The position numbers and the translations under genes were made by a program. Of a stretch of 64,000 nucleotides of DNA, positions 1-64,000 are shown one piece after another. The notes beneath the pieces are model-generated. The model was given only the letters and a program-made list of their open reading frames with translations. It searched no databases and was not told the origin of the DNA. Each line of letters opens with the position of its first letter. The stretch's first letter is position 1. This DNA comes from an uncultured delta proteobacterium (GTDB lineage Bacteria; Desulfobacterota; Binatia; UBA9968), in the NCBI GenBank assembly GCA_963804165.1, contig CAWDPO010000013.1, positions 32,001 to 96,000 on the forward strand. The letters are read 5' to 3'.

Positions 1-872
1 CGGGAGGCTCGTACAAGGAGCTCGTCAAACTTTTCGAAACCAAGTATCCCGGGATTCAGGTCGAGCCATTTCGCGCCGGGGGCGCAGACCTGGTGGTGCG
101 CATGGAGGAAGAATATAAAGCAGGCCGCTTCATCGCCGACGCCATCGAGACCACCGAGGGGAATCTCATGTTCATGAGAGATGCCGGATTGCTACAGCCT
201 TACAACTCGCCGGTGCTCAAAAACTATCCGGACGAAGCCAAGGAGGACGCGGGGAAAGGCCTCTATTATTGGGCGCTCGCGCGCGAGTCGTATATCGGCT
301 TCACCTACAACAAGAATCTCGTGTCCAAGGCGGCAGTGCCGAAAAATTTCGAAGGTCTGTTGCACCCGGAGCTCAAGGGCAAAATGGGCATCAGCAATCA
401 GCTCGACAACCGGCTCCAAGATCATCGGCGCGATGGTCAAAGCCAAGGGTGAAGAGTTCGTCAAGAAGCTGAGAGAGCAGCAAATCAAACTTTACTCCAT
501 CGATGCGCCGGCGCTGGTCAATGTGATCGCCTCCGGCGAGATCGCCGCCTCGCCGGCAATCTTCGAGAGCCACACCGTGCTGGCGGCTTCGAAGGGCGCG
601 GCGCTGGAGTGGGTGCCAATGGATTTGGTGCCGAACAACGTCGGCAGCGCGGCGATCGCCTTAAAACCGCCGCATCCCCATGCCGCGGTCTTGATGGCGG
701 ATCTGCTCTTGGGTCCGGACGGGCAGAAGGTTCTGGAAAAATTCTATTATGGTAGCGCAACAAGAAGCCGGCCGTTCAAGCGCTGGCGCCCGGAGCGCGA
801 ACGACGACGGAGAAGTATGAGAAGGAAATCGACCACTGGGAAAAACTTTTAAAGCAAGTTGGCCGCAAGTAA
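1..872 (+). CDS. Extracellular solute-binding protein of ABC transporter (Fe3+/thiamine/polyamine-type), 5'-truncated by window edge, two apparent single-base frameshifts (~397, ~800)
   Basis: ORFs 93-452 and 181-852 join into one SBP (YNKNLV..VPKNFEGLLHPELKGK; PPHPHAAVLMADLLLGPDGQK); corrected tail EKYEKEIDHWEKLLKQVGRK stops at TAA 870-872. Confidence 0.75.
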
Positions 873-984
873 CTATCGAACCGCCGTCGCGATTGAGTTC
901 AAGGCTTCGACTTCCAGATCGACTTGACGGCAACTCATGACCGCCCTATTTTGGCGTGAACTAATTCTTGCACCGGAGGCTGCG

Positions 985-1704
985 ATGGCGGAGAAAAAAC
1001 TCACCGGCAAAATTACGCGGGAACGGATTCGCTTGATGGAGACGCCGCGGCCGGCGGAAGGGATCATCGAAGGCTATCGCGCGCTCGGCGAGGCCAGCGG
1101 CATAATTTCAGACGTGATGGATGAGCTCGGCGTTACCGGCGTTGTCGGCGCAGCCGTGCTGAAGCCGACCATTGCCGGCGCGTGCATCGTCGGGCCGGCG
1201 CTCACCGTGCGCAACATCGTGCAGCGCGAGCATGTTTATGAAGCCGCGCGCCAACACGTAAACAAGATGGCCGAGTTCGAAGCCCACAATTTGGCACGTC
1301 CGGGTGATGTGGTGGTAATCGACGGAGTGGCGGGGATTTCGAACATGGGCGGTATTTCCGCTCAAACCGGCAAGCGCCAGGGCGAAGCGGGCGCAGTGGT
1401 CTTCGGCGGCGTGCGCGATGTCGCCCATTCACGCCGGGTCGGATATCCGGTTTGGGCCACTGAGGTTACGCCCGTCACCGGCAAATGGCGCATCGAGACC
1501 GTCGAGATCAACGGCGAGATCATGGTTGGCGATATTCGCGTCGCTCCCGGTGACATCGTGTTCGCCGACGATACGGGAGTGTGCTTCATTCCACGATCAA
1601 GGGCTGCGGAGGTTCTGGCCATGGCGAAGCGAAAATCCGCTGCCGAAGAAGCCAAATGTAAAGCAATTGACGATGGTGTCGGTGTCGCTGATCTTCCGGC
1701 GTAG
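985..1704 (+). CDS. RraA/HMG-aldolase family protein
   Basis: Motifs ISDVMD, IVGPALTV, GAVVFGGVRD, VAPGDIVFADDTGV; GGAGG RBS before ATG 985. Confidence 0.85.
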   Translation: MAEKKLTGKITRERIRLMETPRPAEGIIEGYRALGEASGIISDVMDELGVTGVVGAAVLKPTIAGACIVGPALTVRNIVQREHVYEAARQHVNKMAEFEAHNLARPGDVVVIDGVAGISNMGGISAQTGKRQGEAGAVVFGGVRDVAHSRRVGYPVWATEVTPVTGKWRIETVEINGEIMVGDIRVAPGDIVFADDTGVCFIPRSRAAEVLAMAKRKSAAEEAKCKAIDDGVGVADLPA

Positions 1705-1913
1705 CCGCCATTTTCCAGAAGACTGCATTATCGACTGCTAATAATTCGTTTCTCATTCAATCCTGCGCCAAACTCGCCTGAGCTGTGGGACATTCGCGAT
1801 CTCTGGACATCGCGGCGCCTCTCAAAATCCGAGATTTCTTACGACAGGGCAATCGCTATATGTTTCCCGCTTCCCGCTTCAAGACTGTGTCGCAATTCGG
1901 ACGACCATGCGGA

Positions 1914-2020
1914 TGTGATGCTGAGGAACGCGAAGCATCTCGCCTTTTCGGCAGGTTGCGGAAGGCGAGATTCTTCGCCGAAGTTTATCCTGAGCAAGAT
2001 CGAAGGGGCTCAGAATGACA
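1914..2020. repeat. REP-like imperfect palindrome
   Basis: TGTGATGCTGAG..CGAAGCATCTCGCC pairs with GGCGAGATTCTTCG..CTCAGAATGACA; intergenic. Confidence 0.6.
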
Positions 2021-2241
2021 TTAAGACACAGTCTCTTCGGGAGAATTCGATCGACATTAAAGCTGGAACAGATCTCTTTGTAACCGGCAAGAATGACTCC
2101 ACGCTTTGACCAGGTTGCCTTAACGCGCATCGGCTCGTATAAGTTTTTCTGTGCGGATGCGACTCGACACCTTAACAAACTTGATCGACGAGCCGGCGTT
2201 AAGGTGAGTTGAAACCAACAAGATATTGGAGATGGTCAAAC

Positions 2242-2982
2242 ATGGATTGGATTACTAGCCCGGAAGCTTGGATCGCGTTCAGCACGCTGCTGGCGCTCGA
2301 AATCGTTCTCGGTATAGACAACGTGGTTTTTATCTCAATTCTGGCGGGTAAACTGCCGGCCAACCAGCAGGCGCAAGCGCGCTATGTTGGACTGGCACTG
2401 GCGATGGTGACGCGCATTATCCTGTTGCTCTCGATTTCATGGATGGTGCGGCTAACCGCGCCCCTATTCACTATTTTTGCCATGGAAATTTCCGGCCGGG
2501 ACCTGATATTGGTCGTCGGCGGGCTGTTTCTGATTGGAAAAAGCACCCACGAAATCCATCAGAAACTCGAAGGTGAGCGAGGACAAGTGAGCACTCGCGT
2601 GGCGCCGACATTTACCGGAGTGATCGTGCAGATCCTGCTCCTCGATGTGGTCTTTTCGCTCGATTCTGTGATCACCGCCGTTGGGATGGTCAATCAGATC
2701 GGTATTATGGTTGCCGCTGTGGTGGTGGCGGTAATCGTGATGATCGGCTTTGCCGGAGCGATCGGCCGCTTCGTCGAGCGCCATCCCACGGTGAAAATGT
2801 TGGCGCTAAGTTTTCTGCTATTGATCGGCATGACGCTGATGGCCGAGGGATTCGATCAACATATTTCGAAGGGCTACATCTATTCGGCGATGGCGTTCTC
2901 TGTGTTTGTTGAGATTCTCAATCTCAGGGCAAAAAAGGCCTCGGAACCGGTTAAGTTGCACGAGTCATACAGCGAAAGTTGA
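2242..2982 (+). CDS. TerC/Alx family membrane protein
   Basis: LEIVLGIDNVVFISI and DVVFSLDSVITAVG signatures. Confidence 0.92.
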   Translation: MDWITSPEAWIAFSTLLALEIVLGIDNVVFISILAGKLPANQQAQARYVGLALAMVTRIILLLSISWMVRLTAPLFTIFAMEISGRDLILVVGGLFLIGKSTHEIHQKLEGERGQVSTRVAPTFTGVIVQILLLDVVFSLDSVITAVGMVNQIGIMVAAVVVAVIVMIGFAGAIGRFVERHPTVKMLALSFLLLIGMTLMAEGFDQHISKGYIYSAMAFSVFVEILNLRAKKASEPVKLHESYSES

Positions 2983-3045
2983 TCGCAAGAATCGCCCCGA
3001 CGTCGATCAGTTGGCAGCCAGGATGGTTCATTCATTCATGATTCG

Positions 3046-3798
3046 TCACCGGGTGCTGGCATAGAATTCAACGCGCCGCTCGACGAAAGCGACGGCCTCG
3101 GAGACCGCAAACGCGAACATAAAAACGATCACCACGAGAGCCCAGAATTCCTCCATGAGAAAATTTTGCGAATAGAGCTCGAACAACTCTCCCACGCCGA
3201 TAATTGCGATGAGTAGCTGGCCGATAACGACGCCTTTGACGCCGCGGATGACTCCGAGCCGCACGCCGGCGAGAATCTCGGGCAGGGCGCTCAAGAAAAG
3301 AATTTTCGTATAAAGTTGGCGCCGGGTCGCGCCGAAGCAGCGGGCCATCTCCACGAGCGAGCGATCGGCCTGCTCGATTCCCACCCGGGTGTCCAGGATG
3401 ATCACGAAGACGGCGAAGAGAAAAACCGTGGCCACCACCGTGGTCTCCCCGATGCCGAGGACCGACATGAAAATCGGCACCAGCGCGGAGATCGGTGCGC
3501 TGACGAAGATATTGACCCACATGCCGAGAATCTTGCCCACGCTCGTGACTCGCGCCATGAGAACGCCGACTGGAATGCCGATCAGGAGCGCTAGCGCCAT
3601 GCCCAGGGCAAAAGAACGCAGCGAGATCGAGACCGCCATGCTGAATTTGTCCGTCGCTACGATCGTGATACCAGCCGCGATCACGCTGGAAAACGGCGGA
3701 ACGATCGTCGATAGTTGGGCCCGGCCGACGATCTCCCAGACGACGAACCAGACCAGCAGCGAAAAAAGGATCGGAACTCGCTTGCCGAATAAAGTCAT
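3046..3798 (-). CDS. NitT/TauT-family ABC transporter permease
   Basis: Hydrophobic; EMARCFGA EAA-like loop; ALPEILAGVRLG. Confidence 0.9.
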   Translation of the reverse strand: MTLFGKRVPILFSLLVWFVVWEIVGRAQLSTIVPPFSSVIAAGITIVATDKFSMAVSISLRSFALGMALALLIGIPVGVLMARVTSVGKILGMWVNIFVSAPISALVPIFMSVLGIGETTVVATVFLFAVFVIILDTRVGIEQADRSLVEMARCFGATRRQLYTKILFLSALPEILAGVRLGVIRGVKGVVIGQLLIAIIGVGELFELYSQNFLMEEFWALVVIVFMFAFAVSEAVAFVERRVEFYASTR

Positions 3799-3954
3799 AT
3801 CAGGTCACCGGCCCGTAACGCATCACCGAAGCGGCGGTCGAATTGCCAGCCAGACGAGGCCCGAAGGAGGAGCCCTCCGGAAACGTACGCGGTTCGGTAC
3901 GTTGAGGACGGGCGACGACCGAGAACGAAGTATGGCGCAGCAAGTCGGACCCCG

Positions 3955-4719
3955 CTAAATGTAGTGTTTCAGGATCTGCCATATCTCGTCCACCGCGTCG
4001 AGATAATTCTTGTCGCGCCGAATCTCGTCCGGACTCCTGCCCTGGCGGTCAATGTTGGGCTGGATGATTTTTGATACGGTTCCCGGACGCGCCGACAGGA
4101 GCACGATCTGGTCCGAGAGATAGGCCGCCTCCTCGATACTATGGGTGACGAAGATCACGGTCTTTTTCTTGTTCTTGAGCAGATCCAAGAGTTCTTCCTG
4201 GAACTTCCGCCGCGTCTGTTCATCGACGGAAGAAAACGGCTCGTCCATGAGGATGATTTCCGCATCGACGGCGAAGGCGCGGGCGAGCCCGACCCGCTGG
4301 CGCATCCCGCCCGAGAGCTGGTGCGGATAGCTGGATTCGAAAGCTTTGAGCCCGACCTCCGCGATGTGTTTGCGGGCGATTTGATCGCGCTCTTCTTTGG
4401 GCATGCCGCGTAGTTCCAAACCAAAACCGACGTTGCGCAAAACGTTGCCCCATGGCAGCAGCGCGAAATCTTGAAACACAAACGCCCGCTCGGGCCCCGG
4501 CCCGTCGACCTTTTTGCCTTTCACCCAGATCTCGCCGCGGTTGGGCGGAATCAGCCCGGCGATGATTTTTAGAAGGGTCGTTTTGCCGCAACCGCTGGGG
4601 CCCAGCAGCGTGCTGAGCCCGCCGTTAGGAAGCGCTACGTTGACGTCCGCCAGGGCCTCGACGCCGCCGTCGTAGGTCTTGCCGACATTTTTCACGTCCA
4701 CGATGGCCTCAGCTGACAT
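3955..4719 (-). CDS. NitT/TauT-family ABC transporter ATP-binding protein
   Basis: Walker A GPSGCGKT, LSGGMRQR signature, MDEPF, FVTH. Confidence 0.95.
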   Translation of the reverse strand: MSAEAIVDVKNVGKTYDGGVEALADVNVALPNGGLSTLLGPSGCGKTTLLKIIAGLIPPNRGEIWVKGKKVDGPGPERAFVFQDFALLPWGNVLRNVGFGLELRGMPKEERDQIARKHIAEVGLKAFESSYPHQLSGGMRQRVGLARAFAVDAEIILMDEPFSSVDEQTRRKFQEELLDLLKNKKKTVIFVTHSIEEAAYLSDQIVLLSARPGTVSKIIQPNIDRQGRSPDEIRRDKNYLDAVDEIWQILKHYI

Positions 4720-5488
4720 CCTCAAAACCTCTCATTTCAGGCGGGAAGAGCTTGCGCTCCAGCCGCTCGAGCGCTTGGATCGTCAAGGCCGCGAAAAGCA
4801 CAATGGAGGCGATCGCGGCGAACATCTTTGGATAGTCCGCCACCGAGCTGTTGTAGGTAATAAGATCGCCGATGCCCGTCGGCGTGATCAGCAGCTCGGC
4901 GATCACGATGCCGATGAATCCCATCGCCAGTCCAAGCCGCAGGCCGGCGAAGATCAAAGCGGCGGCGTGGGGTAGGATAATCTTGATCACTTCCTGTCGC
5001 CTCGTTCCCAAAAACGAACGGCACATCTGGATCAGCGACGGATTGGTATTGCGGATGCCCTTGTAAGAATTCATCACGATAACGGGCGCAGCCAAAACGA
5101 CGACGGCCAAAACTTTGGCGGTGACGCCGATGCCGTACATGTAAGTGATCAGCGGAATGATCGCCGCCATCGGCGCTGCTTGCAACACAATGAAGATGGG
5201 CAGACTCAACCACTCGATGGCGCGGGAAAGTCCCATGCCGATGCCGAAACCGATGCCGACGACACTGCAGAGAACGATGCCGATGACCAGCGGTTGAAGC
5301 GTAGACTGATAAGCTTTAAGGAGACTACCGTCGGCGATCATACCGAGCAGCGCCGCCAGGGTCTTACTGAACGGTGGAAAGGCATAGCTGATCGGCCAGC
5401 GCCCGGCCAGCTCCCACAAACCGAAAAAGAGGGCGAAGGAAAGCAATTGCCAGTAGAAGGGCTTCGCGATCCAGCTTTTTGGCTCCAC
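4709..5488 (-). CDS. NitT/TauT-family ABC transporter permease
   Basis: Hydrophobic; FAGLRLG, IAELL; overlaps ATPase start. Confidence 0.9.
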   Translation of the reverse strand: MEPKSWIAKPFYWQLLSFALFFGLWELAGRWPISYAFPPFSKTLAALLGMIADGSLLKAYQSTLQPLVIGIVLCSVVGIGFGIGMGLSRAIEWLSLPIFIVLQAAPMAAIIPLITYMYGIGVTAKVLAVVVLAAPVIVMNSYKGIRNTNPSLIQMCRSFLGTRRQEVIKIILPHAAALIFAGLRLGLAMGFIGIVIAELLITPTGIGDLITYNSSVADYPKMFAAIASIVLFAALTIQALERLERKLFPPEMRGFEDVS

Positions 5489-5612
5489 GGAGTCAGTTAC
5501 CGCCAGCGATTGTAAGAACGCTCACTTGCTTCGCCGCGCGCGAGCGCATCGTTCAAACGCGCTAGAGACCGGGTACTTGGACTATCAATCTCTGCGCTGG
5601 CGACGCCCGCTT

Positions 5613-6599
5613 TCACTTCACCTTAGGAAGCGCGGCCTTGAGCGGATCGAAGTGCCAGAACTCGTCCGCCTTCAAGTTTTCGCCCGTCAGCGCGCCGGAG
5701 AGAGCGTAGAATTCCAAATCATTCTTGGCCGCGCTCTGGCCGCCGCCGTCATTTGGAAAGACGCCGTTTTGTACAGCCTCCTCGAAGAAAGGCAGAATCT
5801 CTTCCTCCATCTTTGCGGGCAGCTCCTTTAAGAGCGCGAGTTTCTTGCGCTCTTCGATCACCCACTTGGGATTCGCATTGATCTGCCGGTTGACCTTAAT
5901 CAGCTCTTCGACAAAAGTTGCAATGCCGGCCTGATTTTTGTCGAGAAACTCTCGAGTGGCGAAAAGCGCCTCGTCGCTGGCTTTCAAATTGCCGAGCGGC
6001 AAGATGATGAACTTGTCGGGCGCTTCCTTCATCACTCTGTTTTTGTTGGGCGCATCCAAGATCGTCGCCTTGATGTTCCCTTTCAAAAGAGCCAGAGCGC
6101 GCACTTGCGATCCAGGCACGTAGCTCACGCTCTTATACTTGATGCCGTGCTGCTTCGCCGCCAGGAGCATGATCGCCTCGGTCCCGGAACCTCGCCCCTG
6201 CAAAGCGATCTCCTGGCCGTCCAGATCTTTCCAGCTCTTGTAGCTGTCTTTGGCGACCACCGGAAAAAACTGCAACGTGCTCAACTGGTAAAAGAAGCGG
6301 ATCGGCACAGTCGCTTTCTGAACGGCCGCGTACGGCGTCCCTTGCCCGACGTCCGCCTGACCGTTGATCACGGCCTGGGTGGCGACTTCCTCGCTTTTAA
6401 ACGCGGTGATCTCGACATCAACGCCGCGCGCCTTGGCGCGCTCGACAGCGATCAAGAGCGGCAATTCGTCGATGGACACGACATCGCCCAGGGCGTACCT
6501 GATTTTGGTTCTGCCCTGCGCCGCCGCCTCGCCGGCCAAGGTGCCAACAAAAACGAAAAGAAACAGAAAACCGACAATCGATTTTGCCGAGTGGGTCAT
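5613..6599 (-). CDS. NitT/TauT (NMT1/THI5-like) ABC substrate-binding protein
   Basis: Signal peptide, SWKDLDGQEIA..GSGT motif; GGAGG RBS; first gene of the ABC operon. Confidence 0.88.
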   Translation of the reverse strand: MTHSAKSIVGFLFLFVFVGTLAGEAAAQGRTKIRYALGDVVSIDELPLLIAVERAKARGVDVEITAFKSEEVATQAVINGQADVGQGTPYAAVQKATVPIRFFYQLSTLQFFPVVAKDSYKSWKDLDGQEIALQGRGSGTEAIMLLAAKQHGIKYKSVSYVPGSQVRALALLKGNIKATILDAPNKNRVMKEAPDKFIILPLGNLKASDEALFATREFLDKNQAGIATFVEELIKVNRQINANPKWVIEERKKLALLKELPAKMEEEILPFFEEAVQNGVFPNDGGGQSAAKNDLEFYALSGALTGENLKADEFWHFDPLKAALPKVK

Positions 6600-6935
6600 T
6601 TTAGCCACCTCCTGCTTTCGTGATCGGACTGGGGCGTGAGTATCGCAAACGCTGGGGAGGTGTCAAGTTACTTTTTTCAGCAGAATTCTAGCCACGTCGA
6701 ACCTTGTGAGTGAGCACCCATTGTCGGGATCACAGAATCGGACAAATTACCGGGACAAATTGTGAGTGGGCAGGTTGCGAGAGTTATGCTTTGCGGTGCG
6801 ACGATGCGCTCACTCGGTTCACCGGACGTCAGGTCAGGGCCGAGGCAAAGCGCCTACGAGGGTTGCTCAAGCTGCCGCATTTATGTTTTGGCTTGCGATC
6901 CCGAAGATTTTACGCGAAAGTGGTTTCTTTGAAAC

Positions 6936-7367
6936 ATGTCCAGCGTAAACAGAAAAACGGAATTGTGGAAGAGCCGGGGCGCGGTCGACCGAATCGCGGT
7001 GGACGAATGGGGTTACCCATCCGGAATGGTCTGGTGCCCCATGAAGATGAGCGGTATGGCTGTCATGAAGTGCGCCGAGATGCAAAAACAGCTCGGCTGC
7101 GGAAGCCTCAAGCAGTTCAGGTTCATAACGACGACGAAGCCCGGAAATGTGCCGTTTCACTGGCCGTGGCTGCGGCGTGGCCGCGACTGCCCGGAGCGCG
7201 CGCCCGAAAAAGCGGTGCGCGAGCTGCGCTTGGCTCTGAGCTCGCTTAAATCAGTTGAGAAGAGCAGGAAAAATCCCCGCGCCTACCGTTGCCCGGCGTG
7301 CGGCGACCGCAAAGCTTTCGGCGCCCGCCGGTGTCGCCGCTGCTGGCGTCTCGCCGTAGCAATATAG
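6936..7367 (+). CDS. Hypothetical Cys-rich basic protein with C-terminal CxxC..CxxC zinc-ribbon-like motif
   Basis: 143 aa ORF filling the gap; CPACG-x7-CRRC plus four more Cys. Confidence 0.55.
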   Translation: MSSVNRKTELWKSRGAVDRIAVDEWGYPSGMVWCPMKMSGMAVMKCAEMQKQLGCGSLKQFRFITTTKPGNVPFHWPWLRRGRDCPERAPEKAVRELRLALSSLKSVEKSRKNPRAYRCPACGDRKAFGARRCRRCWRLAVAI

Positions 7368-7566
7368 CGAAAGAACGAAGACTTTCGGTGGTCAAATCGT
7401 TCAAGTGGTTCGACCAGAGCTCACCATGAGCGGGATTGCAATCGCTTCGCTCCGTTCGAATCGTTTCGGATCTTGACGATTGACCGATCGACAAGGTTCA
7501 ATGGCACGGCTTGCGGTAAGCAAATGCACGCGAAGAGCCAAACAGTGCAAGTTATAAGAGATGACT

Positions 7567-7603
7567 AAAAAACGGGAGGCGATTTGCCTCCCGTTTTTCT
7601 TTT
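7567..7603. terminator. Rho-independent terminator, probably bidirectional, downstream of hsp20
   Basis: AAAAAACGGGAGGC-GATTT-GCCTCCCGTTTTTCTTTT. Confidence 0.85.
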
Positions 7604-7613
7604 AGAAACCTAA

Positions 7614-8054
7614 TTAATGCACGCTTATTTGGATTTGCCGCGGTTTGGTCTCTTCCATCTTCGGCACGCGGATCTCGAGGATGCCCTCTTTGAAAGTGGC
7701 TTCGATGCCATCCTGCTTCGTGGTCTCGGGCAGGGAGAATGAGCGCCAGAACTTTGCGGCGACCCGTTCTACGTGACGGTATTCAACCCCCTCAGCTGGC
7801 TTCTCGGATTTCCTTTCCCCGCTGAGAACCAGGGTCCCGTCCTTAACTTCCACTTTGATGTCTTCCTTTTTCATGCCTGGAAGCTCGGCTCGAATTAAGT
7901 ACGCATCCTTGCTTTCCAAAACATCCACCGCAGGATACCACTTCGATATACTCGGCTGTGTCGATGAGCGATCGAAGTTCGCATCGAATAGATCATTAAA
8001 CACAGACCGAAGATTGCCAAAACCTGCAAACGGTTCAAATCTTACCAGTTCCAT
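7614..8054 (-). CDS. Hsp20/alpha-crystallin small heat-shock protein
   Basis: PAVDVLES..AELPG..EDIKVEV..LSGERK..FWRSFSLP..ATFKEGILEIRVPK; AGGAGG RBS before ATG 8054. Confidence 0.95.
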   Translation of the reverse strand: MELVRFEPFAGFGNLRSVFNDLFDANFDRSSTQPSISKWYPAVDVLESKDAYLIRAELPGMKKEDIKVEVKDGTLVLSGERKSEKPAEGVEYRHVERVAAKFWRSFSLPETTKQDGIEATFKEGILEIRVPKMEETKPRQIQISVH

Positions 8055-8287
8055 ATTAGTTACCCTCCTTATGTTGAAAAAATTAAGCACGGCTCCCTGG
8101 GCCGTCAAGCGGCTTGACAAACGTCCAGTCAGTGCTTAGGAAAACCGATTCCCTTCGAACATGAACCACGAGGCGGCATCGACAGCGATCGAGGTTCGTT
8201 AATTTGCGATCGCTGATTATGATGCAGCAGTTTCGGTGGTATGATTTCATATGGACTTTTGGTCTTTAACAGGAGGCGCGAACGGGC

Positions 8288-8983
8288 ATGAAGCTATGGG
8301 TAGGGACCAGCGGTTATAGCTACAAAGCGTGGTTGGGAAACTTTTATCCTGAGCGTCTTGCCGCGAAAGAGATGCTGCGGTTCTACGCCTCGCGGCTGCC
8401 TGCCGTCGAGATCAACAATACTTTTTATCGGTTGCCCAAAGAAACCGTGCTTCAATCGTGGGCGGAACAGGTTCCGGCCGGGTTTCGCTTTGTTCTTAAA
8501 GCGCCGCAAAAAATTACTCACGTCAAACGGCTCAAAGACGCGGCAGCCGAAGTCGAGTATCTATTTCGTGTGGAAACGGTGTTGGCTTCGAGTACGGGCG
8601 CCATTCTGTTCCAGCTCCCGCCTTACCTGCGAAAAGATTTGCAGACGTTGAAAAATTTCTTGTCAATTTTGCCTACCGACCGGGCAGTAGCCTTTGAGTT
8701 TCGCCACTCCTCCTGGTTCGATGACGAAGTTTTCACCTGCTTGCGGGAGCACAACTGCGCGCTTTGTATGGCCGATATGGATGATAGCGAAAGTTCCAAT
8801 TTGATCGCCACGGCGACATGGGGCTACGCCAGGCTGCGGCGCTCCGAATACAGTCGTGCCGATCTGGTGAACTGGAAAGCGCGCATCCTGTCCCAGCAGT
8901 GGGATCATGCGTATATATTCTTTAAGCACGAAGATGAAGGCATCGGTCCGAAGTTGGCTGCGGAATTCCTAGAACTAACCTAA
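8288..8983 (+). CDS. DUF72 family protein
   Basis: VGTSGYSY, VEINNTFY, LFQLPP, EFRHSSW motifs. Confidence 0.92.
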   Translation: MKLWVGTSGYSYKAWLGNFYPERLAAKEMLRFYASRLPAVEINNTFYRLPKETVLQSWAEQVPAGFRFVLKAPQKITHVKRLKDAAAEVEYLFRVETVLASSTGAILFQLPPYLRKDLQTLKNFLSILPTDRAVAFEFRHSSWFDDEVFTCLREHNCALCMADMDDSESSNLIATATWGYARLRRSEYSRADLVNWKARILSQQWDHAYIFFKHEDEGIGPKLAAEFLELT

Positions 8984-9358
8984 ACAGGATAAGCGCACAC
9001 CGCGCTACCTGCCCTCAGGTAGTATCAAGATCTACAGGCTTCCCTTCCTGAAGTCTCTGGAGAACGCACCTAATTCGTTTTGAGGGCGATTTCGTATCAA
9101 GATCTAGACTCTAACACGCAAATGGTGTCTAGCGTCATGGTTCCGATAGCCTCACCACGAACGGTTTTTCCTTATTCCGATCGCGCGTCGAAGGGCAAAG
9201 AGACAGACTGTTACAGTCCACTAGCTATCTTGATGGAGGATTAAGGGAAAGCTACTCATAGCCTGTTTTGGGAAATCGGTGGCTCAGCCGGTAAAGTGAG
9301 CGCAAACTATTCAGACGGATACTTGTTCATGAACATTGGCCGTTTTAGGATGTTATAA

Positions 9359-10099
9359 ATGCTCGACGTTGACGCCGACAAGGCGGTCCGAATCAAAGGA
9401 TCGGTTAAACGTAAAGCGGCTCTTGTAAAGGGGGCACTTTGTCTTCTGGTCGTGCTCTTACTGTCGCTCGGTTGGCGTTTGACCCCGCTCAAGGAATACG
9501 TCGATCTTGAAACGATAATCAGCTGGCAGCAATCCCTAAAAGATCATCCGGCGGCGCTCTTCTGGGTCGTGGGCGTCTACTTGGCAGGCGGTCTTGTTTT
9601 GTTTCCGGTAATGGTTCTGAATGTCGCGACCATAGTGGCTTTCGGTCCTGTCCTCGGCAACGCCTACGCCTTTGCCGGATGGCTCTGCAGCGCTGCTCTC
9701 GGATTTGGCCTCGCTCGCGTTATGGGGCGAGAGTTGGTGAAAAAAATGGCTCGATCGAAGATCAAACACCTTCTCCATCGCGCCGGCCGCCATGGTTTTC
9801 TAACCGTCCTTAGCATGCGGATATTGCCCCTAGCTCCATTCACAGTGGTCAATCTGTTCGTTGGTGCCTCCGGGATCCGGTTTGCGGATTTCTTTCTCGC
9901 GACGGTGATTGGCAGGATTCCGGGAATCGTGACCTTGACTCTGTTCGGCGTGCAATTCGAAAACTTCCTGCGGCGGCCGGACGTGGAAAGCTCAATCCTT
10001 CTCGCTTTGACAATTCTGTTGATTCCACTTGCGACCCTCTGGTTTTGCAAGCGGTTCGCCTCCCAGGACGTGCGCCCCAGCGATACCACCGAACCCTGA
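9359..10099 (+). CDS. TVP38/TMEM64 (DedA/VTT domain) membrane protein
   Basis: RILPLAPFTVVNLFVGAS..FFLATVIGRIPG; start uncertain. Confidence 0.85.
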   Translation: MLDVDADKAVRIKGSVKRKAALVKGALCLLVVLLLSLGWRLTPLKEYVDLETIISWQQSLKDHPAALFWVVGVYLAGGLVLFPVMVLNVATIVAFGPVLGNAYAFAGWLCSAALGFGLARVMGRELVKKMARSKIKHLLHRAGRHGFLTVLSMRILPLAPFTVVNLFVGASGIRFADFFLATVIGRIPGIVTLTLFGVQFENFLRRPDVESSILLALTILLIPLATLWFCKRFASQDVRPSDTTEP

Positions 10100-10122
10100 A
10101 CGGCGGGTCGCCGCCGGGAACG

Positions 10123-11376
10123 TCATAACAGCTCTTTTACCGGAAAGGCGAAGAGCTCGAAGAGCCGTTCGAAGATACTGCGCGAATTCCATTCTTCGTA
10201 GGTAATGTTTTTCGAGTGTTTCACGTCTTCTTGAAAAATCTCTTCCAGACGGCGCGCCAGCGTCGCATCATACACCGTGAGGTTTAATTCCTGATTCAAC
10301 GCGAAAGAGCGATTATCAAAGTTGGTGCTGCCGATGGTCGCCCAGATGCCGTCGACGACCATCGTTTTGGCGTGCATGAGAGCCGGCTGATACTCGAAGA
10401 TCTGAACGCCGCCCTGCAACAGACGGCCGTAATGGCTGCGGCTTGCCGTGTAGGTGAGCCGGCTGTCGATCTCGCCGGGGGCCAACACGATCACGCGTAC
10501 GCCGCGGGCGGCCGCTTTCAACAAGGCTTCGGTCATGACGTCGTCGGGAATAAAATAGGGATTGGTGATCAAGATCGATTTTCGCGCTGAGTTGATCGTG
10601 ATCAGGAAGAGCATATAAGTCTGAAAACTTCCTCCCGCCGGCGAGCTACGGACGATTTGTGCGAACACGTTTCCGATCGGCTGGAGCGCGGGAAAATAGC
10701 CCGCGCCGCCGATCGCGATGCCGGTGGTTTCCAGCCAACTTTCGGCAAACGCGGCTTGCAGAAATTTGACCGCCGGACCTTCTACGCGTGCATTGGTATC
10801 GCGCCAGTGTTGTGCCGTTCGTCCGTCGCCGCTCCAGGAGTCTGCGATGCCATAGCCCCCGGTAAATCCCACCTGCCCGTCGATCACGAGAATGCGCCGG
10901 TGGCTTCGATAGTTATAATCGAGCAGTTTCCACGGGAAAATGATCACCGGCGCCTCGACTCTGCGAAAGAATTCCACGTGACATCCGGCATCGCGCATCA
11001 AGGCGATGATTTCGCCGGGCGTTTTGCCCGATCCGTGGCTGTCGAGCAGAATGTCTGCTTTTACGCCGGCCCGGCATCGTTCGGCAAAGGCCTCGGCAAA
11101 CTGCCGCGCTAGAGAACCTCCTTCGAAAAGATACTGGGAGAATGTGATCGTCTGCTGCGCCGACTTGATATCGCGCAGCATGATGGGAAACGTTTCATCG
11201 CCGTTGAGCAAGACGCCGATGCGATTGCCGGCCATGATCGGCGCATCCGTGTGCGCTTCGATGGTTGGGAAAAACGCCGATTCGCCGAGAGTCAGCGGGG
11301 GAATCTGCCCTACGGTTACGACTCTGGCGCAACCGAAAAACAGCAAAACCGCGGCAAGCCACTTCAAATATCTCAT
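10123..11376 (-). CDS. cls: Cardiolipin synthase / phospholipase D family, lipoprotein-like N-terminus
   Basis: Two PLD motifs (HRRILVID variant and HAKTMVVD..GSTNFD); MRYLKWLAAVLLFFGC leader. Confidence 0.85.
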   Translation of the reverse strand: MRYLKWLAAVLLFFGCARVVTVGQIPPLTLGESAFFPTIEAHTDAPIMAGNRIGVLLNGDETFPIMLRDIKSAQQTITFSQYLFEGGSLARQFAEAFAERCRAGVKADILLDSHGSGKTPGEIIALMRDAGCHVEFFRRVEAPVIIFPWKLLDYNYRSHRRILVIDGQVGFTGGYGIADSWSGDGRTAQHWRDTNARVEGPAVKFLQAAFAESWLETTGIAIGGAGYFPALQPIGNVFAQIVRSSPAGGSFQTYMLFLITINSARKSILITNPYFIPDDVMTEALLKAAARGVRVIVLAPGEIDSRLTYTASRSHYGRLLQGGVQIFEYQPALMHAKTMVVDGIWATIGSTNFDNRSFALNQELNLTVYDATLARRLEEIFQEDVKHSKNITYEEWNSRSIFERLFELFAFPVKELL

Positions 11377-11609
11377 AACTATGGAAAATGTTTTTGACGG
11401 AAATAGGTGTGGATTGCAAGCTGAAGCATGAACTTCGCGCAAGCCGGCTTGAACCATGAACCGGCGCGAATCAATGCAACCGGTAACTAAAGCGCAGTGT
11501 GTTTGCAGAGACTTCGAGGGTAATGCAGCGCTATGGGAGCAGATCGTTCACCCAACTGTCCCAGTGACGCGATCAAGTGTTAAAGATTGACGATCGCGGC
11601 TTTGCCGCG

Positions 11610-12925
11610 TCAGAACCTCGCGTTGATCCATTTTGCCGCATAATCGAAAAAATTCTTTCTTGCATTGGCGTACTCCGACGCGGGTCTTGCGCAGTTGGTG
11701 CAGGCGCCGATGCTGGTCATCGAGCCTTCGATGACGATGAAGTCTTTGTCGCCGCTCTTTGAGTTCAAGTAATTGAACTCGACTTCCTGAATCAGATTCT
11801 GAAACGATGCCTGGTGTGCGACGGCGAGCAGCGGGACCGTGACGCTTTGCAGCATGCAGGGCGTCGAGTTGTTGGTGGAGCAAAGATCGATCTGTTTCTC
11901 GTCCATCGAGTTGGTCGAGCGGATCGCGTTGCTGCTGAGAAATGAGCGGAGGGTCAGGCCGCCTCGGGCGCCTTCGCCGAAGGTGCGGTTGAGCTTGGCG
12001 AGCTCGGGACGCGGCGGTGCGATGCTTTCGACGACTTGCTTGACGACGGTGCCGTCGTTCTTGAGCAGCTTCTCGGGCTGCACGGTGGTGTGGCGGATGC
12101 TCGAGTCGAGGGAGAGCAGGCGCGCGTTGTCGAATCCGGGGATATTGAACGGGGCGTCATCGCTGTAAACGTCTTTGCCCGCTTCGATGTTTTTCAGTTG
12201 CCTAAGGGCCACGCGATCAAGCGGTTCATGCGGGCGGATTGCGCCGCGAAATAGGCTTTCTTGAACGCGTCGGAATATTGCGAAGAACCGTCGTGATTGA
12301 AACCGTTCTTGAGCGAGAAGGGGTCGAGCTTCGGATCGACGCGACCGCTGCGCTCGTCGATGATCGCGGGATTGACGCTGCGTAGGCGCAGGATCGGATT
12401 TCCCGGATGGCCGTCGGAAAGGATGATACCGTGGGCAGGGGCGAGTCCTTGGAGGTCGTTGCCGCATTGGACGAGCTTATTCGGTCCCTTGCAAACCGCC
12501 GGGCCGCTTTCCGCCACGTCTTGATAAAAACTCATGGTGACGCCGCCGCCGCTGTGGCCGTAGAGAATGATCTTGCTGCTCGTTCCGAGCTGCTTCTTGA
12601 GGTAGTTGACGCCCTCGGCGACGTCGAGGGGAATCAATTCCCACCTGACCGAGGATTCGCTGTTTTCAAAGCGCGAGTTCATGCACAAGACGAGAAAACC
12701 GCGCCTGGCGAATTCACCGCACGCGACATTATTCAAGTAGTTCGACTCGCGGTGCATGACGATGATTCCGACGCGGGGCTCCGGACCGGAGTCCGGTTTA
12801 TAGAGCGCGCTCTTGGCGCGGCCGAGCTGTGCGTAGGTCGGATTGCTTTGCGCCAAGGATTGAGTGCCGTGGGCGCCGAGTAAAAAAGAAATCGATAGTG
12901 CGAGTGTTAAGAGATGCTTGCGCAT
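11610..12925 (-). CDS. Exported Cys-rich alpha/beta hydrolase (paralog of 27070-28374), one apparent frameshift at ~12214
   Basis: Signal peptide, GHSGGG elbow; ORFs 12194-12925 and 11610-12467 join collinearly with the intact paralog (both end KWINARF). Confidence 0.8.
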
Positions 12926-13004
12926 GATCGTCGCGTCCGCCGTCTTTGAGTTATGTGCGCTTGACGGTATCTAATTTGCTCGTCGCTGTGTTGTTTCAAA
13001 GCGG

Positions 13005-13352
13005 CTAATTCCCCTCGAGCAGGAGCGTTCCGAGCTTGTCCAGGACTTCGTCGGTTGCTACCTGCGGCAGTTTGCATATGAACTCGGCTTTCCGAACGCG
13101 CCAATTGAGACTTTTGACTTGATCGGCGAGAACGACACCGCCGATCTTTAATCCGGACGGAATCGCTACTTCGAATGGATAACCCTTTACGTGACTCGTA
13201 ATAGGACAAAGGATGGCGAGTCCAACTTTGCCATTGTAAGAAGCCGGTGAAAGTACCAATGCAGGGCGGCGGCCGGCTTGCTCGTGCCCGGCTTGAGGAT
13301 TGAAAGTTATCCAGACCGCATCCCCACGAGCAGGAACGTAGCGGCGGGCCAT
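13005..13352 (-). CDS. mazF: MazF/PemK endoribonuclease toxin
   Basis: YVPARGDAVWITFNPQAGHEQAGRRPALVLSP..YN..DQVKSLNWRVR. Confidence 0.95.
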   Translation of the reverse strand: MARRYVPARGDAVWITFNPQAGHEQAGRRPALVLSPASYNGKVGLAILCPITSHVKGYPFEVAIPSGLKIGGVVLADQVKSLNWRVRKAEFICKLPQVATDEVLDKLGTLLLEGN

Positions 13353-13594
13353 TACAAGATCTCACGTCCGACCGACGGACCGAAATCAACTTCTGCGTGC
13401 AGATTTTTCCGAGTTACCTTCGCGAGCAATTGTTTGAGAGACAGTTTCCTTTTTTCAACGGGTGTCGCCACGACCTTCCCCTCGGAAACCGCCAAGTTCA
13501 ACACCGTTCCCTCCTTCACTTCGGCGTCTTCAGCGAGCGGCTTGGGAATCCTAACCGCCAAGCTGTTTCCCCATTTTTGAACGCGAACATGCAT
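13352..13594 (-). CDS. mazE: MazE/AbrB antitoxin
   Basis: KWGNSLAVRIP, LKQLLAKVT..EVDFGPSVGRE; TAATG coupling to mazF. Confidence 0.95.
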   Translation of the reverse strand: MHVRVQKWGNSLAVRIPKPLAEDAEVKEGTVLNLAVSEGKVVATPVEKRKLSLKQLLAKVTRKNLHAEVDFGPSVGREIL

Positions 13595-13610
13595 CAGCGC
13601 ACCTCCAACA

Positions 13611-13653
13611 TGTTTCTACAATGAAGATACAGAGTTGCGAGATCCAGGGTCAA
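13611..13653 (-). promoter_or_regulatory. mazEF promoter with palindromic autoregulatory operator
   Basis: Minus strand TTGACC-N18-TATCTT; near-palindrome TGTTTCTACA-A-TGAAGATACA overlaps -10, just upstream of GGAGG RBS. Confidence 0.6.
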
Positions 13654-13819
13654 CCGGTAGATGCCGAAGGACACGGTCTTGTGATTGCGCGTGCTTCGTC
13701 AGAGGGTCGAAAGATTAAACTGGTGAACAGGCAGGCTTCGCAAAATAAGGCGAGCATGGCACCCAAGTTTTCCCCGGGGATGCAATACTCTTTCCTATGT
13801 CTATCTTGTTTGCCGCTGT

Positions 13820-14924
13820 CTAGTTTGTCGCCGAGTCTAACTTGTAGAAGCGCGCGGCGTTGTCGCGCAGGATTGCCTGCTTGGCTCTTTCGCTAATCTC
13901 CTCGCGCTCGCGAAGTTCGCGAATCTCCTTTTGCACCGTGTGAACGTTCACTTCGTGCGGAAAGTCAGACGAAAACATGAACGCTTGCTCGCCTGCGACT
14001 TTGATCGCGTAGGCAAGGTCTGATTCTCCGCCCTCGATACCTACCGCTAGGCGACCGGTTTGAATGAGCGCGCGGATGTAGTCAGCGACTGTTTGTCCCT
14101 CTCGCAAGTGCAGCAGTTCACCGCGGGGATTGATTGGAATTCCCGCTTCGTAGGATCGAGAGAGACGCTCCAGAGCCATGAGAAACCAGAGCGGACCACC
14201 CTCGAGATATGCCACTCGTAGCCCGGGAAAGCGGTCGAAGAGGTTGTTTAACACCATCTCCGCCAATGCGATGGCTAAGCGACATTGGATGTCCAATGGC
14301 ATTGGCGCCGGTGGAAACGTTCATGGTGTCCATACCCAGGTCCCAATGCCCGCCGCCATGAACGACCACCGGACAGCCCAAGCGAGCCGCTTCCGCATAC
14401 ACCGGCCAATAAGGCTTGGCGCCGAGGTTCAAGTGCACTCCGGTAGCGGGGAACAGGACACCGCACATTCCCAACTCGGTATAAGCGTGGCGCAGTTCTT
14501 CCAACGCCGCGTCCGCATCATGCATCGGCACGAGAGCGATGCCTTTGAAACGGGAATCGCGCCTAAGATAGGTCTCTGCCAACCAGTCGTTGTACGCTCG
14601 GGCCGCGCCGACGGCGTAGTCGCGGTCCACGATGCGTCCGATGCGCTGGCCGGCGGTGGGAAAGAGGACGGTATAGTCGAACCCCACCTGATTCATGAAC
14701 TCGATCCATCCATCGGGTCCTGGGTTTTGAAACCGACCTTCGGAATTTGTCGCGAAGGCGCCGGGCGGAGTGCGAGTCAGTGAATACTGGATATGACTGT
14801 TGAGCGGAAATACGCCGCTGCGCAAGCGGCCGCCAACCGCGCTGTACGGAAAATGACGGGCGATGGCTTCGCCATCCTCGAAAATATGGCCGTCGCCGTC
14901 GATGATTTTCGGCTGCTGTGTCAT
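13820..14924 (-). CDS. Amidohydrolase family 2 protein, apparent frameshift at ~14280
   Basis: IIDGDGH, RAYNDWLAE, YLEGG, FSSDFPH; two ORFs join at GHPMS/LAIALAE. Confidence 0.85.
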
Positions 14925-15511
14925 AGGATACTCCTCTGCCAATATCGGATTTTAGAGCGGCGCTTTCGTTAAAGCTCTTGCCAACGGCTCGGGTTACGGC
15001 TTAAGTCCCGGGCTAAAAAAATTGTGAGTCTCTTCATCACCAAGGGTACGCACTTCAGACTTTTGGATAGCACCAGGCTATGGAAATTGTCAATTCAATC
15101 CGCCTGCGTTTACCCGCACGGATGAAACTGAATCGGATCAGTTCTTGAATAATGTTTGGCAGTTGAACGGTCAGGTGCGGTGAGGATCGATCTTACTACT
15201 CGTCTTGTGTCGGCGCGGTCATATTCATAGCGAAATTGGTAGTGGCGGCCGTCTGGCAATTTGATCAAATCGAATGCGGCACCGATTACCGCATGGCAAT
15301 TCTTTATTTCCGACCTTATGATGCTTTAGAACTTGTTTATTCATAGATTGTTTGTTCTGCGAACAAGCAGGGTGTGACTCAATTGATGTCGAGAAGGGTA
15401 CAGAAGAAATGGCGATTCATCCGCTTGCGGGAAAGGCTGCAACCCGGCATATATTGCAAGCAGTGTTTACATTTGTCGGAGCGTAAGACCAACGATGAGT
15501 GATCGGCCAAG

Positions 15512-16684
15512 ATGCAATCAAAAGGAGCCACCGTGCTAAACGCAGCTAGGAAATGGCTAACCTTGATAAGCTCACTTGTGTGCTGGATCTCAGTGTCATC
15601 CGTGCAAATTTCCAACGCCGCCGACTCGCGGCCGGCGTGGCAATTTGAATGGGACAAGACGGTCAAAGCGGCGGAGGAGGAAGGCGCGTTGGTCATTTAC
15701 ATGACCCAAGCCTTCGAACCGGTATTTCGCGACGCCTTTCAGAAAAAATTTCCCAAAATCAAGGTGACCATGGCGACGGGAAGAGGGCCTGAGTTGAGCC
15801 AGCGGGTCATGAGCGAGCGACGGGCGGATAAGTTTGCCGTGGATCTATATATCTCCGGCAATATATCGCCCCTGACGGTTTTTCACCGGGCAAAGATTTT
15901 GGAACCAGTCAAACCTTTGTTGCTGTTGCCGGAAGTTCTGGACACGTCCGCCTGGTACGAAGGCAAACATCATTACGACGACCCGGAGAATCGCTATATC
16001 TTTGTTTTCGAGGGCACGCCGCGGAGCGGCGAGATCACTTACAACACCAAGGCGGTAAATCAGGCGGAGATCAAATCCTATTGGGATTTGCTCAGTACGA
16101 AATGGAAGGGAAAGATCGTTTCGGTCGACCCGCTCGTTTCGGGTCCGATCAGCGCGGCGCATATCTTTTTCTACAAGCAGCCTGATCTCGGCGCGGAATT
16201 TTTGCGCCGGCTGCACGCCGAGACGGATATTGCCATCGTGCGCTCAAACGAGCAGATGCTCGATTGGCTGAGCGCGGGAAAATTCGCGTTCGGTATCGGC
16301 GCGCGGGACGTCGACACCGCGATGATGCAGGGGCTGCCACTCATGCAATTCTCGCCGGGGTCGCTTAAGGAAGGATCTTCGGTCACGGCGTACAACGGCA
16401 CGTTAAGCTTTTTCAATCGCGCGCCCCATCCCAACGCAGCGAAAGTTGCCGCCAACTGGCTTTTGTCTCGCGAGGGACAAACAGCATGGCTAGATTCCAA
16501 CCAACGAACCGGCGGCCTCTACGATTCATTGCGAGAGGATATTTCGAAAGAGAAAGTGAGCGAACGCGCGCGGCGCGTCAAAGGAGCCAAATTTCTCTGG
16601 TTAAATCCCGCCTGGATCGACGAGCTGGATGCGATCCGCGATGTCATCAAGAAGGCTTTGGCGAGCGCCGGCAAGGGAAAATGA
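15512..16684 (+). CDS. Extracellular solute-binding protein (no adjacent permease)
   Basis: WDKTVKAAEEEGALVIY, YWDLL..KWKGKI, APHPNAAKVAANWLLSREGQ. Confidence 0.85.
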   Translation: MQSKGATVLNAARKWLTLISSLVCWISVSSVQISNAADSRPAWQFEWDKTVKAAEEEGALVIYMTQAFEPVFRDAFQKKFPKIKVTMATGRGPELSQRVMSERRADKFAVDLYISGNISPLTVFHRAKILEPVKPLLLLPEVLDTSAWYEGKHHYDDPENRYIFVFEGTPRSGEITYNTKAVNQAEIKSYWDLLSTKWKGKIVSVDPLVSGPISAAHIFFYKQPDLGAEFLRRLHAETDIAIVRSNEQMLDWLSAGKFAFGIGARDVDTAMMQGLPLMQFSPGSLKEGSSVTAYNGTLSFFNRAPHPNAAKVAANWLLSREGQTAWLDSNQRTGGLYDSLREDISKEKVSERARRVKGAKFLWLNPAWIDELDAIRDVIKKALASAGKGK

Positions 16685-16829
16685 CGAAGAAAAGAATTGG
16701 AGTATTCGGGTACAGTAGTAATGGGCATAAAAGGCGGCGCCGCGCGATCGTCGAACCTGTCGATGCGCTCCGATCGCCGCGCCGCCTTTCTATGGCGTCA
16801 GGGTTGCTGGAAAATCCGCGTGCTCAATT

Positions 16830-17708
16830 TTATTCGGAAACGTCGATCAGGTTTCCTTCCGGGTCCGGCAGTTGATGTTTGCCGTAGCGGCAGGTCTGCA
16901 GCAGGCCAAGCACGACATTGTATTCGGATTCGAGATTGGGCGATTTCGGTGCGAGCCATTCCGGGTCGGCCTTGGTCAAAAGCTCCACGTCGTTTTTGAA
17001 CGTTTCTAAATTCTCCACTTTGAATCCGATATGATCCATCCCCGGCCCTTTGTGTTCGGTGCCGTAGTAGTCTTTGATCTTCCACGGCGCCAGAACCAAT
17101 GTCACTACACCGTCGGTTAAATAAAAATTGGGATCTTCGAGCGCCTTCTCTTCTTCCTTGAACTGATAAACATCGATATAAAACTGCGCCAAGGCTTCCG
17201 GATTCATGGCGCGGACGGTGATGTGCTTGATGGAGCGCGCATGCCTTTGACCGGGGTCGAGCCAGACGCCTCGCACTTCTTTCTTGCCCGGCTGCATGAG
17301 ATCGAAGATGTTTCCTTCGGGATCATGCGTGCTGTAGTCAGCGAAGGGCCGATTCGACGGCCGCTTCACGACGTCGACGACGGGATATTTTTCTTTGATG
17401 CGGGCGAACGTACCATCGAGCTCGTCGACTTCGATGCCGAAGTGATCGAGGCCGCCGTTGTAACCAGGGCGGCGCCGATTGAATGCCACACCGATATTGC
17501 CGTCGCTGGCGATGATCGTGCGATCGAACGGCGTGGCGACACGCTTTGAGCCGAGCATCGGATAGCCGAACGCGCGCGCTTGTTCGGCTTCGGCAGCCGG
17601 CGAAGACTCCGACGCCGCCCGGCGAAAATCGAACAGACACTCATAGAATTTAAATAGCCGCGGCGCGTTCTGGCTCATGATGCCGACGTGTTTAATCTTC
17701 GATGCCAT
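16830..17708 (-). CDS. Two-domain VOC (glyoxalase/bleomycin-resistance/dioxygenase) protein
   Basis: Repeated IKH.....LDHFG/MDHIG...DPEGN modules; GGAGG RBS. Confidence 0.85.
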   Translation of the reverse strand: MASKIKHVGIMSQNAPRLFKFYECLFDFRRAASESSPAAEAEQARAFGYPMLGSKRVATPFDRTIIASDGNIGVAFNRRRPGYNGGLDHFGIEVDELDGTFARIKEKYPVVDVVKRPSNRPFADYSTHDPEGNIFDLMQPGKKEVRGVWLDPGQRHARSIKHITVRAMNPEALAQFYIDVYQFKEEEKALEDPNFYLTDGVVTLVLAPWKIKDYYGTEHKGPGMDHIGFKVENLETFKNDVELLTKADPEWLAPKSPNLESEYNVVLGLLQTCRYGKHQLPDPEGNLIDVSE

Positions 17709-17733
17709 TGCAAACCTCCATTATTTGACGGAA

Positions 17734-18753
17734 TTACTTCCGCAGTTTTTCTGCCGCTAATTTTTTGAAAAATCCTTCCTGGTCAAGCTCGTCCATGGCG
17801 CTCTCGTCGAGAAAACGATTGAGCGCGAGATCTGCTTTAGGGTGAGCTGATTCCTTTTGCACGATTTCCAACACGTTCTGCAAGCCTCTCCGGCCGGTGC
17901 GCGGCGGATAGGAGAACACACTATGATATGCGTCGTAACTCTCCTCGGCGACTTTGCGGTCGACTCTCATGCGCTTCATCAGGATGGCAACCACTTTTTC
18001 GCGCAGCTCCGACTCCGCTCGGAGCCGCTGGGTCGCCTCGCTGATCGCGCGCAGAAAGCGCTTGGCGTTGTCCCGCTCCTTTTGTAGATACAATCGCTCC
18101 ATGATGATCGTGCGATCGGGAAACTCTTTGACGAGCTCGGCAATGTTGGCAAATACGGTCATTCCCCTCTTGGTCGCCATACCGACGCTACTATTCGGAA
18201 TGACCGTTGCATCGATGCGGCCGCCTTCCATTGCCACCAGCCGCGACAGATTATTTCCCGAGGGCACCAGTTGGACCGAATCCGGCGACATGTCCCACGC
18301 TTTCAATGCCGTGAGCACACTGAACTGATTAGCGCCGCCGAAATTGGCGATGCCAATTTTTTTGCCTTTCAACTCGGCCGGAGTGCGAATTTCTTTGCGA
18401 GCGATGAAGCTGTAGAGATTCTTGTTAAGAAATGTTGCCGTAATCGCCAGATCGGCGCCCGACGCGATCGCGCGTACCGGTGCCATGGCGGCAACGTTGG
18501 CGGAATGGATGCTTCGCCCAACGAGCGCCTGGAGCAAAGTCGAGCCGCCGGTGATGACCAGCAGCTGGACGTCCAAACCGTATTTTTCAAAGAGGCCGAA
18601 ATCCTTGGCCACGAAGATCGGCAACTGCTGCGCGCTGGTGGCGCCGGCGCTGGCGTGAATGTGACGTTCGAGGGCGAGAGCCGGCGCCCGAGCTACGATG
18701 AGGATCAAAAGAACAAATAAAAAAATTCTCCGCATAGTTTCGCGTATCGCCAT
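17734..18753 (-). CDS. NitT/TauT-type ABC substrate-binding protein (no adjacent permease)
   Basis: Signal peptide; GLFEKYGLDVQL, ELKGKKIGIANFGG. Confidence 0.85.
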   Translation of the reverse strand: MAIRETMRRIFLFVLLILIVARAPALALERHIHASAGATSAQQLPIFVAKDFGLFEKYGLDVQLLVITGGSTLLQALVGRSIHSANVAAMAPVRAIASGADLAITATFLNKNLYSFIARKEIRTPAELKGKKIGIANFGGANQFSVLTALKAWDMSPDSVQLVPSGNNLSRLVAMEGGRIDATVIPNSSVGMATKRGMTVFANIAELVKEFPDRTIIMERLYLQKERDNAKRFLRAISEATQRLRAESELREKVVAILMKRMRVDRKVAEESYDAYHSVFSYPPRTGRRGLQNVLEIVQKESAHPKADLALNRFLDESAMDELDQEGFFKKLAAEKLRK

Positions 18754-18989
18754 GACCTTTTTTTGTCAAGCATTGCTTTACGTCACGGCGGTTTGCCGGA
18801 CTTGCAGAGGGAACCCTCTCGGCTGTAAATTCACGCCACGATGCTTCCCAGGAGACGGTTTGGCAAAAAATGGTAGCGCGGTATGGTGCCGGAGGAGCGT
18901 GGTCGCCGACAGACGGTGCCGATCAATACCGTCGTGCCCGAGGTAAAGACTCATAATGCCTCTCTATGGCAATTCCGACGAGGTCTACC

Positions 18990-19985
18990 ATGGCGTATAG
19001 ATTCCAAGCCAAATTGCTGGTGGTTTTTGCTCTGGCCGTTGCCGTCATAGGGGGATACTCCGCAGAAGCACAGAGAGTTCCCGCGGGATATAGCATCTAC
19101 TCGGTGTTGACCGCGCCACTTTGGGTCACGAAGGAAGCGGGCCACTTTGATAAGAACGGACTGGGTGTGGACCTGATCTACCTTAGCGGCGGCACGATGG
19201 CCGCCCAGGCTTTGAGCTCGGGGGATATTCCTTTCACCTTGACGGGAGGAAGCTCGATTATTTCTTCCAATCTCGCCGGTTCGGGAAGCATGATCCTGCT
19301 GGGAATTGAAAATGCCATTCTTTTTAAGCTCGTCACTGTAAAAGATATCAAGTCGCCCGAGCAGCTGCGGGGAAAAAGATTAGCGGTTGCCTCCCTGAGC
19401 GGATCCACTTATCAAGCCACGGTGCTGGCTCTTGCCCATTTCGGGATCAAGCCCAACGAAGTCACTTTCATGTCCATCGCCAGCGCGCCGACGAGGCTTG
19501 CGGCGTTAAACTCCGGCACCGTTCACGGCACCGTGGTGTTGCCGCCCGACACCATCGTGGCGCGCAGGATGGGTATGAATTTTCTGCTTGATCTCGGATC
19601 CCTCGGCATTGAATTCCAGAACGCAAGCATCTCCGCGGGAAGACAGGTTCTTGAAAACAAGCCGGAGATCGCCCGGCGGTTCGTCAAGTCGATGGTGGAA
19701 GGCGTCCATACTTACAAGACCGACAAAGCTTTTTCCTTCAAGGTGTTGAGAAAGTACTTAAAGACCGATGATCCTGAGCTGGTTGAGGAAGCCTACAGCT
19801 TTTACGCCGATAAGTTGCCGAAGAAGCCTTATCCCACGCTGAAGGGCATTCAGGCGATTCTCGATCAGTTGGCCAAGACCAACCCCAAGGCCGCAGGCAG
19901 CAACCCGGGGCAATTCATCAACGTCCATTCGTTGCGAGAGCTCGACACGAGCGGCTACATCGATCGTCTCTATGCCAATCCATGA
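18990..19985 (+). CDS. NitT/TauT-type ABC substrate-binding protein (no adjacent permease)
   Basis: Signal peptide; GHFDKNGLGVDLI, QLRGKRLAV, PYPTLKGIQ; alternative start 18966. Confidence 0.85.
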   Translation: MAYRFQAKLLVVFALAVAVIGGYSAEAQRVPAGYSIYSVLTAPLWVTKEAGHFDKNGLGVDLIYLSGGTMAAQALSSGDIPFTLTGGSSIISSNLAGSGSMILLGIENAILFKLVTVKDIKSPEQLRGKRLAVASLSGSTYQATVLALAHFGIKPNEVTFMSIASAPTRLAALNSGTVHGTVVLPPDTIVARRMGMNFLLDLGSLGIEFQNASISAGRQVLENKPEIARRFVKSMVEGVHTYKTDKAFSFKVLRKYLKTDDPELVEEAYSFYADKLPKKPYPTLKGIQAILDQLAKTNPKAAGSNPGQFINVHSLRELDTSGYIDRLYANP

Positions 19986-20181
19986 ACGCGATATTTGGCG
20001 CCGTGTGTCCGGCATGGATGGGTAAATAAATAAATGAGACGATGATTGGGTATTCTTTGCGATCGGTCGAGCCCGCGTTTGCAGTGACGGGCCCGCCCAC
20101 GTGAAGCCCAATCTCCAGCCGCGTCGGATGAATCGGACGCACCGCACGCAGCATTCATGGAAACGACGCGAGCCGTTTCGC

Positions 20182-22380
20182 TTAAAGATTTTCCTGCGCT
20201 TGTTTGACTTCTCGGCGACGGGAGTGGAGCACCGGTTCGGTGTAGCCGTTGGCTAGGTCACGGCCGTTTAAGACAAGCTCCAACGCCGCCTGAAAAGCGA
20301 TGCTTCTGTCATAGTCCGGCGCCATGTTGCGGTAGTTCGGATCGCCGCGGTTTTGCCGGTCGACCACCTGCGCCATCCGCCGAAACGTCTCGATGACTTG
20401 ATCCTTCGCGACGATGCCATACTTGAGCCAGTTGGCGATATGCTGGCTGGAGATTCTGAGCGTCGCCCGATCCTCCATCAACGCGACATCGTTGATATTC
20501 GGAACTTTCGAACAGCCGATTCCCTGATCGACCCAGCGAACGACGTAGCCCAGGATGCCCTGCGCGTTGTTATCGAGCTCGCGTTGAATCTCCTCTGACG
20601 TCACATTACGCTCCAACAATAGCGGCGGCGTAAGAATATGCTCGAGGTCCGCGCGGCCTCGTTTCGCCAGCTCGCGCTGCCGTTTGGCGACGTCGACGGT
20701 GTGATAGTGCAGGGCATGAAGCGTCGCCGCGGTCGGCGACGGCACCCAGGCGGTGTTCGCGCCGGCTTGCGGGTGCGCGATCTTGATCCTGACCATCTCG
20801 CGCATTTCTTCCGGCATGGTCCACATGCCCTTGCCGATCTGTGCTTTGCCGCGAAATCCCGTCTCGATGCCGATGTCGACGTTCCAATCTTCGTACGCTT
20901 TGATCCATGGCTGGGTTTTTATCTCTTCCTTCGGCAACATCGCTCCCAACTCCATGCTGGTATGGATCTCGTCGCCGGTGCGATCCAAAAAGCCGGTGTT
21001 GATGAACACCACGCGATCTTTCGCGGCGCGGATGCATTCCTTGAGATTGACCGTGGTGCGCCGCTCTTCGTCCATGATGCCGATCTTGAGAGTTTTCCGC
21101 TTGAGTCCGAGTGCGTCCTCGATCCTTGCGAACAGCTCGACGGTGGCCGCAACTTCCTCCGGCCCATGCTGTTTCGGTTTGACGATATAAATGCTCCCCG
21201 TCTTACTGTTACGATATTCTCCCTTGCTCTTCAGATCGTGAATCGCGGCAAGCACCGTGAGCATGCCGTCCAGAAAACCCTCGGGAATCTCCTCGCCGCT
21301 CGTCGTCACTGCGGCGTCGGTGTACATGTGAATGCCGACATTGCGCACCAGTAGCAGGCTTCTGCCGGGCAAGGTAAGCTTTCTTCCGGTCGGCGTGGTA
21401 AAGACTTTGTCCGGATTCAACCTTCGGGTTAGCGGCCGGCCGTTTTTTTCGAATGTGGTTTCTAGGGTTCCTTTCATCAGGCCGCACCAATGTCGATAGA
21501 CCGTCGCCTTGTCGGCGGCGTCCACCGCCGCGACCGCGTCCTCGCAATCTTCGATGGTGGTGATCGCCGCCTCGAGGACCACATCTTGCACGCCTGCCGG
21601 GTGGGCCTTGCCGATGGGATGGTTGCGGTCGAATTGAATCTCGATGCGCGCGCCATTGTTTCCAAGCACGATGTTCGTCAACTCCCCGGCGTTTTCCCGA
21701 TAGCCGAGAAACTTTCGTCCGTCGGCTAGACCTGTTGTCTTGCCGTCCTTGAGCATCACAGCGAGTTGTTTCTTACGGCCGAAGCGCTTGAGAAAAAATC
21801 GGCCGACCTCTGAGTAACTGCCGCGTTTAAGGGCGATGACTTTGTCTAAAAACTCCTCGGTGTAGGCGATGACCTTGGCGCCGCGTCTGGGATTGTAGTG
21901 CTCACCCTTTTCCGCGCCTGCCTCTTCCGGGATCACGTTAGTACCGTAGAGCGCGTCGTAGAGACTTCCCCAGCGGGCATTGGCGGCGTTCAAGGCGTAG
22001 CGGGCGTTGTCGAGCGGCACTACCAGCTGTGCCCCGGCGATGGACGCGATTTCGGCGTCGACGTTGGCCGTGGCGATTTTGAATTTTTTCTCTTCGGGGA
22101 CGAGGTAACCGATCTCGCGCAGAAAGGCAGTGTAATCCGCGCGATTGAACGGCTGGCCGGAGCGGGCCAGGTGCCATTCATCGATCTGCTTTTGCAGCCG
22201 GTCGCGCTTGGCCAAGAGCGCGCGATTCTTCGGCCCGAGATCCCTCACGATCGTGCCGAGGGATTTCCAAAAACCGTCGGCCTTTACCCCGGTTCCGGGC
22301 GCGATCTCGTCGCGCACCAGACGATAGAGCCGTTCATCGATCCTGAGACCGCCGACCTCCACTCTGTTGGCCATGGTCAT
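20182..22380 (-). CDS. glcB: Malate synthase G
   Basis: [64 protein letters not shown]. Confidence 0.97.
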
Positions 22381-22611
22381 CTCCGTTTCGTGTGCATCCG
22401 AGGCGGGCACAGAAGCTCACGGCGAGACGCAAAACCCTTTAGCGCGCTTCGGATAGTTTTACTCTTGAGCTCTATCCCCTTTTTACCAACTCCGTCGGTC
22501 GTTAAAAACACCCATACCGCGCCCAACTGCTGCACGGCTCACCAATGCCATACGGCATGGAGTCTCATATCGCGGCCGCGTTTACCATAGGAAGCCGTCC
22601 ACCGGCACGAT

Positions 22612-23796
22612 TCAAACCAACTCGACCGTGAGCGGATTGTAGGAGTAGAGCCATCCGTTTCGGTCCGCTCCTTCGTCCCGGTTGGCAAACGACGCGCGAA
22701 TTTCATCGACGGTGCGCAGATGAAACAGCGTCCGATTGGCGGTCGATTGATTGACGATCCGCACGGTCCGGTCGACGCGGTTACGCTGGTAAAGCTGCAA
22801 CGCGTCGGCAATCGAATCCGCCTGATCCAGCGCTCGCGTCAGCACTGCGCCGTCCTCGATCGCCATGCAAGCACCCTGAGCGAGATAAGGCAGCGTGGGA
22901 TGCACTGCGTCCCCCAAGAGCGCAGCTCGGCGGGTGATCCAGTTCCTGATCGTGGGTCTGTAGTGTAGCGACCAGCGATAGCATCCCTCCCGATCGGCCG
23001 CGTCGATGATCGTCTGAACATCGGCATGCCAACCCGCGAAATCCGCCTTGAACCTTTTCCAGGGAAACTTAGCCGTCCACGATTCCTCGGAAATTTCATC
23101 GGTCTCCACGAGCCCGACGAAGTTGAGCATGGCGCCGGCGCGCAGGTAGTAGGCCACGACATGCCGCCCGGGCCCCATCCAAACCATCATGACCTGTTCC
23201 ATGAAATTCCGCGGCAAGCGCTCGATCGGGACCGTGATGCGCCAGGCGGCATCGCCTGTGTAGGTCGCGGGAATATTTCCGTTGAGCTGTTGGCAGATGA
23301 TGGACTTGAGACCGTCCGCGCCAAGCAAAAGGTCGCCCTGGACAATCGTGCCGTCGGCAAGACGGAGCGTAACGCCGTCGCCGCTCTCTTCGAATCCGAT
23401 GACTCGGCAGTTCAGTCGAATGGCGTTACGCTTGAGCGCAAGCACCCTCGCGGCGAGCAGAGTGTGAACATCGGCGCGGTGAACCTGGTAATACGGCGCG
23501 CCGTGCATTTTTTCATGCTCATCGGACAGCGCAAATCGGTGAATCTCTTCACCGCTGTCATGGAGCCGGAAGACGTAGGCCCCTGGTCGAACGCCCACCT
23601 CGGCTAACGCCGGTCCAAGCCCAAGATGGTGCAGCACATGGGTCGCGTTGGCGCTTAGCTGGAGGCCGGCTCCGATCTCGCTCAGCTCGGATGCCTGCTC
23701 GAAGATCGTGACATCATGCCCTGCCTGCAAAAGGCTTGCTCCAGCAGTCAATCCGCCGATCCCGGCTCCGGCAATGACGATCCTGTGCCGCGTCAC
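22612..23796 (-). CDS. FAD-dependent monooxygenase (salicylate/3-hydroxybenzoate hydroxylase-like)
   Basis: GAGIGGL, GADGLKS, LLGDAVHPTLPYLAQGACMAIED. Confidence 0.92.
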   Translation of the reverse strand: MTRHRIVIAGAGIGGLTAGASLLQAGHDVTIFEQASELSEIGAGLQLSANATHVLHHLGLGPALAEVGVRPGAYVFRLHDSGEEIHRFALSDEHEKMHGAPYYQVHRADVHTLLAARVLALKRNAIRLNCRVIGFEESGDGVTLRLADGTIVQGDLLLGADGLKSIICQQLNGNIPATYTGDAAWRITVPIERLPRNFMEQVMMVWMGPGRHVVAYYLRAGAMLNFVGLVETDEISEESWTAKFPWKRFKADFAGWHADVQTIIDAADREGCYRWSLHYRPTIRNWITRRAALLGDAVHPTLPYLAQGACMAIEDGAVLTRALDQADSIADALQLYQRNRVDRTVRIVNQSTANRTLFHLRTVDEIRASFANRDEGADRNGWLYSYNPLTVELV

Positions 23797-23954
23797 TCGG
23801 TGCTCCTAGCGATAGTTATTCTTTCCGCCGATGAATTCATTCGCATCGGGTATACAATAACACGCGAGCCCGCCACGACTTAAACGCAATCGTTCGGATC
23901 GAAGCTCGGTGGTTCGCTGAATGTCTCATATCGGCCGGCACCCGGTGAGCGGCT

Positions 23955-24310
23955 GGCATAACAATCTTTACCGAATTCAACGGCGGGCGCCAGCGGTGCA
24001 AAGTGTGTTTGGATAGACAGGCGCGACCCAATTACCGGCCCCGGACGAGTGGTGGGTTGGGCGATGAGCCAACGAATCGATCAGCGGTTGGTCTTTGGAT
24101 GCCTCGGCGTGAAATCTCAAATCTCGTTAAATCAAGTGGTTGATTCTAGCCTGCTCCAGAGCGGCGTCGTCAAAGAGTTAAGCTTGACCAGGTGAAGCGA
24201 CGCGGATGACACAGAGGATAGCAGATAGCAGAGATGGTAGGCATAACAATTTTACCGAATTTTGCGCCAGGCCCAGGGTGCAAGGATTGTTTGGATATCC
24301 AGCACGACCC
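23955..24310. repeat. Two diverged direct copies of a ~72-76 bp unit (23955-24030 and 24240-24310)
   Basis: Both begin GGCATAACAAT(C)TTTACCGAATT and continue CCAG(C)GGTGCAA..TGTTTGGATA..CGACCC. Confidence 0.7.
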
Positions 24311-24352
24311 CAGCTACGACCTGCACTTAAATACTGGACGCACCGCATCGCC

Positions 24353-24943
24353 TCATTCATGGAAACGACGCGTGGCGGCGGCGGCCGCTTCTTTCACTCC
24401 GGGCAGAGGGCAGAAATTGTTGGCCTCTATGCCGAAGACCGGATTGAACTTGCTGCGAAAGTTCTCGAGCGCAATCACCGCCGCCAACTCTACCAACTCC
24501 TCGTCGGTAAAATGTTTCTTGAGACGTTTGAAAAATTTATCCGTGACCCGTTTACCGGTGTAGGTCATGCGCTCGGCCAGCTCCAGCGCCAGCCGCTCCC
24601 GCACGGAAAACAACGGGTTTTTCTTGTAATCTCCCAGCACCGCTTCGACTTTCTCTGCCGTAGCTCCGTTTTGCATCGCCCCGGATGCATTGCTGTCGAT
24701 TCAATACGGGCAACCGTTGATATGAGCAGTCCTGACGCACACCAGGTTGCGTAGCTCCTGCGCTATCAGTCCCGATTGCTGAATTCCTTGAGCGAGCGCC
24801 TGGACTCCTTTCTGGATGGTCGGCCTGACGGCTGAGACCTGCGCGGCGTTTGACACAAAGCCATGACGTTTTTTCTGCTCGTCAAAAATTTGCCGCACCT
24901 CATCATTGGCGTCACTTTCCGTTACACCTTTGATCCTGGCCAT
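24353..24943 (-). CDS. AhpD/carboxymuconolactone decarboxylase family protein, probable selenoprotein (CPYU, UGA 24701-24703)
   Basis: ORFs 24701-24943 and 24353-24676 are in one frame separated only by TGA at the second Cys of the AhpD INGCxxC motif; hairpin TGCATC-CGGGGC-GATGCA starts 12 nt after UGA. Confidence 0.85.
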
Positions 24944-25016
24944 GAATCCTCCTTCTGATTTACTTCACGATGCTGGAGCCGGCGTTTTCCGTGATGGTCC
25001 CTCGCTTTCGCTTAGC

Positions 25017-25724
25017 TTAGGCCGCTCTCTCCATCGCTTGCGCCATGCCGCCGAAATAGACGCGGTGGATGTCCATCGAATCCGTCGCCGTCGTCACGAC
25101 ATCCTGCTCCCGTCCCGGCGCGACATATTTTTCCAGAACATCGATGAACATGTCCGAGTGTTTCACGTCGGCCTTGCTATGCGCGGTGAAGTTCGGCACC
25201 TGAGCGGCGGTGAAATTTAGGTCCCGCGACCAAATCTTGTAGAGCCGGCTGCAATTGCCTCCGCCGATGTCGCCCAACAGCCGATCGTCATTGGTCCACT
25301 CGGCGATGGTCGACGCGGCGATGGCTTCCTGCCATGGACGGGTGCGCGCGATCCAGAACCACGCGTACATGGCCGCCTTGGTGGTGGGCAACGGCGCCGC
25401 GTTCATCACATCATCGGCGCTCAAACCGACTTCTTTTCCTTGACGAACGATGAGATCCATATGGCCGACCTTTGAGTGCTCGTCTTCGACCAGCTCCTCA
25501 TACTCGTGCGCCAAGATTCGTTGTTTAACTTCGAACTCCGGACAATTGGCCGCCACCTGCGGCCAATTGTTGCGTCGCTGGCGCGCATAAAGGCCCAGCT
25601 GCAAGAGATAAATTCGCGCCCGCTCCGGCGTCATTTTGATCGAGTAGAAATGTTCCATCTCGGGCGTGCGAAAGAAGTCCCTGACACACTCACCGAGCGC
25701 CTGCCGCCATTGTTGTGCTTTCAT
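25017..25724 (-). CDS. Heme-oxygenase-like diiron protein (TenA/PqqC/CADD superfamily)
   Basis: HEYEE..GH, IAEW and HSKADVKH match the E..H / E / H-x3-D-x2-H ligand pattern; GGAGG RBS before ATG 25724. Confidence 0.75.
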   Translation of the reverse strand: MKAQQWRQALGECVRDFFRTPEMEHFYSIKMTPERARIYLLQLGLYARQRRNNWPQVAANCPEFEVKQRILAHEYEELVEDEHSKVGHMDLIVRQGKEVGLSADDVMNAAPLPTTKAAMYAWFWIARTRPWQEAIAASTIAEWTNDDRLLGDIGGGNCSRLYKIWSRDLNFTAAQVPNFTAHSKADVKHSDMFIDVLEKYVAPGREQDVVTTATDSMDIHRVYFGGMAQAMERAA

Positions 25725-25785
25725 CGAAATACCTCCTGAGTGTCTTGAATCTAAGTTCTTTAAATAATGTTTTGAGCTCTTTAGA

Positions 25786-25876
25786 GTCACAGCGGTGAAA
25801 GCCGGTATCCAGATCTCTCCGAAATTCCCGGATTCCAGGTCGCCCCAGGCCTTTTGCCGGGGTTGCCCGGAATGAC
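25786..25876. repeat. REP-like palindromic element
   Basis: GTCACAGCGGTGAAAGCCGGTATCCAG...GGATTCC...CCGGAATGAC, intergenic within an operon. Confidence 0.55.
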
Positions 25877-25908
25877 GTTTGAATAATGCTGCGAACTTCG
25901 TTCCATGA

Positions 25909-26871
25909 CTACCGTGCCGCCTTGGCAAAAACTTTTTCGATAAAGCCGTCCTTCGCCAGTTTATCGACCACGCTATTATCGATGACTTTGGCAGTGAGCG
26001 TTTCAGCGTCGACGCCTTTGACGGGTTCGAACTCCAAGACCGTCGCCACATTTCGGGTATCGACCCGCGGTGTCTTTTCGGTGAACTTGGTGACGAGGGC
26101 GTAAGTTTCGTCGAGAAAATTCGGATCACTCCGTTTGAAATATTTTGCCAGCACCTTGAGCGTGGTCTCCCGGTCGTGATTCATCGCGCCGACGGCTTCG
26201 ATATAGGCTTTGACCACGCGCTCCGCGGTATCGGGATTCTTTTGCAGAAACTCCCGGGTGACCGCCATGACGTTCATGGAAAAGGGAATGTCCAGATCAA
26301 AAGCGTTTAGCAGCGCTCGCGCCGGCGCTCCTGGCTTGACTCCGGTCACGATGCCGGCAACTTGCTTCTGCTCAAAAGCCGCTTGCATTTCCGGCGTGCC
26401 GCCGAGCGGGCGCATGGTGACGGATTTTTCCAGCCCAAGCTTGCGCAAAATCAATGTCGTCACCGTGTGCCCCGATGAATTGAAGCGCGAGATGCCCAGG
26501 GTTTGTCCTTTGAGCTGATCGGCGCGCGCGATGTCGGGTTGGACATAGAGAGTCATCGCCGGGCGATTGGTCATCGCCGCGATCGTCAGCACCGGCGCGC
26601 CGCGCGCCGCCGCCAAGACGACGCCGCTGATCCCAGGGGCGCTCACGTCGAGGCTGCCACCGAGGAGCGCCTGGATATTCATTCCGCTGGAAGGAATATA
26701 AATAAGCTGCACGTCGAGACCGTATTTTTTGAACGCGCCGGTCTCATGGGCCATCCAGACGCCCGCAACGGTGGGCCCGACGACTGAATAGGACAATCGA
26801 AGAGGAGCGGCCGACACCTCGCCCGCACAACAAAGCCAGAGCGCCGCAACCTGCGAAAGCAGCTTTTTCAT
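25909..26871 (-). CDS. NitT/TauT-type ABC substrate-binding protein (no adjacent permease)
   Basis: Signal peptide; GAFKKYGLDVQLIYI, QLKGQTLGISRFNS. Confidence 0.85.
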   Translation of the reverse strand: MKKLLSQVAALWLCCAGEVSAAPLRLSYSVVGPTVAGVWMAHETGAFKKYGLDVQLIYIPSSGMNIQALLGGSLDVSAPGISGVVLAAARGAPVLTIAAMTNRPAMTLYVQPDIARADQLKGQTLGISRFNSSGHTVTTLILRKLGLEKSVTMRPLGGTPEMQAAFEQKQVAGIVTGVKPGAPARALLNAFDLDIPFSMNVMAVTREFLQKNPDTAERVVKAYIEAVGAMNHDRETTLKVLAKYFKRSDPNFLDETYALVTKFTEKTPRVDTRNVATVLEFEPVKGVDAETLTAKVIDNSVVDKLAKDGFIEKVFAKAAR

Positions 26872-27069
26872 ACCGGCTCACTCCTATAAGACTGCCAACT
26901 CGAAACGACGACAAATTACGGCTGTTGCGGTGGGACCGTCAAGAGCCAAAAAACGCAGCGCGTTCGTTGACAACCAATTCCCCATCTAGCTACTCTCCGC
27001 CTTGGTTCGGAGTAAAACCAACATACCCGACAGCCCAAGGCCCAAATTCTAAAGCGAAGGAGCTCACCG

Positions 27070-28374
27070 ATGCGTCCGTGGTTTTGCCAAATTTCTTTTA
27101 TCTTCGTCACCCTCTGCGCGTTTCCGCTGCGCGATGCCGCGCCGCAAAGCCCGCCGGTTTATCTGCAACTCAGCCCGACGGTCAAAGCTGTGCTCTATTC
27201 GCCCGAGGCGAGCGTCAAAGCGCGCGTCGCTGTGCTCAACATGCATGAAGACGGCAACCGCTTGAGCGATATCGCGTGCACCGAGCTGGTCAAGCGGGGC
27301 TTTTACGTGCTGTGCATGAATGGCCGCTCGGACAACAACGAAGCGCTGGATTTTTGGAACGATCTGCCGCTCGACGTCGCGACCGGCGTCAAATACCTCA
27401 AGGACACGATGAAGGCGTCGAAAATCCTTCTTTACGGCGGCAGCGGCGGCGCGCCATTGATGACCTTTTATCAAAACGTCGCGCAAAATGGCCCGTCGGT
27501 TTGTCAAGGCGCGAACAAGCTCATCCCTTGCGGCAATGAACTTGCCGGGCTGCCGCCAGCGGACGGCATCATCTTGCGCGACGCCCACCCGGGTACCGCG
27601 GTCAATACATTGCGCTCGATCAATCCGTCGGTGCAACAGGACGACAAACCGGAACGGATCAACGCCACCCTCGATCCGTTCAGCGCCAAAAACGGCTTCA
27701 ACGGCACCGGCTCGAGCAGTTACTCGGGTGAATTCAAAGAGCGCTATTTCAAAGCTCAGGCGGCGCGCATGAATCGGCTCGTCGACGCGGCGCTAGGGAA
27801 ATTACGCGCCATCGAAGCGGGCAAATACTACTACAAGGACGACGACGCCTTCGTGATCCACAAAAGCGAGGGCGGCCGTCTGTCGGAAATGGATTTGACG
27901 ATTCATCCCGGCACCGTCAAAGCACACAACCTTTTGAAGAACGACGGCACGATCGTGACTGAGGTCATAAGTAGCGCGAGGGTCGCCGATAGCCGAGGTC
28001 CCGAACGCGCCAAATCTTTCCACGAAGGTTCGAAGTTTTTGACGCTAAAATCTTTTCTCGGCACGCGGGCGATACGCGCGAAGCACTCGCAGGACGATAT
28101 CGACTATTGCTCCAACAACAACTCAACGCCTTGTCACCTGCGGAAGATCACCGTGCCGATCCTGATCCTCGGCATGGGCGGCCACTATTTTTTGCGCGAC
28201 AACGAGGTCCACTACGAGGTCTCGGCCAGCGCCGACAAAGAATACATCGTCATCGAAGGCGCCTCCCATGGCATACGGCCTTGCAAGGTTTGCGAGACGA
28301 CACCCGGTCAGTATTCCAACACGGTCAAAAACACTTTCGATTACATGCAAAAATGGATCAATGCGCGGTTCTAA
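27070..28374 (+). CDS. Exported Cys-rich alpha/beta hydrolase
   Basis: Signal peptide; GGSGGA elbow; VIEGASHG with candidate catalytic His; AAGGAG RBS. Confidence 0.8.
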   Translation: MRPWFCQISFIFVTLCAFPLRDAAPQSPPVYLQLSPTVKAVLYSPEASVKARVAVLNMHEDGNRLSDIACTELVKRGFYVLCMNGRSDNNEALDFWNDLPLDVATGVKYLKDTMKASKILLYGGSGGAPLMTFYQNVAQNGPSVCQGANKLIPCGNELAGLPPADGIILRDAHPGTAVNTLRSINPSVQQDDKPERINATLDPFSAKNGFNGTGSSSYSGEFKERYFKAQAARMNRLVDAALGKLRAIEAGKYYYKDDDAFVIHKSEGGRLSEMDLTIHPGTVKAHNLLKNDGTIVTEVISSARVADSRGPERAKSFHEGSKFLTLKSFLGTRAIRAKHSQDDIDYCSNNNSTPCHLRKITVPILILGMGGHYFLRDNEVHYEVSASADKEYIVIEGASHGIRPCKVCETTPGQYSNTVKNTFDYMQKWINARF

Positions 28375-28703
28375 ATGGACTCCGTGAGCGTCTCGCATGA
28401 AATTTGGAAAATCAGGTGCCCAAAGTCACGCCTCTCGAAGCTCTCGGAATCAAGTCGACGAAGGTTTTCTCTGGGGGCCGCAAAGTCGCCGGCACTGAAG
28501 GCTGGAAATCTGAGTAGCTCGGTATCACCGCGTCTTTGATTCCTGCTTGTCTCCGACGTCAACCTATCGTTTTTAGACGCCGTCTTCATGGAAAATCTTC
28601 CCTTGCCCTTTCTTCGAAAGCGACCCGCGGCAGGTTGCGTTAGCGTTGGTCTTTTCAGGATCTCAAGCAAAGATTTCTGTGAGCTTCTACCGAGTCAAAA
28701 AAT

Positions 28704-29333
28704 ATGGATTTCGAAACAGCCGTTGCGACGCTGAATTGCGTACTGGAAAGAAAACAACCCGCTGAATTTCATAGCTCGTGGATAAGGAGAAACGCTCCAC
28801 GCTGCTATCGATTCATCCAGAAAAACGTCCGTCGTGAATACGGCGGAATCGACTGGGATCGGCTTACCTATGCATTAGAGCGTCGCTTTCAGAGATTGTG
28901 GAGACCTCGAATTGCGAAGAAACCGATTCTGTATGAAGACCCAGCTCAAGTTCAAACGATCCTCAACAAGTACCGAGATAAATTGTATGTATTCATCGCA
29001 GCGTCGAACAAAAATGAAAGACGGATCAGAGATGTTATCGGCATCAGCTTGGTACGACTCGCTCAAAGCGGAAATCTGCTCGCTCGAATACGCCTGATGG
29101 AACTCCTTAGCTATACGATTGACGATTGGATCGAGCGGCACTATCCGGTCTCGCGGTGGCGTGGCTATGAAGAGGAAATGCAAAAGCAGCTCGAGGCGTG
29201 CATTCGTCGCTACCGTTATAGCGGCTCATTTTTGACTTACCTATTCCGCACGCTCGAGTATGCTGCGAGAGGCCTTGTGCGACCGCGCGTATATTCATTA
29301 GATCATAGCCAAGGACTTTGGACTTCCGGTTGA
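28704..29333 (+). CDS. Hypothetical protein; C-terminal half resembles sigma-70 region 1.2/2
   Basis: LVRLAQSGNLLARIRLMELL...IRRYRYSGSFLTYLFRTLE; visibly more AT-rich than flanks. Confidence 0.6.
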   Translation: MDFETAVATLNCVLERKQPAEFHSSWIRRNAPRCYRFIQKNVRREYGGIDWDRLTYALERRFQRLWRPRIAKKPILYEDPAQVQTILNKYRDKLYVFIAASNKNERRIRDVIGISLVRLAQSGNLLARIRLMELLSYTIDDWIERHYPVSRWRGYEEEMQKQLEACIRRYRYSGSFLTYLFRTLEYAARGLVRPRVYSLDHSQGLWTSG

Positions 29334-29395
29334 ACAGTTGGCGGCGACGACCCCACCCCTGCAGTTTTCAACCATCTCGGTTAATCTTTAAGGCC

Positions 29396-46422: not shown

Positions 46423-47639
46423 AGCCAACAATCAGCGAAGCGTCCGCCAAACGCACAGCAATTTTTTCAATCGTCTGCAGCGCTCATTTTATCAATCACT
46501 TTCAATCGGCCATGCTCGGCGTTATCTATCCGCTCATGATGACAGAATTAGGCATGAGCTACATCGCCATCGCTTCGCTCGCTGCAGTCTACAACACACT
46601 CGGCAGCGTTTTTCAGGCCGCATACGGATTCGTCGTTCCATACGTACGGCGCGGCGTGATCCTCGGCGTCGGCAACTGCTTGCTTGGACTTTCCGTCGCC
46701 GCCACCGGCTTCGCCTCGAATTATAATCATTTTTTCACCGCGCGCTTGATCGGCGGCATCGGCTCCAGCCCGCAACATCCGGTTGGATCGAGCATACTCG
46801 CAAGTCGTTTCGGCGCCGCGCGCGGACGCACGTTGGCTTTTCATTCCACGGCGGGACAGATCGGCAGTTTATTGGCGCCGTTGCTGGCGGCGGTGATGGT
46901 CACCTACATCGGCTGGCGCGGTGTATTTTGGGTGGTCGGAGCGTTCGCGACGCTCATCGGGATGGTCTGCTTCGTCTTTCGCGACACGTTGCGCTCGGCG
47001 CCGGTAGACCAACAAAAATCCCGCCTCGTCCCAATGGGCTGGAACGCCTATAGGGCCTGTTTCAAAGACAGGAACATTTTACTTGTGTCACTGGTCTTCA
47101 TGGCCGGCGCCGCCGGACGCGGTCAAGACATCAATGAAGTCTACATCATTCCCCACTTTGTCCGTGATTTTGATGTCAGCATCACCTACGCCGCCTTTCT
47201 TTTCACTTTTATCCAGATCGGAAGTCTCATCGGGCCGTTTGTCTGGGGCTGGATCTCGGATCGTTTCAACCGCAAGTTGGTAATCCAAGCGTCACTGTTG
47301 ATGTCCGCGCTGTGCACCCTCTGGCTTGCCTGGCAACCGAACGTTTCCGCCGGGCTTTTCTTTAACTTAGTGATCTACGGCGCCGCGGTGACGTCGCGCC
47401 AGACGCTGACGCAGGCTTTATTAGCGGACCTCGTCGGTGAGGATCTCTTCGACGCGGCATTTAGCCTTTACTATTTTATCGGCTTCGTTTCGATTCCATT
47501 TTGGACGGTGATCACCGGCGGCGTCATGACCCACTACGGTTTTGGCCCCGCGTTCACCGTAATCTCGACTTCCTACCTTCTTGCCATGAGCCTTCTGGTG
47601 TTGCTGCGCACGCCGGTAAAACAGCCAAGCCCAAGATAA
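46416..47639 (+). CDS. MFS transporter
   Basis: AHFINH, QHPVGSS, GWISDRFNRK; overlaps receptor stop. Confidence 0.9.
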   Translation: MVEPTISEASAKRTAIFSIVCSAHFINHFQSAMLGVIYPLMMTELGMSYIAIASLAAVYNTLGSVFQAAYGFVVPYVRRGVILGVGNCLLGLSVAATGFASNYNHFFTARLIGGIGSSPQHPVGSSILASRFGAARGRTLAFHSTAGQIGSLLAPLLAAVMVTYIGWRGVFWVVGAFATLIGMVCFVFRDTLRSAPVDQQKSRLVPMGWNAYRACFKDRNILLVSLVFMAGAAGRGQDINEVYIIPHFVRDFDVSITYAAFLFTFIQIGSLIGPFVWGWISDRFNRKLVIQASLLMSALCTLWLAWQPNVSAGLFFNLVIYGAAVTSRQTLTQALLADLVGEDLFDAAFSLYYFIGFVSIPFWTVITGGVMTHYGFGPAFTVISTSYLLAMSLLVLLRTPVKQPSPR

Positions 47640-47643
47640 CAAA

Positions 47644-48429
47644 ATGTCGAAACAATTTTCCCTCGCTCCCTCTCTCGTGGCGTCGACTCTAATCCATCTC
47701 ACGGTGCTCGTGGTGGCGTCGACGGTGGTCGGTCAACGGAACCATTTCCCGGAGCCAGATCCAATTTCGATCGCGCTCTTGGATCCAATTGAGGACAACA
47801 AATCGATTCGTCCGTCTATGGAGAAGGCGACAAGGACGGCGCCTCCGAAACCACCGCCCGCAAAACGTATGCGTGAATCGGTCTTCACCGAGCCAGCTCC
47901 GCACCCGGCGGTTAAGAACGAAATTACCAAAACGGATGAAACCAAAACGTCGCCGTCAAAGACCCTGAATTCGACTCCGGAGAGTACAACTCTCGAAGGT
48001 GGCGGTAGCGCATCCGGAGTGGACGATCGCGCCGGTGGCGATATCGGCATCGCGACCGGCTCCGGGAACGCTGGAAACGGCACTGGCACAGCAATCGCCG
48101 GCATCGGACCCGGCTCCGGCGCGCCCGGGTCGCCAGCTCGAATCCCCCCGGTTCGCACCAACCGCGAGGCTAGACCGATTCAAACCGCCCGCGCCTTGTA
48201 CCCGCCGATGGCTCTGCGCATGGGATTGGAAGGCGATGTGATGCTCAGCATCGAAGTCGACCCCGAAGGCAAAGTCACCAGGGCGGAAATTATCAAGAGC
48301 GGCGGCGCGGGATTCGACGAAGAAGCGCTCAAAGCAGTGAAGCAGTCGCGCTTTGAGCCGGCGCAGCGCAACGGTCAGCACGTCCCCGCGGAGTTTAGTT
48401 ACGTTTATCGTTTCAGGTTGCAAAGATGA
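47644..48429 (+). CDS. tonB: Energy transducer TonB
   Basis: TM with S-x3-H, Pro/Gly-rich linker, YPPMALRMGLEGDV..FDEEALKAV. Confidence 0.9.
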   Translation: MSKQFSLAPSLVASTLIHLTVLVVASTVVGQRNHFPEPDPISIALLDPIEDNKSIRPSMEKATRTAPPKPPPAKRMRESVFTEPAPHPAVKNEITKTDETKTSPSKTLNSTPESTTLEGGGSASGVDDRAGGDIGIATGSGNAGNGTGTAIAGIGPGSGAPGSPARIPPVRTNREARPIQTARALYPPMALRMGLEGDVMLSIEVDPEGKVTRAEIIKSGGAGFDEEALKAVKQSRFEPAQRNGQHVPAEFSYVYRFRLQR

Positions 48430-48465
48430 GTAACCATAAATCGCAGTGAAGTAAGGAGATTAATC

Positions 48466-49077
48466 ATGGCAAACACATCGGATTCTATTTCCGGCCATCG
48501 CCACGATCACCACGATTGGGACTCGGATGAATATGTCTCGAACTGGGCGAAAGGTCAGGATCCCAAAGAAAAAGATCGCCACGCGGCATTTACCTTGATC
48601 GCCGACACCATTCTTTTTAGTAAAAACCTGCCGCTTCGAATTCTGGATCTCGGCGCCGGATACGGCGCCCTGACGCAATTTCTCCTGAACCGGTTTCCCA
48701 AAGCAACCGTTGTTTGTCAGGACGGCTCCAAGGAGATGGCGAAGCTCGGCGCCGAGCGCATGAAAAATCTTGCCGGGCGATTCGAATACATTCTTTGCGA
48801 TTTCGCCAAGGACGGCTGGAGCCAAAAACTTGATGGGCCGTTCGAGGCGGTGGTTTCGTCGATCGCGATTCACAACGTTCGCGAACCGAAAATCATTCGG
48901 CGTATTTACGAAGATGTGTTTCCATTGGTAAAAGCCGGCGGCTGTTTTTTGAATTTCGACCGCCCGCGACCGCCATGGGAAGAGCAAATGGAATGGCTGC
49001 GCGAAGCCGGATTCAAAGCCGTGAAAATCTTCTGGCAGGGTGGCGACCGCGCCGTATTCGGCGGATTTAAGAGCTAA
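48466..49077 (+). CDS. Class I SAM-dependent methyltransferase with His-rich N-terminus
   Basis: ILDLGAGYG, VVSSIAIHN; N-terminal HRHDHH; AAGGAG RBS. Confidence 0.88.
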   Translation: MANTSDSISGHRHDHHDWDSDEYVSNWAKGQDPKEKDRHAAFTLIADTILFSKNLPLRILDLGAGYGALTQFLLNRFPKATVVCQDGSKEMAKLGAERMKNLAGRFEYILCDFAKDGWSQKLDGPFEAVVSSIAIHNVREPKIIRRIYEDVFPLVKAGGCFLNFDRPRPPWEEQMEWLREAGFKAVKIFWQGGDRAVFGGFKS

Positions 49078-49083
49078 TTATCC

Positions 49084-50094
49084 ATGCGTTCCAAATGGAA
49101 ATTCTTCCTGGTGTTGGTATGGCTTTGTCTAAGCTTAGGCTGCCAGAATAAGGAGCAGAACCGGGTTCCCGCCAGCGAGCAAAAATTCAAAATCGTCTCG
49201 ACGGTCGCGCCGATCACGAGCATCGTGGAAAATGTCGCCGGGGACAAAGCGGATCTTTCTGGAATCATTCCCGAGGGAATCAACTCGCATACTTTTGAGC
49301 CCGCGCCGTCGGACAGCCGATTGCTGAGCGGCGCGCAACTGATCATCCTGAACGGGCTCGATCTGGAAACCCCCACACTAAAGCTCGCGCAAGCGAATTC
49401 GCCGCAGGGCGCATCGATCTATTCTCTTGGCGACAAAACGGTAACTGAAGCAGAGTACATCTACGATTTCAGTTTTCCCAAGGAGCAGGGCCATCCCAAT
49501 CCGCACCTGTGGTTAAATCCGGCATACGCCACGCGTTACGCGACTCTGGTGCGCGACGAGCTGATTCGCCTCGATCCGAAAAACAAATCCGCGTACGAAC
49601 AAAACACCGCACAATTTGTAAAGAGGCTCCAAGCGCTTGATCAAGCAATTAAAAATTCGATCCAAACCATTCCCGCGAACAACCGGCGCTTGCTCACCTA
49701 CCACGACTCCTGGCCCTATTTTGCGCGCCGCTACGGCTTTCAAGTGATCGGCGCGGTGCAACCGTCGGACTTTGCCGATCCCGGCCCCAAGGAAGTGATT
49801 CGACTGATCGAGCAGATTCGCAGAGAAAAAGTTCCGGCGGTTTTTGGCTCGGAGGTTTTTCCAAGCCCCGTCCTCGCCCAGATCGCGCGTGAAGGGAAAA
49901 GCAGATATATAGACAAGCTCCGCGATGATGAGTTGCCCGGCAAGCCCGGCGATCCGCGGCATTCGTATACCGGCATGATGATAGAAAATATGACGATCAT
50001 GTTCGAAGCTCTCGGCGGCTCGGCAGAAGCGCTGAAGAAGATCGATCCGACGCCGGTCGCCGGCTCGCACGCCGACTATCGGAGAAAAAACTAA
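49084..50094 (+). CDS. Metal ABC transporter substrate-binding lipoprotein (ZnuA/TroA family)
   Basis: LSLGC lipobox; SHTFEP, NPHLWLNP, YHDSWPYF. Confidence 0.93.
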   Translation: MRSKWKFFLVLVWLCLSLGCQNKEQNRVPASEQKFKIVSTVAPITSIVENVAGDKADLSGIIPEGINSHTFEPAPSDSRLLSGAQLIILNGLDLETPTLKLAQANSPQGASIYSLGDKTVTEAEYIYDFSFPKEQGHPNPHLWLNPAYATRYATLVRDELIRLDPKNKSAYEQNTAQFVKRLQALDQAIKNSIQTIPANNRRLLTYHDSWPYFARRYGFQVIGAVQPSDFADPGPKEVIRLIEQIRREKVPAVFGSEVFPSPVLAQIAREGKSRYIDKLRDDELPGKPGDPRHSYTGMMIENMTIMFEALGGSAEALKKIDPTPVAGSHADYRRKN

Positions 50095-50097
50095 CCC

Positions 50098-50961
50098 GTG
50101 GCAAATCCGCACGACCATCGCCCCGGCGATCCACACAGCCTCCATCCGCCCGGCCTCGAAGAGCGCCCCGTTGCTCGCGTCACTGCCGTTCCGCTCGTCG
50201 AGCTCGCCGACGTGAGCAACGGTTATGGAGCCACGCCGGCGTTGACCCGCGTGTCGTTAAAAATATGGCCGGGACAATTCATGGCCATCGTCGGACCCAA
50301 TGGCGGTGGCAAGACCACGTTGCTGCGTACCGTGCTCGGCATGGTTCCGGCGACGTCTGGAAAAGTGTTGCTGCGCGGACAAGAGTTAAAACGTTCGTCG
50401 TTGGAACGCATTGGCTACGTGCCGCAATTGGAAACCATCGATTGGAATTTTCCCATCACCGTCGAAGAAGTGATCGGCATGGGTTTCTTCGTCAAGAGCC
50501 GTTGGTTCGGCGGCATTGGCGATAAGGAGAAACGCAAGCTACGAGAAATTATGGAACGCTTGAATCTTGCCGGCTTGGGTCATCGCCACATTCGGGAACT
50601 CTCCGGCGGCCAACAGCAAGCGGCGTTCATCGGACGGGCTCTGTTGGGCGATCCCGAGTTGATCTTGCTCGACGAGCCCGCCTCGGGACTCGATATCCGC
50701 TCGCGCGACGACGTGATTCACTTCTTGCACGAAATTAATCATCAAGGAGTTGCCATCGTCCTGACGGCGCATGATTTGAACTGGGTGGCCGCCCATCTGC
50801 CCTGGGCTGTGTGCTTGAATCGCCGCCTGATTGCCGAAGGCCCGCCGAACGAAGTGTTCACTGCCAAGGTTTTACAAGATGTCTACACCGGCGAGATGGT
50901 GGTCCTGCACCAAGATGGCATGGTCATGATCGGCGAACGTCCCCACGCGCCCCATAATTAA
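50098..50961 (+). CDS. Metal ABC transporter ATP-binding protein (ZnuC/MntB-like)
   Basis: GPNGGGKT, GYVPQ, LSGGQQQ, LLDEP; His-rich termini. Confidence 0.93.
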   Translation: MANPHDHRPGDPHSLHPPGLEERPVARVTAVPLVELADVSNGYGATPALTRVSLKIWPGQFMAIVGPNGGGKTTLLRTVLGMVPATSGKVLLRGQELKRSSLERIGYVPQLETIDWNFPITVEEVIGMGFFVKSRWFGGIGDKEKRKLREIMERLNLAGLGHRHIRELSGGQQQAAFIGRALLGDPELILLDEPASGLDIRSRDDVIHFLHEINHQGVAIVLTAHDLNWVAAHLPWAVCLNRRLIAEGPPNEVFTAKVLQDVYTGEMVVLHQDGMVMIGERPHAPHN

Positions 50962-50973
50962 ACTAAATTCATG

Positions 50974-51062
50974 GTTCCAAAAGTTCCAGTCGTTCCAATC
51001 GTTCATTGCGTTTCGGTCCGTCCTCACCCTCGGAACATTTGAAACTTTGGAACGACTGGAAC
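50974..51062. repeat. Inverted repeat built of 9-nt GTTCCARWN units
   Basis: GTTCCAGTCGTTCCAA (50983-50998) is the exact reverse complement of 51047-51062. Confidence 0.75.
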
Positions 51063-51075
51063 GTCTTCTAAATCC

Positions 51076-51912
51076 ATGACTTTTTTAAGTCCCTTTGAAT
51101 ACGAATTTTTTCGCAACGGGTTGATCGCCGCCGTCGTCATCGGCGCGCTCTGTGGTTTTATCGGCGTCTACGTCGTGCTGCGCCGCATGAGCTACATCGG
51201 CCACGGCTTGTCCCATGCCATTTTCGGCGGCGCGGTGCTCAGCTACGTATTGAATATCAATTTTTTTATCGGCGGCGGTCTGTGGGCGCTTTTCGCGGGC
51301 GTCTTGATTCATTGGATCAGCCACCGCCGCTGGGTCGGGGCTGACGCCGCAATCGGCGTCGTGACCACCTCGAGTTTTGCTTTAGGCGTTGCGATCATCT
51401 CTACCCACCGCACTTTCACTCGCAACATCGAATCCGCGCTGTTCGGCAATATCCTCGGCATCACTCAAACTGACGTCTGGATCGTTGTCTTTATCTCTCT
51501 GCTGGTGTCCGGCGCGCTTTTTTTGATCCGTCGGCCGCTGCTATTCTCAACGTTCGATCCCGAAGTCGCATCGGCTTACGGCGTGGCGACCGGCAAGATC
51601 GATCTCCTCTTTATTATGCTCCTAGCCGTTACGGTTCTCGCCTCGACGCAAATCCTCGGCGTGACGTTGGTCGCCGCGGCCATGGTGATTCCGCCGGTCA
51701 TCGCGCGTTACTTGACGCAGCGATTCCAAACTCTGCTGATTGTCTCACCGCTGCTCGGCGCGTTTTGCGGCGCTGCCGGCATGTTTTTGAGTTTTCATTT
51801 CGATATCTCCTCCGCCGCCACCATCGTGCTCACCTCTGCCGCACTTTTCATCTTCGTCGAGCTCGCCCTGTTCGCGCGCGGCAAAGAGCCGGCGCCGATT
51901 CACGAGCATTGA
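51076..51912 (+). CDS. Metal ABC transporter permease (ZnuB/MntC-like)
   Basis: VVLRRMSYIGHGLSHA, DAAIG, LFGNIL, TFDPEVA. Confidence 0.93.
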   Translation: MTFLSPFEYEFFRNGLIAAVVIGALCGFIGVYVVLRRMSYIGHGLSHAIFGGAVLSYVLNINFFIGGGLWALFAGVLIHWISHRRWVGADAAIGVVTTSSFALGVAIISTHRTFTRNIESALFGNILGITQTDVWIVVFISLLVSGALFLIRRPLLFSTFDPEVASAYGVATGKIDLLFIMLLAVTVLASTQILGVTLVAAAMVIPPVIARYLTQRFQTLLIVSPLLGAFCGAAGMFLSFHFDISSAATIVLTSAALFIFVELALFARGKEPAPIHEH

Positions 51913-52044
51913 GAGCGGCTCGTTCCTCATTCCGTTCGGTGCGGCAACGTGGGTATATTCATAAGGCCAACGATCGCTGGAAATCCTCGATCTTAAGTTC
52001 GCGTCGAAATTATGCTGAAATGATCTGCCGAGAAGGGAATTGAG

Positions 52045-52449
52045 ATGACACTACGCAACCTGATTGCGATAGCCGCCTCGATGATTGCATTGCCGCTCTT
52101 CGCCTGGGCGCAACACGATCATTCGACACCGGCGAAACCCGCCACTGCAAAGACCGCGAAACCGGCGCCCAAACCGGCGGAGGGCGCGAGCATCAAGATT
52201 ATTTCACCGACCACTGGCCAGGTCCTCAAAGGTGACAAAGTGCCTATCGAGTATAAGCTCACCAAAGGTAAGCGCGGCCACCACGCCCACGCCTATGTGG
52301 ACGGCGAGCTAATGGGTATGTTCGAAAGCGAAAAGGGCACGCTCAACGGCATCAAACCCGGCAAACATTTATTGGAGCTGCGCGTCGTCGCCACCGATCA
52401 CGAAACCGAGTTGAACGCCAGCGACAAGGTCCAGTTCACAGTCAAATAG
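52045..52449 (+). CDS. Exported small His-containing protein with Ig-like/beta-rich domain
   Basis: Signal peptide (AWA-QHDH), Pro/Ala/Lys linker, GHHAHAYVDG, PGKHLLELRVVATDH. Confidence 0.75.
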   Translation: MTLRNLIAIAASMIALPLFAWAQHDHSTPAKPATAKTAKPAPKPAEGASIKIISPTTGQVLKGDKVPIEYKLTKGKRGHHAHAYVDGELMGMFESEKGTLNGIKPGKHLLELRVVATDHETELNASDKVQFTVK

Positions 52450-52516
52450 TGTGCACTGCCTGCACAAAGCCCGGCTGCTTGCGCTGTCAAAGCGGTCCGA
52501 CTAGGATGGCCCGTAA

Positions 52517-52921
52517 TTGCCGATGAACCCCGGAAGACCAGTCTCTAAACACCAGCGCGGCCTATACCTGAGCGTCGCCGCCGCGTTCTGGTTTTTTCTC
52601 GCCGCGTCCGCGCCGCACCGGGTGCATCATTTTTTCGTCGGGCAAGTTCTTGCGCCGCGGGCGCAAATCGCCGTCCACGCCCAGGAGCGCGGTGAGCATC
52701 ACAGCCACGATGATCATGACCGTCAACACGACCAACGACCGCTGCAGCAAAACGATTGCAGCGTCTTGTCCGTCGCTCAAAACGCGCACGCTTCAATCGT
52801 TCAGCCGTTTTCCTTTACCGTTCTCGAATGCGCGGTTACGCGCCGGCACGAACGGCCCGTAATAAGCGCGCCATCGTTCAATCCGGCACCTTTTTCTCAG
52901 CGCGCGCCGCCCCTGCTCTAG
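52517..52921 (+). CDS. DUF2946/CruR-like His-rich protein ending in RAPP
   Basis: N-terminal hydrophobic segment, PHRVHH, EHHSHDDHDRQH, DCSVL, C-terminal SQRAPPLL; start may be 52523. Confidence 0.7.
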   Translation: MPMNPGRPVSKHQRGLYLSVAAAFWFFLAASAPHRVHHFFVGQVLAPRAQIAVHAQERGEHHSHDDHDRQHDQRPLQQNDCSVLSVAQNAHASIVQPFSFTVLECAVTRRHERPVISAPSFNPAPFSQRAPPLL

Positions 52922-53150
52922 CCTTTTCCTGTTTTTCCCAAACTACTTTCGCCGTTATCGTTGAGCTCGCACTTCGATAGGTTATTTGTCGAACGAGAGG
53001 TTTAAATGTTGCTTCGCCGCCAATCCGTCGGCGGGTCTGCTGCTTTGATGGCACCGAATCGTCGAATCGCGGCGAGATCTGTGTGCGCATCGCGGTAAAA
53101 GCGATTTGGCCTAATGATCGAATCATTAAGCGACCAGGCAGGTGATAGGT

Positions 53151-54476
53151 ATGAGAGCGTATTTCACCAGATCGGCATCAATTCTATGCTGCTTGCTTTT
53201 TTTCGGATGTAGTTCCAATACGGCCGTGCCGGCCGCGGCAAGCCGGACGAACCGGGTGACGTTCGGACCGGAGATCAGCATCGGCAACGCGGAAGCGAAT
53301 CCCGCGACGCCGTTTCTGCGTTACGCTCCAGACGGCCGGCTCTTTGCTGTATGGACCGAGGACCACGATACACCGTGGCCGCAAGGAAAAGATTCCACCG
53401 GACACCATCGTATGTCGGGCGATCGAGCGCCGTCGCCGATGCGCAACGTATTTCTCGCCTGGTCGACGGACAGAGGAAAAACTTGGTCAGCGCGCAAGCG
53501 GGTGAATAGCGAAGTCGAAGCCGTCCAAGGAGAAGAAAACGGACCCAAAGTCGCGTTCGACGCCAACAACCGGGCCTACGTTGTCTGGTCGATCCCGGGA
53601 AGGAAAGGAGACAAGACCCGCGCCAATATTCGCTTCGCTAGGGACGACGGCAAAGGTGGCTTTACGCCTGCGCGAACCTTGAACGAAATTGAGGACGCCG
53701 CTCGCTTTCCGATCATCGAAGCGACGCCCGCAGGCGATTTCCTGATCGCCTGGATCGACCGGCGCATCGACAATCCGAAACCGCGCCAACTCTATTTAAT
53801 TAGGCTCGGTGGCGACGGGAAAGCGCTGACGAAGAATTATCCGGTCGGGGAAGGCCTTTGTGAGTGTTGCAAACTGGGCGTCGCATTCGCCGGCGGCAGC
53901 AAAACGGTCTATATGGTGGACCGTGAAGTAGACGGCAATAAAATTCGCAACCACGTGCTACGCAAGTCGACGGATGGTGCCGCGACCTTCAGCGCGCCGG
54001 TCGAAATCAGTGACGACGGCTGGCAAGTGCCCTCCTGTCCACACTCGGGCCCGAGCATCGGTCGCGACCGCCGCGGTTGGCTCCACGTGACCTGGTTCAC
54101 CCTAGGCCGCTCGGAAAAAGAAGCGGGCATTTATTACAGCGTGTCGAAAGACGATGGCAAAAGCTTTGAACCTCGCCAGCTGGTGCACGCCAACACGGCG
54201 CCGGAAACTCTCTATGCCAACTTAGCGGTGGGCGATGACGATAACATTTACCTGGCATGGAGTAATCTCGACAATCGCAGCCGGGCGCAAATATTCATGC
54301 GCACGATTGCAAGCGATGGTAAAACCTGGAGCCCGATACAGCAGATCAGCGACGCTAAAGCCAACGCCAGCCGGCCGGTTCTGGCGTTGCGCGAGAATCA
54401 CGTGCACATTGCTTGGACGGAAACGGACAGTGAGGACTCACGCGTGGTCCTCAGAAGCGCGGCGGTGGACCGGTGA
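53151..54476 (+). CDS. BNR/Asp-box (sialidase-like) beta-propeller lipoprotein with CECC and CPH motifs
   Basis: LFFGC lipobox; Asp-boxes STDRGKTW, STDGAATF, SKDDGKSF, SDGKTW. Confidence 0.85.
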   Translation: MRAYFTRSASILCCLLFFGCSSNTAVPAAASRTNRVTFGPEISIGNAEANPATPFLRYAPDGRLFAVWTEDHDTPWPQGKDSTGHHRMSGDRAPSPMRNVFLAWSTDRGKTWSARKRVNSEVEAVQGEENGPKVAFDANNRAYVVWSIPGRKGDKTRANIRFARDDGKGGFTPARTLNEIEDAARFPIIEATPAGDFLIAWIDRRIDNPKPRQLYLIRLGGDGKALTKNYPVGEGLCECCKLGVAFAGGSKTVYMVDREVDGNKIRNHVLRKSTDGAATFSAPVEISDDGWQVPSCPHSGPSIGRDRRGWLHVTWFTLGRSEKEAGIYYSVSKDDGKSFEPRQLVHANTAPETLYANLAVGDDDNIYLAWSNLDNRSRAQIFMRTIASDGKTWSPIQQISDAKANASRPVLALRENHVHIAWTETDSEDSRVVLRSAAVDR

Positions 54477-55054
54477 AGTCAAATTCAATTGTGGCGATAC
54501 TCCTCATCCATTGGCGGAATGTGAGGTTGTTGGCATCAGCGCTCTGTTGCGCCGCCGCGATTGCGCTAGCGCCGGCGACCGGCTGGACGCAGCACGAGCA
54601 CAACACCGGCCAAAGCGCCGTGCCATCGGTCGGTGGTCCGGCGATACCGTTCGATCTCAAATCGCTCGAAGGCAAGTCGGTCGGATTGGCAAGCTTCCGC
54701 GGTCAGCCGTTAGTGCTGAACTTTTTCGCTAGTTGGTGCGATCCCTGCCGCGAGGAAATGCCGCTGATCAATGATCTCGCGTCAAGGAGTGCCACGGAGG
54801 GTTACAGCGTGCTGGGCGTCGCCGTCGAAGACAGCCGTGCCGCGGTGACGGAGTACGCCAAAGAAACCAAGCTGGTCTTTCCGATCGCGCTCGACTTGAA
54901 CAGCACGGTGAAGCGCGCCTATCGCATCTTCGGCCCGCCGGCGACGTTTTTCATCGATGCTCAGGGCGTCGTTCGCGACATCGTTCTTGGTCCATTGACA
55001 CGCGAGCGGGCACTTGAAGCACTTAAGAAAACCAGAGCGGTCGTGAAGAACTAA
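54473..55054 (+). CDS. TlpA/ResA-type thioredoxin-like disulfide reductase
   Basis: LNFFASWCDPCREEMP, PATFFID; signal peptide. Confidence 0.92.
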   Translation: MKSNSIVAILLIHWRNVRLLASALCCAAAIALAPATGWTQHEHNTGQSAVPSVGGPAIPFDLKSLEGKSVGLASFRGQPLVLNFFASWCDPCREEMPLINDLASRSATEGYSVLGVAVEDSRAAVTEYAKETKLVFPIALDLNSTVKRAYRIFGPPATFFIDAQGVVRDIVLGPLTRERALEALKKTRAVVKN

Positions 55055-55060
55055 AAACGA

Positions 55061-55993
55061 TTGTTTTTCAAATCGATGTTTTCTGACAGAACGCCCATTT
55101 ACGTGGGTGCGATCACTTTCCTGTTAATCGTGGCGACTCCTTATGCGGCGGCAGGCGTGCCAATTCGTTCGCAAGACGGCCCACTTCGGGTAGTCGAATC
55201 CTACCTCCGGGCAACTCAAGCGCGCGACTTTGGAACGGCCTACAGCTACATTTCCAACACCGACCAACGGATCAGGGACAAAGCCGGCTATCTGCGATCT
55301 CAGGAATACCTCAGCGGTTTCGCCCTCGAGCTTGCCAACCGACTCGTCGCTAAAATGAAAGTGTGGGTGATCAATCAAAAAGTCGGACCGGCGAAGGCCC
55401 GTTTCGAAGTCGGCTATCGACGACCCGCCGGTGATGAAATTTCGTCACGACTTTTCGATTGGAATGCCAGCAAGCTCAACGCTCTACCGCAGAGCGAACA
55501 GCGGCGCCTGGCCGAAGCTTTGGAAAATTTCCAAAGATCAGGAAAGATGGTATCCCTCGAAGGGCACGAGACTTTGGATCTCGTACGTGAGAAAGACGGA
55601 TGGAAAATTTTTCTCGATTGGGCAGCGCGCTCGCGCGTTATTTTCGCCTCGACGACGCCGTCCTCCGGTGCACTGGAGGTTCAGTTTCCACGCAATGATT
55701 TTCTGGTTGCAACCAACGAGCCGTTTCAAATCGACTTCACGGTCAGAAACCGAAGCCCGCGCGCGACGGTCGCCAGACTCACCCACCTTATCGAGCCGCG
55801 CGGTTTGGCCAAGAACGTGGAGATGATCGCGTGCGGTTCACTGTCGCCGCTGCGGCTCAAGCCGGGTCAAGCTCGGGAAGTGTCCAGCTCGTATATCTTA
55901 GGAGGTGATCTTTCTCCCCGATCGCGTCTCTTGATCATCTACCAATTTACTTTAGAGTCCAAACTCGCGGCGACGAACCCGTCTCGCGAGTGA
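55061..55993 (+). CDS. Exported two-domain protein with Cox11/CtaG-like C-terminal domain, paralog 1
   Basis: YLRATQARDF N-domain; FTVRNRS..THLIEP..MIACGSL..LKPGQ; start uncertain (55076 possible). Confidence 0.65.
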   Translation: MFFKSMFSDRTPIYVGAITFLLIVATPYAAAGVPIRSQDGPLRVVESYLRATQARDFGTAYSYISNTDQRIRDKAGYLRSQEYLSGFALELANRLVAKMKVWVINQKVGPAKARFEVGYRRPAGDEISSRLFDWNASKLNALPQSEQRRLAEALENFQRSGKMVSLEGHETLDLVREKDGWKIFLDWAARSRVIFASTTPSSGALEVQFPRNDFLVATNEPFQIDFTVRNRSPRATVARLTHLIEPRGLAKNVEMIACGSLSPLRLKPGQAREVSSSYILGGDLSPRSRLLIIYQFTLESKLAATNPSRE

Positions 55994-56014
55994 GCGACGC
56001 AGAATCCGGTTATT

Positions 56015-56932
56015 TTGATGGCAAGTAACGACCGCTGTCCGCGAGGGAGATTCAATCCGCCGCGATCCTTGCGGATCGCTCTCTTCCTAGTGCTCGTGGC
56101 TCAGGAAACTCTTCACTGTGCCGAACAGTCGTTCAATCAGCACGCATCCGCCTCCGTGATTCACGCTTATCTGCGGGCGACTTATGCCCGCGACTTCGCC
56201 ACGGCGTATCGCTTTGTCTCCGCCGAAGATCGTAAAGTGCGCGACCTAAATCGCTACCTCCGGCAACGTGGACCGTATGACGGCTTCATTCTGGAAGCAG
56301 CGAAGAAGCTGAGCGAATTCGTCGAAATTCAAGCGCTGAAGACGCGCGAATCGCCGAACCGCGTTCACGTGTCGATCAAATACCGCGTTCCCGACCCGCA
56401 AAAACTCGCACTGCTACTATTCAACTGGGATCCGTACCGCTTGAATGCTTTGCTGCCGACCGAGCAAAAACAACTTATCGATTTGCTGGACAAACGGGGT
56501 ACCGAAGGCTCACTCGCGATGAGCCAAGGCGAAGAAGCCTTCGAGTTGGTCAAAGAATCTGACGGCTGGCGCATTTTTTTGAACTGGGCCGCGGGCGTGA
56601 AGATCCCGCTCCGGCTCGACTTATCTAAGTCAACGGACCTGGACGTTGCGCTTTCGAAGAATGAATTTGTCCTACAGCCCGGCGAGCTATTCGAGATTGT
56701 TTTGCGAATCAAGAACCACGCCAAGCAGCCGGTTACTGTGCGCATCGGACATCTAGTCGAGCCCAGCTCGATCGCCGATTTTCTCGATTTTGTTCAATGC
56801 GGTTTTCTCCTACCGGTCACAGTTCAGCCCGAAAAGGAACAAGAATTTTCAGGCACCTACATGTTACGAGGCAGCCTCCCCGAAGGCATTCGTCAATTGA
56901 CTTTGACCTACGACTTCCGCCAGCTTAAGTAA
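56015..56932 (+). CDS. Exported two-domain protein with Cox11/CtaG-like C-terminal domain, paralog 2
   Basis: YLRATYARDF; QPGELF..KNH..GHLVEP..FVQCGFL..LPEGIRQLTLTYDF. Confidence 0.7.
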   Translation: MMASNDRCPRGRFNPPRSLRIALFLVLVAQETLHCAEQSFNQHASASVIHAYLRATYARDFATAYRFVSAEDRKVRDLNRYLRQRGPYDGFILEAAKKLSEFVEIQALKTRESPNRVHVSIKYRVPDPQKLALLLFNWDPYRLNALLPTEQKQLIDLLDKRGTEGSLAMSQGEEAFELVKESDGWRIFLNWAAGVKIPLRLDLSKSTDLDVALSKNEFVLQPGELFEIVLRIKNHAKQPVTVRIGHLVEPSSIADFLDFVQCGFLLPVTVQPEKEQEFSGTYMLRGSLPEGIRQLTLTYDFRQLK

Positions 56933-57034
56933 TCCTTTGACGCGAGAGGGCTCCCGTATCTGGCGCGCCCATCTTTTTTGTGATTAATTAAAAATGGAAT
57001 TTGTTCGTCTAATCCATCGTGAGGCGAGAAACTG

Positions 57035-57628
57035 ATGAAAAACTTTAGCCGCATTTTTGTTCTGCTGTTTTGGACCGTCGTCGGTCCACGTCAATTGGGC
57101 GAGGTCATTCTCGTTCGACCCCTTTCGATCGGCGCTGCCAACGCTCAAGATTCCGCCTTTGAATCGAAAAAGATCGTTCCGTTCGTGCCCTCGCCACAAG
57201 TGGTGGTGGATAAGATGGTCGAGCTCGCGGGTGTGAAAAAAGGCGACGTCGTGTTCGACCTGGGTTCGGGCGACGGCCGGATCGTCATCGCGGCGGCAAA
57301 AAGAGGCGCCACGGCGATCGGCTTTGAAATCGACGGCGATCTGGTGAAGGAGTCGCGCGAGAATATTCGCAAGGCCGGCGTTCAGGATTTAGCCGAGATT
57401 CGCCAGCAGGATATTCTCACCGTCGACTTTTCGCCTGCGTCAGTGGTGACCATGTATTTGCTGCCCGACGTCAACTTGAAGTTGAAACCCAATCTTTTGA
57501 GTCAGCTCAAACCCGGCTCGCGTCTCGTCTCTCATGCCTTCGACATGGGCGACTGGAAACCGGAGAAAGTCGAGCGGGTCGAGGGGCGTACGGTCTATTT
57601 TTGGACCATTCCGGCAAAGGGACGCTAA
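57035..57628 (+). CDS. SAM-dependent methyltransferase with signal-like N-terminus
   Basis: VPFVPSPQ, VFDLGSGDGRIVI, VVTMYLLP, SHAFDMGDW. Confidence 0.88.
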   Translation: MKNFSRIFVLLFWTVVGPRQLGEVILVRPLSIGAANAQDSAFESKKIVPFVPSPQVVVDKMVELAGVKKGDVVFDLGSGDGRIVIAAAKRGATAIGFEIDGDLVKESRENIRKAGVQDLAEIRQQDILTVDFSPASVVTMYLLPDVNLKLKPNLLSQLKPGSRLVSHAFDMGDWKPEKVERVEGRTVYFWTIPAKGR

Positions 57629-57661
57629 TCCGAGCGGGGGATCCTCGACCAAGATTCTGCC

Positions 57662-58567
57662 TTGACCACCCGAATGCCCCGCCTTGTTAAAAATTTTCTT
57701 CTGTTCGTTTTTACGGCTGCCACGCTGGCGCTGCCCGGGATCTATTGGATCAACACGGTCGGCGACAGACGCCCTGAGGACCCGACCCAGGTTTTGTCGA
57801 AATATCTTAAATTCCTTTATGCGCGCGATTTTCGTCACGCGTATCGATTCATCGCCAGCGAAGATCAGCAGTTGAAACCGCAAAAAGATTACATCCGCGA
57901 GCACGACCCGTTCAGTGGTTTCGCGTTGCAAGCCGCGCGCAAGCTGGCCGGCCTGATCGAGCTCAGGCCGGTATCGGAGCAACCGGATGGGAAAGCCAGC
58001 CGCGTCCGGGTCGCTATGAAGCTTCCTGACGCCAAAGGGATCTCGGAGTTATTGCTCGACTGGGATGAAAAACGGTTGAACGCCCTGTCGGTGCCGGCGC
58101 AAAATAAGATTATTTCGACCATCGACAACCTGATTCGGCAACGGAAATTGCCGATGATCGAGGGCGAGGAAGAGTTTGTCTTGGTGAAAGAAGACGCGCT
58201 TTGGAAAGTTAAACTCAATTGGGCTGCCGGCGTTAAGGTTAAGTTTGCCACCGTTCTGCCGCACAACGGCGACCTGGTGGCGGAACCGATCACCAAGGAA
58301 ACGGTTGCACGCTCGGACGACTTATTTACAATCGGATTCAAAGTAAAAAACCGCGCCTCCCGCGAAGTCGTCACTCGGATCGCGCACCGGGTCGAGCCCA
58401 AGGAGTTTGCACAATATCTGGATCTCGTCGAATGCGCTCTTTTACTTCCTGTGCGGCTTCGCCCGGGCGAAGAGCAAACTTATAACAGCACCTATGTCGT
58501 TCGCGGCGATTTGCCGGACGGCATCAAAGGCCTGGACGTTACCTATGAGTTCAAAGTCGAAAATTAA
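57662..58567 (+). CDS. Membrane-anchored two-domain protein with Cox11/CtaG-like C-terminal domain, paralog 3
   Basis: YLKFLYARDF; FKVKNRAS..AHRVEP..QYLDLVECALL..LRPGEE..DLPDGIKGLDVTYEF. Confidence 0.7.
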   Translation: MTTRMPRLVKNFLLFVFTAATLALPGIYWINTVGDRRPEDPTQVLSKYLKFLYARDFRHAYRFIASEDQQLKPQKDYIREHDPFSGFALQAARKLAGLIELRPVSEQPDGKASRVRVAMKLPDAKGISELLLDWDEKRLNALSVPAQNKIISTIDNLIRQRKLPMIEGEEEFVLVKEDALWKVKLNWAAGVKVKFATVLPHNGDLVAEPITKETVARSDDLFTIGFKVKNRASREVVTRIAHRVEPKEFAQYLDLVECALLLPVRLRPGEEQTYNSTYVVRGDLPDGIKGLDVTYEFKVEN

Positions 58568-59174
58568 CCGGGCACTTTTTTTCGCCCTGACCACGACGAC
58601 TCTTTTCTCGCCAGTCGCCTGGTCTCATATCCCTATTCCGCCCAAAGCACCGAGCGAAATAGGCCGCCGAGTCGTGAAAACCGCCGTGCCGGACTTCAAT
58701 CTCACCGATCAAGACGGCAAACCGTTTCACTTCGCCGCGGCAAGAGGAAAATTGATTCTGATCAATTTCATATTCACGACCTGTCCTGACGTCTGCCCGC
58801 TGTTAACGGCCAATTTCGCAGCGATCCATCGGACGTTGGACGAAAACAAGGTCAAAGACTATCTGTTGCTCAGCATTACCACCGATCCCGAACGGGACAC
58901 GGCGCCGATTTTGAAGGACTACGCCGGCCGCTTCAAAGCCGACTTGAAGCATTGGTCGTTTCTGACCGGCACCCGCCCGGAGTTGGCCAAAGTATGGAAA
59001 GGCTTCGGCATCAACGTCGTCAAAAACGAGTCCGGACAAGTGCAGCACACGACGTTCACGACTTTGGTGGATCGCCAAGGTAACCGTCGGGTCGACTACT
59101 ACGGCGACAAATGGCAGGACAAGGAAGTTCTCAATGATCTTGGGAGGCTGCGCGCGCGAAAACCTTTAAGTTAA
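58545..59174 (+). CDS. SCO1/SenC family protein
   Basis: FTTCPDVCP, TTDPERDT, VQHT; signal peptide; ATG 58545 overlaps previous gene. Confidence 0.9.
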   Translation: MSSKSKINRALFFALTTTTLFSPVAWSHIPIPPKAPSEIGRRVVKTAVPDFNLTDQDGKPFHFAAARGKLILINFIFTTCPDVCPLLTANFAAIHRTLDENKVKDYLLLSITTDPERDTAPILKDYAGRFKADLKHWSFLTGTRPELAKVWKGFGINVVKNESGQVQHTTFTTLVDRQGNRRVDYYGDKWQDKEVLNDLGRLRARKPLS

Positions 59175-59209
59175 TACTCGCGCGTCGAAGACTCAGAATT
59201 TTTCAGTGC

Positions 59210-59788
59210 ATGCCGAACCCGTCGAAGCAGTTCTTTCCGTTTTTTAGTGCTCTGCCCCTGATCGCTGCCTGCCTATTCACAAACGCGGCAAGAGCTGCCC
59301 AGAACGATCGGGGAATTTTCGAGATTCAAATCAAGGATCATCGTGAAGCGATCGGTGATTTTGCCAAGTTCGATATCGCGCTCGATAAACTTCTGATCAG
59401 TCCCAGGGCGGGACTGATGTTCTGGCAAACGGGTTGGAAAGAGCTACAGCCGTCGGTCGCCGTGGTGGATCTGACCCAATACGTCGGCAAAAAAACTGCG
59501 CGAGTGTATCGCGGTGAAATTAACCCGGGATCATTCGACGCATTTCATGTAAAAATTAAGAGCATCGACGCCCTGCTGAAAAAGACCCGCCGCTCGACAT
59601 CGGTCAAAGATATCGTTGGCGCGGTGAAACTGTCTTTTCAGGTGCCCGCTAAAGGAGAGACCGTTCTCGTGCTCGATCTCGTCGTCACCGACTTTTCCGA
59701 CCACCCCCCGCGCGGCTATGAACTCGGTATCAAAGGCTACGAGCTCTACGTTAACGGCAGACTCATGGAGAGAATACCGCCCGGATGA
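59210..59788 (+). CDS. Exported beta-rich protein (DUF4382-like)
   Basis: Signal peptide; EIQIKDH..VDLTQY..GSFD..LVLDL pattern. Confidence 0.5.
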   Translation: MPNPSKQFFPFFSALPLIAACLFTNAARAAQNDRGIFEIQIKDHREAIGDFAKFDIALDKLLISPRAGLMFWQTGWKELQPSVAVVDLTQYVGKKTARVYRGEINPGSFDAFHVKIKSIDALLKKTRRSTSVKDIVGAVKLSFQVPAKGETVLVLDLVVTDFSDHPPRGYELGIKGYELYVNGRLMERIPPG

Positions 59789-60164
59789 TTATGCCTCTAG
59801 GTTCGTCGATTCGAGCTGGCGCCCTTCGAGTTACTAGCCGTCGAAGTTTTCGTGCCCGCGAAAGTTTCTCGATACTTCACAATTTCGTGACTTGAAACTT
59901 TACTCACGCCACGCGCATCCAGATCGACGACGAAGGAACACGAAAAACGCAACCTGATTAAATATTTTCTCGGCGGTCTTAGCCGCCGGCACAACAGGTC
60001 GCCGGCCCGCCCGCGCTCCCTCAGCTGATCCCGCCTCGGGACACTACGTTTCTCAATCCATCTCGTAGTCCGTCTGAAGAATCCGCGTTTTGTCCTCGGT
60101 TCCCTCATCTCTACACAAACGCTAAATTTCCCGTTAGAATCTTTCCGCTCGGTTAGCTCCGATC

Positions 60165-60812
60165 ATGGACGCATCTAAAACTCGGTTTATCCTGCTCGGC
60201 CTCGCTGTCGTTGGTTTGGGCATCGTTCTCGGCACGGCGCTCTGGCTTAGACTCGGTCCGCGCGCGCAATTCGGGCGCGGCGCGCCTGACTCTGCCCATG
60301 GCTTAAATCAGTACGGAATCGTGCCGGATTTTTCGTTCACGGAAAGAAACGGCAGCGCCATGGGCTTGGCCCAGTTACGCGGCAAAATATGGATCGCCGA
60401 CTTTATTTACACGACCTGCACCGACACTTGCCCGCTGCAAACCGCCACGATGGCCAAGTTGCAAGCGGAGTTTGCCGCCAAGCCGGATATTCAGCTGGTG
60501 TCGTTTACCGTCGATCCCGAACGCGACACACCTCAAGCCCTGACTCTTTATGCGAACAAGTATCAGGCCGATGCCAAGCGCTGGTATTTTTTGACCGGCG
60601 AGCGCGACCGAATTTTTCGTCTGATCCTGGAAGGCTTTCATTTAGCCGTGGCGTCGATGCCCAACAATGGCGACCCCAGCGGCATGATCCCACACAGCCC
60701 ACGTTTTGTGTTGGTGGACAAGGAAGCGCGCATACGCGGGTACTACGACAGCCGTGAATCGGCGGCGCTGGTCCGGCTGAAAAACGACATCGACAGCTTA
60801 ACGAAGGGATAG
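60165..60812 (+). CDS. SCO1/SenC family protein
   Basis: N-terminal TM; YTTCTDTCP, TVDPERDTP, PHSPRFVLVD..IRGYYD. Confidence 0.92.
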   Translation: MDASKTRFILLGLAVVGLGIVLGTALWLRLGPRAQFGRGAPDSAHGLNQYGIVPDFSFTERNGSAMGLAQLRGKIWIADFIYTTCTDTCPLQTATMAKLQAEFAAKPDIQLVSFTVDPERDTPQALTLYANKYQADAKRWYFLTGERDRIFRLILEGFHLAVASMPNNGDPSGMIPHSPRFVLVDKEARIRGYYDSRESAALVRLKNDIDSLTKG

Positions 60813-60817
60813 CAGCG

Positions 60818-61693
60818 ATGGCCAACGAGAGAAGTAGAAAAGGCAAACAAGCGACGGCGAGTGTGGTGATGCGCGAGGGGCCCAATTGGCCGCTATTCGG
60901 TCTCGCGCTGCTCGGCATGGCGCTATCCGGCTATCTCACTTTTACGGCGTGGCAAGGGAACCTCGTGGCTTTTTGCACCGAAGGGACGGGCTGTGACGTT
61001 GTGCTCAATAGCCGCTGGTCCACGCTCCTCGGCATGCCGACTTCGTTCTGGGGTTTTCTCACCTACGCGCTGCTCGCAGCGGTGGCCTGGAACAAAAATG
61101 CCGCGGATCAATGGCGTTGGGCGTGGGTGATTGCGTTTTTCGGTTTGCTTTACAGCCTGTATTTGACCTCGATCTCGTTTTTCGAATTGCAGGCCGCCTG
61201 CCCATACTGCCTGACTTCGCTCGGTTTGATGGCGGCCATCGTCATCGTTACGACGTTTCAAAAACCGGCCAATTTGCCGAAATTTTCCTGGGGTCCGTGG
61301 TTGGCAAAAACTGTCGGCGTCGCCGTAGTCATGATTGTCGCGCTGCATTCCTATTACGCCGGCTACTGGGGCAATGCCCCGGGACCGGAAGACCCGTGGG
61401 TCCGCGGTCTTGCCGAGCATCTCTCGAAGACCGACGCCAAATTTTACGGCGCCTCTTGGTGTCCCCACTGTTCCGAGCAAAAACACTTGTTCGGCAGCTC
61501 GGTCAAACGCATCCCCTATGTGGAATGCAGCCCGGGCGGCCAAAACGCCCCCTCCGCGCCGGTCTGTAAAGAAAAAAATATTACAAACTATCCGACGTGG
61601 ATCATTAACGGACAGCGCTACACCGGCATCCAACCTTTAGATGCGCTCGCGCAATTGAGTCAATATAATAAGGGGCAAGGGGGCAAGCCATGA
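60818..61693 (+). CDS. Vitamin K epoxide reductase (VKOR)-thioredoxin fusion
   Basis: FCTEGTGCDVVLNSRWS and CPYC in VKOR domain; FYGASWCPHC, YVEC, YPTW in Trx domain. Confidence 0.93.
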   Translation: MANERSRKGKQATASVVMREGPNWPLFGLALLGMALSGYLTFTAWQGNLVAFCTEGTGCDVVLNSRWSTLLGMPTSFWGFLTYALLAAVAWNKNAADQWRWAWVIAFFGLLYSLYLTSISFFELQAACPYCLTSLGLMAAIVIVTTFQKPANLPKFSWGPWLAKTVGVAVVMIVALHSYYAGYWGNAPGPEDPWVRGLAEHLSKTDAKFYGASWCPHCSEQKHLFGSSVKRIPYVECSPGGQNAPSAPVCKEKNITNYPTWIINGQRYTGIQPLDALAQLSQYNKGQGGKP

Positions 61694-62166
61694 AATCGGG
61701 CGAATCGGTCTTTAAGCTAACGATGCTTTTGGCGATCCTCGCGGCGACGGTTCCATTTGCGCCTCGATCAGCGCAAGCCGATCCTTCGAAGTATCCCGAG
61801 TTCGCCCTGCAAACACTGCCTGATAATATCACGCCTGCGTTTATCAATATCGAGGAGCTGGTCGCAGCGTTAAAGGCGGGCGCCAAGCCGGTGATCATCG
61901 ACGTGCGCAGCGATGAAGAGTTCCGCGAAGTACATATCTTGGGCGCCGTCTCCGCGCCGCTGGGGGAATTCAAGGAGTATCTGAAAAGCATTCCACGGGA
62001 CCGGCCGGTCGTCCTCTATTGAGCGTGCCCCCATCACCTGGCCAGTTTGGCCTATGGCATTCTCTATGAAAACGGCTACCGCAACATGAAAGTACTCGAT
62101 GAAGGTCTCACCGGCTGGTACCAGAAACGCTATCCCATGGAAGGCACCAAGGCTCCTGGATCGTGA
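61690..62166 (+). CDS. Exported rhodanese-domain protein, probable selenoprotein (LYUACP, UGA 62020-62022)
   Basis: IIDVRS..HILGA..PVVLY-TGA-ACPHHLASLAYGILYENGYRNMKVLDEGLTGW completes the rhodanese fold to TGA 62166; hairpin GGCCA-GTT-TGGCC at 62040-62052. Confidence 0.88.
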
Positions 62167-62169
62167 ATC

Positions 62170-62865
62170 ATGGCCGGCGAAAATGCGGTAATCCTGCTTA
62201 GTGGCGGCATCGATTCGGCCACTGCCGCCGCCATCGCGAAGCAGCAGGGCTTCGAGTTACACGCGCTCAGCTTTCGCTATGGCCAGCGCCACGAACGCGA
62301 GCTCGAATCCGCCCGCAAAGTCGCTTCGTTCTTGCAGGTTCAATCTCACAGAGTCATTGAGTTCGATCTTCGGGCTATCGGCGGGTCGGCGCTCACCGAT
62401 GGGATCGAAGTTCCCAAAGGGCGCAGCGAAACGGAAATCGGATACGGCATTCCGGTAACCTATGTGCCGGCGCGCAACACGATATTTCTCTCCTTCGGTT
62501 TGGCGCTGGCCGAGCGGATCGGCTCGCAGGATATTTTCTTCGGCGCCAATCAACTCGATTACAGCGGCTACCCCGACTGCCGTGAGGAATATATCCGCGC
62601 TTTCGAACAGATGGCGAATCTCGCCACCAAGGCGGGAGTCGAAGGCAAAAGCCGATTGACGATTCAGACGCCTCTGCTCAAAATGACCAAGGCCGCGATT
62701 ATTAAAATGGGCCTGAAGCTCGGATTCGACTACGCTCTCACCTGGAGTTGTTACGATCCGTCACCCGACGATCGAGCCTGCGGCCGTTGCGATAGTTGCC
62801 AGCTCAGGCTGAGTGGGTTCGAAGCAGCCGGCGCCATCGATCCGATATGCTATGCCGGACGATAA
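62170..62865 (+). CDS. queC: 7-cyano-7-deazaguanine synthase
   Basis: [39 protein letters not shown]. Confidence 0.97.
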
Positions 62866-63007
62866 ATGGCTCATGAAATTTGGTCGCGTTCTCTACTATA
62901 ATGATCTTTCGGACCATGGGACCAGAACTGAAGTCGTCAGGCATGGGCCATCGGTCTTAACCTGAAGGTTGGCACCTGAACACCGCATCCTAGGAAAATC
63001 GCCCGGT

Positions 63008-63901
63008 ATGTTGCCCAAACCGTTCACTCCGGATTTTTTAACCCAGCTGGAAACCCTCCGGGTACGTACGAGAAAGGAGATCCTCGGCAATCACCCGGGC
63101 AGTTATTCTTCGCCGCGGCGCGGCACCAGTTTGGAATTTTCCGACTATCGGCGCTATGCGCCTGGCGACGATCTGCGCTATCTCGACTGGGGCATCTATG
63201 CGCGCACCGATCGGCTTTACATCAAAGTGTTCCGCGAGGAAGTCGACTTGTTTGCTTACGTCTTCATCGACGCCAGCGCCTCGATGGCGTTTCCCTCGCG
63301 CGCAGAAAAATATTTGCCCGCCACGCATGTGGCGCTGGCGCTCTCCTACGTCGTCTTGGCAAATCACGATCACGTTAAGCTGCATCTGATGCAGGATCAG
63401 AGCCGTCCGACGTCCTCGCCGTTTTATCGCGGCCGGCGCCGCATGACCGACTGCATCGATTTCGCGACGTCGGCAAACCCCGCGGGACCGCTGGAGCTGG
63501 CGGCCTCTCTCGGGGAGCATCTCAAACGCTTACGCCGGCCGGGAAAAGCCATTCTGATTTCCGATTTCCTCATGCCCGCCGCGGCCTATCAACAGGGATT
63601 GAATTTGCTGCGTGCTTTCAACCTCGACATCGTGGCGATTCAGATTTTGTCGCGCGCCGAAGTCGAGCCGCCGTTTCCCAATGGCAGTATCGCCTTGGTC
63701 GACAGCGAAACCCAAGGCGAGGTCCGCTATCAATGGAGCAACAACTCGCGGCGCGACTATCAATCGAAACTGGCGCGTCATAATTTGGAAATCCGTAGTT
63801 TCTGTCACCAAAGCGGCATTCATTACTCGCTCTATGTCACCGATCGCGACCTCGGCGACTTTATCTTCGCCACGTTGCCGAAGATCGGACTTTTTAAGTA
63901 A
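63008..63901 (+). CDS. DUF58 family protein (MoxR/VWA-associated)
   Basis: GTSLEFSDYRRYAPGDDLRYLDW, IDASASM, LISDF. Confidence 0.92.
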   Translation: MLPKPFTPDFLTQLETLRVRTRKEILGNHPGSYSSPRRGTSLEFSDYRRYAPGDDLRYLDWGIYARTDRLYIKVFREEVDLFAYVFIDASASMAFPSRAEKYLPATHVALALSYVVLANHDHVKLHLMQDQSRPTSSPFYRGRRRMTDCIDFATSANPAGPLELAASLGEHLKRLRRPGKAILISDFLMPAAAYQQGLNLLRAFNLDIVAIQILSRAEVEPPFPNGSIALVDSETQGEVRYQWSNNSRRDYQSKLARHNLEIRSFCHQSGIHYSLYVTDRDLGDFIFATLPKIGLFK

Positions 63902-63907
63902 TTCCAT

Positions 63908-64000
63908 ATGGAGTTTCTCAATCCCACCGCTCTGTACGGACTCTTTGCCTTGCCGTTGCTACTGATTCCTTACTTAGTGCGAAAAAAGCCACGCCGTCTG
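63908..64000 (+). CDS. BatA-domain/VWA protein, 3'-truncated by window edge
   Basis: MEFLNPTALYGLFALPLLLIPYL resembles the BatA N-terminus; follows DUF58. Confidence 0.7.
   Translation, partial: MEFLNPTALYGLFALPLLLIPYLVRKKPRRL

What the first reader, a model, noticed from the sequence alone, without database searches (positions are those of the whole stretch)
55061..58567. Three paralogous Cox11/CtaG-like fusion proteins with CFC replaced by a single Cys plus conserved His
Seen: all share an N-domain (YL...ARDF..AY..I/V...D, GF.L..A..L, W....LNAL, G.E...LV.E...W...L.WA) and a C-domain aligning by eye with Cox11 (V.F..PGE..F..KN..V.P..Y...EC...L.PGE..DLP..L.Y.F). The Cu-binding CFC is CGS, CGF or CAL, and each has H-x2-EP upstream. 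Known: Cox11 binds Cu(I) via CFC to build CuB. Inference: a new His/Cys metallochaperone family, perhaps hetero-oligomeric, with an NTF2-like partner domain.
Basis: partly seen in the sequence, partly recalled or inferred. Interest (0 to 1): 0.8.

Follow-up and report, generated by a model that had tools for sequence, protein, structure and literature searches.

The report
Triplicated single-cysteine Cox11-like periplasmic proteins
Three neighbouring genes encode exported proteins that join an NTF2-like domain to a copper-chaperone (Cox11) domain which has lost one of its two copper-binding cysteines, an undescribed branch of a known chaperone family whose metal and target are still unknown.

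Summary
W1 (55061-55993), W2 (56015-56932) and W3 (57662-58567) are 31-32% identical paralogs. Each has an N-terminal hydrophobic segment, an NTF2-like domain and a Cox11/CtaG-like beta-sandwich. The best structural match is apoCox11 (Z 11.6). The conserved Cys aligns with the first Cys of Cox11's CFC motif. The conserved His lies 16 residues upstream, where Cox11 has an aromatic residue.

They belong to a two-domain family of about 300 clusters at 50% identity, labelled mostly Binatia. The family splits into a CFC-keeping clade and a single-Cys clade; W1, W2 and W3 are three old subclades of the latter. The His is not special to single-Cys forms: 31 of 37 CFC forms also carry it.

Relatives in the same order carry one CFC-type gene at the equivalent place. 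It is next to, or fused with, DUF4382 and is followed by SCO1 and VKOR.

The triplet is not obligatory. In the genus, 11 genomes have all three types, 7 have W2+W3 and 2 have W3 alone. The constant module is methyltransferase-W3-SCO1-DUF4382.

The most likely function is an extracytoplasmic thiolate/imidazole metal (probably copper) relay working with SCO1. The metal, target and oligomeric state are inferred, not shown. This is a new variant of a known kind.

The parts
55061..55993 (+). W1: paralog 1 (310 aa). Hydrophobic N-terminus, NTF2-like domain, Cox11-like domain with CGS. Its only Cys is residue 258 (codon 55832-55834); His242 is codon 55784-55786.
   Evidence: PF04442 19.9 bits, below the cut-off of 25. 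In the tree it groups with CG[SAFLV] sequences.
56015..56932 (+). W2: paralog 2 (305 aa), motif CGF. Cys262 is codon 56798-56800 and His246 is codon 56750-56752. Orthologs have a signal-peptide-like N-terminus ending in A-A-E.
   Evidence: PF04442 27.6 bits. More than 120 homologs at 60-78% identity.
57035..57628 (+). Class I SAM-dependent methyltransferase (197 aa) with a hydrophobic N-terminal segment. It is most similar to the archaeal protein-lysine N-methyltransferase model and is a conserved member of the module.
   Evidence: Methyltransf_31; NF041081 128.6 bits, cut-off 200. Orthologs at E 1e-70 to 1e-116 lie beside the W genes in 18 of the 21 genus genomes whose loci I held.
57662..58567 (+). 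W3: paralog 3 (301 aa), motif CAL. Predicted helix 7-33, NTF2-like domain ~37-186, Cox11-like sandwich ~187-301. Its only Cys is residue 258 (codon 58433-58435); His242 is codon 58385-58387. It is the type present in every classifiable genome of the genus.
   Evidence: PF04442 31.4 bits. AlphaFold2 mean pLDDT 94.7.
58542..59174 (+). SCO1/SenC copper chaperone (CxxxC). The start is uncertain: the longest ORF begins at 58407 and overlaps W3.
   Evidence: PF02630 100 bits. An ortholog lies directly downstream of W3-type genes in at least 13 genus genomes.
59210..59788 (+). DUF4382 protein (192 aa) with a signal peptide and a beta-sandwich. Invariant motifs are KDHR.AI.DF and D.SDHP.RGYEL. In relatives it is fused to the CFC-type protein.
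60165..60812 (+). Second SCO1/SenC.
   Evidence: 99.8 bits.
60818..61693 (+). VKOR-family thiol oxidoreductase carrying a C-terminal Cys-containing extension (WCPHC).
   Evidence: PF07884 88 bits; sequence. It is conserved downstream in relatives.
54473..55054 (+). TlpA/ResA-like periplasmic thioredoxin (WCDPC), 6 nt upstream of W1.
   Evidence: Orthologs found in G004, G007 and G018.
53142..54476 (+). BNR/sialidase-like beta-propeller protein (444 aa) with CECC and SCPH motifs. It overlaps the TlpA start by 4 nt.
   Evidence: Orthologs found in G004, G007 and G018.
43867..51912 (+). Upstream co-directional metal-uptake block: NikR, TonB-dependent receptor, MFS, TonB, methyltransferase, ZnuA, ZnuC, ZnuB. 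This is context; a functional link to the W genes is not shown.
   Evidence: Palindrome 43823-43847 upstream of nikR.

Best explanation
W1, W2 and W3 are exported or membrane-anchored proteins of a Binatia-type bacterium. They descend from Cox11/CtaG, the copper(I) chaperone that builds the CuB site of cytochrome oxidase. In this lineage the Cox11 beta-sandwich sits behind an NTF2-like domain.

The ancestral form keeps CFC. It occurs as one gene per genome in related families, next to or fused with DUF4382 and followed by SCO1 and VKOR. In the window's genus that gene is represented by up to three old paralogs that kept only the first Cys, plus a His 16 residues upstream.

I think they are thiolate/imidazole metal carriers, most likely for copper, working in the periplasm. 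They would pass the ion to or from the SCO1 and DUF4382 proteins encoded beside them. TlpA-like and VKOR thiol oxidoreductases would keep the single thiol in the right redox state. One Cys plus one His cannot form the Cu2S4 cluster of a Cox11 dimer. The coordination sphere must therefore be completed by another subunit or by a partner protein. W3 is the core component; W2 and W1 are accessory additions.

Shown here: homology, fold, residue conservation, gene order, the paralog census and purifying selection. Inferred: metal binding, the identity of the metal, the partners and the target enzyme.
For: Homology and fold. PF04442 hits. The profile-to-1so9 alignment places the Cys on CFC's first Cys. 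The AlphaFold2 model has pLDDT 94.7. apoCox11 is the top match in both structure searches: Foldseek E 1.3e-5 with TM 0.69 on the target, and VIA Z 11.6 against 9.4 for the next entry.

Conservation. In 78 family rows the Cys is invariant. The His is in 41 of 41 single-Cys rows. 23 of 41 single-Cys proteins have no other Cys at all, W1 and W3 among them.

The His position. It corresponds to a Tyr that passages of PMC9172173 call conserved in Cox11 (P. falciparum Tyr-139, 16 residues before Cys-155) and whose yeast counterpart (Tyr-192) impaired function when mutated.

Context. TlpA-like, W1, W2, methyltransferase, W3, SCO1, DUF4382, SCO1 and VKOR are co-directional, and the gaps from the BNR gene to DUF4382 are at most about 100 nt. 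Relatives G025 and G037 carry cox11-like(CFC), DUF4382, SCO1 and VKOR in the same order. DUF4382 is fused at the C-terminus (P0144, P0155, six genomes of family f3) or at the N-terminus (P0148) of CFC-type members.

Other points. In the genomes checked these are the only PF04442 homologs (G000, G004, G014, G025, G037, G038). dN/dS is 0.12-0.28. The review PMC9145763 (passages) says PCuAC hands copper to both Sco and Cox11 in Rhodobacter, so Sco and Cox11 acting in one pathway has precedent.
Against: No metal-binding test was possible. I could not get model coordinates, so His-Cys proximity is unverified.

Canonical Cox11 features are missing. These are the second Cys, the juxtamembrane Cys (W2's Cys35 is not conserved in orthologs) and the Lys three residues before the motif.

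A role in oxidase CuB assembly is doubtful. No oxidase genes lie in the window. Oxidase copy number does not follow paralog number: G015 has W3 only and 3 COX1 matches, while G008 and G021 have all three types and 1 match each. G024 (92% complete) has 5 COX1 matches and no family member. The alternative factor Caa3_CtaG is present in G014, G025 and G037.

The cluster is linked to a NikR regulator with intact nickel-site residues and to a Znu-type ABC importer. That link, together with a harder His ligand, leaves nickel or zinc open.
Confidence: 0.5

Rival explanations
1. Obligate hetero-trimer. W1, W2 and W3 each give one Cys to a shared trigonal Cu(I)-S3 site, replacing the Cys-rich cluster of a Cox11 dimer.
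For: There are three tandem paralogs, each with one conserved Cys, and for W1 and W3 it is the only Cys in the protein. All three types occur together in 11 of 25 genomes of the genus, one of them unpublished (G005). NTF2-like domains such as the CaMKII hub, which is among the fold matches, are often oligomerisation modules (recalled).
Against: G015 (98% complete, 20 contigs) and G016 have only W3. Seven genomes have only W2+W3. In five of these seven the DNA upstream of W2 was held and contained no W1. The presence pattern is nested (W3; W2+W3; all three), not all-or-none.
Confidence: 0.1
2. The module handles a metal other than copper, such as nickel or zinc. Replacing a soft thiolate with imidazole shifts preference towards borderline ions, and the proteins serve the NikR/Znu-type uptake system encoded beside them.
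For: In G025 the order is nikR, znuA, znuC, znuB, cox11-like, DUF4382, SCO1, VKOR, co-directional with gaps of -8 to 101 nt. In G037, ZnuC and ZnuB directly precede the fused gene. In the window a NikR above the NCBIfam cut-off (169.6 against 105 bits), with the His/His/His/Cys site residues aligned to solved NikR, heads the co-directional block. DUF4382's invariant residues are His and Asp, not Cys or Met.
Against: The CFC-type relatives sit in the same NikR/Znu context although they keep the classical Cu(I) motif. SCO1 and Cox11 are documented as copper proteins. The candidate NikR palindrome occurs once, upstream of nikR only. In G004 the W genes are not next to Znu genes among the ORFs scanned.
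Confidence: 0.15
3. They are no longer metal carriers. They would be redox or scaffold proteins: the lone Cys forms mixed disulfides with SCO1, TlpA or VKOR, or the proteins merely hold partners at the membrane.
For: Half of the metal site is lost. The clade is weakly similar to PF04442 (20-43 bits, against 85-102 for CFC forms). Three thiol oxidoreductase-type proteins flank the genes. The N-domain occurs elsewhere with non-metal domains such as LysM and DUF2393.
Against: The strict retention of both Cys and His in 41 of 41 rows, at exactly the Cox11 motif position and at a functionally sensitive Cox11 position, looks like a ligand pair. Purifying selection acts on all three.
Confidence: 0.15
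4. They are the lineage's CuB insertases for A-type haem-copper oxidases, that is, functional Cox11 orthologs despite the altered site.
For: They are the only PF04442 homologs in G000, G004 and G014, which have 2-4 COX1 matches each. No Caa3_CtaG was found in G000 (81% complete) or G015 (98%).
Against: See the evidence against the main explanation: G024 has oxidases without the family, Caa3_CtaG is present in three of six genomes checked, there is no linkage to cox genes, and copy numbers are unrelated. The three Cys and the Lys that passages of PMC9172173 call essential for Cox11 function are mostly absent.
Confidence: 0.1

Closest known systems
Cox11/CtaG (Pfam PF04442; solved as apoCox11 of Sinorhizobium meliloti, 1SO9/1SP0)
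   Same: Homologous beta-sandwich (Z 11.6, 23% identity over 117 residues). An N-terminal hydrophobic anchor. Extracytoplasmic location inferred. The first Cys of the CFC motif is retained at the aligned position. It is encoded with SCO1, a partner in copper-centre assembly.
   Different: The second Cys, the juxtamembrane Cys and the Lys at -3 are absent. Tyr/Phe at -16 is replaced by His. A ~150-residue NTF2-like domain is inserted between the anchor and the sandwich. There are three paralogs. The genes are not linked to oxidase genes. The host is outside the alpha/beta/gamma-Proteobacteria and eukaryotes, to which a 2022 review confines Cox11 (PMC9145763, passages).
CFC-type NTF2-Cox11 proteins of the same family (for example G025 L022:9207-10187 and G037 L020:8685-10403; unnamed in databases)
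   Same: The same two-domain architecture and the same conserved N-domain residues (Y48, D68, P122, W181). The same His. The same neighbours (DUF4382, SCO1, VKOR).
   Different: They keep CFCF and the Cox11 LPW.F.P motif and score 85-102 bits on PF04442. There is one copy per genome. They are often fused to DUF4382.
Sco/TlpA/PCuAC copper-centre assembly toolkit of Proteobacteria
   Same: A SCO1 plus TlpA-like thioredoxin plus Cox11-like set encoded together. According to PMC9145763 (passages), Sco and Cox11 receive copper from a common donor in Rhodobacter. That TlpA reduces ScoI is recalled, not checked here.
   Different: No PCuAC was found in the 81%-complete genome. DUF4382, VKOR and a methyltransferase are additional conserved members with no counterpart in the known toolkit.
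NTF2-like periplasmic domains (for example 3K7C putative NTF2-like transpeptidase; DUF4878-like proteins)
   Same: The alpha+beta cone fold of residues ~37-186 (Z 7.4-8.2). An ESM Atlas lead to a DUF4878-named cluster scored 0.75, which is only a lead.
   Different: No Pfam match at E<0.1. The Z values lie in the range the tool calls common.

Membership tests
Cox11/CtaG (PF04442) | Sequence match to the family model above the curated cut-off (25 bits) | tested here: inconclusive
   W2 27.6 and W3 31.4 bits are above the cut-off; W1 19.9 is below. The NCBIfam equivalog NF003465 gives 14.6-31.6 bits against a cut-off of 162.
Cox11/CtaG (PF04442) | Immunoglobulin-like beta-sandwich of apoCox11 | tested here: met
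   Predicted model (pLDDT 94.7). 1so9 is top by Foldseek (E 1.3e-5, TM on target 0.69, rmsd 2.7). 1sp0_A is top by VIA-align (Z 11.6, rmsd 3.2, 117 aligned).
Cox11/CtaG (PF04442) | CFC(F) motif with two copper(I)-binding cysteines | tested here: not met
   The motifs are CGS, CGF and CAL. All 41 rows of the clade have lost the second Cys.
Cox11/CtaG (PF04442) | Conserved cysteine just after the transmembrane helix (needed for CuB insertion according to passages of PMC9172173) | tested here: not met
   W1 and W3 have a single Cys in the whole protein. W2's Cys35 is Ala, Gly or Pro in its orthologs.
Cox11/CtaG (PF04442) | Conserved Lys three residues before the motif | tested here: not met
   Position -3 is Met, Phe and Leu in W1, W2 and W3. 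There is no majority residue there in the CFC-type consensus either.
Cox11/CtaG (PF04442) | Single N-terminal membrane anchor with the domain outside the cytoplasm | tested here: inconclusive
   W3 has a predicted helix at 7-33. W1 and W2 have hydrophobic N-termini. W2 orthologs look like cleavable signal peptides. No topology predictor was run.
Cox11/CtaG (PF04442) | Binds Cu(I) and is required for CuB of cytochrome oxidase | not testable with these tools
   Indirect data only, and they point both ways.
NTF2-like superfamily (N-domain) | Alpha+beta cone fold | tested here: inconclusive
   Many NTF2-like chains match at Z 7.4-8.2 over residues 37-186, a range the tool says is common. There is no Pfam hit.

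The most novel reading that the evidence does not exclude
The constant set of membrane-anchored lysine-methyltransferase-like enzyme, W3, SCO1, DUF4382, SCO1 and VKOR is an undescribed extracytoplasmic metal-centre assembly line of Binatia. It would have been built by recruiting and stripping down Cox11, expanded with W2 and W1 and joined by a TlpA-like thioredoxin in part of the genus. Its Cys/His carriers would hand a metal (copper, or nickel under NikR control) through DUF4382 and SCO1 to an as yet unidentified periplasmic or membrane enzyme rather than to cytochrome oxidase.
Probability: 0.15. Interest if true: 0.8.

Novelty: new variant of a known kind. Interest (0 to 1): 0.55.

Why it matters
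Cox11 is treated as a proteobacterial and mitochondrial factor with a fixed three-cysteine chemistry. This finding shows a sizeable environmental family in which the Cox11 fold is fused to another domain, occurs outside that range, and in one clade works (if it still binds metal) with one thiolate and one imidazole.

That gives a natural experiment on how few ligands a copper relay needs. It also links two domains of unknown function (DUF4382 and the NTF2-like module) and a conserved methyltransferase to metal-centre assembly. Finally, it offers candidates for how a widespread uncultured soil phylum equips its copper enzymes.

Tried and rejected
- **Complex prediction of W1+W2+W3** (soluble parts, own alignments). 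Verdict 'no answer', score 0.00. This is no evidence either way.
- **RNA evidence**. No RNA holder was listed.
- **The search for related loci with family alignments**. I used the genome search and a single-protein scan instead; the latter gave one true locus, L030.
- **One paralog per oxidase.** Rejected, because COX1 match counts do not follow the number of paralog types.
- **DUF4382 as a PCuAC- or CopC-like copper protein.** The model (pLDDT 84.9) matched only generic beta-sandwiches: Bacteroides fimbrial proteins at Z 8.5 and MbnP at only Z 5.0. No solved relative was found by sequence.
- **Particulate monooxygenase subunit B as a possible client.** No match in the own genome, but the control search rang nowhere, so this says nothing.
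- **A second NikR-box-like site near the W genes.** Only the site upstream of nikR was found at up to 3 mismatches.
- **Promoter and terminator scans.** Counts were at shuffle level and uninformative.
- **Literature searches.** 'Cox11' + 'NTF2-like' gave 0 papers. 'Cox11-like' + 'copper' gave 3, of which 2 were listed and neither concerns such a protein by title and abstract start. 'DUF4382' gave 1 paper, an archaeal glycoproteomics study. 'NikR' + 'Sco1' + 'operon' gave 3, unrelated by title. 'Binatota' + 'copper' gave 20, none about this by title.
- **Two primary Cox11 mutagenesis papers** were not held.
- **Earlier notes of this scan.** Nothing near this place.


Full report
**What is there.** Three + strand ORFs occupy 55061-55993 (W1, 310 aa), 56015-56932 (W2, 305 aa) and 57662-58567 (W3, 301 aa). 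They align over their full length at 31-32% identity with 58 invariant columns.

Pfam CtaG_Cox11 matches the last ~110 residues of each at 19.9, 27.6 and 31.4 bits, against a cut-off of 25. Nothing in Pfam matches the first ~185 residues at E<0.1. A profile of the three finds Cox11 of S. meliloti (1so9) at E 1e-6. In that alignment the conserved Cys sits on the first Cys of CFCF and the conserved His on the Phe of TFNVTP.

**Structure.** An AlphaFold2 model of W3, built on a 60-row family alignment, has mean pLDDT 94.7. It shows a helix at 7-33, an alpha+beta domain at ~37-186 and a beta-sandwich at ~187-301.

apoCox11 is the best match in both structure searches. Foldseek gives E 1.3e-5, TM 0.69 on the target and rmsd 2.7. 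VIA-align gives Z 11.6, rmsd 3.2 and 117 aligned residues, with the next entry at Z 9.4. The N-domain matches many NTF2-like chains (YchJ, CaMKII hub, an NTF2-like transpeptidase, scytalone dehydratase) at Z 7.4-8.2. The tool warns that this range is common, so I call the fold NTF2-like without claiming membership of a family. I had no access to model coordinates, so the His-Cys distance is untested.

**The family.** W3 finds 297 representative clusters (50% identity) at E<=1e-3, of which 67 are at E<=1e-30. W2 finds 534 clusters (90% identity), most named 'hypothetical protein' and a few 'cytochrome c oxidase assembly protein'.

Of the 68 representatives of 270-500 aa, I dropped 11 that looked truncated or frameshifted: P0121, P0125, P0141, P0150, P0158, P0175, P0215, P0217, P0227, P0229 and P0270. 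In the remaining 60-row alignment P122, W181, N230 and C258 are invariant and H242 is at least 90% conserved.

After adding 18 ORFs from relatives' genomes (one fragment left out), the rows number 78. They fall into 37 that keep CFC and 41 with a single Cys (CG[FLSAVY], CPL/CPM, CAL, CSL, CLS). A quick maximum-likelihood tree (LG+G4, SH-aLRT only, midpoint root) separates the two groups by one branch with support 100. W1, W2 and W3 fall in three separate starred subclades of the single-Cys side, so the paralogs are old.

The His is present in 41 of 41 single-Cys rows and 31 of 37 CFC rows. 23 of 41 single-Cys proteins contain no other Cys, W1 and W3 among them. The CFC clade keeps further Cox11 hallmarks (LPW.F.P) and scores 85-102 bits on PF04442. 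The single-Cys clade scores 20-43 bits.

**Comparison with canonical Cox11.** Passages of PMC9172173 list the canonical features:
- a transmembrane helix;
- a conserved Cys just after it;
- the CFCF motif;
- an essential Lys three residues before the motif;
- a conserved Tyr (P. falciparum Tyr-139, 16 residues before Cys-155; yeast Tyr-192, whose mutation impaired function).

The His of this family lies exactly 16 residues before the Cys. The Lys, the juxtamembrane Cys and the second motif Cys are all absent. Passages of the review PMC9145763 state that Cox11 acts as a dimer holding a Cu2S4 cluster. [quoted passage not shown] A one-Cys subunit cannot build that cluster in a dimer.

**Organism and range.** Source labels on close homologs read 'Candidatus Binatia bacterium' and 'Deltaproteobacteria bacterium'. 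One is labelled Limnocylindrales and one Chloroflexota, both on contigs of about 4-6 kb. The ESM Atlas gives Candidatus Binatota as the commonest phylum of the three nearest clusters.

In a draw of 300 other genomes of the phylum (at least 85% complete), only 5 had a match at E<=1e-10. All five covered only N-domain positions. Four of these loci were examined. Their architectures differed: with LysM, with DUF2393, a 346-aa protein with no Pfam domain, and a 188-aa stand-alone form beside a heavy-metal P-type ATPase. The N-domain is therefore a mobile module and is not metal-specific in itself.

**Gene neighbourhood.** Around the three genes, all on the + strand, lie:
- a BNR-like propeller (53142-54476);
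- a TlpA/ResA-like thioredoxin (54473-55054);
- W1, W2, the methyltransferase and W3;
- SCO1 (about 58542-59174);
- DUF4382 (59210-59788);
- a second SCO1 (60165-60812);
- VKOR (60818-61693);
- a rhodanese.

Upstream, still co-directional, are NikR, a TonB-dependent receptor, MFS, TonB, a methyltransferase and ZnuA/C/B (43867-51912). A cytochrome c and a third SCO1 are divergent.

NikR scores above the NCBIfam cut-off (169.6 against 105 bits), and its nickel-site His and Cys residues align with solved NikR. A 25-nt palindrome lies upstream of nikR and nowhere else in the window at up to 3 mismatches.

**Relatives.** Across 40 relatives of the order, 34 had a match. In the two other families, 11 of 16 genomes had one. 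For 10 of them it was a single full-length copy, and for one (G028) only a partial match. All nine ORFs I extracted are CFC-type.

In the single-contig genome G025 the order is nikR, znuA, znuC, znuB, cox11-like(CFC), DUF4382, SCO1, VKOR. In G037 the CFC-type gene is fused to DUF4382 in one 572-aa ORF, flanked by ZnuB/ZnuC and by SCO1 and VKOR. DUF4382 is fused at the C-terminus in P0144 and P0155 and at the N-terminus in P0148. This is strong evidence for a functional link.

DUF4382 has invariant KDHR.AI.DF and D.SDHP.RGYEL motifs. Its predicted fold is a generic beta-sandwich.

**Census of the triplet.** There are 25 genomes of the genus including the window's.
- All three types: 11 genomes (G000-G005, G008, G011, G014, G018, G021). 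G005 is unpublished, and G011's W2 copy is a partial ORF.
- W2+W3 only: 7 genomes (G007, G009, G012, G017, G020, G022, G023). For G009 and G022 the contig begins at W2, so W1 cannot be excluded.
- W3 only: 2 genomes (G015, 98% complete; G016, 82% complete).
- Fragments at contig ends: G006, G010, G013.
- Frameshifted pieces: G019.
- No match: G024 (92% complete).

W3 is thus the constant member. A methyltransferase ortholog (E 1e-70 to 1e-116) is encoded beside the W genes in 18 of the 21 genomes whose loci I held. It was not found in G001 (only gene-sized pieces fetched), G015 or G022 (a 3-kb contig). SCO1 and DUF4382 follow W3. Single-Cys and CFC types were never found in the same genome among those searched.

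**Link to oxidases.** The three genes are the only PF04442 matches in the window's genome (81% complete). The same holds for G004 and G014. The single CFC gene is the only match in G025, G037 and G038. All of these genomes have A-type oxidase subunit I genes.

Several results speak against a dedicated CuB role:
- COX1 match counts do not follow the number of paralog types. G015 has 3, G008 and G021 have 1 each, and G024 has 5 with no family member.
- Caa3_CtaG, the alternative factor, is present in G014, G025 and G037. It was not found in G000, G015 or G024.
- No PCuAC was found in G000.

The genes are under purifying selection (dN/dS 0.12-0.28, NG86).

**Interpretation.** The best-supported reading is a Cox11-derived, extracytoplasmic Cys/His metal relay that works with SCO1 and DUF4382 under thiol-redox control. 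Copper is the most likely metal by homology (confidence about 0.5).

An obligate hetero-trimer is unlikely given the nested presence pattern. A switch to nickel or zinc, a purely redox or scaffold role, and a true CuB-insertase role each remain possible at about 0.1-0.15.

My literature searches found no description of NTF2-Cox11 fusions, single-Cys Cox11 homologs or DUF4382 function. Databases label the proteins hypothetical. I rate this a new variant of a known kind and of moderate interest.

Noticed in passing
window 57035-57628 (+): A small class I methyltransferase with a hydrophobic N-terminal segment. Its best model is the archaeal protein-lysine N-methyltransferase (128.6 bits, cut-off 200). 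It is kept beside the W genes, directly upstream of W3 where checked, in 18 of 21 genus genomes examined. Its substrate is unknown. A membrane-anchored lysine methyltransferase inside a metal-chaperone module is unexpected.
   Followed up: partly
window 59210-59788 (+); L020:8685-10403 (-); P0144, P0148, P0155: DUF4382, a family with no described function, is fused to either end of CFC-type Cox11-like proteins. It carries invariant His/Asp motifs (KDHR.AI.DF, D.SDHP.RGYEL). Its predicted fold is a generic beta-sandwich.
   Followed up: yes
window 43867-51912 (+), palindrome 43823-43847: A NikR with intact nickel-site residues heads a co-directional block of TonB-dependent receptor, MFS, TonB, methyltransferase and ZnuABC-type importer. 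A unique 25-nt palindrome (GACACGAA-N7-TTCGTGTTAC) lies in the shared promoter region with a divergent cytochrome c and SCO1 pair.
   Followed up: partly
window 52045-52449 (+) and 52517-52921 (+): A 134-aa secreted protein with a GHHAHAY motif, and a doubtful 134-aa ORF with a His-rich stretch (HHSHDDHDRQHD). Neither matches a Pfam family above its cut-off.
   Followed up: no
window 53142-54476 (+): A BNR/sialidase-like propeller protein with CECC and SCPH motifs whose stop overlaps the start of the TlpA-like gene. Orthologs lie in the same cluster in G004, G007 and G018.
   Followed up: partly
window 39417-40990 (-): RNase Y appears split into two overlapping ORFs. RNase_Y_N is at 40346-40990 and KH+HD at 39417-40394. 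This suggests a frameshift or an assembly error.
   Followed up: no
window 31744-37192 (-): A complete rRNA operon (16S, two tRNAs, 23S, 5S). It explains the ORF-poor stretch and the strong negative GC skew there.
   Followed up: yes
L033:5866-7179, L034:5713-6732, L035:6133-6699, L032:6147-7187: The NTF2-like N-domain of this family occurs elsewhere in the phylum without a Cox11 domain. It is found with LysM, with DUF2393, alone beside a heavy-metal P-type ATPase, and in a 346-aa protein next to TerB and BrxC/D genes.
   Followed up: partly
L024:12077-17619 (G004): In one genus member the W cluster is preceded by a TonB-dependent receptor, a DsrE-like protein and a weak (sub-cut-off) PepSY_TM-like protein instead of ZnuABC. 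The uptake genes attached to the module therefore vary.
   Followed up: no
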